Below, one piece after another: positions 1-64,000 of a stretch of 64,000 nt of DNA. The notes beneath the pieces were generated by a model, which saw only the letters and a program-made list of their open reading frames with translations, did not search any database and was not told the DNA's origin. Source of the DNA: Candidatus Methylomirabilota bacterium (GTDB lineage: Bacteria; Methylomirabilota; Methylomirabilia; Rokubacteriales; CSP1-6); contig DATEDO010000105.1 of NCBI GenBank assembly GCA_035281625.1, forward strand, positions 102 to 64,101, in the 5' to 3' direction. The position numbers and the translations under genes are program-made. The number at the start of each line of letters is the position of its first letter. Positions within the stretch are counted from its first letter, which is position 1.

Positions 1-740
1 ATGCGCGTGTCCAGGGGAGTCTCGGCCTCGAGCTCGCGCACGGTGAGCGCGCTGGTCTTGGCGCTCGACTTCCAGTGAATGAGGCGCGGATCGTCACCCG
101 GCCGGTAGTCGCGCAGGTTGTGGAGATCGTCACCCCGGCCGCGCCGGCGCGTGGGCGCCGCCCCGGTACCGCCCAGCTCGCGCAGTCGCTGGGGCGATAC
201 GGGGTGGACGGCCGGAAAGACGATCACCTCTTCGCGCAGCGCCACCTGCCCCGCCTTGAGGAAGATCCCGAACGGAAAGCGCGTGGTGACCCGCACGCCC
301 CCGAGCCGGTGGCGGCCGCGCCGCGGCATCGTGGCCGACCAGCTCACGAGGCGCGAATCGCCCGCCGGGATGCGGGGCAGATAGATGTAGCGCCGCGCGC
401 CCGCGGCGGCCTCGTGCACCTCGAGGGTGATCGAGTAGGAGGGAATCCACCGCTTCTCGTTTCGCATCGTGGCGCCGAGGACGGCGGGCTCCCCGGCGTG
501 GAGCTCCTCGGGCAGGGCCGGCGCCAGCCGCAGCCGCCGGATCACCGCCTCGGACAGGATCCCGGACACCACCACGAGCGCGAGCAGCATGGACGAGAGG
601 AGATAGAGGAGGTTGTTGCCGGTGTTGACGGCGGCGACGCCCAGCCCCACCGAGGCAAAGAGGCTCCACCAGCCGTCGCGCGTCGGCCAGATCGTGCGGC
701 GGGGCTGCCAGATCCGGCGGATCCAGTCGGGCAGGCGCAT
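1..740 (-). CDS. DUF58 domain protein (MoxR-associated); 3' end runs off the window
   Basis: Absent from the ORF track because it is open at the edge. Hand translation from ATG 740: MRLPDWIRRIWQPRRTIWPTRDGWWSLFASVGLGVAAVNTGNNLLYLL...GDDLHNLRDYRPGDDPRLIHWKSSAKT. Two N-terminal TM helices and the RxYxxGDxxRxIHW motif are typical of DUF58. It starts 8 nt after the MoxR stop. Confidence 0.85.
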   Translation of the reverse strand, partial: MRLPDWIRRIWQPRRTIWPTRDGWWSLFASVGLGVAAVNTGNNLLYLLSSMLLALVVVSGILSEAVIRRLRLAPALPEELHAGEPAVLGATMRNEKRWIPSYSITLEVHEAAAGARRYIYLPRIPAGDSRLVSWSATMPRRGRHRLGGVRVTTRFPFGIFLKAGQVALREEVIVFPAVHPVSPQRLRELGGTGAAPTRRRGRGDDLHNLRDYRPGDDPRLIHWKSSAKTSALTVRELEAETPLDTR

Positions 741-748
741 GGGCCGAC

Positions 749-1696
749 TCAGCGCGGGACGGGCACGTCCTGGACGAGGGTGCGGATGACGGCCTCGGGA
801 TCCATGCCGACGCCCGGCGCGCCGCCGGCGCCGCGCGTGATCACGCGGTGGGAGAGCGCGGGCACCGCGAGCGCTTTCACGTCGTCGGGCAGGAGGAAGT
901 CGCGTCCGTCGGCGAGGGCGCGGGCCCGCGCCGCGCGCAGGAGCGCGATGGAGCCGCGCGGGCTCACGCCGAGCGACAGGAGCGGCGTGGCCCGCGTGGC
1001 CGCCACCAGCGCCATCAGGTAGTCGAGCACGGACTCGTCGGCGCGCACCGCGTCCGCCGCGTCCTGGAGGGCGAGCACGTCCGCCACGTCGAGCACCGGC
1101 TCGAGCCGCTCGAGCGCGCTGCTGCCGCCGCCGCGCAGGATGAGCTTCTCGTCCAGCGCCTCCGGATAGCCGATGCGGATGCGAAGGAGGAAGCGGTCGA
1201 GCTGCGATTCGGGCAGCGGGAAGGTGCCCTCGTACTCGCGGGGATTCTGCGTCGCGAGCACCATGAAGGGCCGCGGCAGGGCGTGCGTGGTGTGATCGAG
1301 CGACACCTGGGCTTCGTTCATGGCCTCCAGGAGGCTCGATTGCGTCTTGGGGGTGGTGCGGTTGATCTCGTCGGCGAGCACGATGTTGGTGAAGAGCGGC
1401 CCCGGCTTGAACACGAAATCGCCGCGCTCGGGCTGATAGATGGCGATCCCGAGCACGTCCGAGGGCAGCATGTCCGACGTGAACTGGATGCGCTGGAAAC
1501 CCCCGCCGATGGAGCGGGCCAGCGCCGCGCCCAGCGTGGTCTTGCCCACTCCGGGCACGTCCTCGATGAGGAGATGGCCGCGGGCGAGCAGGCCGATCAC
1601 GGCCAGGCGCACCACCTCGGGCTTGCCAACCAGTGCCCGGCCCACGCTGTCTTCCAGTCGGCGGATGCATTCAGTGGTCCGGGCGTCGGAACTCAT
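749..1696 (-). CDS. moxR: MoxR-family AAA+ ATPase
   Basis: Motifs GVPGVGKT (Walker A), VLADEINR (Walker B) and ATQNP...LPESQLDRF. Start trimmed to ATG 1696, which has GGAGG 8 nt upstream. Confidence 0.93.
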   Translation of the reverse strand: MSSDARTTECIRRLEDSVGRALVGKPEVVRLAVIGLLARGHLLIEDVPGVGKTTLGAALARSIGGGFQRIQFTSDMLPSDVLGIAIYQPERGDFVFKPGPLFTNIVLADEINRTTPKTQSSLLEAMNEAQVSLDHTTHALPRPFMVLATQNPREYEGTFPLPESQLDRFLLRIRIGYPEALDEKLILRGGGSSALERLEPVLDVADVLALQDAADAVRADESVLDYLMALVAATRATPLLSLGVSPRGSIALLRAARARALADGRDFLLPDDVKALAVPALSHRVITRGAGGAPGVGMDPEAVIRTLVQDVPVPR

Positions 1697-1730
1697 GGGG
1701 GTAACCTCCATAGTACAATCAGCGCGCGCA

Positions 1731-2546
1731 ATGCCCACGCCCGCCGTGCCCCCGTCCCGGTGGCCCAAAAATGCCCTGTCCGCCTGCGCGTTTACGTTCG
1801 ATCTCGACGCGGAGACCCTGTGGATGGCGCGTGGCGTCACCGAGCCGGTGGCGCTCTCCCAGGGGCGCTACGGTCCCGTGGAGGCCCTGCCCCTCATCCT
1901 GGACGCCCTACGCGCGGGGGGCGTCCACGCTTCGTTCTTCATTCCGGCGTGGGTGGCCGAGCACTACCCCGACGCGGTGGCGGCCATCGCGGCCGCCGGC
2001 CACGAGGTGGGCTGTCACGGTGACGAGCACGAGCGGGTGAGCGATCTGCCACCGGAGCGCGAGGAGGCCATCCTCGTGAAGAGCGTGGAGGTGCTGACGC
2101 GCCTGGCCGGGCAGCGCCCGCGCGGCTACCGCGCGCCGGCCTGGCAGGTGTCGGCGAGCACGCTGCCGCTGCTCGTCAAGCACGGCTTCGAGTACTCCTC
2201 GAACTTCATGGACCGGCTCACCCCCTATCTCCACCCGCCGACGGGAGGGCGTGCCCTCGTAGAGATTCCCGTCTCCTGGGTGCTGGACGACGCGCCCTAC
2301 TTCATGTTCACCGGCCAGCGGAGCATGCAGGCGCCGGGGCCGGTGCTCCAGGGCTGGCTCACGGAGTTCGCGGGCATCGCGGAGGTGCACGGGGTGACGA
2401 ACTTCACCTTCCACCCGCAGATCATCGGCCGGCCCTCGCGGCTGGCCTGTCTGCGCGAGCTGATCGACCACGTCCGCCACACGCCGCGCGTGTGGATCGC
2501 GACCCTGGGCGAGATCGCGACGCATTGGCGCGCGATCGAGGGCTGA
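1731..2546 (+). CDS. Polysaccharide deacetylase family protein
   Basis: FTFDLD...HGDEH...RGYRAPAW motifs of the NodB-type deacetylase fold. Start trimmed to ATG 1731 to avoid overlapping MoxR. Confidence 0.85.
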   Translation: MPTPAVPPSRWPKNALSACAFTFDLDAETLWMARGVTEPVALSQGRYGPVEALPLILDALRAGGVHASFFIPAWVAEHYPDAVAAIAAAGHEVGCHGDEHERVSDLPPEREEAILVKSVEVLTRLAGQRPRGYRAPAWQVSASTLPLLVKHGFEYSSNFMDRLTPYLHPPTGGRALVEIPVSWVLDDAPYFMFTGQRSMQAPGPVLQGWLTEFAGIAEVHGVTNFTFHPQIIGRPSRLACLRELIDHVRHTPRVWIATLGEIATHWRAIEG

Positions 2547-2558
2547 CGGCGCCGCCGT

Positions 2559-3491
2559 CTACCGCAGCGCGGGGGCGACGTCCTTGATGAAACGGTCGAG
2601 GGCCTTCTTCTTGTCGGCGGGCAGGAAGAAGGTCGGAATGAAGAGCATGCCCACCCCCGCGTCGCGGAGCTTGCCCAGCTTGTCCTGTATCTGGGCCACG
2701 CTGCCGCCGAGCACGGTGTCGCTGGCCTTCGCCTCGTCGGCGCCCATGCGCGCCATGTAGGCCTTGCGGATCTTCTCCACCTCGGCGGCGGCGTCCGACA
2801 TCACGAGCACCATCACCGCCGAGCGCAGAATCTCCTTCGGATTGCGGCCAACCGTCGCGCAGTGCCCCTCGAGGATCTTGCCCTTGGCGGCCAGGGTGGC
2901 CGGCCCGCCCCAGGTGTTCCAGTGGTCGGCGTGCTTGGCGGCGATCTTGAGCGTCACCTTTTCGCCGCCGCCCCCGATCATGAGCTCCGGGTAGGGCCGC
3001 TGCACCGGCTTGGGCTCGCAGGGCGCGTCATCGAGCGCGTAGAACTTGCCCTTCCAGGTCGCCTTTTTCTCCGTCCACAAGCGCTTGAGCACCTCGCACG
3101 CCTCGTCGAGGCGCGCCAGCCGCTCGCCCACCGTGTAGAAGGGAATCCCGTAAGCCTGGTGCTCGTTCTCCTGCCAGCCCGCTCCGATCCCGCAGATCAG
3201 ACGGCCGTCGGCGATGATGTCGATCTGGGCCGCCATCTTGGCGAGCACCGCGGGATGACGATACGTGTTGCCCGACACGATGGTGCCCACGCGCATGCGG
3301 CGCGTCTCCGCGGCGAGCGCGGCCAGCGTGGTCCAGCACTCCATGGTGTCGCCCACCCGGTCCGTCGTGTTGGGCATGAAGTGATCGGTCACGCAGGCGG
3401 CGTCCCAGCCGGTGGCGTCGGCGTGACGCCAGAGATCCAGCACCTCCGTCCAGCGGGTGCCGCCCATGCCGTTGAAGATCGCGAACTTCAT
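2559..3491 (-). CDS. LLM-class (luciferase-like) F420-dependent oxidoreductase
   Basis: MKFAIF...DHF...GRLICGIGAGW pattern. GGAGGG RBS lies before ATG 3491. Confidence 0.88.
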   Translation of the reverse strand: MKFAIFNGMGGTRWTEVLDLWRHADATGWDAACVTDHFMPNTTDRVGDTMECWTTLAALAAETRRMRVGTIVSGNTYRHPAVLAKMAAQIDIIADGRLICGIGAGWQENEHQAYGIPFYTVGERLARLDEACEVLKRLWTEKKATWKGKFYALDDAPCEPKPVQRPYPELMIGGGGEKVTLKIAAKHADHWNTWGGPATLAAKGKILEGHCATVGRNPKEILRSAVMVLVMSDAAAEVEKIRKAYMARMGADEAKASDTVLGGSVAQIQDKLGKLRDAGVGMLFIPTFFLPADKKKALDRFIKDVAPALR

Positions 3492-3535
3492 GGATTCCCT
3501 CCTTGTCGGGTGGCCCGAGCGTACCATACCGCTCC

Positions 3536-4519
3536 ATGACTGCGTCCGCCCGGCACGGCGTGCTCGTGATCCACCCCGGCGCCCTCGGCGACGTGCTGCA
3601 GGCGGTCCCCGCGCTGCGCGCCCTCGCCGCGCTCGACGGCGGCGCCCGCGTGAGCCTGGCCGCGCAGCCGCGTCTGGCCGCCCTGCTCGTCGGGGCGGGC
3701 GCCGTCGACGAGGCGCTGTCCTTCGACGCGCTGGGCCTGGAGGCGCTCTTCGCGGACGCGCCGGTCGCCCCCGCTCTCGCGGACCGGCTCGCCCGCGCGC
3801 ACGCGGTCGTCTCCTGGTTCGGAGCGCGTCAGCCGCCGTACCCCGAGCGGCTGCGCGCGCGGGCGCCGCGCGCGATCGTGGCGCTGCCCGTGCCCGAGGT
3901 GAACCGCGTGTCCCCCGTGCCGGTGTGGCGGCATCTTCTCGCGTCGCTGGCGCCGCTGGGCGTGAGCGGTGCCGTGCCCGCGGAGTGGCGCGCGCCCCTC
4001 GCCGTCCCCGCCGACTGGCGGGCGCGGGCGCGCGCCACGCTGTCGACCTTCGGCCTCGCCGGCGCGCGCCCGATCCTCGTGGCGCATGCGGGCGCGGGGG
4101 GCGAGTGGAAGCGCTGGCCCGTCGAGCGCTTCGCGGACGCCATCGCGCGGGCCGAGGCGGGCGCTCCCTGCGCCCTGCTGCTCCACGAGGGCCCCGCGGA
4201 CGGCGCCGCCGTCGCCGCGCTGGAAGCGCGGCTGGATTCTCTCGGGGCCGGGCGGGGGCGCACGCGCGTGGTCGCGCCGGACCTGCCCGTGCTCGCCGGC
4301 CTCCTGGCCGAGGCGCGCGCGTTTCTCGGCGGGGACTCGGGCGTGAGCCATCTCGCCGCCGCGGTCGGGGTGACCGCGGTCATCGTCTTCCCCGAGGCCA
4401 CGCGCCAGCTCTGGCAGCCATGGAGCGCCTCCGCCGTCTCGCTCGGCGCCGACGAGCCGACCGCCCCGAACCGCGCCGCGGAGCGCCTGCGCGCGTGGCT
4501 CGCCGGCGGCCCGGCTTGA
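3536..4519 (+). CDS. Glycosyltransferase family 9 (heptosyltransferase-like)
   Basis: VLVIHPGALGDVLQAVPALRAL near the N-terminus and FLGGDSGVSHLAAAVGV near the C-terminus are GT9 hallmarks. Confidence 0.8.
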   Translation: MTASARHGVLVIHPGALGDVLQAVPALRALAALDGGARVSLAAQPRLAALLVGAGAVDEALSFDALGLEALFADAPVAPALADRLARAHAVVSWFGARQPPYPERLRARAPRAIVALPVPEVNRVSPVPVWRHLLASLAPLGVSGAVPAEWRAPLAVPADWRARARATLSTFGLAGARPILVAHAGAGGEWKRWPVERFADAIARAEAGAPCALLLHEGPADGAAVAALEARLDSLGAGRGRTRVVAPDLPVLAGLLAEARAFLGGDSGVSHLAAAVGVTAVIVFPEATRQLWQPWSASAVSLGADEPTAPNRAAERLRAWLAGGPA

Positions 4520-4544
4520 CAGCGTGCGCCCCGACCGCTATCCA
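4516..4544 (+). promoter_or_regulatory. Candidate sigma-70 promoter: TTGACA-N17-TATCCA, 6 nt before ATG 4551
   Basis: Perfect -35 hexamer at 4516-4521, a 17-nt spacer, and TATCCA at 4539-4544. The start codon follows after 6 nt, implying a leaderless or near-leaderless mRNA. Confidence 0.35.
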
Positions 4545-4550
4545 AGCCCC

Positions 4551-5219
4551 ATGCCCATGATCGATCTCTCGTTCCCGATCCGGCCGCACTTCCGCTGGAA
4601 GGTCGCCCGCGAGATCCGCGCCTCGCACGCCAATGGCGACAACTTCGAGTCCTCCATCATGACACTGGGCTGCCACGCCTACACCCACGTGGATGCCCCG
4701 CGGCACTTCCTCCCGGGGGACCGCCACATCGCCGAGATGCCCGTGGACCAGTGGGTCGGCGAGGCCGCGGTGGTCGATCTGACCCATCTGGGCGACAACG
4801 ACGGCGTGACCGCCGCCGATCTCGAGCGCCGGGCCGGCCATGTCCGGGCGGGCGACATCGTCCTGCTTCGGACCGACTGGCCCCGCCGGGTCAACGTGGA
4901 GGAAGAGCGCTTCTGGCGGGATGCCCCCTACACCGCGGCGGACGCCTGCCACTGGCTGGTCAGCCGGCGGGTGAAGGCGGTGGGGTATGACTATCCCCCC
5001 GACTACGTGGTGCGCGTCGGCATCTTCGAGCCCGCGCGCAAGGTGCCGCGCGAGGAGTGCACCACCCACTACATCTTCTTTCCCGCGGGGATAACCGTCA
5101 TCGAGTACCTGACCAACCTCCATCGCATCGGGGCGGCGCGCTGCCGCTTCATGGCCTTCCCCCTGGCCCTGGATGGGGCGGATGGCTCTCCGGTGCGGGC
5201 GGTGGCCGTCGTCGACTAG
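4551..5219 (+). CDS. Cyclase family protein (arylformamidase/kynurenine formamidase-like)
   Basis: HAYTHVDAPRHF metal-binding motif and the LLRTDW motif. Confidence 0.85.
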   Translation: MPMIDLSFPIRPHFRWKVAREIRASHANGDNFESSIMTLGCHAYTHVDAPRHFLPGDRHIAEMPVDQWVGEAAVVDLTHLGDNDGVTAADLERRAGHVRAGDIVLLRTDWPRRVNVEEERFWRDAPYTAADACHWLVSRRVKAVGYDYPPDYVVRVGIFEPARKVPREECTTHYIFFPAGITVIEYLTNLHRIGAARCRFMAFPLALDGADGSPVRAVAVVD

Positions 5220-5310
5220 GTCGTCCGGGCGGGTCCCGGCTTGACACCCCCTCGGGGGCCCGCCTATGCTCCTGCCACACCCCGCCCCGCGGCGGGTGGA
5301 GGTGGGACTC

Positions 5311-5829
5311 ATGAGCGAGGACGAGTACTCCGAATCCCTCGAGACCGAGTTCCGGAAGCTGGAAGGGGCGCTCCTCAACGACACCGTCCGGCTGCTCGCG
5401 CCCAGCGAGCCCATCCAGATGGGCGTCGAGGCCACCGTGGCCGAGGCTGTTGATCGGATGGTCGCCCTGCATCGCGCCGCGGTGGTCGTCGTGGACGGCG
5501 ACGGGCGCCTCATCGGCATCTTCACCGAGCGCGACGTCCTGATCCGCGTGCTCGGCGAGGGGCGCGATCCCGCAACCACCCGGCTGGGATCGGTCATGAC
5601 GGCGCGGCCGGAGGCCCTCTCGGCCCAGGACCGGGTGTGCTTCGCGGTGAACCGGATGAGCATGGCCGGCTTCCGCACCCTGCCCCTGGTGGACGCCGAG
5701 GGCCGGCCCATCGGGATCATCACCATCAACGACGTGGTGAAGTGGCTCGCCGAGATCTTCCCGGAGGCGGTGCTCAACCTCCGCCCCGGGGACCGGCTCA
5801 AGCACCCCTTGCAGGTGGATGCCGGTTAG
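5311..5829 (+). CDS. CBS domain pair protein
   Basis: Two CBS repeats (VVVVDGDGRLIGIFTERDV; LPLVDAEGRPIGIITINDV). GGAGG precedes ATG 5311. Confidence 0.85.
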   Translation: MSEDEYSESLETEFRKLEGALLNDTVRLLAPSEPIQMGVEATVAEAVDRMVALHRAAVVVVDGDGRLIGIFTERDVLIRVLGEGRDPATTRLGSVMTARPEALSAQDRVCFAVNRMSMAGFRTLPLVDAEGRPIGIITINDVVKWLAEIFPEAVLNLRPGDRLKHPLQVDAG

Positions 5830-5967
5830 GTGAGCCTAACCCGCGCAACTCTGGGGCGTGGCGCGCACTTTCGTGTATACTTGCCCGGGCTTCAAACGAG
5901 CCGGGCGTGGCTCCGGCCGACTTCCACGCTTGAAAACTGAGCGGACCATCCGCGAATAGGGGAAACC

Positions 5968-6702
5968 GTGCTCGTTCACGCCGTGCTCGTCGTCATCGCC
6001 GCCATCGTCGTGACCCAGGCGACCGTCTTCGCCACCACCGTCTATCTCCACCGCGCGCTGGCCCACCGGGCGCTCGACGTCCACCCCCTGCTGGACTGGG
6101 CGTTCCGCGCGGTGCTCTGGCTCAGCACGGGCATGCGGCGCCAGGAATGGGTAGCCGTGCATCGCAAGCACCATACCTTCACCGATCGCGAGGGCGACCC
6201 GCACAGCCCCATGCTGCTGGGGTTCTGGAAGGTCCAGCTCTTCAACGTCTACTACTACGCGCGGGAGGCCATGGCCCCCGACATCGTCCGGAAGTTCGCC
6301 CCCGATCTCGTCGAGGACCGGTGGGACCGCTACGTCTTCTCCTGGGGCTGGACGGGGCTGTTCCTCGGCACCTCGATCCTGTGCCTGCTTCTGGGCTTCT
6401 GGCCCGGCGTCATCGCCATGGTCGCCCACGGCATCCTCTACGTCTTCGTGCTCTCTCCCCTCATCAACGGGCTCGGGCACTGGCGGGGCGCGCAGAACTT
6501 CATGAACACCGCCTACAACTCGCGCGTCCTCGCCTGGTTCACGGGCGGGGAGAGCCTGCACAACAACCACCACGCCCATCCCCGCTCGCCGAAGTTCAGC
6601 GTGGGGCGCTTCGAGTTCGATCCGGGCTGGCTGGCGATCAAGGTCTTCGCCGCGCTCAAGCTGGTCGGCATCACCGGCCCCCTCGCGAAGCTCTCGTCCT
6701 AG
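5968..6702 (+). CDS. Acyl-CoA/acyl-lipid fatty acid desaturase (membrane di-iron)
   Basis: Histidine boxes HRALAH, HRKHH and HNNHH, plus N-terminal TM helices. GTG start. Confidence 0.88.
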   Translation: MLVHAVLVVIAAIVVTQATVFATTVYLHRALAHRALDVHPLLDWAFRAVLWLSTGMRRQEWVAVHRKHHTFTDREGDPHSPMLLGFWKVQLFNVYYYAREAMAPDIVRKFAPDLVEDRWDRYVFSWGWTGLFLGTSILCLLLGFWPGVIAMVAHGILYVFVLSPLINGLGHWRGAQNFMNTAYNSRVLAWFTGGESLHNNHHAHPRSPKFSVGRFEFDPGWLAIKVFAALKLVGITGPLAKLSS

Positions 6703-6731
6703 CGCCCTCGCCAGGCGCGGTCCGCCCGTCA

Positions 6732-6781
6732 GGTCGGGCCCCTTGGGTCGGGCCCCCTTGGGTCGGGCCCCTTAAGTCGGG
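6732..6781. repeat. 3.5 tandem copies of a 14-15 nt unit, GGTCGGGCCCC(C)TTG
   Basis: Copies at 6732-6745, 6746-6760 and 6761-6774, with a partial copy at 6775-6781. Each carries the palindrome GGGCCC. The array lies between convergent gene ends and overlaps the TAA stop of the 6772..7065 gene. Confidence 0.9.
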
Positions 6782-7065
6782 ATGGTCGTGCCGGGCGGGA
6801 CGTCGGTCAAGAGCACCCAGTCGTCGGGAGCTTCCGCCGGGGGCCGGGTTCCTTCCGGAACGTTGACCGTCCGCGCGCGGCTTGGCGAGAACCACTCCCA
6901 CACGCCCGGCGGGGGGGCCGCGGAGTCGACCGGCTCGCCCATCTCCGGGCCGCTCGTTCCCGACGTCTCCCGCTCGCTCTTCCGCTGCCGCTTCTCTTCC
7001 TGCTTGGCCCGCTGGGCGTCCGCCTTGCGCCGGCGCTCGAAGCCGTAGTTCTGGCGGGCGCTCAT
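6772..7065 (-). CDS. Hypothetical small protein (basic N-terminus, Pro-rich C-terminus)
   Basis: ATGA overlap with the RidA stop (7062-7065) and high GC3 codon pattern. I recognise no family. Confidence 0.55.
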   Translation of the reverse strand: MSARQNYGFERRRKADAQRAKQEEKRQRKSERETSGTSGPEMGEPVDSAAPPPGVWEWFSPSRARTVNVPEGTRPPAEAPDDWVLLTDVPPGTTIPT

Positions 7066-7505
7066 GCGTCAGCCACCGCGATGGCGCTGATCTCCACCTT
7101 GCAGCGCGCATGGGTGGCGAGGCGGGACACCTCCACGGTGGTGGTCGTGGGGAGATGGCCCTCGAGGTATTCGGCCCACACCCGATTGAGGTCGTCCTGC
7201 TCCTCCACGGCGGTGAGGTAGCGGGTGGCCGAGACGAGGTCGTGAAGGGTGCAGCCCGCCGCTTCGAGCGTCTTCTTCAAGTTTTCCATGGTGAGGCGCG
7301 CCTGCTCGCGCATGCTGTTGGGAAGGTTGAACTCCTCGTCCCGGTGTGGGTGGCTGTGATAGACCGGCGCCGCGGTGACGCCGGACAGGAAGACCAGCCG
7401 CCCCCGCGCAACCAGGATGCCCGGAGCATAGGGCATGTGCACGTCGGTCCGGCGGTCCGGGTGATGCACGACGGCCAGCTCTCTGGTCATGGGCCCCTCG
7501 CTCAC
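7062..7505 (-). CDS. RidA/YjgF family protein
   Basis: VFLSGV...ENLKKTLEAAG...TTTTVEV...VEISAIAV pattern. GTGA overlap with the upstream gene. Confidence 0.85.
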   Translation of the reverse strand: MSEGPMTRELAVVHHPDRRTDVHMPYAPGILVARGRLVFLSGVTAAPVYHSHPHRDEEFNLPNSMREQARLTMENLKKTLEAAGCTLHDLVSATRYLTAVEEQDDLNRVWAEYLEGHLPTTTTVEVSRLATHARCKVEISAIAVADA

Positions 7506-8434
7506 ACGAAGATGCTTTCGGGCAGGAAGGCGGAGACGATCCAGTTGGGCGCGTCCACGATCTCACTGATCTTGAGATCCACCGCCACGCTCGACACGAT
7601 GTACGCCTCCTCGCGCGAGAGGCCGCGCTCCTCCACCAGGTGGTCGATCATATAGCGAATCGCCTGCTGGGCGGCGGCGAAGAGGTCGGGGCCATGCGCG
7701 GTGGTGGCCACCCAGGCGCCGCGATTGGTCCCGGTGGCGATGGGCCCGCGCGTCCGGAAGCGCGGCTCGGGCAGCCCCCGGCCCTGCCGGAGATCGAAGC
7801 GCAGCGTCATCTCGGCCGCCATCTCCACCGCGGTCACGCACACCTCGCCGTCGCCCTGCGCGGCATGCCCGTCGCCCACGCTGAAGAGCGCGCCGTTCAC
7901 CCACACCGGTAGCTCTAGGGTGGTGCCCGCGGTGAGCTGCTTGATGTCCATGTTGCCGCCGTTCTTCCGCGGCGGCATGGTGCTGTGGCCACCCGGCTCC
8001 GGCAGCGCGGTGCCCATCACGCCGGGAAAGGCCTCGATGGGGACGGCGATGCGATCCCCCTTGCGCGCGAAGCGGCCGTCGGACACGTCCCAGATCTGTA
8101 GATACGGCTTGGGGAAGTCCGCCTCGGGCAGGAGCCCGCGGCCGGGCCGGATCGCCGTCCAGCCGAAGGGCGCGCCGGGCTTCACCTCGACGATCTCGAC
8201 CACGAGCACGTCACCGGGGCGCGCGCCCGTCACCCGCACCGGCCCCGTGAGGGGATGGCCGCGGAAGGGCCCGCGCCGGATCACATCGTCGTGGGTGGAG
8301 TCCGGCGAGTAGTACCCGTCGGCGGCGTCGCGGGTCTCGAAGGTCACGGTGTCGCCGGGCGCGATCTCCAGCCGCGGCGGCAGCGCGTTGTTCCACTCGT
8401 AGTGCACCTGGCTCCGGTCGAGGCGATGATTCAT
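7502..8434 (-). CDS. Acetamidase/formamidase family protein
   Basis: GDTVTFET...HPLTGPV...GGNMDIKQL...SVGDGHAAQGDGEV, typical FmdA/AmdA motifs. Start trimmed to ATG 8434 (ATGA overlap). Confidence 0.9.
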   Translation of the reverse strand: MNHRLDRSQVHYEWNNALPPRLEIAPGDTVTFETRDAADGYYSPDSTHDDVIRRGPFRGHPLTGPVRVTGARPGDVLVVEIVEVKPGAPFGWTAIRPGRGLLPEADFPKPYLQIWDVSDGRFARKGDRIAVPIEAFPGVMGTALPEPGGHSTMPPRKNGGNMDIKQLTAGTTLELPVWVNGALFSVGDGHAAQGDGEVCVTAVEMAAEMTLRFDLRQGRGLPEPRFRTRGPIATGTNRGAWVATTAHGPDLFAAAQQAIRYMIDHLVEERGLSREEAYIVSSVAVDLKISEIVDAPNWIVSAFLPESIFV

Positions 8435-10656
8435 GCGCGGGCGAGCTCCTCGCGGACGCGATCGGGGGTGAAGGGCACGGAACGGAGGCGCACCCCGGTG
8501 GCGTCGAAGACGGCGTTGGCGATGGCGGCGGGCACCGGGCACGTCGCCGGCTCGCCGGCCCCCAGCGGGGGATTGTCGCGCCCTTCGAGCAGCACGATGT
8601 CCACCGCGTCGGGCACCTCGGGAAACGTCAGGATCGGATAGCCGGCCCAGTCCAGGCTGGTCACGCCCGCCGCGTCGAAGGCCACCGCCTCCTTGAGGGT
8701 GCGGCTGATCGCCTGGAGGACATTGCCCTCGATCTGGTTGCGCACACCGTCGGGATTGATGACGAGACCGCAGTCATGCGCCACGACCACCCGGCGGACT
8801 CGAATGGCGCCCGCGGCGCGATCCACCTCGACCTCGGCCACCGCGGCCACGTAGGCGTACTCGTTCTCGTACTGGCAGTAGGCGATGCCGCGGCCTCGGG
8901 CCGGGCCGGTTCCGCGCGCGCCCGGCGCGGGCGAGGGACGGGGCGTCCACCCCGCCGCCCGCGCGGCCGCCTCCACCACCGCCACCCCGCGCCGGTCCTT
9001 CAGATGGCGCAGACGGTAGGCGACGGGGTCGGCGCCCGCCGCCGCCGCCAGCTCGTCCAGGAACGATTCGTTGGCGAAGGTGTTCTGCGGCGCCCCGAGA
9101 CCCCGGAGCGCGGACACCCGCAGGAGACTCCGGTCGAGCTGATGCACCACCACGCGGTCGGCGGGGAACGCGTAGCCGTGCTGGGCGTTTCGATCGCCGC
9201 CGATGGCCCGCGACACCGGCTCGGGGGCGCCCGTTTCCTCGCCGGCGAGGAGATTGCCCGCTCGATTGGCGGGCCGCCGCACGTGCGTGGGCGTCCACAC
9301 CGCGTAGTCCCACGCGGCCACGCCCCGCCCGGCGTCGAGCGCGCCGCGCACCCGCATGACCATCGCCGGACCCTTGGGCTCGTAGCCGTGCTCGTCGTGC
9401 CGCATCCACTGCACGCGCACCGGCCGCCCCACCGCTTGCGACAGGATCGCCGCGTCGGCCGTCGCGTCATCGGCCCCGTTGTGGCCGTAGCAGCCCGAGC
9501 CCTCGGCGAAGATGGCGCGCACGCGCTCCGCGGGCAGGCGGAGCAGCCCGGCGATGGCGCCGCGCAGCTCGAACACGCTCTGGCTGGCCGTCCACACCCT
9601 CGCCTCGTCTCGGCGGACATCCGCCACGCCGCAGGAGGGCCCGATGGAGGCGTGCATCTGGAACGGCCAGCGATACTCGGCCTCGAGCGGGCGCGCGGCC
9701 TGCCGCAAGAGGCCATCGACGTCGCCGCGGTTCACGAGAACGCGCGGCCCGCCGGGGAGCTTGAGCAGGGTCGCGTGGAGATCCCCCGCCGCGGGCAGCC
9801 GGGCGCCGCCGCGCCAGGTGACGCGGAGCGCGCGCGCGGCGGCGATGGCCTGCTCCTCGCGCTCGCACACCACCCCCACGTAGTCCCCCTGCCGCACCAC
9901 CTTCACCAGACCGGGCACGCCCCGCACGGAGTCCTCGTCCACCGCGCCCACCCGCGCGCCGACAGTCCGCGGTCGGATCACGCGGCCGTGCAGCATGCCG
10001 GGCACGCGCACGTCGTGGACGAACACGGCCGCGCCCATCACCTTGGCGGGAATGTCCAGTCGCCGGACCGGCGTGCCGACCACGCGATAGGTGGCGCGGG
10101 GCTTGGTCTGGAAATCGCGGGTCACGGGGCGGCTGAAGCGCCGCCCGCCGACCAGCTCGCCGTAGGTCACGCGCCGCCCGGGATCGTCCGCGACGCTGAC
10201 CACGCCGTCACGGGTGACGAGCTGATCCACCGAGGTGGAGAGCCGTACCGAGGCGAGCAGCCGCAGCGTGTACCGCGCGTCGGCCGCGGCCTGACGGATG
10301 ATCGGGGCGCCGCGCTGCAGCGTCTTGCTCCCCGCGGTGACGCCCTGATCGGGCGTGCGCGCCGTGTCGCCCTGAACCACCGTGATGCGCGCCACCGCGA
10401 CGTCCAGCTCCTCGGCCACGATCTGGGCGAGCGCGGTGGCCACGCCGGTGCCGAGCTCGACCTTGCCCGTGTACAGCGTGATACCGCCGTCGGGCGCGAC
10501 CGCGAGCCAGGCGTCGATCTGGCCGGGAGGAATGGTCTGGCCCGGGGCGGCGACCTGACCGGGCAGCACCGGCTCGTCCTCGCCCACGCGCGGCGTCTGC
10601 GCGTGGGTCCCGGGCAGCGAGAACGTGACGACGAGTGCCCCTGCCGCCTGGAGCAA
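8431..10656 (-). CDS. Molybdopterin-binding subunit of the xanthine dehydrogenase/aldehyde oxidase family (IorB-like); true start probably upstream (see finding)
   Basis: The 741-aa ORF has GKVELGTGVATALAQIVAEEL, GSGCYGHNG and LGAGEPA motifs. Coordinates use the canonical TTG start from the track. Confidence 0.88.
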   Translation of the reverse strand: MLQAAGALVVTFSLPGTHAQTPRVGEDEPVLPGQVAAPGQTIPPGQIDAWLAVAPDGGITLYTGKVELGTGVATALAQIVAEELDVAVARITVVQGDTARTPDQGVTAGSKTLQRGAPIIRQAAADARYTLRLLASVRLSTSVDQLVTRDGVVSVADDPGRRVTYGELVGGRRFSRPVTRDFQTKPRATYRVVGTPVRRLDIPAKVMGAAVFVHDVRVPGMLHGRVIRPRTVGARVGAVDEDSVRGVPGLVKVVRQGDYVGVVCEREEQAIAAARALRVTWRGGARLPAAGDLHATLLKLPGGPRVLVNRGDVDGLLRQAARPLEAEYRWPFQMHASIGPSCGVADVRRDEARVWTASQSVFELRGAIAGLLRLPAERVRAIFAEGSGCYGHNGADDATADAAILSQAVGRPVRVQWMRHDEHGYEPKGPAMVMRVRGALDAGRGVAAWDYAVWTPTHVRRPANRAGNLLAGEETGAPEPVSRAIGGDRNAQHGYAFPADRVVVHQLDRSLLRVSALRGLGAPQNTFANESFLDELAAAAGADPVAYRLRHLKDRRGVAVVEAAARAAGWTPRPSPAPGARGTGPARGRGIAYCQYENEYAYVAAVAEVEVDRAAGAIRVRRVVVAHDCGLVINPDGVRNQIEGNVLQAISRTLKEAVAFDAAGVTSLDWAGYPILTFPEVPDAVDIVLLEGRDNPPLGAGEPATCPVPAAIANAVFDATGVRLRSVPFTPDRVREELARA

Positions 10657-10679
10657 CGCGCGCCGGGTCAGGACCGCGT

Positions 10680-11138
10680 TCAGTCGAGTCCCCAGGCGAA
10701 GACGTGGGTGGGCGTCAGCTCGATGATCAGGGAGTCATTGTCCCCCAGCGCCGCCTTGGACCGGTACTGGGGGTACTTCTGATAGATGAGACGCCGGATC
10801 CGGCGGAACTTCGGCCCCGGCTCGATCAGCGCACCCCGGCCCTGCACCATCACGCCGCGGAGGGTGTTCCAGTCCTCGGAGTAGAGATCGACGGTCACGG
10901 TGAGGTGCGGATTGGCCCGGACATTGCGGACCTTGCGGCCGCGCTTGCCCGAGCCCAGGTAGATTTTTCCCCCATGGAGCACGTGACAGATGGGAACGAG
11001 GTGGGGCATGCCGCCAGGTCCCGCGGTGGCCACGCGCGCCACCCGCGCCCAGCGCAGTACCTCCTCGGCGGCCCGCGAGAGGCGGACGGAACGCGACCGC
11101 CCCCGGCGTCGCCGCGCCCTCCGCGCCTTGCCCATCAC
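10680..11138 (-). CDS. PPOX-class (pyridoxamine 5'-phosphate oxidase-like) probable F420-dependent enzyme
   Basis: ARVATAGPGGMPHLVPICHV...KVRNVRANPHLTVTVD pattern of the split-barrel flavin/deazaflavin fold. Confidence 0.8.
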   Translation of the reverse strand: MMGKARRARRRRGRSRSVRLSRAAEEVLRWARVARVATAGPGGMPHLVPICHVLHGGKIYLGSGKRGRKVRNVRANPHLTVTVDLYSEDWNTLRGVMVQGRGALIEPGPKFRRIRRLIYQKYPQYRSKAALGDNDSLIIELTPTHVFAWGLD

Positions 11139-11168
11139 GCGGATGCTAGGCCCCGGCGGGCGAGCCTG

Positions 11169-11420
11169 TCAATGCGCGGCTCCCGCGCCGCCGCGCGCCC
11201 GCGCCACGATGCCCCAGAGCGAGACGATGGCCCACACGCCCTCGAGCAGCACGAATCCCCATTGCCGGCCGAGCCACGCATCGATGGTGAGCACGACGGC
11301 GCCCACCAGATTCGGGATGAGATAGGCGTAGGAGTCCTGGACGAGGACGCGCGCCTGCGCGAGCACGAAGGCGGCGAGGATCAGCAGCGCGCCCAGGATC
11401 TGCACCGCCTGCTCGGTCAT
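11169..11420 (-). CDS. Small membrane protein (83 aa, about 3 TM helices)
   Basis: This is the C-terminal part of track ORF 11169..11804. ATG 11420 overlaps the upstream stop (ATGA). Hydrophobic helices: ILGALLILAAFVL, LVGAVVLTI, VWAIVSLWGIV. Confidence 0.65.
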   Translation of the reverse strand: MTEQAVQILGALLILAAFVLAQARVLVQDSYAYLIPNLVGAVVLTIDAWLGRQWGFVLLEGVWAIVSLWGIVARARGGAGAAH

Positions 11421-11968
11421 GCTTCCCTTCCCGCGCCCGAAGCCGCGCGGCGCCGCGCCAGCGCGGCGGCCCCCACGAGCGCCGCGGTCGGCAGCCAGAC
11501 CCACACGATCTCGCTCGTGATGGTGCGAAGCCCCCACTCGCTCACGATGTCGAGGCCGATGGGCGACACCACGAGAGGGCGCCAGGGGAAGAAGTAGCGC
11601 GTGTGGTCGAACGGCGCGAGAAAGGCGACCCCCGGCCCGCCATTGGTGAAGGCGTCGAGGAAGCCGTGGGAGGCCATGGCGAGGAAGTAGTAGCCCCAGA
11701 GCCAGGGGAGCGGCAGCCCCAGCGGGCGATGCGCCAGTCGCGCCACCATGTACGACACGAGCGCCGCGGTGGGGAAGCCGTGCGTGATGCCGCGATGGGC
11801 CCACGGCGTGCCCCAGGGGATGCCGAGCGGCCAGGCAACGACGTCGGCGTCGGGCAGGATCGAGAGTCCGGCGGCGAGCAGCCAGAAGAGCGGGGGCATC
11901 GGCCGGGAGCGGGTGAGGACACGCCCCACGCCGCAGGCCACGACGGCGTGGGTCAGGATCGTCGGCAT
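11417..11968 (-). CDS. Metal-dependent hydrolase, DUF457/YdjM-like inner membrane protein
   Basis: MPTILTHA...PDAD...HRGITHG...SHGFLDAFT motifs. Confidence 0.8.
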   Translation of the reverse strand: MPTILTHAVVACGVGRVLTRSRPMPPLFWLLAAGLSILPDADVVAWPLGIPWGTPWAHRGITHGFPTAALVSYMVARLAHRPLGLPLPWLWGYYFLAMASHGFLDAFTNGGPGVAFLAPFDHTRYFFPWRPLVVSPIGLDIVSEWGLRTITSEIVWVWLPTAALVGAAALARRRAASGAGREA

Positions 11969-12006
11969 CGGCGCCGGAGAGGCATCAGCGGTAGAATACC
12001 CTCCTC

Positions 12007-12672
12007 ATGGCGTTCACCGACACCTTGTGGAAATCCATCGACGGGATCTACGGCGCGATCCTGCGCCACCCCTTCCTGGCGGGCCTCGCCGACGGCTCGC
12101 TCCCGCGGGAGAGCTTTCGATTCTACGCCGTCCAGGACGCGCTCTACCTGCGCGACTTCGCCCGCGCCCTGTCGGTGGCGGCGGCCCGGGCTCCGCAGGA
12201 CGACTGGATCATCATGTTCAACGAGCACGCCGCCGGCGCGCTCAAGGTGGAGCGGGCGCTCCACGAGTCCTTCTTCAAGGAGTTCGGCCTCACGCCCGCC
12301 GAGGTGGCGGCCACCCCGCTCGCCCCCACCAACCTCGCCTACACCTCGTATCTCCTCGCGGTGGCCAACGGGGCGCCCTTCCACGAGAACGTGGCCGCGC
12401 TCCTGCCCTGCTACTGGGTTTACTGGGAAGTGGGCAAGGAGCTCGAGCGCCGCGGCTCGCCGGATCCCCTCTACGCGCGGTGGATCGGCACCTACGCCTC
12501 GGGGGAGTTCGGCGCCCTCGTGGAGGCCGTGCTGGACGCCACCAACATCATGGCCGAGCGCGTGGGCGACGCCGAGCGCGAGACCATGCGCCGGCACTTC
12601 CTCACCACCAGCCGCTACGAGTGGATGTTCTGGGACATGGGCTGGCGGCGCGAGGCCTGGCCGGTCTCCTGA
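12007..12672 (+). CDS. tenA: TenA-family thiaminase II / aminopyrimidine aminohydrolase
   Basis: HPFLAGLADGSLPRESFRFYAVQDALYL...LLPCYWVY...YEWMFWD. Confidence 0.9.
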   Translation: MAFTDTLWKSIDGIYGAILRHPFLAGLADGSLPRESFRFYAVQDALYLRDFARALSVAAARAPQDDWIIMFNEHAAGALKVERALHESFFKEFGLTPAEVAATPLAPTNLAYTSYLLAVANGAPFHENVAALLPCYWVYWEVGKELERRGSPDPLYARWIGTYASGEFGALVEAVLDATNIMAERVGDAERETMRRHFLTTSRYEWMFWDMGWRREAWPVS

Positions 12673-12699
12673 CCGCCCGCCCCGCGCGGCGGCCCGTCG

Positions 12700-13800
12700 T
12701 CAGCCCGCGGGCTTCAGCGCGGTCAGGTTGTAGACGCTCACCGGGCGCGTGAAGCCCTTCAGCGGCATCTCACCGACCGATTCCGACTCCACGAGATCCT
12801 CGACCGTGCCGACGAGCTTGCGTGACACGAGGATCTGCCCGGGCTTGGCCTCGCCGCACAGCCGGGCGGCGAGATTGGTGACGGTGCCGATGGCACCGTA
12901 GTCCCAGCGGCCCTCGAACCCGATGGCGCCGATGGTGGCGTACCCCTGCGCGATGCCCACGCCGAAATCGAGCTCGTAGCCGCGCTTGCGCCAGCCCTTC
13001 ATGAGCTCGTCCACGCGCCCGCGCATGGCCAGCGCCATGCGCACCGCTCGCTCCTGCGGGTTCGGCACCAGTATGGGGTCGTTGAAGAAGATCATCATGC
13101 CGTCGCCGGTGAAGCGCTCCAGCGTCCCCTCGTGGGCGAGGATCAGCTCCCCCATGGCCGCGTGGTACTCGCGGAGCACCCCCATCACCTCTTCCGGCTC
13201 CGCGGTCTCGGCGAAGGCGGTGAACCCCCGCAGGTCGATGAAGACCACCGTGACCTCCCGCCGGTGGCTCTTCAGCGGGTCGTCGGCGCCGCCGTGCACG
13301 ATGGCCTCGGCGAGGTGCGGCGAGAAGAACCGCTTGAGCCGGCCCAGGCGCTCGAGCATGCCGACCTGCTCCGTCACCCGCGCCTCCAGCGTGCGGTTCA
13401 GCTCGGCGAGCTGGTCCCACAGGGACTTCACCCGCATGAGCGAGCGCACCCGCGCCAGGAGCTCCGGCTGATTGATGGGCTTGGTGAGGAAGTCGTCCGC
13501 CCCGGCATCGATTCCCTTCACCCGCTCCTGAGCGGGGTCGAGGGCGGTGACCATGACCACCGGCAGCATCGCGGTGGCGGGGTTCTCGCGGAGCTTCTTG
13601 CACACCTCGTAGCCGCTCATGCCGGGCATCATCACGTCGAGGAGGACCAGATCCGGCGGCGTCCGGTCGATCGTCTCGAGCGCCTCCGCCCCCGACGCGG
13701 CGGTGGTGACCGCGTAGCCCTTGGCGCTCAGGAGATCGCTCAGGAGCTTGAGGTTGACCGGCGTATCGTCGACCACCAGGATGCGGGTCGGCTCGCTCAT
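12700..13800 (-). CDS. Response regulator receiver fused to a class III adenylate/guanylate cyclase
   Basis: REC domain (ILVVDD...LLDVMMPGMSG...TKP) followed by a CHD domain (VVFIDLRGFT...GDGMMIFF...GTVTNLAARL). Confidence 0.92.
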   Translation of the reverse strand: MSEPTRILVVDDTPVNLKLLSDLLSAKGYAVTTAASGAEALETIDRTPPDLVLLDVMMPGMSGYEVCKKLRENPATAMLPVVMVTALDPAQERVKGIDAGADDFLTKPINQPELLARVRSLMRVKSLWDQLAELNRTLEARVTEQVGMLERLGRLKRFFSPHLAEAIVHGGADDPLKSHRREVTVVFIDLRGFTAFAETAEPEEVMGVLREYHAAMGELILAHEGTLERFTGDGMMIFFNDPILVPNPQERAVRMALAMRGRVDELMKGWRKRGYELDFGVGIAQGYATIGAIGFEGRWDYGAIGTVTNLAARLCGEAKPGQILVSRKLVGTVEDLVESESVGEMPLKGFTRPVSVYNLTALKPAG

Positions 13801-14186
13801 GTCCGCGCGCTCCCCGGCCGGTCCAGGACCTCGCGCACGAGGTCGAGGAACGGGCGAATGCTGATGGGCTTGGACTGATAGGCGTCGAAGCCGGCGGCGA
13901 GGATCTTCTGCCGGTCCTGGGTCATGGCGGAGGCGGTCACCGCGATGACGGGGATGCCCGCGGTCGCGGGGTCCGCGCGAAGCTGGCGCAGGGCCTCGAT
14001 GCCGTTGATACCGGGGAGCTGGATGTCCATCAGCACCAGCGCGGGACGCTGCTCGCCGGCCAGGCGGACCCCGTCCTCGCCGGTCTCCGCCTCCACGAGC
14101 CGATAGCCCTTGGCGGTCAGCACGTCACGCACCAGCTTGCGGTTCTTGTCGTTGTCCTCGACGACGAGGATCAGCTCACCCGCCAT
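13797..14186 (-). CDS. Single-domain response regulator (REC)
   Basis: ILVVEDN...LMDIQLPGING...SKP. ATGA overlap with the next gene. Confidence 0.92.
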   Translation of the reverse strand: MAGELILVVEDNDKNRKLVRDVLTAKGYRLVEAETGEDGVRLAGEQRPALVLMDIQLPGINGIEALRQLRADPATAGIPVIAVTASAMTQDRQKILAAGFDAYQSKPISIRPFLDLVREVLDRPGSART

Positions 14187-17100
14187 GGTGACCTCGCGAG
14201 ATCGGGATGGTGAAGGTGAAGGTGGAGCCCTGTCCGACCTGGCTCTTCACCCAGATCCGCCCGCCGTGGAGCTCCACGAACTTGCGGGCGAGGGCGAGGC
14301 CCAGGCCGGTGCCCTCGTGCTTGCGCGCGTAGTCGGTCCCCACCTGACGGAACTCCTCGAACACCGCCTCGTGGTCCTCCGGCGCGATGCCGACCCCGGT
14401 GTCCGTCACCGAGATCTCGGCGGTGCCGTTGGCCACCGCCGCGCGCACGTCGATGCGCCCGCCCTCCGGCGTGAACTTCACCGCGTTCGAGAGAAGGTTC
14501 AGGAGCACCTGCTTGATCTTGCGCTCGTCCCCGCTGATCTCGCCGAGCCTCGGATCCACCGCCCGCTCCACCGTGATGCTCCGCCGGAGCGCCCGCTCGC
14601 GGACGAGGACCAGGGTGTCGTCGATGGCCTGGGGAAGATCGAAGTCGCCCGCCTCCAGCTCCATGCGGCCGGCCTCGATCTTGGCGAGGTCGAGGATGTC
14701 GTTGATGAGCGAGAGCAGGTGGCGCCCCGACGACAGGATGTCCTGGAGGTACTCCTCCTGCTTCTCGTTCACCTCGCCGAAGAGCCGCTCCAGCATCACC
14801 TCGGAGAAGCCGATGATGGCGTTGAGGGGGGTGCGCAGCTCGTGGGACACGCTGGCGAGGAACTCGGACTTGTGCTGGTTGGCGACCTCGAGCTGCCGGC
14901 CCTTGTCCTCGATCTCGCTGAAGAGGCGCGCGTTCTGGATGGCGAGGGCCGACTGGGTGGCGAACGTGCTCAGGAGCTCGACGATGCGGGGCGGAAACTC
15001 GCCGGCTACGCGGCGGTTCACCACCAGCGCGCCCACCACCTCGTCCTCGCTCACGAGCGGCACCGCGAGGAGGGAGCGGTAGCCGAACCGCAGCAGCGCG
15101 GCGCGGATCCGGCTCTCGTAGGCATGGGTGTCGCCGACGTCGGCAACCTGGACGGGCGCGCGCGTCGCCGCCGCCCGTCCCACCGCGCCCTCGCCGTACA
15201 CGAGCGTGGTCGCGCGTAGCGCCGCCACGAAGTCGTCGGGGAACCGATCGGTCGCCCAGAGGCGGAACGCCTGGGTGGCCGCGTCGAACTCGTAGATGGC
15301 GCCCCCGTCCGTCTCCGCGAGCTGATTGGCCCGCGCCACGATGGCCGCCAGCACGACCTCGAGATCGAGCGTCGACGAGATGGCGCGGCCGACCTCGCCG
15401 AGCGCCTGCAGCTCGCCCACCGAGCGGGTCAGCTCGGCGGTGCGCGACTGCAGCTCGGTGAAGAGCCGCACGTTCTCGATGGCGATCACCGCCTGGTCCG
15501 CGAACGTCTGGAGCAGCGCGATCTGGGCGTCGGTGAACGGGCGGACCTGGGTGCGTCGGATCACCACCGCACCGATACCGGCGCCCTCGCGCAGGAGGGG
15601 CACGGCGAGGAGGCTGCGCGTACCCGTCCTCGCCTGGGCCGCCTTGTGAGCGGGATACTCAGTGTCTACGAGAGCGGCCAGATCAGGCAGATTGATCACG
15701 CGTCGCTCGAGCACGGCCCGCGCGAATATGTACTCGTGGTCAAGCGGCGCCCGAGTCGGGACGTAGCTCGGGATGGGGCCGTACTGGGTCACGACCACAA
15801 TCTCGTCGCCTTCCACCTGCCAGATCTGGGCATCATTGGCGTCGCACAGCCGGGCCGCCGTCTCCGCCACCGCCTCGAGCACCGGCTTGACGTCCGTCGG
15901 CGATGACGAGATCACCCGGAGGATCTCGGCGGTCGCCGTCTGCTGCTCCAGCGCCTCGGTGATGGTACGATTCTTCTCTTCCAGCTCCTTGAACAGACGC
16001 ACGTTCTCGATGGCGATGACCGCCTGGTCGGCGAAGGTCTGGAGCAGCGCCAGGTGCTCGTCCGAGAATAGCCCGGGCTCTCCGCGCGCGAGCACGATAC
16101 AGCCGAGGGGGCTGCCTTCACGGAGCATCGGCACCGCGACGGTGCCCCGCGGCCGCTCCGGATTGTCGCCGATCCAGCGCGCCTGCACGCCGGGCTCGGC
16201 CATGTAGTCCGCGGTCTGCACGACCTGCCGGTCGCGAATGGCCCGCGCGGCCAGGCTTCCGTCGCCCGGCGGCATCGGGAAGCGCTGGCGGACGACCTCG
16301 AGCTGAGGGGGCGGCCATTGATGGGACGTCACGAAATGCACGAGGCCGCCCTCGAACCGGAACACGCCGCCGAACTGCGCCCCACACAGGCGCACCGCGC
16401 TCGACAGCACGGTGGCGAAGACCGGCTGCACGTCGGTCGGGGACGAAGAGATCACCCGCAGGATCTCGGCCGTGGACGTCTGCTGCTCCAGCGCCTCGGT
16501 GATCGTGCGATTCTTCTCCTCCAGCTCCTTGAACAGGCGCACGTTCTCGATCGCGATGACCGCCTGGTCGGCGAAGGTCTGGAGCAGGGCGATCTGCCTT
16601 GGCGAGAACGCCCCCGCCTCGGCGCCCGTGACGGTGAGGACCCCGATCGGCTTGCCATCCAGCAGCATCGGCACGGCGAGGACGCTCAAGTAGGCCGCCG
16701 CCTGCGCGAGGGCATCGAGCCGGTACTCGGTGTCCTCACGGATGTCCGGAATGTAGACGACAGTCCGGCTCAGCACCGCGCGAGTGGTCGCGCCCTCCCG
16801 GCTCGGAGGCATCGGGTAGCTGCGCCGGACGACCTCGACCGCTTCCGGCCTCAGGCTATGGGACGCCGCGATGTGGATGAGCTCACCGTCGAAGCGGTAG
16901 ACCCAGCCGGTCGTGGCCCGGCACAGGTCCAGGGCCTTGGCGGCGATGGAATCGAAGACTGGCTGAACGTCGGTCGGGGAGCTCGAGATCACGCGAAGGA
17001 TCTCCGCGGTCGCCGTCTGCTGCTCCAGGGACTCCGAGAGCTCCCGGGTGCGGTCCTCGACCTTCTGCTCGAGCGTCGCGTACGACTCGCGGAGCCGCCC

Positions 17101-18132
17101 CGTCATCTGGTTGAATTCGTCGGCGAGGGTTTCCAGCTCGTCGCCGCTGCGCAGATCGATGCGGTGGCCGAGGTCGCCGGCGCCGATCTTGGCCGCGCTC
17201 TCCTGGAGCACCTGGATGGGCCGGGCCATGCGCCGGCCGAGGAAGGCGCTCACCACCACCGAGAGCACGATGCCCGCGACCACCAGGATGCCGGTGCTCC
17301 GGGCGGACGCGCGCAGCGGCTCGAATGCCTCCTCCAGCGGCTGCTCGACGAACACCACCCAGCCCAGCGGCCCGATCGTCGAGTGGGCGGTGAGCACCTC
17401 GCGGCCCTTGGGGTCGCGCGCGATCGTCACCGGCTCGTGGCCCGGCGTGAGCGCGGCCTTCACCTGCTCGAGATTCGCGAGGCTGGTCTTCTGGAGCACC
17501 ACGCTGATGTCGGGGTGCGCGATGAGGACGCCGTTGCGGTCCACCGTGTAGGCCAGGCCGGCCTTGCCGATCTTGATCTGCGAGATCACGTCCAGGATGA
17601 ACTTGAGGTTGATCTCGGCGACGGTGACGCCGCCGCCGCTCTGGGGCATGGCGATGCTCATGTAGGGCTCGGAGTCCTTGCGGAAGTACACCGGCCCGAA
17701 GTACGTGCGCCCCTTCTTGGCCTCCAGGAACCGGGGGTCCTGGGAGTAGTCGGTCTGGCTGGCCACCACCTCCATGGCCAGCCGCGAGATGCGGAGCTGC
17801 TCCCGCCCCAGGCTGTCGAGATGGCTCAGCTCGGTGATGGGCTGCACCTGGCGCTGGAGCCGGTAGGAGTCCTGACGGCGCTGATCCAGGGCCGCCGGCG
17901 AGGCCACGGGATGCGTGGTCCAGCCGAGCTGACGCTCGATCTCCTTCACGAAGGTCTCGATCCGCGAGGCGGCGGCGCGGGCCTTCTCGGCCTGCAGGGC
18001 GACGAGGGCGGCCTTGCTCTCGTTGTAGGACGTGTAGAGCTGGACGGCGCCGCTGGCGAGGAGCGCGCCGGTGACGAGGGCGACCAGGGCGACCACGTAC
18101 TTCCGCGACAGCCGGCGGCGCGTGCCCATCAT
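14176..18132 (-). CDS. Sensor histidine kinase: TM-Cache-like-TM-HAMP, four GAF domains, HisKA, HATPase_c
   Basis: Start trimmed to ATG 18132 (MMGTRRRLSRKY, then a TM helix), 4 nt after the upstream stop. H-box SHELRTPLN; G-box GTGLGLALA. Confidence 0.92.
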   Translation of the reverse strand: MMGTRRRLSRKYVVALVALVTGALLASGAVQLYTSYNESKAALVALQAEKARAAASRIETFVKEIERQLGWTTHPVASPAALDQRRQDSYRLQRQVQPITELSHLDSLGREQLRISRLAMEVVASQTDYSQDPRFLEAKKGRTYFGPVYFRKDSEPYMSIAMPQSGGGVTVAEINLKFILDVISQIKIGKAGLAYTVDRNGVLIAHPDISVVLQKTSLANLEQVKAALTPGHEPVTIARDPKGREVLTAHSTIGPLGWVVFVEQPLEEAFEPLRASARSTGILVVAGIVLSVVVSAFLGRRMARPIQVLQESAAKIGAGDLGHRIDLRSGDELETLADEFNQMTGRLRESYATLEQKVEDRTRELSESLEQQTATAEILRVISSSPTDVQPVFDSIAAKALDLCRATTGWVYRFDGELIHIAASHSLRPEAVEVVRRSYPMPPSREGATTRAVLSRTVVYIPDIREDTEYRLDALAQAAAYLSVLAVPMLLDGKPIGVLTVTGAEAGAFSPRQIALLQTFADQAVIAIENVRLFKELEEKNRTITEALEQQTSTAEILRVISSSPTDVQPVFATVLSSAVRLCGAQFGGVFRFEGGLVHFVTSHQWPPPQLEVVRQRFPMPPGDGSLAARAIRDRQVVQTADYMAEPGVQARWIGDNPERPRGTVAVPMLREGSPLGCIVLARGEPGLFSDEHLALLQTFADQAVIAIENVRLFKELEEKNRTITEALEQQTATAEILRVISSSPTDVKPVLEAVAETAARLCDANDAQIWQVEGDEIVVVTQYGPIPSYVPTRAPLDHEYIFARAVLERRVINLPDLAALVDTEYPAHKAAQARTGTRSLLAVPLLREGAGIGAVVIRRTQVRPFTDAQIALLQTFADQAVIAIENVRLFTELQSRTAELTRSVGELQALGEVGRAISSTLDLEVVLAAIVARANQLAETDGGAIYEFDAATQAFRLWATDRFPDDFVAALRATTLVYGEGAVGRAAATRAPVQVADVGDTHAYESRIRAALLRFGYRSLLAVPLVSEDEVVGALVVNRRVAGEFPPRIVELLSTFATQSALAIQNARLFSEIEDKGRQLEVANQHKSEFLASVSHELRTPLNAIIGFSEVMLERLFGEVNEKQEEYLQDILSSGRHLLSLINDILDLAKIEAGRMELEAGDFDLPQAIDDTLVLVRERALRRSITVERAVDPRLGEISGDERKIKQVLLNLLSNAVKFTPEGGRIDVRAAVANGTAEISVTDTGVGIAPEDHEAVFEEFRQVGTDYARKHEGTGLGLALARKFVELHGGRIWVKSQVGQGSTFTFTIPISRGHHGG
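15440..17045 (-). repeat. Intragenic tandem duplication (period about 540 nt) of GAF modules and their linkers
   Basis: 15901-16060 and 16441-16600 are near-identical at the nucleotide level. The protein motif LLQTFADQAVIAIENVRLF(K/T)EL occurs 3 times, and LEQQT(A/S)TAEILRVISSSPTDV occurs 3 times. Confidence 0.9.
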
Positions 18133-18136
18133 GGCG

Positions 18137-19597
18137 TCATCTCGCCAGCCGCTCCGCGCGGAGGGCGGTGCGCCGCACCTTGCCGTCGTCGCCGCGCAGG
18201 GGCGTCGTGACGAACTCGTAGGTGCGCGGGCGCTTGTACTTGGCGAGCCGCTCGGCGAGGAAGCCCTCGAGCGCGTGGCCGTCCAGCCCGCCCTGCGCCT
18301 GCACGATGGCGTGCACGGCATTGCCGTACTCGTCGTCGGGCAGGCCGATCACGCACGACGACGCGACCGCCGGGTGCTCGTCGAGCGCGGCCTCGATCTC
18401 GGCCGGATAGACGTTGGCGCCGCCCACCAGGATCATGTCGGTGTCGCGATCGCTCAGGTAGACGTAGCCCTCCGCGTCGATCCGTCCCATGTCCCCGAGC
18501 GACTCCCAGCCGTCGTCCCGCGCCTTCGGCGTCGCGCCGACGTAACGGTAGGGCGGCGGCGCGTCCGGGCCCCGGCGCATCCAGATCTCCCCCACCTCGC
18601 CCGGCGGCAGCGCGCGGCCGTCGCGATCGAGCACCCGCATCTCGCCCAGCACGGGACGGCCCACCGAGCCGCGGTGGGTCAGCCACTCCTCGCCCGAGAT
18701 CACCGTGAAGGACTGCGCCTCGGTTCCGCCGTAGAGCTCGAGGACGCGCTCGGCGCCGAGCCACCCGATCCACGCGTCCTTCAGCCACACCGGACACGGC
18801 GCCGCCATGTGCATGACGACCTTCAGGCTGGAAAGGTCGTGGCTCGTGCGCTCGGCCTCGGGCAGGCGCCAGATCCGGTGGAGCATGGTGGGCACCGCGT
18901 ACATCCAGTCCACGCGATGCCGCTCCACGAGCTCGAGGGCGTGGGCGGGGTCGAAGCGCGGCATCACGACCAGGTGGTTGCCGTTGAGGAGAGCGAGGAG
19001 CGACGTCACGAAGGGCCCGTTGTGATAGAGCGGCCCCGTGACGAGATGCACGCCGTCCGCGGGAATGCGAAGGAGCGCGGCGAATCCGCAGATCGCCTCC
19101 CAGGTCGCCGCCTGGGTGGCCACGATGAGCTTCGGCCGGCCCGTGCTGCCGCCCGAGGTGGGCGCCTTGAAGGAGGCGGCGACGGCCGGAGGCAGCGGCT
19201 CCGCCGAGAGCCCGGGATCGGGCTCGAAGCCCGCGGGCACCGTGGCGCGCCCCGTCGCTTCGCCGGGATCGACGCCTACCACCAGCGAGGGGTTCGCCAG
19301 CTCGATGATGGCGCGGCGCTCGGCCGCGGGCAGGCGCGACGAGATGGGCTGCGGGGTCGCGCCGAGCTTCCACGTCGCCACCATGGCCTCGTAGAACGCC
19401 GGCCCATTCGGGAGACCGATGGTCACGAACGAGTCGCGCGTGACGCCCCGCGCCGCGAAGGCCCGCGCCAGGCGGTTCGACCGCGCCTCGAGCTCCGCGC
19501 GGGTGAGGGTGTGGCCCTCGCACGTGATGGCGGGGCGGCGCGGCTCGGCGGCCGCGAGCGCGCCGATCTGGACGCCGAGCGGCGTCTCGTCGCTCAT
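18137..19597 (-). CDS. AMP-dependent acyl-CoA synthetase/ligase
   Basis: TSGGSTGRPK AMP-binding motif, GEIWMRG, and YKRP near the C-terminus. AGGAGG RBS. Confidence 0.92.
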   Translation of the reverse strand: MSDETPLGVQIGALAAAEPRRPAITCEGHTLTRAELEARSNRLARAFAARGVTRDSFVTIGLPNGPAFYEAMVATWKLGATPQPISSRLPAAERRAIIELANPSLVVGVDPGEATGRATVPAGFEPDPGLSAEPLPPAVAASFKAPTSGGSTGRPKLIVATQAATWEAICGFAALLRIPADGVHLVTGPLYHNGPFVTSLLALLNGNHLVVMPRFDPAHALELVERHRVDWMYAVPTMLHRIWRLPEAERTSHDLSSLKVVMHMAAPCPVWLKDAWIGWLGAERVLELYGGTEAQSFTVISGEEWLTHRGSVGRPVLGEMRVLDRDGRALPPGEVGEIWMRRGPDAPPPYRYVGATPKARDDGWESLGDMGRIDAEGYVYLSDRDTDMILVGGANVYPAEIEAALDEHPAVASSCVIGLPDDEYGNAVHAIVQAQGGLDGHALEGFLAERLAKYKRPRTYEFVTTPLRGDDGKVRRTALRAERLAR

Positions 19598-19608
19598 GCC
19601 CGGCTCGC

Positions 19609-19917
19609 CTACCTCCTTACGTTGAAGAAGAGCTCGCGCGACGCGCGGCGGGTGTCGATGCGGGCGCGCCCCGTGGCCACCAGGACATACAGCACGTTCA
19701 GCGCGGCCAGCGCGGAGGGGACTCCGCGCCGGCTTCGCGTGTACACCATGCGGGCGGTGAGCCCTCGCCGCCCCCGCAGCCGGCGATGGAGACGCTCCAC
19801 GGTGGCCTTGCCCACCATGTTGAAGTAGCCGGCGTCCCGCTTGCTGGTGGAGAGCGACATCACGAAATACTGCCGAGGGCTCGACAGCACGTAGTAGTGC
19901 TGGCGCTTGCCCTCCAC
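19609..19917 (-). CDS. Hypothetical protein (102 aa from GTG; start uncertain)
   Basis: High GC3 coding pattern. Sits between the MaoC and acyl-CoA synthetase genes. No family recognised. Confidence 0.5.
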   Translation of the reverse strand: MEGKRQHYYVLSSPRQYFVMSLSTSKRDAGYFNMVGKATVERLHRRLRGRRGLTARMVYTRSRRGVPSALAALNVLYVLVATGRARIDTRRASRELFFNVRR

Positions 19918-19978
19918 CTCGCCGTGGAACTCGAGCCCCTTCGTGAGGCTATCGACGCTGAGCTTCAGGGGGCCCTCC

Positions 19979-20848
19979 TCACCCGAGCTCGCCCTGCGCG
20001 CTCATCGCCACCGTGCCCTCCGGCGTCACCGCCCACAGCTCGCAGCCGCGCCCGTCGGCGAGCGGCCGGCCCCGGAGCTCGAGCGGCGCGCCCACGAAGA
20101 GAGGCGCCCGGGCCTGCGTGGTGTAGGTCCGGAGCGCGCGTCCGGGGTTCGAGTCGCGCGCGAAGTCGATCAGCAGCGTCGAGGTCAGGGGGCCGTGGAC
20201 CACCAGATCGGGATAGCCCTCCACGTCCACCGCCCACGAGCGGTCGTAGTGGATGCGATGGCTGTTGAACGTGAGGGCGGAGAAGCGGAACAACAAGACA
20301 GGATCCGGCTCCAGGCGCCGCCGCCACGCCACGTCGGCGGGCGCCGGCTCCCGCCGCGGCGCCTGATTGCGCTCCCCGGGCTTGACCTCCTCGCGGAACA
20401 CGGTGCGGCGCTCCTCCTCGACGGCGAGGCCGTCGGGCCCGAAGATCCGGCTCACCACCGTGGCGAAGACGAGCGTGCCGGTACCGCCGGGCTTGGCCGA
20501 GATGCCGGTCAGCTCGGTCTCGCGGCGCAGCGCGTCGCCGATGCGGATGGGCCGGTGGAAGCGGAAGCGCTCGCCCGCGAACATGCGCCGGGGCAAGGGC
20601 ATCGGGGGCACCACCCCCGCGTCGCGGGGGCTCCCGTCGGGCCGCAGCTCGTCGGGGCCGAAGCGCGGCAGGAAGTAGAGGATGTGCCAGCCCGGCGGCA
20701 GGGCGTCGCCGGCCTTGAGCTCGGGCCCTCCCCGGCCGAAGGTCAGGCGCAGCAGGTTGGCGGGCGCCGCGGTGACGACGTCCGTGGACTCCTGGCGCCG
20801 CCCCACATGGGTCTTGAGGGAGTCGAGGTCCAGCTCGGTGTTCGCCAT
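19979..20848 (-). CDS. Double hot-dog MaoC-family (R)-hydratase/dehydratase (mesaconyl/itaconyl-CoA hydratase-like)
   Basis: FSALTFNSHRIHYD and VVHGPL motifs. The length fits an N-terminal FAS1-like half plus a C-terminal MaoC half. Confidence 0.8.
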   Translation of the reverse strand: MANTELDLDSLKTHVGRRQESTDVVTAAPANLLRLTFGRGGPELKAGDALPPGWHILYFLPRFGPDELRPDGSPRDAGVVPPMPLPRRMFAGERFRFHRPIRIGDALRRETELTGISAKPGGTGTLVFATVVSRIFGPDGLAVEEERRTVFREEVKPGERNQAPRREPAPADVAWRRRLEPDPVLLFRFSALTFNSHRIHYDRSWAVDVEGYPDLVVHGPLTSTLLIDFARDSNPGRALRTYTTQARAPLFVGAPLELRGRPLADGRGCELWAVTPEGTVAMSAQGELG

Positions 20849-20905
20849 GGCGGAACACTAGCATGGGCGGCGGGGGAATTCCGACCCGCGCTAGACTGTT
20901 CGCCG

Positions 20906-21634
20906 ATGCGCGCTCTCGTGCTCCTGGCCCTGGCCGCCGCCGCGCTGCTCCCCGCCTGCTCCGCGCTGGAGCGGGCGCGCGCGCCGTACTGGGAGCTGTC
21001 CAGCGATCCGACTGGCCAGGCGCCCGACCCCGCCACCACGGCCGAGCCGGTCGTGCAGGTCTACGCCGCCCGCACCGTGGGATGGCGCGGGCTGCTCGCC
21101 GTGCATTCCTGGATCGTGGTGAAGCGCAACGGGGCCCCCGCCTACACGCGCTACGAGGTCATGGGCTGGGGCGTGTCCCAGGGGCGGAGCGCCATTCGCC
21201 TGAACCGGGCGGGGCCCGACAATCACTGGTTCGGCGGCCGGCCCGATCGCCTGGTGGATCTCCGCGGGCCGGATGTGGAGGTCTTGATCGACCGGATCGA
21301 GGCGGCGGTGAAGTCCTATCCCTATCCCGACTCGTACCGCTCGTGGCCGGGCCCCAACAGCAACACCTTCGTCGCCCATATCGGGCGCGAGGTGCCGGAG
21401 CTACGGCTCGATCTGCCGCCCACCGCCATCGGCAAGGATTTCCTCACCAGCGGGCACCTGGCGGGCCGGGCGCCCAGCGGCACCGGCGTGCAGCTCTCGT
21501 GGTTCGGCCTCGGCGGGGTGCTCCTCGGCTGGGAAGAAGGCCTCGAGCTGAACGTGCTCGGGCTCTCCATCGGCCTGGACCTGAACCGCCCCGCGCTGCG
21601 ACTGCCCGCGGTGGGGCGGGTGGGGTTTCCCTGA
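20906..21634 (+). CDS. DUF3750-like lipoprotein
   Basis: Only the last 243 codons of track ORF 19907..21634 are real. Signal peptide with lipobox LLPAC. AVHSWIVVK...YPDSYRSWPGPNSNTFVAHI is typical of the family as I remember it. Confidence 0.75.
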   Translation: MRALVLLALAAAALLPACSALERARAPYWELSSDPTGQAPDPATTAEPVVQVYAARTVGWRGLLAVHSWIVVKRNGAPAYTRYEVMGWGVSQGRSAIRLNRAGPDNHWFGGRPDRLVDLRGPDVEVLIDRIEAAVKSYPYPDSYRSWPGPNSNTFVAHIGREVPELRLDLPPTAIGKDFLTSGHLAGRAPSGTGVQLSWFGLGGVLLGWEEGLELNVLGLSIGLDLNRPALRLPAVGRVGFP

Positions 21635-21641
21635 GCGGCGC

Positions 21642-22073
21642 TCAGTCGCCCTTCGGCACCCGCTTGGCCAGCACGCTCGCCAGGGCCTCCGGCTTGAAGC
21701 CGATCTGCAGGAGCGCGACGCCCACGTCCGCGTACTCGCGGTAGGCGCTGATCTTGCCGCCCTCCAGGTCGAACACGCTCATGCCCTTGAAGGAAACCGG
21801 GCGGCCGGCGCTGCGCGGGATGGCGTCGGACACCGTGTAGCGGAAGCGCCACTCGCCGGCGGCGCGGCGACCGTCCTCCACCACGGTGTCGAAGCGCCAC
21901 TCGTACCCCCGGCCCTCGCGGAACATGCGCTCGAACATCTCGCGCAGGGCCTCGCGGCCCTTGTGGGGCCCGAAGAAGATGTCGTCGTAGGTGCCGTTCT
22001 CGGTGAAGAGACCTACGAGCCCCTTCACGTCGTTACGGTTGAAGGCGTCGGTGAAGCGATGGACGATGCTCAT
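21642..22073 (-). CDS. SnoaL/NTF2-like fold protein
   Basis: FTDAFNRNDVKGLVGLFTENGTY... pattern. ATGA overlap with the upstream gene. Confidence 0.8.
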   Translation of the reverse strand: MSIVHRFTDAFNRNDVKGLVGLFTENGTYDDIFFGPHKGREALREMFERMFREGRGYEWRFDTVVEDGRRAAGEWRFRYTVSDAIPRSAGRPVSFKGMSVFDLEGGKISAYREYADVGVALLQIGFKPEALASVLAKRVPKGD

Positions 22074-22552
22074 GGCGTTTCCTCCAGGAGACGGGGCACC
22101 ACCTTCTCCAGACAGCGGGCGATCTCGTCCCGGCAGTAGCGGAACGCCTCTTCTCCCTGCCCCGCCGGATCCTCGATGTCGCCCCGCTCACCGGCCCATT
22201 CCCGAAGCGTCACCATGGGCCGGCCGGCCGCCTCGCCGAAGGCGGCCAGCATCTCCTTCTGCCGCCCCGTCATCGTGACGATGAGGTCGGCCTCGGCGAT
22301 GAGATAGCGGTGTCGCTTCAGGTCGATGGAGGTCATGTCGTCCTCGGCGAGGTGGACGCCGATCTCCTTCAGGGCCAGCCGCGCGTCCAGCGAGGGCAGC
22401 ATCCCGTCGCGCGCATACGCGGCGATGCCGCCGGAGCGGATCCGGAAGCCGTCCCCGGCGTCGCGGTCGGCCAGCATCTTCTCCAGCAGGACCTGCGCGA
22501 TCACGCTGCGGGCGGTGTTGGCGTGGCAGACCACCAGGACATTCTTCCTCAT
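22070..22552 (-). CDS. Low-molecular-weight protein tyrosine phosphatase
   Basis: VLVVCHANTARS (CX5R(S/T) P-loop) and a DP general-acid motif (IEDPAG). Start ATG 22552 overlaps the upstream stop. Confidence 0.88.
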   Translation of the reverse strand: MRKNVLVVCHANTARSVIAQVLLEKMLADRDAGDGFRIRSGGIAAYARDGMLPSLDARLALKEIGVHLAEDDMTSIDLKRHRYLIAEADLIVTMTGRQKEMLAAFGEAAGRPMVTLREWAGERGDIEDPAGQGEEAFRYCRDEIARCLEKVVPRLLEETP

Positions 22553-23631
22553 CCCTCGGAGCGGGCTCCGGTGTCGGCGAGGGGGCGGTAGTAGGGATTC
22601 CCCTTCGCCGCCCACTCCTGGCGCATGGCGCGAAACTCGGGACCCATGGGATCGGCGCCGCGCATCGGCATGGTCCCCCGCCGGATGGTGAAATCGTGCG
22701 GCGCCAGCTCGCCGCCGCGCGCGAAGTGCCGCGCCGCCGCCTCCGGCTTGCCCGCGCGGTACAGCCACTCGCCGAGCCCGAACTCCGCCCGCGCCTGCTG
22801 ATCGGCATCGCTCGGCAGGGGCTGGAGCGCGCGGGCGGAGAGTCCGGCGGGCAGCGCCGCCGCCTCGCCCTTCACCCAGGCGCGCAGGGCGGTCAGATGC
22901 CGCGCCGACTCGAGCCCGGTAATGTGCTTGAAGGTGTCCGTGCCGAAGGCGACGTCGTTGGGCCGGACGATGCGGCCCGCCTCGTCGATCCAGAACACGG
23001 TGGGGACGTTCACGATGTTGTAGAGATCGGCGAGGCGATGCTCGGTATCCACCAGCGCGGGATGCATCGCCTCCGGACGGCTGGGCTTGGCGGCCTCGAT
23101 CCAGGGCCGCGCGTCCTCCGCGCTCTTGTCCAGCGCCACCGTGATCACGGCGAAGCCGCGGCTGCCCAGCTCCTCGTGGACGGCCTGCCAGACCGGCAGG
23201 TCGAGACGGCAGCCTCACCACGAGGCGTGCGCGACGAGCAGCACCTTCTTGCCGCGATGGTCGCGGAGCGAGTGCCGGCGCCCGGCGAGATCGGGCAGCG
23301 TGAAGTCCGGCGCCTCCAGCGCGGCGAGCGGACGCGCGCGCTCCGCCGCCGCCACGCCGAGGAAGGCGGCGCGCTCCGCCACGTCGACGGCCAGCGGACG
23401 GCCCAGCGCGGTGGCCACCCCGGCCAGATCGACCCCGTCGGCGGATTCCACCGGCGCCCCGCGCACGGGCACGCACATCGCGTCACGGCACAAGCCCTCC
23501 GGCTTGAGCGCCCACCCGATCGCGCGCTCGAGGGCCTCCCGGGAGAGGCGCACCGCGCCGTCGCGTACCCGCGCCGGCACCGCGGTCGGCCGGCCATCGT
23601 CGATGATCGTGAACGTCGCGTCGTCGGCCAT
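22549..23631 (-). CDS. Thioredoxin-fold (TlpA/ResA-like redoxin) protein with in-frame TGA at the active-site position: selenoprotein candidate
   Basis: Track ORFs 23215..23925 and 22549..23148 share a frame and are split only by TGA 23215-23217. Read-through gives KKVLLVAHASW-U-GCRLDLPVWQAVHEELGSRGFAVITVALD. AGGAG RBS precedes ATG 23631. Confidence 0.7.
23184..23200 (-). other. Putative bacterial SECIS-like hairpin downstream of UGA 23215-23217
   Basis: The RNA CCUGCC-GGUCU-GGCAGG has a 6-bp stem and a G-rich 5-nt loop. The stem begins 14 nt after the UGA and the loop about 20 nt after it. Confidence 0.5.
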
Positions 23632-23657
23632 CGGCCTCGCTCCTCGCTGGAATTCCC

Positions 23658-24290
23658 TCAGCGCCACGCCCACACGGGCTGCTCGAAATGATACACGCGG
23701 GTGGGGCGCCCGTGGATCACGACCTCGTGCGTCTGATACACCACCGCCGCGGTGGGCGCGTGGACCAGGGTGTCCAGGATGGGAAGCTGGATGACCGGTC
23801 GATCGCTCTCCGGGATGGCCACCAGGCGCGGCACGTCGGGCCGCTCCAGCTCGTCGAAGGCCACGAGGTGCACGCTCGCCACCTCGGCGGGATTCGGCGC
23901 GAGCGCCGCCGCGGGGCCGCCCCACACCACCACCGGCGTGATGAGGAAGCCGGACCGGGTCCCGTAGTCGTCGAGGGTCCCCAGCACCGCGTCGCCCTCG
24001 ACGCGGAGGCCCACCTCCTCGCGTAGCTCGCGCAACGCCGCGTCCACCGCGCTCTCACCGCGGTCGAGGCGGCCGCCGGGCAGCGCCCACTGCCGCGCGT
24101 GCGCGCGCAGGCCGGCGGCGCGGCGGGTGATGAGAAAGCACGCGCGCCCGGCATCGTCGGGCATGAGCACCACCGCCACCGCGGCGGGCCGGAGGCCGTC
24201 GGCGGAGGCGTGGCGCCGGTCGAACCCCGCGAGGTGCTGCCGCGCGCGCTCGCGAAGCGCGTCCTCGAAGCGGTGCGGGGCGGCGGACAT
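23658..24290 (-). CDS. NUDIX hydrolase (CoA pyrophosphatase-like)
   Basis: Nudix box GGRLDRGESAVDAALRELREEVGL. Start is either 24290 or 24305. Confidence 0.88.
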   Translation of the reverse strand: MSAAPHRFEDALRERARQHLAGFDRRHASADGLRPAAVAVVLMPDDAGRACFLITRRAAGLRAHARQWALPGGRLDRGESAVDAALRELREEVGLRVEGDAVLGTLDDYGTRSGFLITPVVVWGGPAAALAPNPAEVASVHLVAFDELERPDVPRLVAIPESDRPVIQLPILDTLVHAPTAAVVYQTHEVVIHGRPTRVYHFEQPVWAWR

Positions 24291-24331
24291 ACCCCTGCAC
24301 GACACCCCATCTCGGGAGTAGTGTCAAGCTC

Positions 24332-25192
24332 ATGGCCATCAAGCTCGGGCTCTTCTCGATGAACCAGGACGCCTGCAGCCACCCCGACGCGGCGGCGCGC
24401 GTGGCGCGGGCCGCGGAGGCCGCGGGCTTCGAGTCGCTCTGGTGCGGCGAGCACGTGGTGCTCCCCGACCCGCAGGCGCCCCCCTCGCCGATGGCCCCGG
24501 GCGATCGCATTCTCGATCCCCTCGTGGCCCTCAGTTTCCTCGCCGCGCACACCGATCGCGTGCGCCTCGGCACCGGCATCATCATCGTGCCGCAGCGCAA
24601 TCCCGTGGTGCTGGCCAAGGAGCTGGCGAGCCTGGACGTGCTCTCGAACGGCCGGCTCATCTTCGGCATCGGCGTGGGGTATCTCGAGCCGGAGTTCCGC
24701 GCCATCGGCGCGCCCTTCGCGCAGCGCGGCGCCGTCACCGACGAGTACGTGGAGGCGATGCAGGCCCTGTGGACGCAGGAGCGTCCCGCGTTCAAGGGGC
24801 GCTTCGCCGCCTTCGACAAGGTGCAGGCGCATCCGCAGCCGCGGCAGCGCGGCGGGCCGCCCATCGTGGTCGGCGGCCGAACGACCGCGGCGTTTCGTAG
24901 AGCGGTCACGCGCGGTCACGGCTGGTACGGGTTCGGCCTCGACGTGGAGGGCGCGGAGAAGGCGCTCGCCGGCCTGCGCGAGGCGGCGGCGCGCGCCGCG
25001 CGTCCCGCCGCGCTCGGTCCGCTCGAGCTCTCGCTGACGCCGCGCGGCTTCGGCCTCGACCGGGCGATGGCCGAGCGCTACGCGGCGCTGGGCGTCCACC
25101 GCCTCGTCCTCCGGCCCCCCAAGGATCTCGACGTCGCGGGCCTCGAGGACTTCGTGCGCCGCGCGGGCGATGACCTGGTCGGGCGGGTGTGA
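24332..25192 (+). CDS. LLM-class F420-dependent oxidoreductase
   Basis: ESLWCGEHVV...NGRLIFGIGVGY...PPIVVGG pattern. Confidence 0.88.
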   Translation: MAIKLGLFSMNQDACSHPDAAARVARAAEAAGFESLWCGEHVVLPDPQAPPSPMAPGDRILDPLVALSFLAAHTDRVRLGTGIIIVPQRNPVVLAKELASLDVLSNGRLIFGIGVGYLEPEFRAIGAPFAQRGAVTDEYVEAMQALWTQERPAFKGRFAAFDKVQAHPQPRQRGGPPIVVGGRTTAAFRRAVTRGHGWYGFGLDVEGAEKALAGLREAAARAARPAALGPLELSLTPRGFGLDRAMAERYAALGVHRLVLRPPKDLDVAGLEDFVRRAGDDLVGRV

Positions 25193-25201
25193 GCGCCCGT
25201 C

Positions 25202-25642
25202 ATGGCCGCCACCTACCGGCTGGGGCCGACCCGACGCCTGGTGAACGTGGTGATGACCGCCTTGCTGCGAGTGGGCCTCGGTCCGCCCCGCACCTATCTC
25301 CTCACCGTGCCGGGGCGAAGGACGGGCCGACCCCTCACCACGCCGGTCACGCTCGTCCAGAGCGGGAGCCGGCGGTGGCTGGTCGCCCCCTACGGCGAGG
25401 TCGCCTGGGTCCGGAACACGCGCGCGGCGGGGCGTGTCACGCTGACCCGCGGCCGGCGCCGCGAGACGCTCACCGTGAGGGAGCTCGCGCCCGTGGACAG
25501 CGCGCCGGTGCTGCGCCAGTACGTCAAGGAAGTGCCCATCACGCGCCCCTTCTTCGACGTGCGCCCCGACTCCCCCCTCCCCGCCTTCGTCGAGGAGGCC
25601 CCGCGCCACCCGGTCTTCCTCCTCCAGCCGGACACGCGTTGA
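25202..25642 (+). CDS. Deazaflavin (F420H2)-dependent nitroreductase family protein (DUF385/Ddn-like)
   Basis: LLTVPGRRTGRPLTTPV...WLVAPYGEVAWVRNTRAAGRVTL pattern. Confidence 0.85.
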   Translation: MAATYRLGPTRRLVNVVMTALLRVGLGPPRTYLLTVPGRRTGRPLTTPVTLVQSGSRRWLVAPYGEVAWVRNTRAAGRVTLTRGRRRETLTVRELAPVDSAPVLRQYVKEVPITRPFFDVRPDSPLPAFVEEAPRHPVFLLQPDTR

Positions 25643-25675
25643 CCACCACGACGAACTTGGTGTAGATTCCGCGCC

Positions 25676-25861
25676 ATGAAAAAGAAGAAGTCGGCCAAGA
25701 AGACCGTCGCGAAGAAGGCCAAGGCGAAGAAGCCGGCGGCGAAGAAGGCCCCGGCCCGCGCCAAGGCGTCGAAGCCGGCGAAGTCGGCCGGGGTCGGAGC
25801 CTACACGCCCCAGCCGGTCAGCGGAATCGGCTGGGCTCCCTTCCGCTACCCCGTGTCGTAA
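25676..25861 (+). CDS. Small lysine/alanine-rich (histone H1-like) protein with a distinct Trp/Pro C-terminal tail
   Basis: MKKKKSAKKTVAKKAKAKKPAAKKAPARAKASKPAKS then AGVGAYTPQPVSGIGWAPFRYPVS. It fills its own intergenic slot. Confidence 0.55.
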   Translation: MKKKKSAKKTVAKKAKAKKPAAKKAPARAKASKPAKSAGVGAYTPQPVSGIGWAPFRYPVS

Positions 25862-25878
25862 GTCGCCGCGCCGTCCCG

Positions 25879-26682
25879 GTGTCGAACCCGCTCGCGCTCC
25901 ATACCTGGACTCTGGACTCGACGCCGCTCGCCGACGCCCTCGCGATCGCGCGCCGGGTAGGCTGGGAGGCGGTGGAGCTGCGCCGCCTGGACTTTCTCCG
26001 CGCGCGCGAGGCGGGCCACACCGACGAGGACGTGCTCGGCTGGGTGCGGGCGTCGGGGCTGGCGGTGGCATGCGTGGGGGTCGAGATGGGCTGGCTCCAC
26101 GCGACCGGCGCGGAGCGGACACGGTTGCTCGGCGTCTTCGTGGAGTCCTGCCGCGCCGCCGGCGCGCTCGGCTGCCCGCGCGTCATGAGCGCGGTGGGGC
26201 CGGGAACCGGCGAGCTGGCTCCGTCCGCGGCCAGCGTGCGGGAAGTCGCCGCCATCGCCCAGGAGCACGGCGTGCGCCTGGCCTTCGAGTTCAGCTACGG
26301 AGCCGCCCAGCTCAACACCCTCGCGCGCATGCGGGAGCTGGTGGCGCGGGCGGGGCATCCCGGCTGCGGGCTGCTGCTGGACACGTACCACATCCACCGC
26401 AGCGGGGGCAGCGCCAAGGACGTCGAGGACGTGCGGCCGGACGAGATCGTGTACGTGCAGTTCAGCGACGTGCCCCGCGGCGCCCTCGATCCCAAGAACA
26501 TGCTGAACCGGCTGCCCGCCGGCCAGGGGGTGGCGCCCATCCGTGAGCTCTTCGCCGCGTTCGCGGCCAAGGGCTATCGCGGGCCGCTGTCGTACGAGGC
26601 GCCCAATCCCGCCGCCTGGGCGCGCCCCGCCGAGGAGGTCGCGCGCGAGGGCCTCGCCGCTGCGCGCGCCGTCCTCCCCTAG
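25879..26682 (+). CDS. Sugar phosphate isomerase/epimerase (xylose isomerase-like TIM barrel)
   Basis: WEAVELR...RLAFEF...LLLDTYH...VQFSDV pattern. GTG start. Confidence 0.85.
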   Translation: MSNPLALHTWTLDSTPLADALAIARRVGWEAVELRRLDFLRAREAGHTDEDVLGWVRASGLAVACVGVEMGWLHATGAERTRLLGVFVESCRAAGALGCPRVMSAVGPGTGELAPSAASVREVAAIAQEHGVRLAFEFSYGAAQLNTLARMRELVARAGHPGCGLLLDTYHIHRSGGSAKDVEDVRPDEIVYVQFSDVPRGALDPKNMLNRLPAGQGVAPIRELFAAFAAKGYRGPLSYEAPNPAAWARPAEEVAREGLAAARAVLP

Positions 26683-27032
26683 CGCACCCCGAGCAGCTCC
26701 ACCTCGAAGATCAGGGTGGCGCCGGGCGGGATCACCCCGCCCGCGCCGCGATCGCCGTATCCGAGCGCGGACGGGATGATGAGCTTGCGCTTGCCGCCCA
26801 CCTTCATCGAGCCCACGCCTTCGTCCCAGCCCCGGATCACGTGTCCGCGCCCGATGGGAAACTCGAGTGGCTGGCCCCGGTCGAGCGACGAGTCGAACTT
26901 CGTGCCGTTCTCCAGCCAACCCGTGTAGTGCACGCTCACCGTCTGGCCCGCGGTGGGCGCGGCGCCGGTGCCCTCGCGCAGCTCGACCCAGCCCAGTCCC
27001 GACGCGCTACGGACGATCTGTTCGTCGGCCAT
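26679..27032 (-). CDS. FKBP-type peptidyl-prolyl cis-trans isomerase
   Basis: VHYTGWLENGTKFDSS...FPIGRGHVIRGWDEG...LIFEVELL. Only the last 117 codons of track ORF 26679..27962 are used. Confidence 0.92.
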   Translation of the reverse strand: MADEQIVRSASGLGWVELREGTGAAPTAGQTVSVHYTGWLENGTKFDSSLDRGQPLEFPIGRGHVIRGWDEGVGSMKVGGKRKLIIPSALGYGDRGAGGVIPPGATLIFEVELLGVR

Positions 27033-27040
27033 GAGGGGAC

Positions 27041-27367
27041 CTACTGCATCGGCGAGTAGGCGGTGGGACGAAGGATGTGCGCGGTGAGCTTGCGCAGCAG
27101 GGGCCCGTTCTTTTCCGTCTCGGCGAACTTGGCGAGGCGCTCCTTGTCGCTGAAGAAGGCACCCCACTTCTTCTCGCGATCGGCGAGGCTCTCCCAGGCG
27201 AGGATGTAGAGGAGCTGATCGGACGGGCCGCCCAGCTCGTTGGTCCAGAAGCCCACCACCTGGATCCCGTGCTTCTTGAAGAAGTCCATGGTGATCTCGG
27301 CGAAGCGGCGGTTGAGATCGGGCAGGCGGCCCGGCATGGCGTGATAGGTGCGGAGCTCGTAGAGCAT
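27041..27367 (-). CDS. NIPSNAP family protein
   Basis: MLYELRTYHAMPG...GFWTNELGGPSDQLLYILAWESL. Confidence 0.88.
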   Translation of the reverse strand: MLYELRTYHAMPGRLPDLNRRFAEITMDFFKKHGIQVVGFWTNELGGPSDQLLYILAWESLADREKKWGAFFSDKERLAKFAETEKNGPLLRKLTAHILRPTAYSPMQ

Positions 27368-27560
27368 GAATGGACGCCCTCCTCGGTGCGCGGGGCGATG
27401 CTAGGCGCCGGGCCGCGCCCCTGTCAACTCTCTGGCGAGCCGCAGGCGGGAGCAAGAGGGCGAGCCGCAGCCGGAGGCGAGGCGAGCGGATACATAGTGG
27501 GGTCCCGAGCGGAGCGAGGGCAGTTGTCTCTCCCCGGCCGTTCGTCGTATCGTTGCCCCC

Positions 27561-28598
27561 ATGACGCCACCCAAGTACGTGACCCTTCCCGAGATTCGTG
27601 AAGCGGCCCACCAGAAGCTTCCGCGTGACGCGTGGAACTTCGGCGACGGCGGCGCCGAGACCGAGACCACGCTGCGACGCAACCGCGCGCATCTGGACCG
27701 CCTGGCCATTCGCCAGAACGTGCTCGTGGACGTGCGCACAGTGGATCTGTCCACCACCTTCCTCGGCCAGCCGCTGGCCGCGCCGGTGGCGGTGGCGCCC
27801 ATGGGGGGCCTCATCCTCTTCCATCCCGAGGGCGATTGCGAGATGGCGCGTGGCGCCGCCCAGGGCGATACGCTGCAGTTCCTCTCCGGGGCCACCGGCT
27901 GGTCGGTGGAGGACGTGGCCAAGGCGGCCACCGGGCCGAAGATGTTCCAGCTCTATCACCACGGCGATCGCGGCTGGGTGGGCGAGCTGATGCAGCGCGT
28001 GGAGAAGTCAGGGTATCTGTCGGTGTGCCTCACCGTGGACGTGCAGTGGTACGGCCGCCGCGAGCGCGACATCATCAATCGTTACGTGCCGCGCGAGGCC
28101 ATGTCCAAGGCGCCGAACCCGCGCGGGCCCGACCAGACGTATCAGGCGCGGCTCACCTGGGACGACGTGGACTGGCTGCGGAAGACGGTGCGCGTGCCCA
28201 TCGGGGTGAAGGGCATCATGACGCCGGAGGACGCCCGGCGCGCGGTGGAGCACGGGGTGGACATCGTCTGGGTGTCGAATCACGGCGGGCGACAGCTCGA
28301 CCAGACCCAGTCCACCATCGACGCGCTCCCCGCCATCGTGGATGCCGTCGGGGGCGCCGCCAGCATCATCATCGACGGCGGCTTCAACCGCGGCACCGAC
28401 GTGCTGAAGGCGCTGGCCCGCGGCGCCGACCTGGTCGCCATCGGCCGCACCGCCCTCTGGGGTCTCGCCGCCGACGGCGCGGACGGCGTCGCGCGGACGT
28501 TCCAGATCCTGCGTGAGGAGATGTCCACCGCGCTGGCCCTCTCGGGCCAGACCACGATCAAGGGGCTGAAGCCCGACTACGTGTTCCGCGTCGACTGA
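27561..28598 (+). CDS. FMN-dependent alpha-hydroxy acid oxidase/dehydrogenase family protein
   Basis: MFQLY...TVD...VKGI...VSNHGGRQLD...IIIDGGFNRGTDVLKALA. Confidence 0.9.
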   Translation: MTPPKYVTLPEIREAAHQKLPRDAWNFGDGGAETETTLRRNRAHLDRLAIRQNVLVDVRTVDLSTTFLGQPLAAPVAVAPMGGLILFHPEGDCEMARGAAQGDTLQFLSGATGWSVEDVAKAATGPKMFQLYHHGDRGWVGELMQRVEKSGYLSVCLTVDVQWYGRRERDIINRYVPREAMSKAPNPRGPDQTYQARLTWDDVDWLRKTVRVPIGVKGIMTPEDARRAVEHGVDIVWVSNHGGRQLDQTQSTIDALPAIVDAVGGAASIIIDGGFNRGTDVLKALARGADLVAIGRTALWGLAADGADGVARTFQILREEMSTALALSGQTTIKGLKPDYVFRVD

Positions 28599-28603
28599 GC
28601 GGC

Positions 28604-28635
28604 GCGCGCGAGCGGAGACCGCGCCGCTCGCGCGC
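28604..28635. terminator. 12-bp perfect GC-rich hairpin between convergent genes (bidirectional terminator candidate)
   Basis: GCGCGCGAGCGG-agaccgcg-CCGCTCGCGCGC. It starts 6 nt after the plus-strand stop and abuts the minus-strand stop. There is no clear U-tract. Confidence 0.5.
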
Positions 28636-28835
28636 TACTTCTTGACGTCCTCGGCGGCCTTGTCGATCTCCTTGCCCGCCTTCTCGACCGGCCCTTTCCC
28701 GATGGCCTTGTCGGTATCGATGGCGCGGTCCACCTTCTCGCCCGCCTTCTGGGCCGGGCCCTTGTCACACGCCACCTCGACGGCGCCGAGCGCCAGGAGC
28801 CCGGCCAGCGCGGCCAGGATGCGCGAGCGCGGCAT
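28635..28835 (-). CDS. Small secreted lipoprotein with KGPxxKAG repeats
   Basis: Signal peptide ending in a Cys (LALGAVEVAC). Repeats: KGPAQKAGEKVDRAID / KGPVEKAGKEIDKAAE. Confidence 0.6.
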   Translation of the reverse strand: MPRSRILAALAGLLALGAVEVACDKGPAQKAGEKVDRAIDTDKAIGKGPVEKAGKEIDKAAEDVKK

Positions 28836-28909
28836 CACCGGAAGCCCAGGTAGCCCAGGATGAACAGGATCACCACCACCACACCGATGATGTAGAAGAT
28901 GTTGTTCAT
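28835..28909 (-). CDS. 24-aa single-TM micro-protein (lmo0937-like)
   Basis: MNNIFYIIGVVVVILFILGYLGFR. It forms the tail of track ORF 28835..29710, and its TGA overlaps the ATG of the next gene (TGATG). Confidence 0.5.
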   Translation of the reverse strand: MNNIFYIIGVVVVILFILGYLGFR

Positions 28910-29019
28910 GTCGGTCACCCCCGTCCCGTCGTCCTGCAACTGCCGTACCCTCGCCCGGGGGTGCCGAATTTCGCGAGGTTGGAGCACGACCGCGGCGGCG
29001 AGGTCGAGGAGGCCGGGTA

Positions 29020-29946
29020 CTAACTTCCCGGTCGTCGCGTGTCCCGAAGATCGAGCGCGGTGTGGACGACGAGCGCGGCCAGAACGATCGCGCCGCCCAT
29101 CAGCGCCGCCGCCGCGGGCATCTCTCCGACGAAGAGCCACACCCACACCGGCCCCAGCACACTCTCGAGCACCGCGATGAGCGAGGCCTCCGCGACCGGA
29201 ATGAGGCGCGCCCCCGCCGTGAAGAGCACGAGCCCGAAGCCCAGCTGCGCGGCGCCGAAGAAGGCGAGGAGCCCGAGGTCCGCCGCGCCCGCCTGATGCG
29301 GCTGGGCCGCCGGCCACGCGAAGAGCGCGGAGAAGACGTTCGCGAGGGCGGCCGCCGCGGTCATGCGCGCCTCGCGGTGCCGCCGCACGATCACGGTGGC
29401 GGTGGCGAAGGCGATCGCGGTCACGAGGGCGAGGGCGTCGCCGCCGATGGAGCCCGCGCCCCATGAATGCGAGGCCATGACGGCGGCGCCGGCCAGCGCG
29501 GCCGCCATCGCCAGCCAGCTGCGCCGCCGCACGCGCTCGCCCATCCAGGCCCACCCGAGCAGCGCCGCGATGAACGGTGAGGTGCTCTGGATCACCAGGG
29601 CATTGGCCACCGTGGTGAGCGACAGCGCGTTGATGAAGCACGTGGAGGCGACGGCGAAGCAGAGCGCCATGCCCACCCCCGGCCCGCCGAGCGCCCGGAT
29701 CCGCCGCCACGCGGCGCCGCGCTCCTGCAGGACGGTGACGCCGAGCAGGAACAGAGCGGCGAACACCGACCGCCAGAAGACGGTCGTCCAGGGATCGGTG
29801 GCGACCAGACGCGCGAGCAGTCCGCCGAGGCTCCAGAAGAGGGCGGCCGCCGCGACGAGCGCGATGCCCCGTGCCCTCCCCTCGCCGCCGGGAGGAGAGG
29901 GCAACGACGACGGTCGATCAGCCCCCGAGGCGGCCGTAGAGGACAT
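29020..29946 (-). CDS. DMT superfamily (EamA-type) transporter
   Basis: About 10 TM helices with a two-EamA-repeat organisation. Confidence 0.85.
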   Translation of the reverse strand: MSSTAASGADRPSSLPSPPGGEGRARGIALVAAAALFWSLGGLLARLVATDPWTTVFWRSVFAALFLLGVTVLQERGAAWRRIRALGGPGVGMALCFAVASTCFINALSLTTVANALVIQSTSPFIAALLGWAWMGERVRRRSWLAMAAALAGAAVMASHSWGAGSIGGDALALVTAIAFATATVIVRRHREARMTAAAALANVFSALFAWPAAQPHQAGAADLGLLAFFGAAQLGFGLVLFTAGARLIPVAEASLIAVLESVLGPVWVWLFVGEMPAAAALMGGAIVLAALVVHTALDLRDTRRPGS

Positions 29947-30274
29947 GCCGCCGGTTCTTGGTGTACTGGCGCACCTGGCCCGGCCAGCGCCCCTCCTCGA
30001 CGGCGCGCGCCCACGCGTCCGAGACCAGCACCTCGGGGCTCTCGATCTCGTAGAGCGCCTGGTAGCGGGGCTCGTTCTCGATCACGATCCGCTTCTTCTC
30101 GCCCCCGATGGACAGGGTGAGCTCCTGGGTCTTGAAGCGCGCCACCGCGATCACGCCCGGCACCTTGAGGAGATTGGGCACGTGCTCCCGGTCGTAGACC
30201 TCGTTGAAGAGCGCTTCCTTGGCGGGCTCGACGTCCATGGCGGCGCTGAAGAGGTAGCGGGTATCGATGGGCAT
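29918..30274 (-). CDS. Small alpha/beta-barrel protein (DUF4286/EthD-like; naming tentative)
   Basis: The last 118 codons of track ORF 29918..30643. Start ATG 30274 overlaps the cupin stop. Confidence 0.6.
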   Translation of the reverse strand: MPIDTRYLFSAAMDVEPAKEALFNEVYDREHVPNLLKVPGVIAVARFKTQELTLSIGGEKKRIVIENEPRYQALYEIESPEVLVSDAWARAVEEGRWPGQVRQYTKNRRHVLYGRLGG

Positions 30275-30600
30275 CAGCGGAGTCCTCCGGCTGGGGTGAG
30301 GGGATGGTCCTTGAGCTCGATCTCCACGAAGACGAACTCGTGAGGATTCGCGTTCACCACGTCGTGCTCGGCGCCGGGCGGGCGAAAGTACGCCTGGCCG
30401 GTGACGAGCTCGCCGGCGTTGACGCCGTCGGCGGTGAGGAGGGAGAGACGGCCCGTCGTCATCGGCACCACCACGTAGGCGAACTCGTGCCGGTGATGGC
30501 CGGTGGCGGCGCCGGGCGCGAAGCGCCATTCGGTGACCCGGACCGCGTGATTGTCGACCTGCGTGGTGGCCACGGCGCGCGGCGCGCTCGGCTGGGACAT
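30274..30600 (-). CDS. Cupin domain protein
   Basis: GHHRHEF...PPGAEHDVVN: a two-His-motif cupin. Confidence 0.85.
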   Translation of the reverse strand: MSQPSAPRAVATTQVDNHAVRVTEWRFAPGAATGHHRHEFAYVVVPMTTGRLSLLTADGVNAGELVTGQAYFRPPGAEHDVVNANPHEFVFVEIELKDHPLTPAGGLR

Positions 30601-30678
30601 GGAAGCCTCCTCGGGGGTTTGCGTGTCGCGGGAAGACTAGCACACGCGCGGACGCGCGCTCCGCGGTATCCTCACCGC

Positions 30679-31413
30679 ATGGCTCGGATGCTCGTCCCGC
30701 GCGCCGCCCTCGTGCTCGCCCTCGCCAGCGCGCTGGCGCTGGCCCTCGCCGGTCTCGGCTATCGCTGGGGCTGGTGGGGCCTCGCCACGTCCTTCAGCGT
30801 GCTCCGCGCGGCGGGCTTCGCGGCGGCGGGCGTGGCGCTGCTGGCGCTGGTCGGCGTGGCCCTGACCGCGCTGGCGCGCGCCTGGCCCGGCCTGACGCTG
30901 GCCGTCGTCGCCCTCGCCATCGCCGGGGTGGTCGTCTGGGTGCCGCTGAGCCTCCAGAAGCTCGCGCGCGCCGTGCCGTCCATCCACGACATCACCACCG
31001 ACACCGAGAACCCGCCCGCCTTCGTGGCCGTGGCCGAGCGGCGGCGCGACGCGCCCAATCCCGCCGCCTACGACGGCCCCGAGGTCGCGGCACAGCAGAA
31101 GCGCGGCTACCCGGACCTCGGTCCCCTCATGCTCGCCGCGCCCCCCGATCGCGTGCTCGCCGCCGCCGAGGCCACCGCGCGCGCCATGGGCTGGGAGACC
31201 GTGGCGGTCGCGCCCGGCGAAGGCCGGCTCGAAGCCACCGCCACCACGTCGTGGTTCGCCTTCAAGGACGACGTGGTCGTGCGCGTCTCGCCCGCGGGCG
31301 CGGGCAGCCGGGTGGACGTCCGCTCGAAGTCGCGCGTGGGCCGGAGCGATCTCGGGACCAACGCCAAGCGGATCCGGGCCTTCCTCGCCGGGCTTGCTAC
31401 CCGCGCGGGGTGA
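30679..31413 (+). CDS. DUF1499 domain membrane protein
   Basis: N-terminal TM helices, then IHDITTDTENPP...YPDL...FKDDVVVRV...SKSRVGRSDLGTNAKRI. Start ATG 30679 lies within track ORF 30304..31413. Confidence 0.8.
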   Translation: MARMLVPRAALVLALASALALALAGLGYRWGWWGLATSFSVLRAAGFAAAGVALLALVGVALTALARAWPGLTLAVVALAIAGVVVWVPLSLQKLARAVPSIHDITTDTENPPAFVAVAERRRDAPNPAAYDGPEVAAQQKRGYPDLGPLMLAAPPDRVLAAAEATARAMGWETVAVAPGEGRLEATATTSWFAFKDDVVVRVSPAGAGSRVDVRSKSRVGRSDLGTNAKRIRAFLAGLATRAG

Positions 31414-31443
31414 CGGCCGCTCGCGCGGCGAGCCCGGCCGGCC

Positions 31444-31959
31444 TCACCCCAGCACCCAGCCCGCCAGGCCGGCGGCCAGCACCACCACCACCGGCGGCAC
31501 GCGGAGGGTCGCCAGCACGACGGCGGCGACGACGGCGATGGCGGCGGTGCGCACGTCGTGGATGGCGGAGCGGGCCAGGGTGTAGACGCCGCCCGCCATC
31601 AAGCCCATCCCGATGGCCGACAGGGTGCGCTCGGCGGTGATGGCCCAGGGCCGCCCGCGCAGCCCGGCCCAGTGCTGGGAGACGAGCGCGGTGAGCGCGG
31701 CCGCCGGCACGAACATGACGAGGGTGGCCGCGAACGCGCCCATCGGGCCCTGGGCAACGTAGCCGATGAACGCCGCGATCTTCATGTTGGGTCCGGGCGT
31801 GAGCTGCGCGACGGTGTAGGCGTCGACGAACTCGCGCGAGGTCACCCACTGATGCGCGCTCACCGCCTGGCGCTCGATCTCGGGGACGATGCCGAGCCCT
31901 CCGCCGATGCAGAGGAAGGAGAGCCAGAGAAAGGTCCAGGCGAGCCGGAGCAGATCCAT
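31444..31959 (-). CDS. chrA: Chromate transporter family protein (half-size, C-terminal partner)
   Basis: FLCIGGGLGIVPEI...AQLTPGPN motifs. Confidence 0.88.
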   Translation of the reverse strand: MDLLRLAWTFLWLSFLCIGGGLGIVPEIERQAVSAHQWVTSREFVDAYTVAQLTPGPNMKIAAFIGYVAQGPMGAFAATLVMFVPAAALTALVSQHWAGLRGRPWAITAERTLSAIGMGLMAGGVYTLARSAIHDVRTAAIAVVAAVVLATLRVPPVVVVLAAGLAGWVLG

Positions 31960-32519
31960 CAGGGGGCGTCACGCGGGGTCAGCGCCTCGGAGGCGCGCGG
32001 CCGGTTCAGCCAGAAGCCGAGCGCGGCCATGGTCGCGATCGCGGCGTACGTCGGGAGCCGGAGCGGGCCCACCGCGAGGAAGGTGCCGGCCGCGAGCACG
32101 AGGGCGGTGCGGCCGCGCAGCCCCACTCGCAAGATACGGCCCGTCATCACGAAGACGAGCCCGACCACCGCCGCGCCCATCCCGAGCAGCGCACGGCCGG
32201 CGTCGGCGGTGACGCCGTGGCGCAGGAACAGCGCGAGCGCGAGAAAGATGACGGTGCCCGGGAGGACGAGGGCCACCAGGGCGCACGCGGCGCCGGGATA
32301 GCCACGCAGCCGATACCCCAGGCTCACCGCCAGGTTGGAGAAGTTGGGCCCGGGCATGACCTGGCTGAGGGCCAGATCCTGCAGGAACTCCTCGTCGCGC
32401 AGCCAGCGGCGGCGCGCCACCAGGGCGTCGTGGAAATAGGCGCTGCGGCCGCCGCCGAGGCTCGCGAGCCCGATCCAGGTGAACACCGCGGTCAGCCGCC
32501 AGAGGCCGGGGCGGGTCAC
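31959..32519 (-). CDS. chrA: Chromate transporter family protein (half-size, N-terminal partner)
   Basis: GLASLGGGRSAYFHD...SQVMPGPNFSNL. GTG 32519 overlaps the murB stop (GTGA). Confidence 0.85.
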   Translation of the reverse strand: MTRPGLWRLTAVFTWIGLASLGGGRSAYFHDALVARRRWLRDEEFLQDLALSQVMPGPNFSNLAVSLGYRLRGYPGAACALVALVLPGTVIFLALALFLRHGVTADAGRALLGMGAAVVGLVFVMTGRILRVGLRGRTALVLAAGTFLAVGPLRLPTYAAIATMAALGFWLNRPRASEALTPRDAP

Positions 32520-33586
32520 GCCGCCCCTTCGAGCCCGATCGGTCCCCAGAAAACGGGCTCCGGCGCCAGCCGCACGCCGAAGCGCTCGACCACCCGCTCG
32601 CGCACCCGCCGGGCGAACGCGGCGACATCGGCGGCGCGGGCGCCGTCGTGGCACACGATGGCGAGGGTGTGACGGGTGGACAGGCCCACCGGGCCCGCCC
32701 GCTCACCGCGCGTGAACCCCGCGCGCTCGATGAGCCAGGCCGCGGAGAGCTTCACGCGGCCGTCGGGCTCCGGCCATTGCGGCATGCCGCCGCCCGGGGC
32801 GGCCAGCGTGGCGACCCGCGCGGCGTCCGCGGCCGGCACCACGGGGTTCACGAAGAAGGAGCCGCAGGAGCGGCGGTTCTCGTCGCCGGGGTCGAGCACC
32901 ATGGACTTCGCGCGGCGAATGGCGAGCACGCTGTCCCGCGTCTCGGCCAGCGTGGGCGCGGCGAGGCCGCGGCCCTCGAGGTGGCGCTGTAGCTCCGCGT
33001 AGCGCACGGCGGGCGCGCCGCCGGGCGCCAGCCGGTACGTCACCGCGAGCACCACGTAGCGGTCCGGCTCGCCGCTGCGGAACAGGCTGTCGCGATAGCC
33101 GAAGCGGCATGCGGCGGCGATGAGCGTCCGCGGGCGGCGGTCACGCCGGTCCACCACGCGCAGCTCGGTGATGGTCTGGCTGACGTCCTGGCCGTACGCG
33201 CCCACGTTCTGTATGGGCGTGGCGCCCACGAGCCCCGGGATGCCGGACAGGCACTCGAGGCCGGCCCACTCGCGCTCCACGGCATGGCGCACGAGATCGT
33301 CCCACGGCTCCCCCGCCGCCGCGGTGACGTCCATCCCCGCGCCGGCCGCGCGCGCCTCGACCCCGCGCAGCGACACCTGGATGACCAGGGCGTCCACACC
33401 GGCGTCCGCCACGACCACGTTGGAGCCGCCGCCCAGCACGCGCACCGCCACGCCGCGCGCCGCCGCCCAGTCGAGCGCGGCGATGAGGGTCGCCTCGTCG
33501 CGCGCCTTGACGAACCAGCGCGCGGGCCCGCCCACGCCCAGCGTGGTGCGCGGCGCGAGCGAGGCATTCTCGACCATCGGCAGCAC
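32516..33586 (-). CDS. murB: UDP-N-acetylenolpyruvoylglucosamine reductase
   Basis: TTLGVGGPARW...GGGSNVVV...SGIPGLVGATPIQNVGAYG...SCGSFFVNP. Confidence 0.93.
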   Translation of the reverse strand: MLPMVENASLAPRTTLGVGGPARWFVKARDEATLIAALDWAAARGVAVRVLGGGSNVVVADAGVDALVIQVSLRGVEARAAGAGMDVTAAAGEPWDDLVRHAVEREWAGLECLSGIPGLVGATPIQNVGAYGQDVSQTITELRVVDRRDRRPRTLIAAACRFGYRDSLFRSGEPDRYVVLAVTYRLAPGGAPAVRYAELQRHLEGRGLAAPTLAETRDSVLAIRRAKSMVLDPGDENRRSCGSFFVNPVVPAADAARVATLAAPGGGMPQWPEPDGRVKLSAAWLIERAGFTRGERAGPVGLSTRHTLAIVCHDGARAADVAAFARRVRERVVERFGVRLAPEPVFWGPIGLEGAA

Positions 33587-33667
33587 GCGCCCATTCTAGC
33601 GTGTCCCCCGCCCTTGACAGCGCGGGCCGCGGCGTGGCTGGCTAGGGGCCCGAGGAGGCGCCCGTCC

Positions 33668-34681
33668 ATGAAATTCGGCATCGGACTCTCGGTGCAGCAT
33701 CGTCCGGAGGAGTCGCAGGCGCAGCGCTTCGCCGAGCATCTCGAGCAGGTGCGGCTGGCCAAGCGCGTGGGCTTTCACTCCATCTGGTCGAGCCAGCACT
33801 ATCTCTCCGACCCCTTCACCTACTTCCAGCCCATTCCCACGCTGGCGCGGGTGGCCGCCGAGGCGGAGGGCATGACGCTGGGCACGGGCGTGATCCTCCT
33901 CCCGCTGCATCAGCCGGTGGATCTCGCCGAGCAGCTCGCCACGCTGGACGTCATCACGGGGGGACGGCTCATCGTCGGGCTGGGCCTGGGCTACCGCGAC
34001 GTGGAGAACCTCGCCATGGGCCATGACCCGAGCGCCCGCGTCGGGCGGCTCGTCGAAGGGCTCCAGGCGCTGGAGCGACTGTGGTCGGGCGAGCCGGCCT
34101 CGCTCGACGGCAAGCACTTCCAGCTGCGCGACGTGCGCATCTCCATGCCGCCGCTGCAGCGGCCGCGCCCGCCCATCTGGCTGGCCGCCAACGGCGATGC
34201 CGGGGTCAAGCGCGCGGCGCGGCTGGCCGACACGTGGCTCATCAATCCGCATACCACACTCCCCACGCTGGAGCGGCAGCTCGCCCTGTTCCACGCCGAG
34301 CGCCGCGCCGCCGGCCGCCCGCCCGCGCCGGAGATTCCGTTGATCCGGGAGTGCTACGTCTCGGACAGCCAGGCCGGCGCCTTCGCCGAGGCCCAGCCCA
34401 TCCTGGAGCCGAAGTACAAGGCCTACCAGCGCTGGGAGCAGGACAAGGCCCTGCCCAAGGGCGAGACCTGGAGCGACGCCTTCGCGGAGCTGGCCCGGGA
34501 CCGCTTCATCCTGGGCGATCCCGCGCGCGTCCGCGAGGAGATCGCGCGCTACCGAGAGCGGCTGGGCGTCACGTCCATGGTGTTCCGGCTGCAGTGGCCG
34601 GGCATGGACCAGGCGCGCGTGCTCAGGACGATCCGACTCCTCGGGGAGAAGGTCTTGCCGCACGTTCCGCCCGCCCTTTAG
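33668..34681 (+). CDS. LLM-class flavin/F420-dependent oxidoreductase
   Basis: MKFGIGL...SSQHY...GRLIVGLGLGY. Start ATG 33668 lies within track ORF 33284..34681. Confidence 0.88.
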   Translation: MKFGIGLSVQHRPEESQAQRFAEHLEQVRLAKRVGFHSIWSSQHYLSDPFTYFQPIPTLARVAAEAEGMTLGTGVILLPLHQPVDLAEQLATLDVITGGRLIVGLGLGYRDVENLAMGHDPSARVGRLVEGLQALERLWSGEPASLDGKHFQLRDVRISMPPLQRPRPPIWLAANGDAGVKRAARLADTWLINPHTTLPTLERQLALFHAERRAAGRPPAPEIPLIRECYVSDSQAGAFAEAQPILEPKYKAYQRWEQDKALPKGETWSDAFAELARDRFILGDPARVREEIARYRERLGVTSMVFRLQWPGMDQARVLRTIRLLGEKVLPHVPPAL

Positions 34682-35133
34682 TGCTGCGCCTGGCCCCGCT
34701 CTTTCGCGTGTCCGCCGAGGTGGGCGAGGTGCGCTCGCTGGGCGAGGCGCCCGGCGGCGAGCGCCGTGTAGTCGCCATCCTCGGCGGCAGCTTCGCCGGC
34801 GATGACCTCGCGGGCGAGGTCGTGCCCGGCGGCGCCGACTGGCAATGGCGGCGCGCCGACGGCACCCTCGACATCGACGCGCACTACGCCCTCCGCGAGC
34901 GGAGCGGCGCCGTCATCGAGGTGGAGAGCCGCGGCCTTCGCACCGGCCCGCCCGCGGTGCTCGAGCGGCTGGCGCGCGGCGAGCCCGTGGACCCCGCCGA
35001 GTACTACTTCCGCACCGTCCTGCGCTTCACCACCGGGGACGCGCGGCTAGCCTGGCTCAACCGCACCATCGGCATCGCGAGCGCCGCGCGCCACGCCCGG
35101 CGGGTGGAGCTGGATGTCTACCGGCTGCTGTAG
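34681..35133 (+). CDS. DUF3237 family protein
   Basis: GERRVVAILGGSFAGDDLAGEVVPGGADWQWRRADG. GTG 34681 overlaps the TAG of the upstream gene. Confidence 0.75.
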   Translation: MLRLAPLFRVSAEVGEVRSLGEAPGGERRVVAILGGSFAGDDLAGEVVPGGADWQWRRADGTLDIDAHYALRERSGAVIEVESRGLRTGPPAVLERLARGEPVDPAEYYFRTVLRFTTGDARLAWLNRTIGIASAARHARRVELDVYRLL

Positions 35134-35150
35134 CCGCCCGCGTATCGCCG

Positions 35151-36317
35151 CTACACGACCTTCTCGTCGCGCAAACTCCTGATCTCCGCCTGAGAAAACC
35201 CCAGCTCCCCCAGGATCTCGTCCGTGTGCTCACCGGTGTCGGGCGAATGCCGGCGCACCGAGCCCGGCGTCCGCGCGAGCGTCACCGGCGGCGCCTGCAC
35301 CAGGATCTCGCCGAGCGCCGGATGCTTCACCGGCACCGCCATTCCCAGGTGCTTCACCTGCTCGTTCTCGTACACCTGCTTGACGTCGAGGATGGGGCCG
35401 GAGGGGACGCCCTTGGCGTTCAGCAGCTCCACCCACTCCGCGCTGGTGCGCGTCGCGAAGGCCTTCTCGAGCTCGGGCGCCAGCGCCTTGCGGTTCTTGG
35501 AGCGGTCGGGCGCCGTCTTGAAGCGCGGGTCGTCGAGCAGCGGCTCGGCGCCGAGGGCCTCGCAGAGGCGGCGGAACATGTTCTGCCCGGAGGCCGCGAT
35601 GTTGATGTGGCCGTCCCTGGTCTTGAAGACCCCGGTGGGGATCGCGGTGGGATGGTCGTTCCCGGCCTGCGGCGGGATCTCGCCCGCGATCAGCCAGCGG
35701 GCCGCCTGGAAGTCGAGCATGGTGACCATGGCCTGCAGCAGCGAGGTGTGCACCCACTGCCCGCGTCCCGAGCGCTCGCGCTCGAGCAGCGCCACGAGAA
35801 TCCCCTGGGCCAAGAAGATGCCGGCGGTGAGATCGGCCACCGGGATGCCCACTCGCACCGGGCCTTGCCCGGGCAGGCCGGTGATGGACATGAGCCCGCC
35901 CATGCCCTGCGCGATCTGGTCGTAGCCGGGCCGGTCGCGATACGGCCCGGTCTGCCCGAAGCCCGAGATGCTGCCGTAGATCAACCGGGGGTTGTCTCTG
36001 CTCAAAGTCTCGTAGTCGATGCCGAGCCGGTTCTTGACATCGGGGCGGAAGTTCTCCACCACGACGTCGGCCCTGGCGATGAGGCGCTTCAGGATGTCGA
36101 TGCCCTTGGGCGACTTGAGGTCGAGAGTGATGGACCGCTTGTTGCGGTGGAGGTTCTGGCTGTCGAAGCCGCGGCGGGGGAAGTCGCCCTGCTCGTCCTC
36201 GCGGGCGGAGACCTGGATCACCTGCGCCCCCATGTCCGCGAGCTGGCGGACGCAGGTCGGCCCGGAGCGGGCGCGGGTGAGGTCGATGACGGTGTAGGGC
36301 GCGAGGGGCAGAGTCAT
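35151..36317 (-). CDS. Class III CoA-transferase (CaiB/BaiF family)
   Basis: VIDLTRARSGPTC...VVENFRPDV...GFGQTGPY...YDQIAQGMGGLMS. AAGGAGG RBS; ATGA overlap. Confidence 0.92.
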   Translation of the reverse strand: MTLPLAPYTVIDLTRARSGPTCVRQLADMGAQVIQVSAREDEQGDFPRRGFDSQNLHRNKRSITLDLKSPKGIDILKRLIARADVVVENFRPDVKNRLGIDYETLSRDNPRLIYGSISGFGQTGPYRDRPGYDQIAQGMGGLMSITGLPGQGPVRVGIPVADLTAGIFLAQGILVALLERERSGRGQWVHTSLLQAMVTMLDFQAARWLIAGEIPPQAGNDHPTAIPTGVFKTRDGHINIAASGQNMFRRLCEALGAEPLLDDPRFKTAPDRSKNRKALAPELEKAFATRTSAEWVELLNAKGVPSGPILDVKQVYENEQVKHLGMAVPVKHPALGEILVQAPPVTLARTPGSVRRHSPDTGEHTDEILGELGFSQAEIRSLRDEKVV

Positions 36318-37210
36318 TTCCGGCCTCCTTGGTCGGGAGGAAGTATGGCGGATGCGCTGACCGACTTCGGGTTCCGCAGGGGCCAGCGACCCCCGTCGAC
36401 CGCAGTGAGGAAGTCGAGCACGCCGCGATTGAAGGCTTCGGGCTCCTCGAGGTTGATGGTGTGGCCGGATTTCGGCAGCACCAGGAGCCCCGACGAGCGG
36501 ATCTTGCGCTTGAGATAGAGCGCCGGCTCGAGACACGGCTCGTCCTCGTCGCCGGTGACGATGAGGGTCGGCACCTCGAGCCGCTCCAGATCGTTCTCGA
36601 GCTCGTACACCGACGGGCGCGTCATCTGGACGCCGCGCATGGTCAGGGCATGACCCTGGGCGGACTGGGCGACGAACTGGTCGTAGAGCTCGCGCCAGCC
36701 CTTGGGATCCTTGTCCATCAGCTGCACCCGCGTGGGCCCCTTGGTGTAGAAGTCCGCCACCGCGACGATCCCGTCGTCCACGAAGCGCCGCGCCGTCTCC
36801 TCCACGTCCTTGCGGAACCGCTCGCGCTCGCCCGGCACGCTCCCGTAGCCGGCGCCCGCCACCACGATCGATAGCGCGCGTTCGGGGTGGCGAATCCCGA
36901 AGTGCAGGGTGGCGTAGCCTCCCATCGAGAGGCCGCAGATGTGCGCCTTCCGGATGCCGAGCGCATCCAGCAGCCCCCGGATGTCCTCGACGGCGCGATC
37001 CTGCGAGTAGGCGGCGGGATCGGTGGGCACGTCCGACGGCGGGTAGCCCCGCGCGTTGTACGCGATGGTGCGGTAGCGGCGCGAGAAGAAGCGCACTTGG
37101 AGATGCCAGCTCTGATAGTCGCCGGCGAACTCGTGGACGAACACGAGGGGAACGCCCTCGCCGAACTCCTCATAGAAGAGGTTGATGCCGTCGACGCGCG
37201 CGGTGGGCAT
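36314..37210 (-). CDS. Alpha/beta hydrolase
   Basis: GLSMGG nucleophile elbow. A C-terminal His lies in LPKSGH. Confidence 0.88.
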   Translation of the reverse strand: MPTARVDGINLFYEEFGEGVPLVFVHEFAGDYQSWHLQVRFFSRRYRTIAYNARGYPPSDVPTDPAAYSQDRAVEDIRGLLDALGIRKAHICGLSMGGYATLHFGIRHPERALSIVVAGAGYGSVPGERERFRKDVEETARRFVDDGIVAVADFYTKGPTRVQLMDKDPKGWRELYDQFVAQSAQGHALTMRGVQMTRPSVYELENDLERLEVPTLIVTGDEDEPCLEPALYLKRKIRSSGLLVLPKSGHTINLEEPEAFNRGVLDFLTAVDGGRWPLRNPKSVSASAILPPDQGGRK

Positions 37211-37222
37211 GCCTCCTTGTAC

Positions 37223-38248
37223 TCAAACTTTGCCGTCGAGGCAAGCGCGCAGGGCGGCCCCGAGCTCGGCAGCGTGCGTGGTGATGGCGGTCAGGTGCGC
37301 GCCGGGAATCTCGCGGATGATGGCCTGCGGAGCGGCCTCGCGCCATGCCCGCGACGCGCCCTCCCGCATCGCGTACGGCTCCTCGGCGGGCCAGAAGATC
37401 GTGAGGGGGCCCGCGAAGCGCCCCGGACGATACCCGCGCATGATCCGGCGATAGCGCTCGAACAAGGACGGGGAGGTTTCCGCGGGCGGCGCCGCGGGCA
37501 ACTCCGGCGGGCGGCGGCCCAGGAGGCGGCGCACGCGGCGCCGGATGCCGGCCCGGAGGCGGTCCACCGTCCAGCCCGATTCGGCCAGCCGCGCGCCGGG
37601 CAGATTCGGCGCGATGAGGATCAACCGCTCGACGACTTCTCCCTCGGCGATGAGCGTCCGCGCCATCTCGTAGGCCACGAGGCCACCGTTGCAGTACCCG
37701 GCGAGCCGATACGGACCCGCGGGACGCAGCCGGCGCAGCTCGGCGAGCGGCTCCGCGACCATGTCCTCGATGGTGGGGGGCAGGGGGCGGCCGTCGACGC
37801 CCAGCGGGGCGAACGCGTGCACCGGCTGATCCCTGCCGAGATGCCCGGCCAGGGCGAGACAGTAGAAGCCGCCGCCGTTCATGTCCCCGTGCATCAGGAA
37901 GAGCTCCGGACGCTGTCCGGGGCCGGTGTTCAGGTTGCGGCCGATGTACTTCCGCGCGCTGCCGCTCCGGCTCTCGGAAGCTTTCATCAGCCCGGCGAGC
38001 GTCTCGATCGTCACGTCGAGGGAACGAGCGGGCGGCGGGGCCGCGTGGCCGCACGCTCGCTCGACCTCGGCCAGCATGCGGGCGGCCTGCTCGGGGGTGC
38101 CGCCGAGATGGGCGAAGCGCTCCGTCACGCTCGCGATCCGGACGCCGAGGACGTCCTGCCAGATGTCGCGCACCATCACTTCGAGCGGATCGAGAGGCCG
38201 GCGGGGCGGCGGCGGCGTCTCGCGGGCCCTCCCGCGCGCGGGGGTCAC
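37223..38248 (-). CDS. Carrier-protein-like domain lacking the Ser, fused to a type-I thioesterase with a GxCxG nucleophile motif
   Basis: The N-terminus has VRDIWQDVLGV...FAHLGGTPEQA, where GG-T-P replaces GG-x-S. The TE part has LFLMHG...GYCNGG (Cys186). GTGA overlap with the ACP gene. Confidence 0.75.
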   Translation of the reverse strand: MTPARGRARETPPPPRRPLDPLEVMVRDIWQDVLGVRIASVTERFAHLGGTPEQAARMLAEVERACGHAAPPPARSLDVTIETLAGLMKASESRSGSARKYIGRNLNTGPGQRPELFLMHGDMNGGGFYCLALAGHLGRDQPVHAFAPLGVDGRPLPPTIEDMVAEPLAELRRLRPAGPYRLAGYCNGGLVAYEMARTLIAEGEVVERLILIAPNLPGARLAESGWTVDRLRAGIRRRVRRLLGRRPPELPAAPPAETSPSLFERYRRIMRGYRPGRFAGPLTIFWPAEEPYAMREGASRAWREAAPQAIIREIPGAHLTAITTHAAELGAALRACLDGKV

Positions 38249-38508
38249 CGCCCGGCGAGACGCCGCTCGATCACGTCGGCCAGGCTGCCGAGGGTCCGGA
38301 GCGATGCGTCGCTGAGATCGGAGGGCTCGAAGTCCACGCGGAACTCTCGCTCCACCGCGACCACCAGCTCGAGCAGCGCCACCGAGTCGAGCCAGAGGCC
38401 CCCATCCCGCAGCGGGGTCGAGGCGTCGAGCGCGCCCGACGCGCGCGCGGAGCCCGCCAGCTCCCGCACGAGCTTCTCCAATCGGTCGAGGATCACCCTG
38501 GTTGTCAA
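38245..38508 (-). CDS. Acyl carrier protein (stand-alone)
   Basis: GLWLDSVALLELVVAVEREF with the DS phosphopantetheine site. Start is TTG 38508 (GGAG 5 nt upstream) or GTG 38496. Confidence 0.75.
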   Translation of the reverse strand: MTTRVILDRLEKLVRELAGSARASGALDASTPLRDGGLWLDSVALLELVVAVEREFRVDFEPSDLSDASLRTLGSLADVIERRLAGR

Positions 38509-38510
38509 TG

Positions 38511-39431
38511 CTACTCCGACCGGGCGTCCATCGCGTCCTTTGCGAAGCCGGTGTTCACCAGGTCCTCGTAGCGGTGGGTTCGGCGGATGAACCCGCCGCT
38601 GAGGAGAATGCTCTGTAGCGTGTCGTAGCCCGGGCGCCGGAGCAGCGGATCGCGCGCCCACGTGTCCTGGCGCTGATACCGCGCGATCGCGGCCTCCAGC
38701 AGCGAGCGCTCCACCGCGGGGTACGCGGCGACCACCACGCGCGCGACTTCGCCGGCGCCGCGGCCGGCCAGCCAGCGCTGCGTGCGATAGACGGCCCGGG
38801 CGAAGCGGGCCACCACCTCGGGCTCGCGCGCGAGCAGCGCGGGGGCCGCCATGTAGGACGTGAAGGGCAGCGGCCCGGTCGCCTCGCCCATGGAGACCGC
38901 GATGTGGGCGGCGCCGTCGCGGACGAGGGCCTCCACGACGGGCTGCGTCGTCTCCAGGTAGTCGCCCTCGCCCCCACGGAAGGCGGCGACCGCGTCCGCC
39001 ATGGGCCGATCGCGCTCGATGCGCACCCGAGCGGAATCCACTCCGTGGCGCCGCAGGACCGTGAGCAGGCACTGCCAGGGGGTGGGCGCCTCCTGGAAGC
39101 CCAGCACCGTCTTGCCGATGAGGTCGGCGAAGCGGAAGCGCGGCTCGGGACGGCGCGACAGGAGGAAGAAGGCGTTGCGGCTGCACACCTCTGCGAAGTG
39201 CGCGACGTGCTGGCCGGTGCGGTCGGCCAGCTCGAAGCTGCGCATGAGACCGCCCAGGCAGATCTCGATCTCGCCGTCGAGCAGGGCCTGCATGGTGCCC
39301 CGCGGATAGCGCGAGGCCGGCGCCACCGTCACGTCCAGCTCCTCGGCGGCGAAGTGGCCGAGGGCGATCCCCGCCGGGAGCGCCGCATAGAAGGGGGTAG
39401 GGAACGGCATGGGAACGGTCAGGGCGCGCAT
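38511..39431 (-). CDS. NMT1/THI5-like (NitT/TauT-type) substrate-binding-fold protein without a signal peptide
   Basis: 306 aa with no N-terminal hydrophobic leader. The overall pattern matches NMT1-like periplasmic-binding-fold proteins. Confidence 0.65.
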   Translation of the reverse strand: MRALTVPMPFPTPFYAALPAGIALGHFAAEELDVTVAPASRYPRGTMQALLDGEIEICLGGLMRSFELADRTGQHVAHFAEVCSRNAFFLLSRRPEPRFRFADLIGKTVLGFQEAPTPWQCLLTVLRRHGVDSARVRIERDRPMADAVAAFRGGEGDYLETTQPVVEALVRDGAAHIAVSMGEATGPLPFTSYMAAPALLAREPEVVARFARAVYRTQRWLAGRGAGEVARVVVAAYPAVERSLLEAAIARYQRQDTWARDPLLRRPGYDTLQSILLSGGFIRRTHRYEDLVNTGFAKDAMDARSE

Positions 39432-39454
39432 GCGGGCTCTCGGGTGCGGGGGAG

Positions 39455-39460
39455 TATAAC
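39455..39460. promoter_or_regulatory. AT-rich -10-like element in the divergent intergenic region: TATAAC on plus, TGtTATACT extended -10 on minus
   Basis: This is the only AT-rich patch (gagtataacag) in the 55-nt divergent spacer between genes starting at 39431 (-) and 39487 (+). Confidence 0.3.
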
Positions 39461-39486
39461 AGCGAACCCCGACACGCCGTGGTACC

Positions 39487-40245
39487 GTGAGCGACGTGGC
39501 ATCCCTGGTTCCGAGGCGCCTCCTCGAGGCCGCGCTCGCCCGCCGCGGCTACGAGGTACGGCCGATCCCGCCCATCACGCGCGACGTCCGGGAGCGCGAG
39601 GCCTTCGTGCGGCGGGCGGAGGATATTCAGCGGCGCCATCGCGCGCAGACCCGCGAGCAGGTGAGGGCCTTACGCGCCAAGTACGCGCGCCCCGTGCTCG
39701 GTCTGGTCAACACCTGGGATCTGCTCGAGCAGCTCGGCGGATGCGTGGATCCCGCCGACGCCGCGCTCTACGGCGCCAGCCAGCAGCTCCACGCGCTCCA
39801 AGTGTTGGCGGCCATGGAGGCCGCCGGCGTGAAGGACCCCGTCCTCCTCGCCGCCGCCCTCATCCACGATGTCGGCAAGCTGCTGCTGCTCGCCGGCGAG
39901 GCCCCGGAGAACGTGGTGGGGGCGATCGCGCCGATCGGCGACCACGCGCCGGGCTGCGGGCTGGACGCGGCGTGGCTCCCGTGGAGTCACCGTGAGTTCG
40001 CCTGGAGCCGCGTGAAGGACGACGTCGACGAGCCGGTGGCCTGGCTGGTGCGCTACCACGGCATCGTTCCCGACCGCTGCACGCCGCTCTTCGACGCGCG
40101 GGACCGCGCATACGCCGAGCGCTATCTCGTCCCCTTCCGGCACTACGACCAGGACTTCAAGTCGCCGTTCGCCCTGCCCCGGAAGCGGCTCGCCGACTAC
40201 CGGGAGCTCGCCGCCCAGCTGCTCCCCCCCACGCTGGTGGTCTGA
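39487..40245 (+). CDS. myo-Inositol oxygenase (MIOX)-family HD-domain di-iron oxygenase
   Basis: QQLHALQ, LIHDVGK, GCGLD, WSHREF, VRYHG and FRHYDQDFKS align with MIOX ligand motifs recalled from memory. GTG start. Confidence 0.75.
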   Translation: MSDVASLVPRRLLEAALARRGYEVRPIPPITRDVREREAFVRRAEDIQRRHRAQTREQVRALRAKYARPVLGLVNTWDLLEQLGGCVDPADAALYGASQQLHALQVLAAMEAAGVKDPVLLAAALIHDVGKLLLLAGEAPENVVGAIAPIGDHAPGCGLDAAWLPWSHREFAWSRVKDDVDEPVAWLVRYHGIVPDRCTPLFDARDRAYAERYLVPFRHYDQDFKSPFALPRKRLADYRELAAQLLPPTLVV

Positions 40246-40251
40246 CGCCCC

Positions 40252-41097
40252 CTACTGCACGCGCAGGCGCGGGTCGAGCACGTCGCGGAGCCCGTCGCCG
40301 AGGAGATTGAGCGACAGGCCCGCCAGGGTGAGCGCGGCGCCGGGACACAGGCTCACCCAGAACGCCTCCCGAATGACGTTCTTGCCGCTCGCGATCACGT
40401 TGCCCCACGACGGCACGTAGGGGGGCACGCCCACCCCCAGGAAGCCCAGGATGGCCTCGGCGAGGATGGCGTAGGCGAAGATGAAGCTCCCCTGCACGAG
40501 GAGAGGGCCGACGCAGTTCGGGAGGATGTGGCGGAACGCGATCACGAGGTCACGCCGGCCGAGCGCGCGGGCCGCCTGCACGTAGTCCAGGTCGCGGAGG
40601 CCCAGCACGGTGCTGCGGATCAGGATCGCGGTCCGCGGCATGTACACGATGGACAGCGCCATGATGACGTTCCACACGCCCGGGCCCCGCGCCGCCATGA
40701 GCGCGATCGCGAGGAGAATGGCCGGGAAGGCCATCATGCCATCCATCACCCGCATGACCATCGCGTCGAGACGGCGGCTGAAGCCGGCGAGGAGCCCCAC
40801 CAGCACGCCGCCCAGCGAGGTGAGCAGCATCGTCGTCACCCCGACCAGGAGCGATACGCGGCTGCCGTGGATCACCAAGCTGTAGATGTCGCGCCCGAAC
40901 TCGTCGGTCCCGAGCAGATGCTCCCCTCCGGGCGGCCGCAGGCGGCTTCCCGGCACCAGGCGCGTGGGGTTGTGCGTGGAGATCACGTCGGCCAGGAAGG
41001 CGGCGAGCACGAACACGAGCAGGATCGCGGCGCCTGTCATTGCGCCGGGATGTCGCGCCAGACGGCGCAGCCAGGTCGGCCGGGAGCGTTCAGTCAT
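40252..41097 (-). CDS. ABC transporter permease (DppC/OppC-like)
   Basis: N-terminal extension plus a BPD-transporter EAA-loop region (YVQAARALG). Confidence 0.9.
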   Translation of the reverse strand: MTERSRPTWLRRLARHPGAMTGAAILLVFVLAAFLADVISTHNPTRLVPGSRLRPPGGEHLLGTDEFGRDIYSLVIHGSRVSLLVGVTTMLLTSLGGVLVGLLAGFSRRLDAMVMRVMDGMMAFPAILLAIALMAARGPGVWNVIMALSIVYMPRTAILIRSTVLGLRDLDYVQAARALGRRDLVIAFRHILPNCVGPLLVQGSFIFAYAILAEAILGFLGVGVPPYVPSWGNVIASGKNVIREAFWVSLCPGAALTLAGLSLNLLGDGLRDVLDPRLRVQ

Positions 41098-42034
41098 AGC
41101 GGATGCGGGGGTCGATGAAGGCGTAGAGGAGGTCCACGAGGAGATTGATGATGACGTAGGCCGCCGCCGTCACCAGCACCACTCCCTGCACCACCGGATA
41201 GTCGCGGCGCAGGATGGCGGAGATGATGAGCCGCCCCAGCCCGGGGATGTTGAACACGATCTCCGTCACCACCGCGCCGCCGATGAGGATGGCGGTGGTG
41301 ATGCCGATCACCGCCACCACCGGGACGAGCGCGTTGCGGAACGCGTGCACGTAGGTCACCACCCCGGGCGACAGGCCCTTGGCGCGGGCAGTCCGGATGT
41401 AGTCCTGCTGGAGCACGTCCAGCATGCACGAGCGCGCGATGCGGGCGATGAGGGCCGACTGATTGAACCCCAGGGAGACCGCGGGCAGCACCATGTACGT
41501 CAGGGCGGTGCGGGGATCCACCCAGATGGACGCGTATCCCGCGGCGGGCAGCCAGCCCAGGCGCACCGCGAAGAGGAAGATGAAGTTGAGGCTCAGCCAG
41601 AAGCCGGGAATGCACACGCCGAGGAGGGAGAGGAACATGAGCCCGCGGTCCCACCAGGAGCCGCGGTGAGCGGCGGCCACGATGCCCGAGGGCACGCCGA
41701 TGGCCACCGCCACGAAGAGCGCCGAAAGGGTGAGGACAATGGTGGGCTCGGCGCGCTCGGCGAGCGCTCGCGTCACCGGCCGGTCGAGGAAGTACGAGTG
41801 CCCGAGGTCGCCCCGCAGGATGCGCGCGTAGAAGGTGAAGAGCTGCTCGTGGAGCGGCCGGTCGAGCCCCAGCCCCGCGCGAGCGGCCTGGATCTGGGAC
41901 GGCGTGGCCTCGGGTCCCAGCATGACGGCGACGGGGTCGCCGGGAATGAGGTGGATGAGGAAGAAGACGATGGTGACGACGACCACCATCACGGGAATGA
42001 CGGCGAGGACGCGGCGAAGGAGGTAGGAGCTCAC
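41090..42034 (-). CDS. ABC transporter permease (DppB/OppB-like)
   Basis: MSSYLLRRVLAVIPV...YIRTARAKGL. Confidence 0.9.
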   Translation of the reverse strand: MSSYLLRRVLAVIPVMVVVVTIVFFLIHLIPGDPVAVMLGPEATPSQIQAARAGLGLDRPLHEQLFTFYARILRGDLGHSYFLDRPVTRALAERAEPTIVLTLSALFVAVAIGVPSGIVAAAHRGSWWDRGLMFLSLLGVCIPGFWLSLNFIFLFAVRLGWLPAAGYASIWVDPRTALTYMVLPAVSLGFNQSALIARIARSCMLDVLQQDYIRTARAKGLSPGVVTYVHAFRNALVPVVAVIGITTAILIGGAVVTEIVFNIPGLGRLIISAILRRDYPVVQGVVLVTAAAYVIINLLVDLLYAFIDPRIRYD

Positions 42035-42060
42035 GGCTCCTCGACAGATCGGCCCGCGGC

Positions 42061-42082
42061 GGGGCCGCCGCCCGGCGGCCCC
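42061..42082 (-). other. Intercistronic 9-bp GC hairpin between the binding-protein and permease genes
   Basis: GGGGCCGCC-gccc-GGCGGCCCC lies in the 66-nt gap after the SBP stop. Confidence 0.5.
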
Positions 42083-42100
42083 GCCCGCGTTAGCGCTCGG

Positions 42101-43669
42101 CTACTTCTCGAGCCACACGTTGTAGAAGCGGAGCCGCTCGTTGCTTTCGTCGAAGCCCTTGACGTTGTTGCGGGCGGCGCGCATCCCGAAGAGATCACCG
42201 TAGCGGATCACTGGGACCTTCTCGTAGAAGAGCCGCGTCTGCCGCTCCCACAGCGCCATCCGCTTCTTGGGGTCGGTCTCGCGCGCGAGCTCGGCCGAGA
42301 TACTCAGCATGGTCTCGTCGTTGTTCCAGCCCGGCCAGGCGGCGGTCAGGTACACGTGATGGGTGGGGTCGTAAGCGGCGCCGATGCCGGTCGTGAAGGC
42401 GTCGTACTCCTTGGGGTTGTTCCGGCGCTTCACGAGGGTCGCCCAGTCCACGACCTGGAGGTCGATGTTGAAGCCCACATCCTCGAGCTGCTGCTTGGTG
42501 AGCAGCGCGAAGTCGTACATCCACTTGTACTCTTGCGTCGTCATGAAACGGATCGGCTCCTTCTTGTATCCAGCCTCCTGCAGGAGCCGCTTGGCCTTGT
42601 CCTTGTTCCGCTCGTTCCACGGCAGGCCGGAGAGCTTCGTGTGCCAGGCGGTGATCTCGACCGGGGCGAGGCTCGAGTCCATGCGATAGAACTCGCTCTT
42701 CCCGCCCGCCACCGTCTTCATGATGGGCTCGATGTCGATAGCCGCCTGCCAGGCCTGACGGAGCTTCTGGTTCGTCATCAGGCCTTCCTTCTTGTTGAAG
42801 ACCGCGACGAGCCAGTAATAGGGCTTGGCCACGATGGGCCGCGCCGCCGTGCTCTTCTTGATCCGGTCGTAGGCGTCCAGGTTCAGGTCGTCGGCGAAGT
42901 CGAGCTCGCCGGTCTCCACCTGCGCCACCCGCGTCGCGACCTCGGGCACCGGCACCCAGCGGATCTCGTCCGCGTAGGCGGTCTTGCCGCCGCCGTAGCC
43001 ATTGGGCTTCTCGTTCCGCGACTTGTAGTCGTCGAAGCGCACCATGCGGATGTACTGGTCGGGCTTCCACTCCGCGAGCTTGTAGGGACCCGTGCCGATG
43101 TATTCGGTGGCCTTGACCGCGGGCTCGAACTTCTCGGCGATCTCCTTGGGATAGATGGCGCCGAAGTTGTTGGGTACGGCGAGGGAGATCAGCACGATGG
43201 CGGACTTCTCCTTCAACCGCAGGTCCACGGTGTACTTGTCGACGGCCTTGACGTCGGTGACCTGGGCGAAGAGGGCCTTCCCGTAGATGGATTGCTTCCC
43301 CCACCGGACGAGCGAGGCCACCACGTCGTCGGACGTCATCTCCTTGCCGTTGTGGAACTTGACGCCCTGGCGGAGCTTGAACGTGTAGACGAGCCCGTCC
43401 TTGCTCACGGTATGGCCCTCCGCGAGCATGGGGATGGGCTTCTTGTCCTTGTCCAGGCTGTAGAGTCCCTCGTAGATGTGGTTGGTGAGGGTCTCGGTGA
43501 TGCTCGCGGTGGTCCAGTGCGCGTCCAGCGCGGGCGGCTCGCCGAGATTGCCCACGCGGAGGACGCCGCCCTTCACCTGGGCGAGCGCGGGCGGGACGGC
43601 CGTGCCGGCGGCGAGGGCCGCGGCGGCGAGGACGAGAAACGCTTTCCGGAAGACGACTGAGCCCGTCAT
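42101..43669 (-). CDS. ABC transporter substrate-binding protein, family 5 (peptide/nickel/opine type)
   Basis: Signal peptide, then LRVGNLGEPPALD...YRMVRFDDY. 522 aa. Confidence 0.9.
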   Translation of the reverse strand: MTGSVVFRKAFLVLAAAALAAGTAVPPALAQVKGGVLRVGNLGEPPALDAHWTTASITETLTNHIYEGLYSLDKDKKPIPMLAEGHTVSKDGLVYTFKLRQGVKFHNGKEMTSDDVVASLVRWGKQSIYGKALFAQVTDVKAVDKYTVDLRLKEKSAIVLISLAVPNNFGAIYPKEIAEKFEPAVKATEYIGTGPYKLAEWKPDQYIRMVRFDDYKSRNEKPNGYGGGKTAYADEIRWVPVPEVATRVAQVETGELDFADDLNLDAYDRIKKSTAARPIVAKPYYWLVAVFNKKEGLMTNQKLRQAWQAAIDIEPIMKTVAGGKSEFYRMDSSLAPVEITAWHTKLSGLPWNERNKDKAKRLLQEAGYKKEPIRFMTTQEYKWMYDFALLTKQQLEDVGFNIDLQVVDWATLVKRRNNPKEYDAFTTGIGAAYDPTHHVYLTAAWPGWNNDETMLSISAELARETDPKKRMALWERQTRLFYEKVPVIRYGDLFGMRAARNNVKGFDESNERLRFYNVWLEK

Positions 43670-43725
43670 GCAGGCACCTCCGTGCGGCGGGGTTCGCGTC
43701 AGGTGCGTGGAGTGTGCTGGAGGGC

Positions 43726-43753
43726 GGGCCGCCTTGTCAACGGGCGGCGGCCC
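43726..43753 (-). terminator. 8-bp GC hairpin immediately after the amidase stop
   Basis: GGGCCGCC-12 nt-GGCGGCCC. The loop contains TTGACA on the minus strand, a possible -35 for the downstream ABC operon. Confidence 0.4.
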
Positions 43754-45208
43754 TCACTCGTAGCCGGGCGGCGGCACGAACGCCTGGAACTCGCGCTCGA
43801 GCAGCTTGGCCAGCTCGATGGTGGTGCGGTCGCCATACTGCGGCCCCACGATCTGCACCCCTACCGGGAGGCCCCCCGGCGTGAAGCCGGCCGGGGCCAC
43901 GGTGCCGGGCAGGAACACCACCCCCGCGAGACCGGCCCAGAAGAGCTGGTCCGTGGTGGGCACGCGGCGGCCGTTGACCGAGATGGTGCGCTCGTAGCGC
44001 TCGCCGACGTGATCGTGGGGGAAGGCGGCGGTGGCCGCGACGGGGCAGATGAGCACGTCCCACTCGCGGAAGAACTCCGCCCACTTCCACCGGAGCTGAT
44101 GGCGCGCCTCGTTGGCGGCGTGCCAGTCGCGGTGGGGCATGGTGTTGGCCCGGATCATCCGCGCGTAGTAGGACTCGTCGTCGGGGGCCAGACGGCTCGC
44201 CGCCTCCGCCTCGGCGCGGAACTCCGCGGGGCTGAGCCGTCCCGACGTGGCGCCGCGCAGCAGCTGGATGTACACGCGATGCGACTGCGCGGTGTCGATG
44301 TCGGGCCGCGCGCGGTCGTTCACCTTGGCCCGGCGCCGCGAGAGGAAGTCCGCCACCGCCTGGATGCGGTCCTGCACCTCCACGTCCACCTCGGACACGG
44401 CATCGGTGAGCATGACCGCGACCTTGAAGTCGCGCAGGGCGCGCCGCCGCGGCGCGGGCAGCTCCAGCCGCCAGCCCTCGGCGTCGATCTCGTCCGGGCC
44501 TGCCATCGCGGTGAGGGCGAGGGCGAGGTCGTCGGCGCTGCGTCCCATCGGCCCCACCACGCTGATGTCGCCCGGCGCGACCTTGCCCGGCAGGGCCTGG
44601 CCGCGCGGCGGCACCACGCCGTACGAGGGCTTGTGGCCGAACACACCGCAGTAGTGGGCGGGGTTCCGGATGGACGAGCCGATGTCGCTGCCCGCCTCGA
44701 TCCCGGTGAGGCCGGCGGCGAGCGCGGCGGCGGAGCCCCCGGAAGAGCCGCCGGGCGAGCGGGTCAGGTCCCAGGGATTGTTGGTGGTGCCGTAGATCTC
44801 GTTGTAGCTCTGATAGTCTGCGAGGTAGATCGGCACGTTGGTCTTGCCGAAGATGACGACGCCCGCTTCCTGCAGCCGGTCCACGGTCAGCGCGTTCTTC
44901 GCGGGAAAGTTTCCCTTCAGCGCGGGGACGCCCCAGGTGGTGGGCATGCCGGTGACGTCGTACGACTCCTTGATCGTCATGGGCACGCCGTGGAGCGGGC
45001 CCCAGGTGGCGCCCTTGCGGAGCGCGGCGTCGGCGGCCCGCGCCCGCTTGCGGGCGGTCTCCAGATCCGTGGCGATGATGGCGTTGACGCGCGGGTTGTA
45101 CCGCTCCATCCGCGTGATGTAGAGGTCGAGCAGCTCGAGGCAGCCGATCTTCTTGCGGCGGATCAGCGCGGCGAGGGACTTTGCCGACTCGAATGGAACG
45201 TCCATCAT
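43754..45208 (-). CDS. Amidase-signature family amidase
   Basis: GGSSGGSAAALAAG...GSDIGSSIRNPA. Start trimmed to ATG 45208 (GGAGG RBS). Confidence 0.92.
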   Translation of the reverse strand: MMDVPFESAKSLAALIRRKKIGCLELLDLYITRMERYNPRVNAIIATDLETARKRARAADAALRKGATWGPLHGVPMTIKESYDVTGMPTTWGVPALKGNFPAKNALTVDRLQEAGVVIFGKTNVPIYLADYQSYNEIYGTTNNPWDLTRSPGGSSGGSAAALAAGLTGIEAGSDIGSSIRNPAHYCGVFGHKPSYGVVPPRGQALPGKVAPGDISVVGPMGRSADDLALALTAMAGPDEIDAEGWRLELPAPRRRALRDFKVAVMLTDAVSEVDVEVQDRIQAVADFLSRRRAKVNDRARPDIDTAQSHRVYIQLLRGATSGRLSPAEFRAEAEAASRLAPDDESYYARMIRANTMPHRDWHAANEARHQLRWKWAEFFREWDVLICPVAATAAFPHDHVGERYERTISVNGRRVPTTDQLFWAGLAGVVFLPGTVAPAGFTPGGLPVGVQIVGPQYGDRTTIELAKLLEREFQAFVPPPGYE

Positions 45209-45247
45209 CCACCTCCGGGGCCAACAATGTATCATGCGGGGCGAGCG

Positions 45248-46297
45248 ATGAGGCGACGGACGGCGCTGGCGACGGCGGGGCTGGGCCCGCTCGCCTTTCT
45301 CGCCTTCCCCTCGGCGTGGACGTCGCGGCCCGCATGGGCCGCCGACACCTGGGACCTGCGGCAGATCTCCGCGGACGAGCGGCGCCGCCTGCTCGCGGGC
45401 GAAGCCCTCCCCTTCCCCGTCGCCGAGCGCACCGACCGCGATCTCGCCGCCGGCGTCGTCCTCTACCTGCCGGTCCCGGCAGCGCGCGTGGGCGAGCACC
45501 TCGTCGAGGCGGAGCTCGCCGTCCGCGATCCGGGCGTCACCGCCTGGGGCGTGCTGCCCGAGCGCGCGAGTCCGGAGGATCTGGCCAAGCTCCGGCTGGG
45601 GCCCGCGGAGACCGAGGAGATCCTGGAGGCCCAGCCGGGATCGGTGTGGAATCTCTCGAGTCGCGAGCTCGAGGCCCTCCGTGCGCTCCGACCTGCCCTC
45701 GCCGGCCCGGCACGCTCGGGGCTGGCGCAGGCGAGCACGAGCCTGCACTACCGCACCGTGCTGCTGCACCGGGCCCGGGCGTATCGCACGGGCGGCCTGG
45801 CCGCCATCGAGCCCTATGCCCGGCGGGGGGGCGCCGTCGTCGATCCTGGGGCGGAGCTCCGCCTGGCTGCGGAGGACACGCGCCCGCTCGCCGACGCCGC
45901 GCCCGGTCTGCCCGACACGCTCCTGCTCTACCCGTCGCTACAGGCGGCGGGCCGCCCGAGCCAGATCTTCTGGGTGGAGCGCCGGCTCCAGGGGCGGGCC
46001 GCGCCCATCCTCGTGCATCAGCTCATCGACGCGCGCCCCGAGCTGGCCGTGCACGTGGAGCGGCACTTCTTCGTGGCGCACTCCTACAACTCGAGCCAGA
46101 CGCTGACCGGCGCCCTGCCCTGGGGGAGCGGCTGCCTCGTCTTCACGGTCGGCCGCGTCTCCACCGATCTGGTGACGGGTCTCGGCGGCGAGGTGAAGCG
46201 GGCGCTCGGCCGCCGCCAGCTCCGCGGGGACCTCACCGGCCGCATCGAGCGCATCCGCGCCGCCCTCGCGAAGATCACGCCTCCCCAGTCGCCCTGA
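45248..46297 (+). CDS. Secreted hypothetical protein (RR-containing signal peptide)
   Basis: MRRRTALATAGLGPLAFLAFPSAWTSRPAWAA. Only the last 349 codons of track ORF 43682..46297 are used. An alternative ATG is at 45227. Confidence 0.6.
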   Translation: MRRRTALATAGLGPLAFLAFPSAWTSRPAWAADTWDLRQISADERRRLLAGEALPFPVAERTDRDLAAGVVLYLPVPAARVGEHLVEAELAVRDPGVTAWGVLPERASPEDLAKLRLGPAETEEILEAQPGSVWNLSSRELEALRALRPALAGPARSGLAQASTSLHYRTVLLHRARAYRTGGLAAIEPYARRGGAVVDPGAELRLAAEDTRPLADAAPGLPDTLLLYPSLQAAGRPSQIFWVERRLQGRAAPILVHQLIDARPELAVHVERHFFVAHSYNSSQTLTGALPWGSGCLVFTVGRVSTDLVTGLGGEVKRALGRRQLRGDLTGRIERIRAALAKITPPQSP

Positions 46298-46356
46298 AGC
46301 GGCGTCGAGACGGGTCCAGGGGCGGCAACGAAGCGAATGGGCCCTTCTCGGCGCCG

Positions 46357-47388
46357 CTAGACGGGAATCGCGACGCGGGCCAGCACTTCCGGCTCGTCGA
46401 GGAGACGGCCGGCGCCGCGGACCACGCAGGTCAGCGGATCTTCGCAGACGGTGATGGGCAGATCCGTCTGCTGATGGAGCAGGAGGTCGAGCCCCGGCAA
46501 GAGCGCGCCGCCGCCGGTGAGGGTGATGCCGTTGTCCACGATGTCGGCGGCCAGCTCGGGCGGCGTCTTCTCGAGACAGCTGTGCACCGCCTCCACGATG
46601 GCCTCGATGGGCTCGCGGAGCGCCTCGCGCACCTCGGCGCCGCTCACGTAGATGGTCTTGGGAATGCCCGCGGTGAGGTCGCGCCCCTTGACCGCGATGG
46701 TCTCGTTGTCGCGCGCGCACGGATAGGCCGAGCCCAGCGAGATCTTGATCTCCTCCGCCCGCCGCTCGCCGATGAGAAGGCTGTGGCTCTTCCGGACGTG
46801 GGAGGTGATGGCGTCGTTCATGTCGTCGCCCGCGATGCGCAGCGACGTCGAGAACACGATGCCCGACAGCGAGATCACCGCGACCTCGGTGGTGCCGCCG
46901 CCGATGTCCACGATCATGCTGGCGCCCGGCTCGGAGATGGGCAGCCCCGCCCCGATGGCGGCGGCGGTGGGCTCGGCGATGAGGAAGACCTGGCGCGCCC
47001 CGGCATGCCCCGCCGACTCCTGCACCGCGCGGCGCTCCACCTGGGTGATTCCCGAGGGAACGCTGATGACGATGCGCGGATGGACCGGACTCCACCGCGG
47101 ATGAGCGCGGCGGATGAAGTGGTAGAGCATCTTCTCGGTGGTGTCGTAGTCGGCGATGACGCCGTGGCGCAGGGGACGGATGACCTCGATGGTGCCGGGC
47201 GCTCGACCGAGCATCGCCTTGGCGGTGTTCCCCACTGCGATCACCGATCGGTCCGCGGTACTGAGGGCCACGATGGACGGCTCGTTGAGGACGATGCCCT
47301 GCCCCGGCGCGTGCACGAGCGTATTCGCCGTGCCGAGGTCCACGGCCATGTCGGTGGGAAGGAAGAAATTGAGCGCGCGGCGGAGCAT
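46357..47388 (-). CDS. mreB: Rod-shape-determining actin homologue MreB
   Basis: DLGTANT...EPSIVA...IVDIGGGTTEVAVISL...LTGGGALL. Confidence 0.93.
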   Translation of the reverse strand: MLRRALNFFLPTDMAVDLGTANTLVHAPGQGIVLNEPSIVALSTADRSVIAVGNTAKAMLGRAPGTIEVIRPLRHGVIADYDTTEKMLYHFIRRAHPRWSPVHPRIVISVPSGITQVERRAVQESAGHAGARQVFLIAEPTAAAIGAGLPISEPGASMIVDIGGGTTEVAVISLSGIVFSTSLRIAGDDMNDAITSHVRKSHSLLIGERRAEEIKISLGSAYPCARDNETIAVKGRDLTAGIPKTIYVSGAEVREALREPIEAIVEAVHSCLEKTPPELAADIVDNGITLTGGGALLPGLDLLLHQQTDLPITVCEDPLTCVVRGAGRLLDEPEVLARVAIPV

Positions 47389-47401
47389 CCGCGAACACCG
47401 A

Positions 47402-47417
47402 GGCAACGGATGTGCCA
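47402..47417 (-). promoter_or_regulatory. Near-consensus sigma-54 promoter, TGGCAC-N5-TTGC
   Basis: The minus strand reads TGGCACATCCGTTGCC. The -12 GC lies 15 nt upstream of the mreB ATG at 47388. Confidence 0.5.
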
Positions 47418-47567
47418 GCGGCGCGCGCGACGTGAGCGGGCGGGAAAATATGGCGTCCCGTGACGCGCGGCGGCGCGGCCGGCGTAGGACTTACACGGGC
47501 GGCGTGTAGGGATTACATCGTCGACTACCGGCGTCCGCCTCCGTGACCGGCAGCCGCGGCGCCGACC

Positions 47568-48686
47568 TCATCCGTGCCGGCGTGCGGCGCCATCTGATGA
47601 GCGAGTTCGGTCTGCTGCGCGCGGGCGGCTCGGCGCCCGGGGCGTCGCGGGGCCGCCGAGCAGCGCGGTGAGGCGCGGGCGCGCGCCCGCCTCGATTTGC
47701 TCCCGCGTGCACTGGCGCGGCGCCTTGTCGGGCCGCCAGCGGACGAAGCGCGTGCCGTGGCGGAAGCGCCCGCCGCTGACGTGATCGTAGCCGACTTCCA
47801 CGACCAGCCGCGGCGCCAGCGGCACCCACTCGCCGGAGCGCTCGGTGCTCCAGCGGCTGGGGCCGCCCGGCGCGTTGCCGGTGAAGCCGGAGCCGCCCAT
47901 CAGCGGCCGCAGCTTCCCGAGGAGCGCTCGCCGGTCGGCCACGCTGAAGCCGGACGTGAAGCCGACGTGGTCGAGCCGGCCCTGGCCGTCGTAGAGGCCG
48001 AGCAGGAGCGAGCCCACCACCTTCCCCGCGGAGGCGTACCGGAAGCCGCCCACCACGCAGTCGGCGGTGCGGAGACGCTTCACCTTCACCATCGCGTCCC
48101 GCGTGCCGGACGCGTAGGGAGCGTCCAGGCGCTTGGCGACGACGCCGTCCAGGTTGCCGCCGGCCCGCGAGAGCCAGGACTGCGCGGCCTCGAGCTCGGT
48201 GGCCGCGGGCGAGAGTCGAATGGTGGCGGCGCGGGCGAGATGCGCGCGGGCGAAGGCCTCGAGGCGCGGCCGCCGCTCCGCGAGAGGTCGCTCGACGAGC
48301 GGGCGCCCGTCGGCGTCCACGAGGAGATCGAAGGCGATGAGCCAGGCCGGCGTCTCCTCGGCAAGCCGGCGCACGCGCGAGGGCGCGGGGTGGATGCGCT
48401 GGAGCAGATCGTCGAAGGAGAGCCGGCCGTCGACGGGGACGACCAGCTCCCCATCCAGCACGAAGCGCCGGGCCGGGAGCGCGCCCACCGACGCCACCAC
48501 GTCCGGGAAATAGCGCTCCAGCGGCTTGCCCGCCTTGGACCGGAGCGCGACCGACTCGCCATCGCGGAAGACGAGGCAGCGGAATCCATCCCACTTGGGC
48601 TCGTACTGCCAGCCGGGTCCGGTGGGGATCGCGTCCACGAGCCGCGCCTCCATGGGCGGGTAGTCCGGGCGGAGCGGCAGCGTCAT
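47568..48686 (-). CDS. ligD: ATP-dependent DNA ligase (stand-alone LigD ligase domain)
   Basis: YEPKWDGFRC (adenylation Lys), LDGEL, DGVVAKR and VKVKR motifs. ATGA overlap with the upstream gene. Confidence 0.92.
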   Translation of the reverse strand: MTLPLRPDYPPMEARLVDAIPTGPGWQYEPKWDGFRCLVFRDGESVALRSKAGKPLERYFPDVVASVGALPARRFVLDGELVVPVDGRLSFDDLLQRIHPAPSRVRRLAEETPAWLIAFDLLVDADGRPLVERPLAERRPRLEAFARAHLARAATIRLSPAATELEAAQSWLSRAGGNLDGVVAKRLDAPYASGTRDAMVKVKRLRTADCVVGGFRYASAGKVVGSLLLGLYDGQGRLDHVGFTSGFSVADRRALLGKLRPLMGGSGFTGNAPGGPSRWSTERSGEWVPLAPRLVVEVGYDHVSGGRFRHGTRFVRWRPDKAPRQCTREQIEAGARPRLTALLGGPATPRAPSRPRAADRTRSSDGAARRHG

Positions 48687-49636
48687 GCCACGCGCTCGAG
48701 TCGGAAGCGGCCGGTCCGGGCCAGCATCGGCGCGTAGAGATCGCCCAGGCGCTGGAGCCGGGCGGGCGCATTGTCGATCCGGAAGTCCTCGACGCGCGCG
48801 CCGCCGGCCACCTCGTCCCACGTGAGGGGCATGGACACGGGCGCGCGCGGGCGGGGGCGCACCGAGTACACCGAGGCGAGCGTGCGTCCCCACGCGTTCT
48901 GGTTGTAGTCCACCAGCACCCGGCCCGCCGGCCGCCGGGCCACGCGGTACTCCGCGGTCACGAGGCTCGGCCGCTCGCGGGCGAGCGTCTGCGCCACCGC
49001 TTTGGCCACCCGCCACACCGTCTTCTGGTCGGGGCCGCGCACGATGGGCACGTAGATGTGGATGCCCCGCGAGCCGGTGGTCTTGGGATAGGCGGACATG
49101 CCCACGTCCTCGAGCGCGGCGCGCACGAGCAGGGCCGTCTCGCGCACCCGCTCGAACCCGGCGCCCGGCACCGGGTCGAGATCGAAGTGGAGATAGTCCG
49201 GCCGGTGGACGTCGTCGCAGCGCGCATACCACTGATTGAGATCGATGCAGCCGAGGTTCACCACCCACAGCAGTGACAGGAGGTCCTGCACCATTGGGAA
49301 GTCGATCACGTTGCCGGACGCATGATCGATGCGGCACGTCTCGATCCAGTCGGGGCGCGGCGCCGGCGCGCGCTTCATGAAGAAGAACGGGCCGGCCGCG
49401 CCATCCGGGTAGCGCTTCATGACCATGGCGCGGTCGCGGAGATGCGGCAGCAGGTACGGCGCCACCGCCACGTAGTAGCGCAGGAGGTCGCCCTTGGTCA
49501 GGCGGGGGCGCGCCCAGAACGGCTTGCGCAGGTTGGTGAGGGTGACGGCGCGACCGCCCAGCCGCACCTCCACGGTGTCCCGGTCGGGCGGGACGACCGC
49601 CGCGGGGTCGAGGGCGGGCCGCGCGCGCGGGCTCAT
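48683..49636 (-). CDS. LigD polymerase/primase domain protein (archaeo-eukaryotic primase fold)
   Basis: DYLHFDLDP, KTTGSRGIHIYVP and VLVDYNQN motifs. Confidence 0.92.
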   Translation of the reverse strand: MSPRARPALDPAAVVPPDRDTVEVRLGGRAVTLTNLRKPFWARPRLTKGDLLRYYVAVAPYLLPHLRDRAMVMKRYPDGAAGPFFFMKRAPAPRPDWIETCRIDHASGNVIDFPMVQDLLSLLWVVNLGCIDLNQWYARCDDVHRPDYLHFDLDPVPGAGFERVRETALLVRAALEDVGMSAYPKTTGSRGIHIYVPIVRGPDQKTVWRVAKAVAQTLARERPSLVTAEYRVARRPAGRVLVDYNQNAWGRTLASVYSVRPRPRAPVSMPLTWDEVAGGARVEDFRIDNAPARLQRLGDLYAPMLARTGRFRLERVA

Positions 49637-50247
49637 GGCGCGCGCACGAGACGGGGCGGTCGCACGCCGTGGCGCACCGCGCCGCGCACGCCGACGTAGT
49701 CGAGCTCCGCGCCCACGCGGGCGCAGCGCAGGAGCAGGCCTCCGCGGCTCATGTCGCCGCGCCCCACGAAGTCGGCGGGGAAGCGCAGGCGCTCGCCGAA
49801 GACCTCCAGGAGCGGGTCGAGATACTTGCCGGTGGCGATGCTGCCCAGGAGCACCACGTCGCAGCGCGCGCCCAGGAGCGGCGCGAAGCGGAGCGCGTCG
49901 CGCCGGAGGGGCTCCACATAGCGCGGGTTCCCCGCGTCGATGTCCACTTCGGCGAAGCGGCGCAGCCGCGCCAGGTCCACCATCTCCACCGCCGGCACGA
50001 GCCCGTCGGTGGGGGTGATCACGAGCACGCCGGAATGGCCGGCGGGCGGACGGGCGAAGGCCTCGGCGTAAGCGAGCTTGCCGCGGAAGTAGAGCCCGCT
50101 GAGGAACGAGAAGACCTCGCCCAGGGGCGCCCCGCCGGGGCCGCGCAGGCGCTGGGCCAGATCGAAGCGGGCCGCGGGGCTGAACACGAGCCGGGCGCGC
50201 TCGCCGCCGCAGTGCGCGGGCGAGAGCAGGAAGATCCGCCGCTTCAC
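49633..50247 (-). CDS. Hypothetical protein (204 aa) embedded in the PolX-LigD operon
   Basis: GTG 50247 overlaps the PolX stop (GTGA), and its own stop overlaps the LigD-pol ATG (ATGA). Sequence: RIFLLSPAHCGGERARLV...VVLLGSIATGKYLDPLL...FVGRGDMSRGGLLL. No family recognised. Confidence 0.65.
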   Translation of the reverse strand: MKRRIFLLSPAHCGGERARLVFSPAARFDLAQRLRGPGGAPLGEVFSFLSGLYFRGKLAYAEAFARPPAGHSGVLVITPTDGLVPAVEMVDLARLRRFAEVDIDAGNPRYVEPLRRDALRFAPLLGARCDVVLLGSIATGKYLDPLLEVFGERLRFPADFVGRGDMSRGGLLLRCARVGAELDYVGVRGAVRHGVRPPRLVRAP

Positions 50248-51986
50248 CGGGGGCCCACCGGCGCCACCGCCCGGGCGAATCCGGCCGTGTTCAGGGTGTT
50301 CAGCACCTCGTCGCGTCGCACCCAGCCGCGCCGCGCGATGATCGTCCCGTAGCGGAGGTTGTCCAGCTCGTCGACGGCGTGGGCATCCGTCGAGATGACG
50401 AAGCGGAGCCCGCGCTCGCGCGCGGCCCGCAGCCAGCGGGGCGCCATGTCGAGCCGGTGCGGATCCCCGTTGATCTCGATGGCCGCGCGCGAGGACGCCG
50501 CCGCATCCAGAACCGCCTCCACGTCGACCTCGATGGGCGGCCGCGAGGGGATGAGGCGCCCCAGGGCGTGGCCCCAGATCTTGAAGCAGGGATGAGCCAT
50601 CGCGCGCGTGAGCCGTCGCGTCATCTCCGCCGGCCCCATCCGGTGCCGCTGATGGATGCTGGCGATGATGACGTCGAGGCGCTCGAGAACGGCGTCGGGG
50701 TAGTCGAGCGCTCCGTCGGCGAGGATGTCGGACTCGGTGCCGCGGAGCAAGCGCACCGACACCTTCTCCTGCACGCGGTCGATCTCGTCCCACTGCGCGC
50801 GCAGCCGGTCCACGGTGAGGCCGTTCGCGTAGGTCGCGGTGGGCGAGTGGTCGGTGATCGTGAGGTACCGCATGCCGCGCGCCTCCGCCGCGCGCGCCAT
50901 CTCCTCGACCGTGTTGCGGCCGTCCGAGTACACGGTGTGGCAGTGCACGAAGCCCTGCACGTCGTGCATCGCCACCAGATCGTCGGGCAGGCGGCCGGCG
51001 AGAGCGGCCTCGATCTCGCCGGTGTCCTCGCGAAGCTCGGGCGGAATGAACGGCAGGCCCAGATGCGCGTAGAGCTCCGGCTCGTCCTTCGCGGACAGCG
51101 GGGTGTCCCGCCCCGCTCGCGTGAGACCCGCGGGCCCGAGGCGCAGCCCCCGCGCTTCCGCGATGCCGCCGAGGCGCGTCAGGTGCGCGCGGGCGCCGGT
51201 GGCGTGGAGGAGCGCGGCGGCGTGGCGGTCCGGACGGGTCACCCGCACCTCGAGGGGCAGCCCGCTCTCGAGCACCGCCCGGTGAAGGTCGGGCCGGCTC
51301 TCGGTGATCGACACCACGCCGGGCAGCGCGAGCAGGTGCCCCCGCGTCGCCGCCGGCGTGCCGGAGGCGGCCACGATCTCCAGCCGGTCCACCAGCTCGG
51401 CGCCCCGGCGGAGATCGCCCGCGATCTCGACCGCGGTCACCCCGGGCGCCCGCCGCAGGTGCGCGAGGACGGGATCGGCGTCGGCGAGCGCGTGCGACAG
51501 GAGGGCGCGCGCCGGTGCCGGCTCCTCCAGCCGCCGGATGGCTTCGAGGAGGCGCGCTTCCGTCTTCTCGCCGAATCCCTTCACGCCGCGGACACGGCCG
51601 GCCTCCGCCGCCGCCCGGAGGTCGGCGATGGTCTCCACGCCGAGGGCCTCGTGGAGCGCGGCGATCCGGGCCGCGGGGAGCCGGAGGCGAGCCAGCTCGG
51701 CCGCGCCGGGCGGATGCCCCGCGCGCAGCGCTTCGAGGGTCTCCGATCGGCCCGTCTGGCGCAGCTCGCTGATGCGCGCGGCGAGGCCGGCCCCGATGCC
51801 CTGCAGCCCGGTGAGCCGCCCCTCGGCGGCGAGTCGCTCGAAGGTCGCGTCGTCGAGCGACTCCAGGACCCGGGCGCCGCGCGCGTAGGCGCGCGCCTTG
51901 AAGGCGTCCTCGCCGGACAGGTCGAGGAGGCGTCCCATCTCGCGCAGCGCCCGCGCGACGCCGAGCCGGTCGTTAGCAAGGGCCAT
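50244..51986 (-). CDS. polX: Family X DNA polymerase with C-terminal PHP phosphoesterase domain (PolX)
   Basis: HhH motifs (GIGAGLA, GFGEKT). PHP motifs HCHTVYSDG, ITDHS and STDAH. Confidence 0.9.
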   Translation of the reverse strand: MALANDRLGVARALREMGRLLDLSGEDAFKARAYARGARVLESLDDATFERLAAEGRLTGLQGIGAGLAARISELRQTGRSETLEALRAGHPPGAAELARLRLPAARIAALHEALGVETIADLRAAAEAGRVRGVKGFGEKTEARLLEAIRRLEEPAPARALLSHALADADPVLAHLRRAPGVTAVEIAGDLRRGAELVDRLEIVAASGTPAATRGHLLALPGVVSITESRPDLHRAVLESGLPLEVRVTRPDRHAAALLHATGARAHLTRLGGIAEARGLRLGPAGLTRAGRDTPLSAKDEPELYAHLGLPFIPPELREDTGEIEAALAGRLPDDLVAMHDVQGFVHCHTVYSDGRNTVEEMARAAEARGMRYLTITDHSPTATYANGLTVDRLRAQWDEIDRVQEKVSVRLLRGTESDILADGALDYPDAVLERLDVIIASIHQRHRMGPAEMTRRLTRAMAHPCFKIWGHALGRLIPSRPPIEVDVEAVLDAAASSRAAIEINGDPHRLDMAPRWLRAARERGLRFVISTDAHAVDELDNLRYGTIIARRGWVRRDEVLNTLNTAGFARAVAPVGPR

Positions 51987-51998
51987 ACCGCCACCGCC

Positions 51999-53180
51999 TC
52001 AGATCAATGGCCGCAGGTCGACCCGACGCCCCTCGGCGGCGGACAGATACGCCCCATAGATGACGGCCGTGACGTCGCGGGCGAGCGCCCCGCCGGCGAG
52101 CGGCTCGCGCTTGGTCGCCACCGCCTCCACGAAGTCCTGGATCTCCTGCGGGTAACCGGAGGTCCAGTCCTCGTCGGGCTGTGGGCTGGACCAGCCCGCC
52201 TTGGTCTCGAGCTTCTCCACGAGGTACTCGGAGCCGAAGACGGCGGGGTCCGGGGCGTAGGCCTGCACGGTGTCGTTGGGATTGATGTTGCAGATCACGA
52301 CCGCCTTGGCGCCATAGACGATCATCTGGTTGCGGATGCCGCCCAGCACGGTGTCCGCGGCGGAGATCTGGGCCACCGTGCCGTCGTCGAAGCCGATCAG
52401 CATGGTGCCCCAGTCCTCGACGTCGGCTCCCTCCACCGTGTTGAGGTAGCGCGGCGTGGTCGCGCGGAACGTGTCGGTGGCGGCAAGGTTCGCGGTCTCC
52501 GCGCTCACCGACGCCGGCCGGATGGCGCGGCCGCGCAGCCGCTGTCCCTCGTCGGCCTTGAGGTAGAGCGCGGCGCCGAGGGGATGGCAGGCCTTGCCGA
52601 TGAGCGAACCGCCGCCGCCGGTGACCCACCGCTTGTTCACCGGGGCGTGCGTGCCCCCGTGGCTCTCCTCGCCCACGAGGCGGAGAATCGGCCCGCCGGC
52701 GGCGGCGAGGAGGCGCCGCGCCTTCTGGATGGGCGGGGCGTACACCCAGTTCTCCGCATAGCAAAGGCGCACGCCCGCCTGCGCGCAAGCCTGGAGCACC
52801 GCGTCGGCCGAGGCCAGGGCGCTGCGCAGCATCTCGGCGCGGGGCGTCGCGACCTCGCCGAAGAAGCCGGTCAAGGGCTTTTCCACGATGACGTGCTTGC
52901 CGGCGCGCGCGGCTTCGATGGCCATCGACGCGTGGAGATGCGAGGGAACGCAGAGGTCGACCAGCTCCACCGCGCGGTCGTCGAGCACCGCGCGGAAGTC
53001 GGCGACGGCCCGCCGCACCGCGAACTCGCGGGCGAACGCCTCGGCGCGCGCGGGACGCGCCGCCGTCACCGCCGCCAGGTCGACCTCGATGCCGCGGACG
53101 TGCCGATAGGCCTCCGCGTGCAGGCGGGCCACGAAGCCCGCTCCGACCACTCCGACGCCGATCCGTTTACGCTCCGCCAT
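51999..53180 (-). CDS. Gfo/Idh/MocA family oxidoreductase
   Basis: IGVGVVGAGFVARLH Rossmann motif and VIVEKPL. Confidence 0.9.
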   Translation of the reverse strand: MAERKRIGVGVVGAGFVARLHAEAYRHVRGIEVDLAAVTAARPARAEAFAREFAVRRAVADFRAVLDDRAVELVDLCVPSHLHASMAIEAARAGKHVIVEKPLTGFFGEVATPRAEMLRSALASADAVLQACAQAGVRLCYAENWVYAPPIQKARRLLAAAGGPILRLVGEESHGGTHAPVNKRWVTGGGGSLIGKACHPLGAALYLKADEGQRLRGRAIRPASVSAETANLAATDTFRATTPRYLNTVEGADVEDWGTMLIGFDDGTVAQISAADTVLGGIRNQMIVYGAKAVVICNINPNDTVQAYAPDPAVFGSEYLVEKLETKAGWSSPQPDEDWTSGYPQEIQDFVEAVATKREPLAGGALARDVTAVIYGAYLSAAEGRRVDLRPLI

Positions 53181-53245
53181 GCCCCTCCCGTGCGCTCGAG
53201 CCCGGATGTGAGTCTACCCGGACTCGGCGCGCGGGGCGAGGCGAG

Positions 53246-53539
53246 CTAGCACTTCGGCATCGGGCGGAGCCGCGCCTCGATCTTGTCACCCACCCGCAGA
53301 TCGCGAGTGGTTTCCTGGTTGGTCTGGAACTCGTGCTGTGCCCCGGACGTGTCGCGCACCTTGATGCGGTCCCCGGTCGCGCTGATCTCCACGACCTGGC
53401 CCGTGACCATCTCCGGCGCCTTGGCGGGCTGGCAGTTCGGCGTCGACGACCTCTGCGAGGTCGTCTGGGCGGCAAGCGGGCCCGCCGCGCACAACGCGGC
53501 CAGGGAGACCGAGAGCATCGTGATTCCAAACGCCTTCAT
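53246..53539 (-). CDS. Small secreted protein (97 aa)
   Basis: Signal peptide MKAFGITMLSVSLAALCAAGPLAAQ. GGAGG RBS. This is the tail of track ORF 53246..53848. Confidence 0.6.
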   Translation of the reverse strand: MKAFGITMLSVSLAALCAAGPLAAQTTSQRSSTPNCQPAKAPEMVTGQVVEISATGDRIKVRDTSGAQHEFQTNQETTRDLRVGDKIEARLRPMPKC

Positions 53540-53565
53540 CGCATGTCCTCCGTTTCGCTCTCCGG

Positions 53566-53781
53566 CTAGTTCTTCTTGGTGATGTCGTAGATGGCGCCGC
53601 CCACCGCGCCGACGCCGGCGCCGATCAACGCGCCCTTGCCCGCGCCATAGCCGGTGCCGGCCCCGATGGCCGCGCCCGCGCCCGCGCCGACCGCCGTTCC
53701 GGTGGCCGTCCCGCAGCCTGCCGGCGCGATGGCCAGAGCCGAGAGCGAAAGCACCGCCGCTAGTCTTTTCACGCCAGTCAT
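53566..53781 (-). CDS. Glycine-zipper lipoprotein (YMGG/17-kDa-antigen-like)
   Basis: Lipobox IAPAGC, then GAGAGAAIGAGTGYGAGKGALIGAGVGAVGG. Confidence 0.75.
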   Translation of the reverse strand: MTGVKRLAAVLSLSALAIAPAGCGTATGTAVGAGAGAAIGAGTGYGAGKGALIGAGVGAVGGAIYDITKKN

Positions 53782-53831
53782 AGTGATCCTCCTCTGAATC
53801 GTTGCGGCACTGGTGTGCCCTGCTCTCCTGC

Positions 53832-53847
53832 GGCAAGCGCCATGCCA
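53832..53847 (-). promoter_or_regulatory. Sigma-54-like promoter, TGGCAT-N5-TTGC
   Basis: The minus strand reads TGGCATGGCGCTTGCC with correct GG-N10-GC spacing. It lies about 52 nt upstream of ATG 53781. Confidence 0.35.
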
Positions 53848-53980
53848 TCGTCGCGGTGGGCGCGCGGATGCGGAATGACGGACGAGGCGGGAACTTACAG
53901 CGGGGGTTGCGTCGATGGCGGTAGTTTCTACCGATTCAAGCAGTGCCGTCGGGGGCCGCGATTCCCCGGGCGTCAGGGCA

Positions 53981-55300
53981 TCACTTCCCCATCAGGGCGT
54001 TCGGCAGCCAGGTGGCGAGCGGCGGCGCCACCGCCACCAGCCCCAGCATCACGAGCCCCAGGATCACGTACGGCGTGACCGCCCAGAACACCTGCCGCAT
54101 GGTGATCGAGCGCGGGGCGACGCTCTTCATGGTGAAGAGAAGCATGCCGAAGGGCGGCGTGAGGAGCCCGAGCTGCATGCACATGAGGTACAGCACGCCG
54201 AACCAGATGGGATCGAAGCGGTAGGTTTCGACCAGCGGCATGAAGAACGGCAACGTGATGAGCATCATGCTCACCTGGTCGACGAAGCAGCCGAGGACGA
54301 GCAGGATCAGCATCATCACCGTCATGACCATGAAGGGGCTGAAGTTGGCCTCCTGCACCGCCGCCACCAGCCCATTGGTGGCGCCCGAGAAGGTGAGGAT
54401 CTGCGAGAAGGTGGTCGCCCCCACGATGATGAACAGGATGACGCCGGAGATCGCCGCCGTCCCCATCAGCGCCTTCATGAGCCCGTTCCAGGTGAGGGCG
54501 CGGTAACCCGCCGCCATCACCACCGTCGCCACCGCGCCGACCGCGGCGGACTCGGTCGGCGTCGCCCAGCCCGCCGCCATCGCAAGCACGACGACCACGA
54601 AGATCACCACCAGGGGGAAGACGTACACGACGAGCGGCCGCCAGCGGGCCCAGCCGCGCACGGGGTCGTGCTCGAACGGCGGGGCCAGGCCCGGGTTCAT
54701 CGCGGTGCGCACCACGATGTAGCCCACGAACGACGCGGCGAGGAGCGCGCCGGGGACGATCCCGGCGAGGAGAAGACGCGAGATCGAGATGTTGGCGAGG
54801 CTGCCCAGCAGCACGGTGAGCGCCGAGGGCGGGATCAGCATGTCCACGCCGCCGATGGCGATGATGGGGCCCATCGCCATGGCGGGCTGATAACCCCGGC
54901 GCAGCATCTCGGGGAGCATGAGGCTGCCGAGCAGCGCGGTGGTTGCGATGGTGGAGCCGGAGATGGCCGAGAACACCGTGCCCGCGACCACCGCCACCAC
55001 CGACAGCCGGCCAGGCACGCGCGCGATGAGACGGTCGATGGCGTCGATGGCCTTCATGGCCACGCCGGTATGGAACAGCACTTCCCCCATCAGCACGAAG
55101 AACGGGATCGGCGTGAGCGAGAAGCTCGCGATCGACGCCACGCCGTTGCGGATCATCTGCACCAGCCCGGCGTCCTTGCCGAGCCACACCCAGGCGCCCA
55201 CCACGTTGATGCCGAGGAACGCGAAGGCGGCGGGCAGGGCCGCGGCGAGCAGCACCGAAAGAATGCCGAACAGCACGGTCGCGGCCAACCACCAGACCAT
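53981..55300 (-). CDS. dctM: TRAP transporter large permease
   Basis: 439 aa, polytopic. Start trimmed to ATG 55300. Confidence 0.9.
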   Translation of the reverse strand: MVWWLAATVLFGILSVLLAAALPAAFAFLGINVVGAWVWLGKDAGLVQMIRNGVASIASFSLTPIPFFVLMGEVLFHTGVAMKAIDAIDRLIARVPGRLSVVAVVAGTVFSAISGSTIATTALLGSLMLPEMLRRGYQPAMAMGPIIAIGGVDMLIPPSALTVLLGSLANISISRLLLAGIVPGALLAASFVGYIVVRTAMNPGLAPPFEHDPVRGWARWRPLVVYVFPLVVIFVVVVLAMAAGWATPTESAAVGAVATVVMAAGYRALTWNGLMKALMGTAAISGVILFIIVGATTFSQILTFSGATNGLVAAVQEANFSPFMVMTVMMLILLVLGCFVDQVSMMLITLPFFMPLVETYRFDPIWFGVLYLMCMQLGLLTPPFGMLLFTMKSVAPRSITMRQVFWAVTPYVILGLVMLGLVAVAPPLATWLPNALMGK

Positions 55301-55314
55301 GGGCGGGCGCGGCC

Positions 55315-55809
55315 CTAGGCGTGCGGGCCGCGGCCGGCGAGCGCGCCGCCGCGCACCAAGCGGCGCACGAACTCGACGGCGAGGAAGGCGAAGCACAGGG
55401 GGACGGGCGCGTAGAGCCACCACTCGGGGAAGACCACCGACTTGATCACCATCGAGCTCTGCTGGGCCGAGCTGACCACCGCCCGCCACCCGTAGATCAC
55501 GAAGATCACGGACACCGCCAGCCCCACCCCGTCCGAGAGGCGCTCGAGCGCGCGGGCCGCCTTCACGGGGATGGCGGTGAGGAGCACGTCGAGCCGCACG
55601 TGCTCGTTGCGATAGAGCAGCCAGGGGGCTACGAGGAAGGTGGCGAGGGGCAGCCCGTACTCCGACACTTCGAGGATCCAGGGCAGCGTGCCGACGCCGA
55701 GATTGCGCGCGACGACGTCGCCGGTCACGAGGAGGGCGAGCAGACCGAGCAGCAGCGCGGCCACCACCGCGCCCGCGCGGAGCAGCCGTCCGTAGGCGCG
55801 CTCGAGCAT
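55315..55809 (-). CDS. dctQ: TRAP transporter small permease
   Basis: 164 aa with 4 TM helices, located between the DctP and DctM genes. Confidence 0.88.
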   Translation of the reverse strand: MLERAYGRLLRAGAVVAALLLGLLALLVTGDVVARNLGVGTLPWILEVSEYGLPLATFLVAPWLLYRNEHVRLDVLLTAIPVKAARALERLSDGVGLAVSVIFVIYGWRAVVSSAQQSSMVIKSVVFPEWWLYAPVPLCFAFLAVEFVRRLVRGGALAGRGPHA

Positions 55810-55816
55810 CCGCGCG

Positions 55817-57901
<2,085 letters not shown>

Positions 57902-57905
<4 letters not shown>

Positions 57906-58429
57906 CGCGTCAGCGCTTTCACGACCACGTCGACGACGAGATCGGCCTTCTTGATGGCCTCGTCCTCCGGAATGCCGCCCAGGGGATGGGGAACGAGCGC
58001 GAGCGGCAGGTCAGCCATGCCGCGATTCTTCGACTCGAGCGTGGCGAGCTGCTCGAACTCGTTGGTCCCGAGGACGACGGACGGGACGCCCTTCTGCTCC
58101 AGCACGATGGCGCCGTGGATACTCCACGACGTGCACGACCCTCAGTCGGCGCTGCCGACCAGGGCGACGTCGCACGTCGTGAGCGCCTCCAGGATCGTGG
58201 GCGACGGCGCCCCCGCGATACCCTTCTCGCGCTTCACGACCTCGCCCGCTCCGTAGCGCTCCTGCAGCCGCCGCGCCACCGCGAGCATGAGCGTCCCCGC
58301 ATTGGCCTTGCTGTTGTCGAGGATGGCGATCCGCTTCCCCGCCAGGCTGTCCACCCGCTTGGCGAGCCCCGCCGCCAGGATCTTCGGCTCGGCGGTGGGG
58401 TCGTACAGGGTCACGTCCTTGCCGCTCAT
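57902..58429 (-). CDS. U-G-S-C motif protein with in-frame TGA: selenoprotein candidate (175 codons)
   Basis: Track ORFs 58142..58429 and 57902..58105 share a frame and are split only by TGA 58142-58144. Read-through gives VALVGSAD-U-GSCTSWSIHGAIVLEQKGVPSVV...LVPHPLGG. GGGAGGAG RBS precedes ATG 58429. Confidence 0.7.
58111..58131 (-). other. Putative bacterial SECIS-like hairpin downstream of UGA 58142-58144
   Basis: The RNA CGUCGUGGA-GUA-UCCACGGCG forms a 9-bp stem including one G.U pair. The stem starts 10 nt after the UGA, and the GU-containing loop is about 20 nt downstream. Confidence 0.5.
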
Positions 58430-58620
58430 GGTGTCTCCTCCCGGAAGTGAATGGGACCGGCCCCGGCAGGCCGACCGTGCGGCCGATAGTACACCAGCGA
58501 GGGTGGCTACGCGCGGAGGGCGCGGACCGACGCCTCAGAGACGAGGAGCTCGTCCCGCGTCCGGCCGCCGTAGCCGATCGTGAAGACCAGCGGCCGGTCC
58601 CTCGCCATGCATCTTGCCCG

Positions 58621-59160
58621 CTAGAGTCGCGGCCCGGTGGGCACCGGCTGCACGTAGCCGCACGCCGTGCACGTGCGGCGGGCCGGGCTGGCGTTGAACT
58701 CCTGGGCGACCCGCGTCAGCTCCGCCAGGAGATCTTCCGCATCCCGGCGCAGCTCGTAGAGCTTGGCGTCGCACCGCTCGCAGTACCAGGCGTACGCTTC
58801 CGCCTTCGCCTCGTCGGCCCCGCGCACGCGCTCGACGACCAGGCCGACCGAGTTGGCCGGGCGCTGCGGCGAGTGGGGCGTATGCGCCGGGAGCAGCAGC
58901 ACCTCGCCCTGGCGGATCGGCGCCCGCTGCCGCTTCCCCGCGGCGTCGATGTACTCGAGCACCATGTCGCCTTCGAGCTGGAAGAAGAACTCGTCGCTCG
59001 GGTCCACGTGGAAGTCACGCCGGGCGTTGGGTCCGCCGATCACCATGACGATGAACTGGGAGTCCTTCCACACCATCTCCGCGCCCACCGGCGGCTTGAG
59101 CAGCGCGCGGTGCTCGTCGATCCACGCCTTGAGATTGAAGGCGCTCAGCGTCTGGGCCAT
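58621..59160 (-). CDS. nbaC: 3-Hydroxyanthranilate 3,4-dioxygenase
   Basis: RRDFHVDPSDEFFFQLEGDM...PHSPQR, plus a C-terminal CxxC...CxxC rubredoxin-like site. Confidence 0.9.
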   Translation of the reverse strand: MAQTLSAFNLKAWIDEHRALLKPPVGAEMVWKDSQFIVMVIGGPNARRDFHVDPSDEFFFQLEGDMVLEYIDAAGKRQRAPIRQGEVLLLPAHTPHSPQRPANSVGLVVERVRGADEAKAEAYAWYCERCDAKLYELRRDAEDLLAELTRVAQEFNASPARRTCTACGYVQPVPTGPRL

Positions 59161-59199
59161 CGCCTTCCCTCCTCGGTCCGCGGCGGCGAAGGCGCGCCG

Positions 59200-60192
59200 C
59201 TACTCAATCACGTCATCCGCGCGGATGAGCAGCGACGGCGAGATCGTCAACCCCAGGGCCGCCGCCGTCTTCCGGTTGATCGACAGGTAGTACCGCGTGG
59301 GCTGCTCCGCCGGCAGGTCGCCCGGCTTGGCGCCCTTGATGATCCGGTCGACGAACGTCGCGGCGCGGCGGAACTCTTCGTCGGCGCTGGGCCCGTACGA
59401 GAGCAACCCGCCATCACGGACGATGAACCCGAACTCGTACATGGCGGGGATGCGCTGGGTGGAGGCGAAGTCGAGCAGCTGCTTCCGGTTCAAGATCGTG
59501 AGGGCGTCGGCGACGACGAACAAGGCATCCGGCCGCCGCCTCGACATCTCTGCGAAGGCGTGCTGGAAATCGTCGGGCTCGCGCACTCCGTGGGCGTGCA
59601 CTTCCACGTTCACGGCCTTCGCCGCCCGCTCGATCTCGCGATAGCGAAGGGTCATGCCGGCATCGTCACGGTTCCACACCACCGAGATGCGCGTCGCCTT
59701 CGGGACCGCCTCCTTGAGAATTTCCACCCGTTTGGCGCTGAGCTGAGCGACCTCGTCCGTCATGCCGGTCACGTTGCCGCCCGGGCGCGCCAGGCTAGCG
59801 ATCAAGCCGGTAGCCACGGCGTCACCCGAGGAGAGGACGATGACGATCGGGATGGTGGGGGTTGCACGCGCCGCCGCCGCGACGGCGAGGCCACCCTGCG
59901 CGGCAATGATGTCGACGTTCAGCCGGACCAGCTCCGCCGCCAGCGCGGGCAGGCGATCGAGTTTGCCCTCCGCAAACCGGGTTTCGTAGGCGATGCCGCG
60001 ACCCTCGACGTAACCCAGCGTACTCAGACCCTCGCGGAAGGGGCGGGGCGGCCCGCCGTCGGGGGTTCGCCCCCCGGCCGAGAGGTAGCCCAGCCGGACG
60101 ACCTTCGGCGCGGCCTGGGCCAGAACGACGTCCGGCACAAGCCAAAGGCTCAGCGCGGCCCAAACCAGCACGAGGCGACAAGGCAAGCGCAT
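59200..60192 (-). CDS. ABC-transporter-type substrate-binding protein (PF04392-like), orphan
   Basis: Signal peptide, then VRLGYLS...IPIV...GGNVTG...VPKATRISVVWN. No permease or ATPase gene is adjacent. Confidence 0.8.
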   Translation of the reverse strand: MRLPCRLVLVWAALSLWLVPDVVLAQAAPKVVRLGYLSAGGRTPDGGPPRPFREGLSTLGYVEGRGIAYETRFAEGKLDRLPALAAELVRLNVDIIAAQGGLAVAAAARATPTIPIVIVLSSGDAVATGLIASLARPGGNVTGMTDEVAQLSAKRVEILKEAVPKATRISVVWNRDDAGMTLRYREIERAAKAVNVEVHAHGVREPDDFQHAFAEMSRRRPDALFVVADALTILNRKQLLDFASTQRIPAMYEFGFIVRDGGLLSYGPSADEEFRRAATFVDRIIKGAKPGDLPAEQPTRYYLSINRKTAAALGLTISPSLLIRADDVIE

Positions 60193-60247
60193 CGGGCACC
60201 CCCTTCGGGTCCCGACCATACCGCATTTCGCCCGCCGTGCGCCCAGC

Positions 60248-60682
60248 TCAGCCGCCCTGGCTCTGGAGGATCACGATGCCGGCCGCGATGAGCCCGATGG
60301 CGAGGAGGCGCGGCCAGGTCACCGGATCGTGGAAGGCCGCGAAGCCGATGAGCAGGAGGAGCGCGGTGGACGTGCCGCCCACGATCAACGAGGACGAGAT
60401 CCGCAGCCCGCGGTCGTAGGCGAGGAGCGAGAAAATGTCCACGCCCGCGGCCGCCACCCCTGCGAGCACCATCAGCCACAGCGCCCCCATGTCGAACACG
60501 ATCACCTGGGCGCGCGCCCGCATGGCCATGAGGATGCCGGCGTTCACGGCGAGGGCGGCGGTGGTGACGACGAGGGAGCCGGCGGCGGCGCTCACCTTGG
60601 TGGAGCCCAGCTTGAGACAGAGGGCCCAGGTGGCGGCGGAGGCGCCGGCGAGCACGGCGAACAGGACGGCGGACGTGAGCAC
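60248..60682 (-). CDS. Single EamA-domain small membrane protein (144 aa)
   Basis: 4-5 TM helices. GTG 60682 has AAGGAG 6 nt upstream. This is the tail of track ORF 60248..61072. Confidence 0.6.
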   Translation of the reverse strand: MLTSAVLFAVLAGASAATWALCLKLGSTKVSAAAGSLVVTTAALAVNAGILMAMRARAQVIVFDMGALWLMVLAGVAAAGVDIFSLLAYDRGLRISSSLIVGGTSTALLLLIGFAAFHDPVTWPRLLAIGLIAAGIVILQSQGG

Positions 60683-60705
60683 GCGAGTCTCCTTGGGAAA
60701 GGGGG

Positions 60706-61299
60706 CTAGGGTCGCCAGCCCGGCGGCACCGTGCCGGGCGGAAAGACGAGGATGCCGCCGACCACGTTGCGGCTGATCAGGAACGCGACGCCCTCCGCCT
60801 CGTAGCCCATGGCGTTCTGACTCTGGATGGTGGGAGTCCCGTACACGCGGCGCACGTCCCCCGACGGGTCCATGATCGAGACGCCGCGGCTGGTGCGGAG
60901 CGCCGGCCCTCGGCCCCCCGAGTGCGGCCACAGCATGGCCAGGATCTGCTCGACACGATCCTGATAGAGGACCACCGCGATGATCAGACCGGTTTGCCCA
61001 CCGTCGTCGCTGAGCACGTACTGGTACGCGTAGCCGCGCGGCTGCGACACGCACTCGCTGGGCTGCCCCCACGCGCGCTCCACCGAGGCGGCGGTGGCGC
61101 CGAGGGCCACGCCGTCGAGGCCGTCACCCTCCCGCATCACCAGCGAGCCGAGCCCGGTCGGCGTGATGATGCCGCTCCCGCGCGGGCAGGTCGGCACCGT
61201 CTGGGCCCGCGCCGGGCCGGGCCACATCATCAGGCTCATCAGCAGCGCGACGAGAATCGTCCGGCGATACGCGGCGGGTCGGATACGGAGATGGCTCAT
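60706..61299 (-). CDS. Secreted hypothetical protein
   Basis: Signal peptide TILVALLMSLMMWPGPARA. Start trimmed to ATG 61299. Confidence 0.6.
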   Translation of the reverse strand: MSHLRIRPAAYRRTILVALLMSLMMWPGPARAQTVPTCPRGSGIITPTGLGSLVMREGDGLDGVALGATAASVERAWGQPSECVSQPRGYAYQYVLSDDGGQTGLIIAVVLYQDRVEQILAMLWPHSGGRGPALRTSRGVSIMDPSGDVRRVYGTPTIQSQNAMGYEAEGVAFLISRNVVGGILVFPPGTVPPGWRP

Positions 61300-61421
61300 G
61301 CCGGGAACCGGCGCGTCATGGGGCTGGTCATCCCGCCTGAACATACCGCAGATGTTCGCCCGGCGTGCCGGAGCAGACGCTCGGCTGCGGGCGCCCCCCC
61401 ATCGCGGTAGGATGAGCCTCC

Positions 61422-62327
61422 ATGAGCTTCGCGGCGCCCCCCGTCGTCGAGATGAACGCGGTCACCAAGCGCTATGGCACGGTGGAGGCGGTGCGCGGCA
61501 TCAGCTTGCGCATCGCCCCCGGCGAGATCGTGGCCATGCTGGGGCCGAACGGCGCGGGCAAGACCACGTCGGTGGGTCTGATGCTGGGGTTGCGGACGCC
61601 GACCTCGGGCACGGTGCGGCTCTTCGGCCTGCCGCCCACCGACCGTCGCGCCCGCAGCCGGGCGGGCGTCATGCTGCAGGAGTCGGGCACGACCAGCGTG
61701 CTGACGCCGCGTGAGATCGTGCGGCTCTTCGGCACGTACTATCCGGCGCCGATGCCGACCGAGCGGGCGCTCGCCCTGGCCGGCCTCACCGACAAGGCCG
61801 ACGCCCGCATCGGTACGCTCTCGGGGGGTCAGCGCCAGCGCCTCTACCTCGCCCTCGCGGTGTGCGGCGATCCCGACGTGCTGTTCCTCGACGAGCCCAC
61901 GGTGGGCATGGACGTGGAGGCGCGGCGCGCCTTCGTGACGAGCATCCAGACGCTGGCCGCCGCGGGCAAGACGGTGCTCTTCACCACGCACTATCTCCGC
62001 GAAGCGGAGGAGCTGGCCCGGCGCATCGTGGTGATCGACCGCGGTGTGGTCATCGCCGACGCCGCCCCGCGCGAGCTGATGGGCCGGGTGGCCGCCAAGC
62101 GTGTCGCCTTCACCGTCGTGGGCGCGCTGCCCGCTGGCGTTTTCGCCGGGCTGCCGGTGGCGGCGCTCGCGAGCGCCAACGGCCATGTCCGCTTCCTCAC
62201 CGGCGAGCCCGAATCGGTGCTCCGCGCGCTCTTCGCCCGCGGGGTGGAGCTGCGCGATCTGGAGGTGGTCGGCGCGGATCTGGAGGAGGCGTTCCTTTCC
62301 CTCACCCGCCGCGAGGAGCCGGCGTGA
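61422..62327 (+). CDS. ABC transporter ATP-binding protein (ABC-2/DrrA-like)
   Basis: GPNGAGKTT, LSGGQRQR and LFLDEP motifs. Confidence 0.93.
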   Translation: MSFAAPPVVEMNAVTKRYGTVEAVRGISLRIAPGEIVAMLGPNGAGKTTSVGLMLGLRTPTSGTVRLFGLPPTDRRARSRAGVMLQESGTTSVLTPREIVRLFGTYYPAPMPTERALALAGLTDKADARIGTLSGGQRQRLYLALAVCGDPDVLFLDEPTVGMDVEARRAFVTSIQTLAAAGKTVLFTTHYLREAEELARRIVVIDRGVVIADAAPRELMGRVAAKRVAFTVVGALPAGVFAGLPVAALASANGHVRFLTGEPESVLRALFARGVELRDLEVVGADLEEAFLSLTRREEPA

Positions 62328-63097
62328 GCGCGGTGGCGCCCGTCCTCCCCATGCTGCTCGCGCAGACGCGAAGCGAGCTGGTCGCGCGCTGGCGCGTGCC
62401 CGCGTTCAGCGTGACGAGCCTGGCCCTGCCCATCCTCTTCTACACCTTCTTCGCCCTGCCCTTCGCGCGCCAGACCTTCCCCAACGGCGTGAGCGTGGGC
62501 GCCTATCTCCTCGCCTCCTTCGCGGCTTACGCGGTGGGAAGCGTGATGGTCTACGGCTTCGGCATCAACGTGGCCATCGAGCGCGCGCAGAAGGTGGACG
62601 TGCTGATGCGCGCCACCCCGGTGCCGCCGGGCGTGGTGATCACCGCGAAGGTGATCGGCGCCCTCGTCTTCTCCCTGCTCTCGGTGATCGTGCTCATCAT
62701 CTACGGCGTGGTGGTGGCCGGGGTGCGCCAGGATCTCACGGTGTGGGCGAACGTGACCGCGCGCCTCCTCGTCGGCTCCCTGCCCTTCGTGAGCCTCGGC
62801 TTCGCCATCGGCTACAGCGCCGGGCCGAACGCGGCGCCGGCGCTGGCCAACATCATCTACCTGCCGCTGTCCTTCGCCTCGGGCCTCTTCATGCCGGTGA
62901 GCCAGCTTCCCGGCTTCGTGCAGCGCATGGCGCCGTACCTGCCCTCGTACCACTACGGCCAGCTCGCCTGGAGCGCGGTGGGCGCGCCCACCGAGCCGAT
63001 CGGCGTGAGCCTGGCGTGGCTGGCGGGCTACACGGCGCTCTTCCTGGCCATCGCCGTCCGCGCCTACCGCCGCGAGGAAACACGCAAGTTCGGCTAG
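62324..63097 (+). CDS. ABC-2 type transporter permease
   Basis: GTG 62324 overlaps the ATPase stop (GTGA). 6 TM helices. Confidence 0.85.
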   Translation: MSAVAPVLPMLLAQTRSELVARWRVPAFSVTSLALPILFYTFFALPFARQTFPNGVSVGAYLLASFAAYAVGSVMVYGFGINVAIERAQKVDVLMRATPVPPGVVITAKVIGALVFSLLSVIVLIIYGVVVAGVRQDLTVWANVTARLLVGSLPFVSLGFAIGYSAGPNAAPALANIIYLPLSFASGLFMPVSQLPGFVQRMAPYLPSYHYGQLAWSAVGAPTEPIGVSLAWLAGYTALFLAIAVRAYRREETRKFG

Positions 63098-63125
63098 CCT
63101 CGACTCGGATAGAATGGCGGCACCC

Positions 63126-64000
63126 ATGACCCGGCCCGGCACGCTCGCCATCGACGTCGGCGGCACCTTCACCGACATCACCTACGCCGACGCCGAGACC
63201 GGCGCGACCTGGGTGGCCAAGACGCCCTCCACGCCGGCCGATCTCTCGCGCGGGTTCATCACCGCGGTGCGCAAGGTGCTGGGCCAGGCGGGCCGCACGC
63301 CGCCCGACGTCCTCCGCGTCTTCCACGGCACCACCACCGCCACCAACGCCATCCTTGAAGGTAAGACTCCGCCTACTTCGCTCGTCACGACGGCGGGCTT
63401 CAAGTTCGTGCTGGAGATCGGCCGCCACGACATTCCGCGCCACGGCAATCTCTACGGCTGGAGCAAGCCGGCGCGGCCCATCACCCCCGACCGCGTGCTC
63501 GAGGTCACGGAGCGTCTCGACGCCGACGGCACGGTGCTGACGCCGCTCGACGAGGCGGAGGCCCGGCACGTCGCCCGCCGCCTGGCGCAGTGGGGCGTGC
63601 CCGCCGTCGCGGTGGTGTTCCTCCACGCCTACGCCAATCCCGCGCACGAGCGCCGCATGGCCGCGATCCTGGCCGAGGAATACCCCGGCCTCCTCGTGTC
63701 CCTGTCCTCCGAGGTGCTGCCTCAGTTCCGCGAGTTCGAGCGCAGCATGGCCACCGCGCTGAACGCCGCGGTCATGCCGCCGGTGAGCCGCTACGTCGGG
63801 CGGCTGCGCGAGGCGCTGGACGCCGAGGGGGTGCGCGCGCCGCTCCTCATCATGAAGTCGGACGGCGGCGTCACCAGCGCGGCCACCTGCGTGCGGCAGC
63901 CAGTGCAGACCGTGCTGTCGGGGCCGGCGGCGGGCGTGGTGGGCGCGGTGAGCGTGGCGCGGGCCGCGGGCCACCGTGACATCATCTCGATCGACGTGGG
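63126..64000 (+). CDS. Hydantoinase A / oxoprolinase family protein (N-terminal part; runs off the window end)
   Basis: Absent from the ORF track because it is open at the edge. Hand translation: MTRPGTLAIDVGGTFTDITYAD...FHGTTTATNAILEGK...VVFLHAYANPAHE...LSGPAAGVVGA. Confidence 0.88.
   Translation, partial: MTRPGTLAIDVGGTFTDITYADAETGATWVAKTPSTPADLSRGFITAVRKVLGQAGRTPPDVLRVFHGTTTATNAILEGKTPPTSLVTTAGFKFVLEIGRHDIPRHGNLYGWSKPARPITPDRVLEVTERLDADGTVLTPLDEAEARHVARRLAQWGVPAVAVVFLHAYANPAHERRMAAILAEEYPGLLVSLSSEVLPQFREFERSMATALNAAVMPPVSRYVGRLREALDAEGVRAPLLIMKSDGGVTSAATCVRQPVQTVLSGPAAGVVGAVSVARAAGHRDIISIDV

Follow-up and report, generated by a model that had tools for sequence, protein, structure and literature searches.

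A probable UGSC-family selenoprotein gene with a candidate SECIS hairpin and a conserved partner gene in a Methylomirabilota contig

Proteins that carry a U-G-S-C motif have been described since 2007-2008, when Zhang and Gladyshev reported them without assigning a function, and few selenoprotein families in ocean metagenomes are as abundant: GOS contains 255 Sec-form and 21 Cys-form UGSC sequences (PMC1976440, PMC2398784). A 2026 review identifies the UGSC-containing protein with the NCBIfam family NF041046 (PMC13188914), and the 2008 paper puts on record a fusion of UGSC with a protein named Unknown_1 (PMC2398784). Our search of the literature on Rokubacteria and selenocysteine turned up nothing useful. 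In this work, we analyzed a gene of this kind in a 64-kb window, by which we mean the whole stretch of DNA under study. The best overall explanation of the data, in which we place high confidence, is that positions 57902..58429 of the minus strand form a single UGSC selenoprotein gene, that its UGA is recoded, and that its product is partnered with a protein of 364 residues.

A UGSC gene interrupted by one in-frame TGA

The sequence itself gives the anatomy of the gene. The ORFs 58429..58142 and 58105..57902 of the minus strand share a reading frame, the TGA at 58144..58142 is the sole break in the frame 58429..57902, and the 12 codons that lie between the two pieces (58141..58106) are all sense codons; each of these points of the initial annotation was confirmed on the sequence. 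Read through, the gene (57902..58429, minus strand) has 175 codons plus a stop, and the single in-frame TGA (58142..58144), the presumed selenocysteine codon that provides the U of U-G-S-C, is codon 96. The upstream piece counts 95 codons and starts with an ATG at 58429, preceded by the Shine-Dalgarno sequence GGGAGGAG at 58435..58442, which was read from the sequence and places its GGAGG 7 nt from the ATG. The downstream piece contains a single possible start, the internal GTG at 58105, and the nearest GGAG stands 17 nt upstream of it, too distant to serve as a Shine-Dalgarno sequence. At the other end, an ATGA sequence contains both the stop codon of the gene (TGA, 57904..57902) and the start codon of the gene that follows (ATG, 57905..57903), so that the two overlap. 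The strong ribosome-binding site upstream, the unassisted GTG, and the coupling downstream had all been cited earlier as signs of a single cistron, and all three hold. A scan for promoters and terminators gave nothing informative, and a possible DUF488 remnant upstream was rejected, with no Pfam match.

For profile searches, the stop was replaced by Cys in the 175-residue read-through product. This sequence scored 155.4 bits (E 2e-45) with Pfam PF24696, "UGSC family," whose gathering score is 25, and the match spans residues 8-174, corresponding to profile positions 2-171 of 172. Its only NCBIfam match was NF041046, "UGSC family (seleno)protein," with 122.2 bits (E 1.6e-35) against an equivalog cut-off of 125. 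The U-G-S-C motif, to which a redox-type character had been ascribed from the DNA alone, is the very one after which both families are named, and their Cys forms read CGSC. Among 5.8 billion proteins searched, many matches had 96-97 residues and ended in ...GSAD, and a smaller number were full length and read CGSC at this place. Aligned by column, ...GSAD-U-GSCT... faces ...GSAD-C-GSCT..., which puts Sec and Cys forms in one family; the nearest named relatives come from Methylomirabilota/Rokubacteria MAGs.

We scanned one genome per GTDB species for related loci and obtained 80, which together with 2 copies of the window's own locus make 82, from Methylomirabilota, Chloroflexota, Acidimicrobiia, and other MAGs. 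A TGA precedes G-S-C-T in 82/82 loci, and the protein is conserved downstream of it; full-length homologues have a Cys codon, TGC or TGT, in that column. The expectation that homologues would align across the TGA is borne out by this pattern, which also supports the proposal of one cistron with UGA read as Sec. The TGA itself was also re-checked, and an identical TGA-terminated ORF of 95 aa is recorded in ENA ERZ27257124, Logan SRR5195118, and JGI 3300043331 (the ENA contig ERZ27257124 k141_2619482 is the window's sequence with a shift of 4037 bases). The agreement of three independent data sets makes a read or assembly error unlikely.

These observations bear on the simplest alternative, namely, that the TGA is a real stop, in a pseudogene, through an assembly error, or at the end of the first of two small proteins of 95 and 67 aa. 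The gene callers of every source do split UGSC at the TGA, and rare full-length variants with TCA or TTA in its place exist in short contigs. Nevertheless, we judge a real stop to be highly unlikely, since the TGA is kept in all of the loci, across phyla, since purifying selection acts on both sides of it and on the 12 intervening codons, and since the second piece lacks a start codon and Shine-Dalgarno sequence of its own while the Cys homologues are continuous and the three assemblies agree. As for the TCA and TTA variants, they retain the hairpin described below, and each is seen in one short contig only, as would be expected of errors or of mutations that arose recently. UGA-reassigned genetic codes occur in some uncultured bacteria, and on this background the UGA of the present organism might be taken to encode Trp or Gly. 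Against this, TGA is the commonest stop in the window, where it ends 44 of the 67 called genes (a count that includes two Sec-site TGAs), the UGSC gene among them; the aligned residue of the homologues is Cys rather than Trp or Gly, and a conserved local hairpin accompanies the UGA. Reassignment can accordingly be given almost no weight. We conclude that UGA 58144..58142 is very probably a Sec codon within one 175-residue gene of the UGSC family.

The hairpin downstream of the UGA and the decoding of selenocysteine

A G/U-containing loop, situated some 11 nt past the UGA, is a requirement of bacterial SECIS elements. In the E. coli fdhF type, the minimal upper stem-loop is found 11 nt past the UGA, and SelB binds its G-U apical loop. 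At the present locus, the initial annotation had pointed out a hairpin, capped by a GUA loop, at a distance of 10 nt from the UGA, and we located it at 58131..58111 of the minus strand (58111..58131), where 21 nt of the composition C-GUCGUGGA / GUA / UCCACGGC-G form a stem of 9 bp with a folding energy of -12.9 kcal/mol. Its onset lies 10 nt after the UGA in the 9-bp version and 11 nt after it in an 8-bp version, inside the coding sequence as in the fdhF-type element, and, again as in that element, the apical loop contains G-U, here starting 20 nt past the UGA. Unlike the fdhF-type SECIS, the present element has a loop of only 3 nt (GUA), which grows to 5 nt should the closing A-U pair open, and no bulged U.

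The folding of the window's own 66 nt does not differ significantly from that of shuffles (z -1.15), and evidence for the hairpin beyond chance thus rests on comparison with the other loci. In an alignment of 44 distinct sequences, 96% of the pair cells are standard pairs, and compensatory double changes affect 3 of the 9 pairs (G-C to A-U, U-G to G-C, and G-C to C-G); the observed value was attained by 0/500 shuffles, and slid registers collapse. Codons +3 to +10 past the TGA show zero synonymous variation among 73 sequences, compared to an entropy of about 1 bit in flanking four-fold codons, and a Ser codon AGT, rare in DNA of 71.5% G+C, occurs within this stretch in 73/73 sequences. The apical loop is GUA, GUG, or GUU in 65/65 unique sequences, in agreement with the loop requirement of bacterial SECIS elements. 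With conserved pairing and covariation, a G-U loop, and frozen synonymous sites, the arrangement deserves the description "SECIS-like" that it had received at the outset.

The Cys-form genes provide an informative comparison. In two distinct genes of this form (TGC in the related locus L084, TGT in L085, to which L086 is identical here), the 21 nt of the corresponding register reach only -5.5 and -2.9 kcal/mol, whereas the median for the TGA genes is -12.9 kcal/mol. Furthermore, a strongly diverged Sec paralogue that also belongs to L084 has a hairpin of different sequence, with 8 bp, a GUUG loop, and an energy of -16.2 kcal/mol, in the identical register. The weak fold of the Cys forms and the different-sequence hairpin of the Sec paralogue indicate that the hairpin follows the UGA and not the protein sequence. 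Rfam searches, covering the whole window at the gathering threshold and 57850..58500 at E<=10, found no SECIS or other credible RNA family. Altogether, the comparative data indicate that the hairpin is under selection at the RNA level and support 58131..58111 as a candidate bacterial SECIS element. Our proposal, built on the anatomy of the locus and the comparison of related loci, is that UGA 58144..58142 would be read as Sec during translation and that the 21-nt hairpin, acting as a SECIS, would recruit SelB-GTP-Sec-tRNA(Sec) to the ribosome. The comparative data taken together strongly support a single cistron in which UGA would be decoded as Sec through a downstream SECIS.

Within the 64-kb window there are no tRNA genes, hence no tRNA-Sec, and neither selA, selB, nor selD was found there (gene tables cover the window from 4 kb to its end, and the first 4 kb were scanned with Pfam). 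A systematic search of the window for coding-like ORFs that share a frame and are separated by a single TGA revealed a second TGA-interrupted gene at 22549..23631 of the minus strand. Its TGA (23215..23217) joins fragments of 138 and 199 codons, and the 360-residue product, which reads ...LLVAHASW-U-GCRLDLP..., has an AhpC/TSA match across the TGA and also matches NCBIfam NF041054, "ResA-like WAxxUGC motif-containing protein" (E 1.5e-72). A hairpin, CCUGCC/GGCAGG with a GGUCU loop, stands 14 nt after this UGA. Two other same-frame TGA junctions, at 37223 and 51999, were rejected as Sec sites, being ordinary stops between adjacent genes. The ResA-like gene and the UGSC gene have in common that they are interrupted by TGA, split by gene callers, and followed by a hairpin with a G-U loop, but their products are unrelated: the former has an AhpC/TSA thioredoxin fold with a UGC motif and lacks a partner of the 364-aa family. 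The fact that two known selenoprotein families are represented within 35 kb supports Sec decoding in this organism. In practical terms, the two fragments labeled "hypothetical protein" at the UGSC locus should be merged into one selenoprotein, and the same applies to the second gene of the window and to dozens of related MAG loci.

The partner protein and the gene neighborhood

The gene that is ATGA-coupled to UGSC (56811..57905, minus strand) encodes 364 aa without a family match in Pfam or NCBIfam, and a search of PDB sequences gave noise. In about 70 of the related loci it directly follows UGSC, with 44-80% identity, and Cys-type UGSC genes too adjoin paralogues of this partner, in either order; one contig contains two such modules. 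In three loci (L064-L066), UGSC and the partner form one ORF. A profile search of 1.84 billion representatives brought together 7174 partner-family clusters at 50% identity (E<=1e-3). Among the 150 best representatives of these 7174, 54 are fusions with UGSC (50 in the order UGSC-partner, 4 in the order partner-UGSC), and 4 of the 150 are tandem repeats of the partner. Most of the fused UGSC parts end exactly at the Sec codon. Of the 16 fused UGSC domains that are full length, 10 retain the two Cys (as CGSC, in one case as CGNC), 2 retain the first Cys only, and 4 have neither, so that not all members of the family share a redox role. In one representative (P0374), the partner is fused to a thioredoxin-reductase-like flavoprotein (Pyr_redox_2) with a CAVC motif.

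Conserved adjacency together with frequent fusion in both orders constitutes strong "Rosetta-stone" evidence that UGSC and its partner act together, and the view that UGSC acts jointly with the 364-residue protein is well supported by these gene arrangements. The partner is probably the Unknown_1 of the UGSC fusion mentioned in 2008 (PMC2398784). An AF2 model of the partner reached a pLDDT of 84.7, with a loop at residues 167-176 that is highly conserved and of low confidence. Conserved polar residues of the partner are T40, N77, R150, R153, D168, K177, E184, H216, and H259. The Foldseek comparison with the PDB gave TM values of 0.2-0.28 only, for class I fumarate hydratase and Toblerone-fold amide hydrolases. 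Without a confident structural relative (TM 0.25), the chemistry of the partner is unconstrained, and we draw no function from the model.

Beyond the partner gene, and after a gap of 22 nt, the window contains the genes of a TRAP transporter, all on the minus strand: the substrate-binding protein DctP (55817..56788, Pfam PF03480), the small membrane subunit DctQ (55315..55809, PF04290), and the large membrane subunit DctM (53981..55300, PF06808; coordinates mapped from the gene table of L083). DctP as a neighbor is specific to the present locus and absent from the other related loci. More generally, the TRAP genes of the window and its 3-hydroxyanthranilate-dioxygenase-like (3-HAO) gene are not conserved neighbors and therefore say little about the function of the family. 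Recurrent, although not universal, neighbors in the related loci are short-chain dehydrogenases, Amidohydro_3 and Amidohydro_2 proteins, luciferase-like monooxygenases, and enolase-superfamily enzymes, as well as ABC, MFS, and TRAP transport genes. UGSC is found in a setting of genes for the catabolism of small molecules, a genome having several paralogous modules, and the variability of the catabolic and transport neighbors suggests that each module may handle its own small organic substrate.

Predicted fold, proposed function, and relation to known selenoproteins

A structure was modeled for a Cys homologue (P0003) that is 71% identical to the present protein. The AF2 model is a confident one (pLDDT 91.9, pTM 0.85) and consists of five beta-alpha units, (beta-alpha)5, and places the Sec/Cys position between the strand 88-92 and the N terminus of the helix 97-112. 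Foldseek matches in the PDB were generic and mostly flavodoxin-like, with TM <=0.52, and included the FMN reductase MsuE, azoreductases, CpaE receiver-like domains, B12-binding domains, and PTS IIB; a sequence search of the PDB with UGSC gave noise only. The predicted fold is accordingly flavodoxin-like and not thioredoxin-like. A thioredoxin-fold oxidoreductase had been suggested in the 2008 literature, and the position of UxxC at a helix N terminus, as in thioredoxins, would agree with it. Yet the predicted topology is (beta-alpha)5, no thioredoxin-fold protein is among the 50 best PDB matches listed for the model, which hence does not support the earlier suggestion, and UGSC is nearly always fused to the partner or encoded next to it. 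We consider a thioredoxin-type protein very improbable. The motif, the interchange of Sec and Cys, and the flavodoxin-like model lead us to infer that U-x-x-C, at the N terminus of the helix, acts as a nucleophile or redox pair.

The initial annotation had likened the sequence around the UGA to the selenoprotein B subunits of glycine and proline reductases, and the comparison with GrdB/PrdB was pre-specified on this basis. Membership in that family did not stand: neither GRDB (PF07355) nor the NCBIfam selenoprotein-B models (TIGR01917/01918/04483) matched at E<=1, and 16 diverse UGSC proteins gave no match to the selenoprotein-B HMMs at E<=10. It should be noted that, in the PrdB/GrdB-like sequences of PMC2398784 Dataset S1, the match to Pfam GRDB extends no farther than the residue preceding Sec, where the model itself ends, and the silence of this model is therefore uninformative for the shared region. 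A likeness of the Sec core did emerge, to a suggestive degree, from profile comparison. Aligned by hhalign with 26 of the PrdB/GrdB-like GOS sequences, UGSC scored 36.3 (P 2.6e-4, HH-suite probability 42%) over 74 columns, in a register that matches the Sec residues with each other, the second Cys with Cys, and the two E..G(V/I)xT(V) strands. The controls stayed below this value, with 12.5 for the reversed alignment and maxima of 20.5 among 150 column shuffles and 29.1 among 150 block shuffles. This similarity is suggestive of a distant homology between the Sec core of UGSC and that of GrdB/PrdB but does not prove it.

The score above all controls and the common layout, strand-UxxC-helix-E..G(V/I)P(S/T)V-...-P.G, could be read more boldly, as placing the gene within selenoprotein B, as a subunit of a pyruvoyl-dependent enzyme of the glycine- or D-proline-reductase type. 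We find this unlikely, given the lack of a PF07355 or NCBIfam match, the modest HH-suite probability, and the architecture of the locus. UGSC has only 95 residues ahead of Sec and is without the long N-terminal GRDB domain of 150-350 residues, and no GrdE/PrdA-type Gly_reductase gene (PF09338) is present at this or the related loci; neither the partner, which has no Pfam match, nor the recurrent neighbors contain this domain. Having neither the domain nor a GrdE/PrdA partner, UGSC is better regarded not as a member of selenoprotein B but as a protein that perhaps works like one. A PrdB structure is not mentioned in PMC11229817, and none is among the Foldseek matches listed.

Our working model for the UGSC protein is as follows. 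The Sec of the U-G-S-C loop would cycle with the nearby Cys through a selenenylsulfide, UGSC most likely being the selenium-bearing subunit and the 364-aa protein the other component of a two-component enzyme. More speculatively, this enzyme would carry out a reductive step on a transported small organic substrate and be re-reduced by a thiol/disulfide system; the idea of reductase chemistry draws on the remote similarity to GrdB/PrdB, the one fusion of a partner with a thioredoxin reductase, and the catabolic neighborhoods. In its broadest form, which we offer as a tentative conjecture, UGSC and its partner of ~360 residues would be a widespread, hitherto unrecognized, and often fused two-component selenoenzyme. 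It would join a minimal GrdB/PrdB-like Sec core to a catalytic subunit for which there is no close solved structure, and would use TrxR-type electrons for substrate-specific reductions encoded by catabolic operons of aerobic bacteria from soil and water. UGSC being an abundant environmental selenoprotein family, the present analysis adds three handles on its function, namely, a near-obligate and often fused partner family without Pfam coverage, a predicted flavodoxin-like fold, and a possible remote relationship of its Sec core with that of glycine/proline reductases. The partner family and the possible reductase link make the function of UGSC more testable.

In comparison with known systems, UGSC resembles GrdB/PrdB (PF07355, TIGR01918) in having its UxxC after a strand and before a helix, followed by an E..G(I/V)P(T/S)V strand and later by P.G, and in being encoded beside a larger partner subunit. 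The known GrdB/PrdB cases draw electrons from a thiol/disulfide system, and one UGSC partner is fused to a TrxR-like domain. The UGSC partner is, however, unrelated in sequence to the pyruvoyl proproteins GrdE/PrdA, and unlike the Stickland fermenters that possess GrdB/PrdB, the hosts of UGSC are presumably aerobic soil bacteria. The closest likeness is to the UGSC family itself, as represented by ABI76733.1 of Hyphomonas neptunium, with which the present protein shares U-G-S-C at the Sec/Cys column, a length of about 175 aa, and a whole-length HMM match. The present copy comes from a soil MAG of the Methylomirabilota/Rokubacteria type and not from a marine sample, and it falls 3 bits below the NCBIfam equivalog cut-off; otherwise there is no essential difference, and the gene is a further member of the already known UGSC family rather than a new kind of selenoprotein.

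Variants at the selenocysteine column and the upstream spacer

At the Sec column, the best-ranked "full-length" database matches to UGSC, the selenoprotein family of Pfam PF24696, have Ser, Leu, or Arg (proteins P0002, P0004, and P0001), and they rank first in the search only because their ORFs are uninterrupted. The codon at this column is TCA or TTA in the loci behind P0002 and P0004 (L091, positions 1501..2031, and L092, positions 132..662), and CGA for P0001, as deduced from its Arg alone. Each of the three lies one base from TGA, and the SECIS hairpin, the stem-loop that begins 10 to 11 nt after the UGA of UGSC, is unbroken in the TCA and TTA sequences. Sequencing errors or mutations of very recent date probably account for these residues, which come from short, single-sample contigs.

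Upstream of the UGSC gene of the window, a spacer of 191 nt (58430..58620, minus strand) separates it from a 3-HAO-like gene and holds a short ORF that reads ...RPLVFTIGYGGRTRDELL.... Between the same two neighbours, a JGI contig carries an intact DUF488 gene of 143 aa at this position. The spacer may contain a deletion remnant; a Pfam search with the 33-aa fragment returned no match.

Multiple UGSC-partner modules and their fusions

UGSC is coupled or fused to a partner protein, and the two are found in several arrangements. On one contig (L084, positions 7001..12333), a Cys-type UGSC is followed by two partner paralogues, and a divergent Sec-type UGSC lies on the opposite strand together with a partner of its own. 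The partner domain occurs as tandem repeats in some proteins (P0247, P0340, P0413, and P0418). Several MAGs contributed at least two loci each; thus, the UGSC-partner modules are multicopy within genomes.

In P0374 (695 aa), one protein of the representative library, the partner domain is joined to a C-terminal pyridine nucleotide-disulfide oxidoreductase that is thioredoxin-reductase-like and has a CAVC motif, a fusion that is seen in one representative and may hint at what the electron donor is. In the UGSC-partner fusions P0333, P0339, P0354, and P0430, both Cys/Sec positions are gone (motifs IGGS, WSGV, IGAA, and SGAP) and the partner part is intact. This loss, together with the retained fusion, leads us to propose that the UGSC domain may also have a nonredox, structural role in some paralogues.

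A second TGA-interrupted gene and other gene sets

A second gene of the window (22549..23631, minus strand) is interrupted by an in-frame TGA at 23215..23217, and gene callers cut it into two "hypotheticals" of 138 and 199 aa. Its read-through product is an AhpC/TSA-type protein of 360 aa (...HASW-U-GCRLDLP...) that matches NCBIfam NF041054, "ResA-like WAxxUGC motif-containing protein," with an E value of 1.5e-72. Located 14 nt 3' of the UGA is a hairpin whose CCUGCC/GGCAGG stem is capped by a GGUCU loop. An LMWPc gene follows directly, with a 4-nt overlap.

The cluster at 47500..52000 (minus strand), composed of PolX (HHH_8/PHP), an unannotated 204-aa gene, the LigD primase-polymerase, and an ATP-dependent DNA ligase, is a nonhomologous-end-joining-type repair set; an MreB-like gene adjoins it. 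Luciferase-like monooxygenase genes are numerous and are accompanied by an F420H2-dependent quinone reductase-like gene, both in the window (2559..3527, the region of 25019..25192, and 33668..34681) and beside UGSC modules at related loci, which suggests an F420-linked catabolism in this lineage.

Reach of the GRDB model

When compared with the PrdB/GrdB-like GOS sequences (PMC2398784), the Pfam model of selenoprotein B (GRDB, PF07355) stops one residue short of the selenocysteine, an endpoint that presumably reflects the truncated sequences used to build it. Since it ends before the Sec residue, the model is blind to any similarity that lies in the Sec-containing core.
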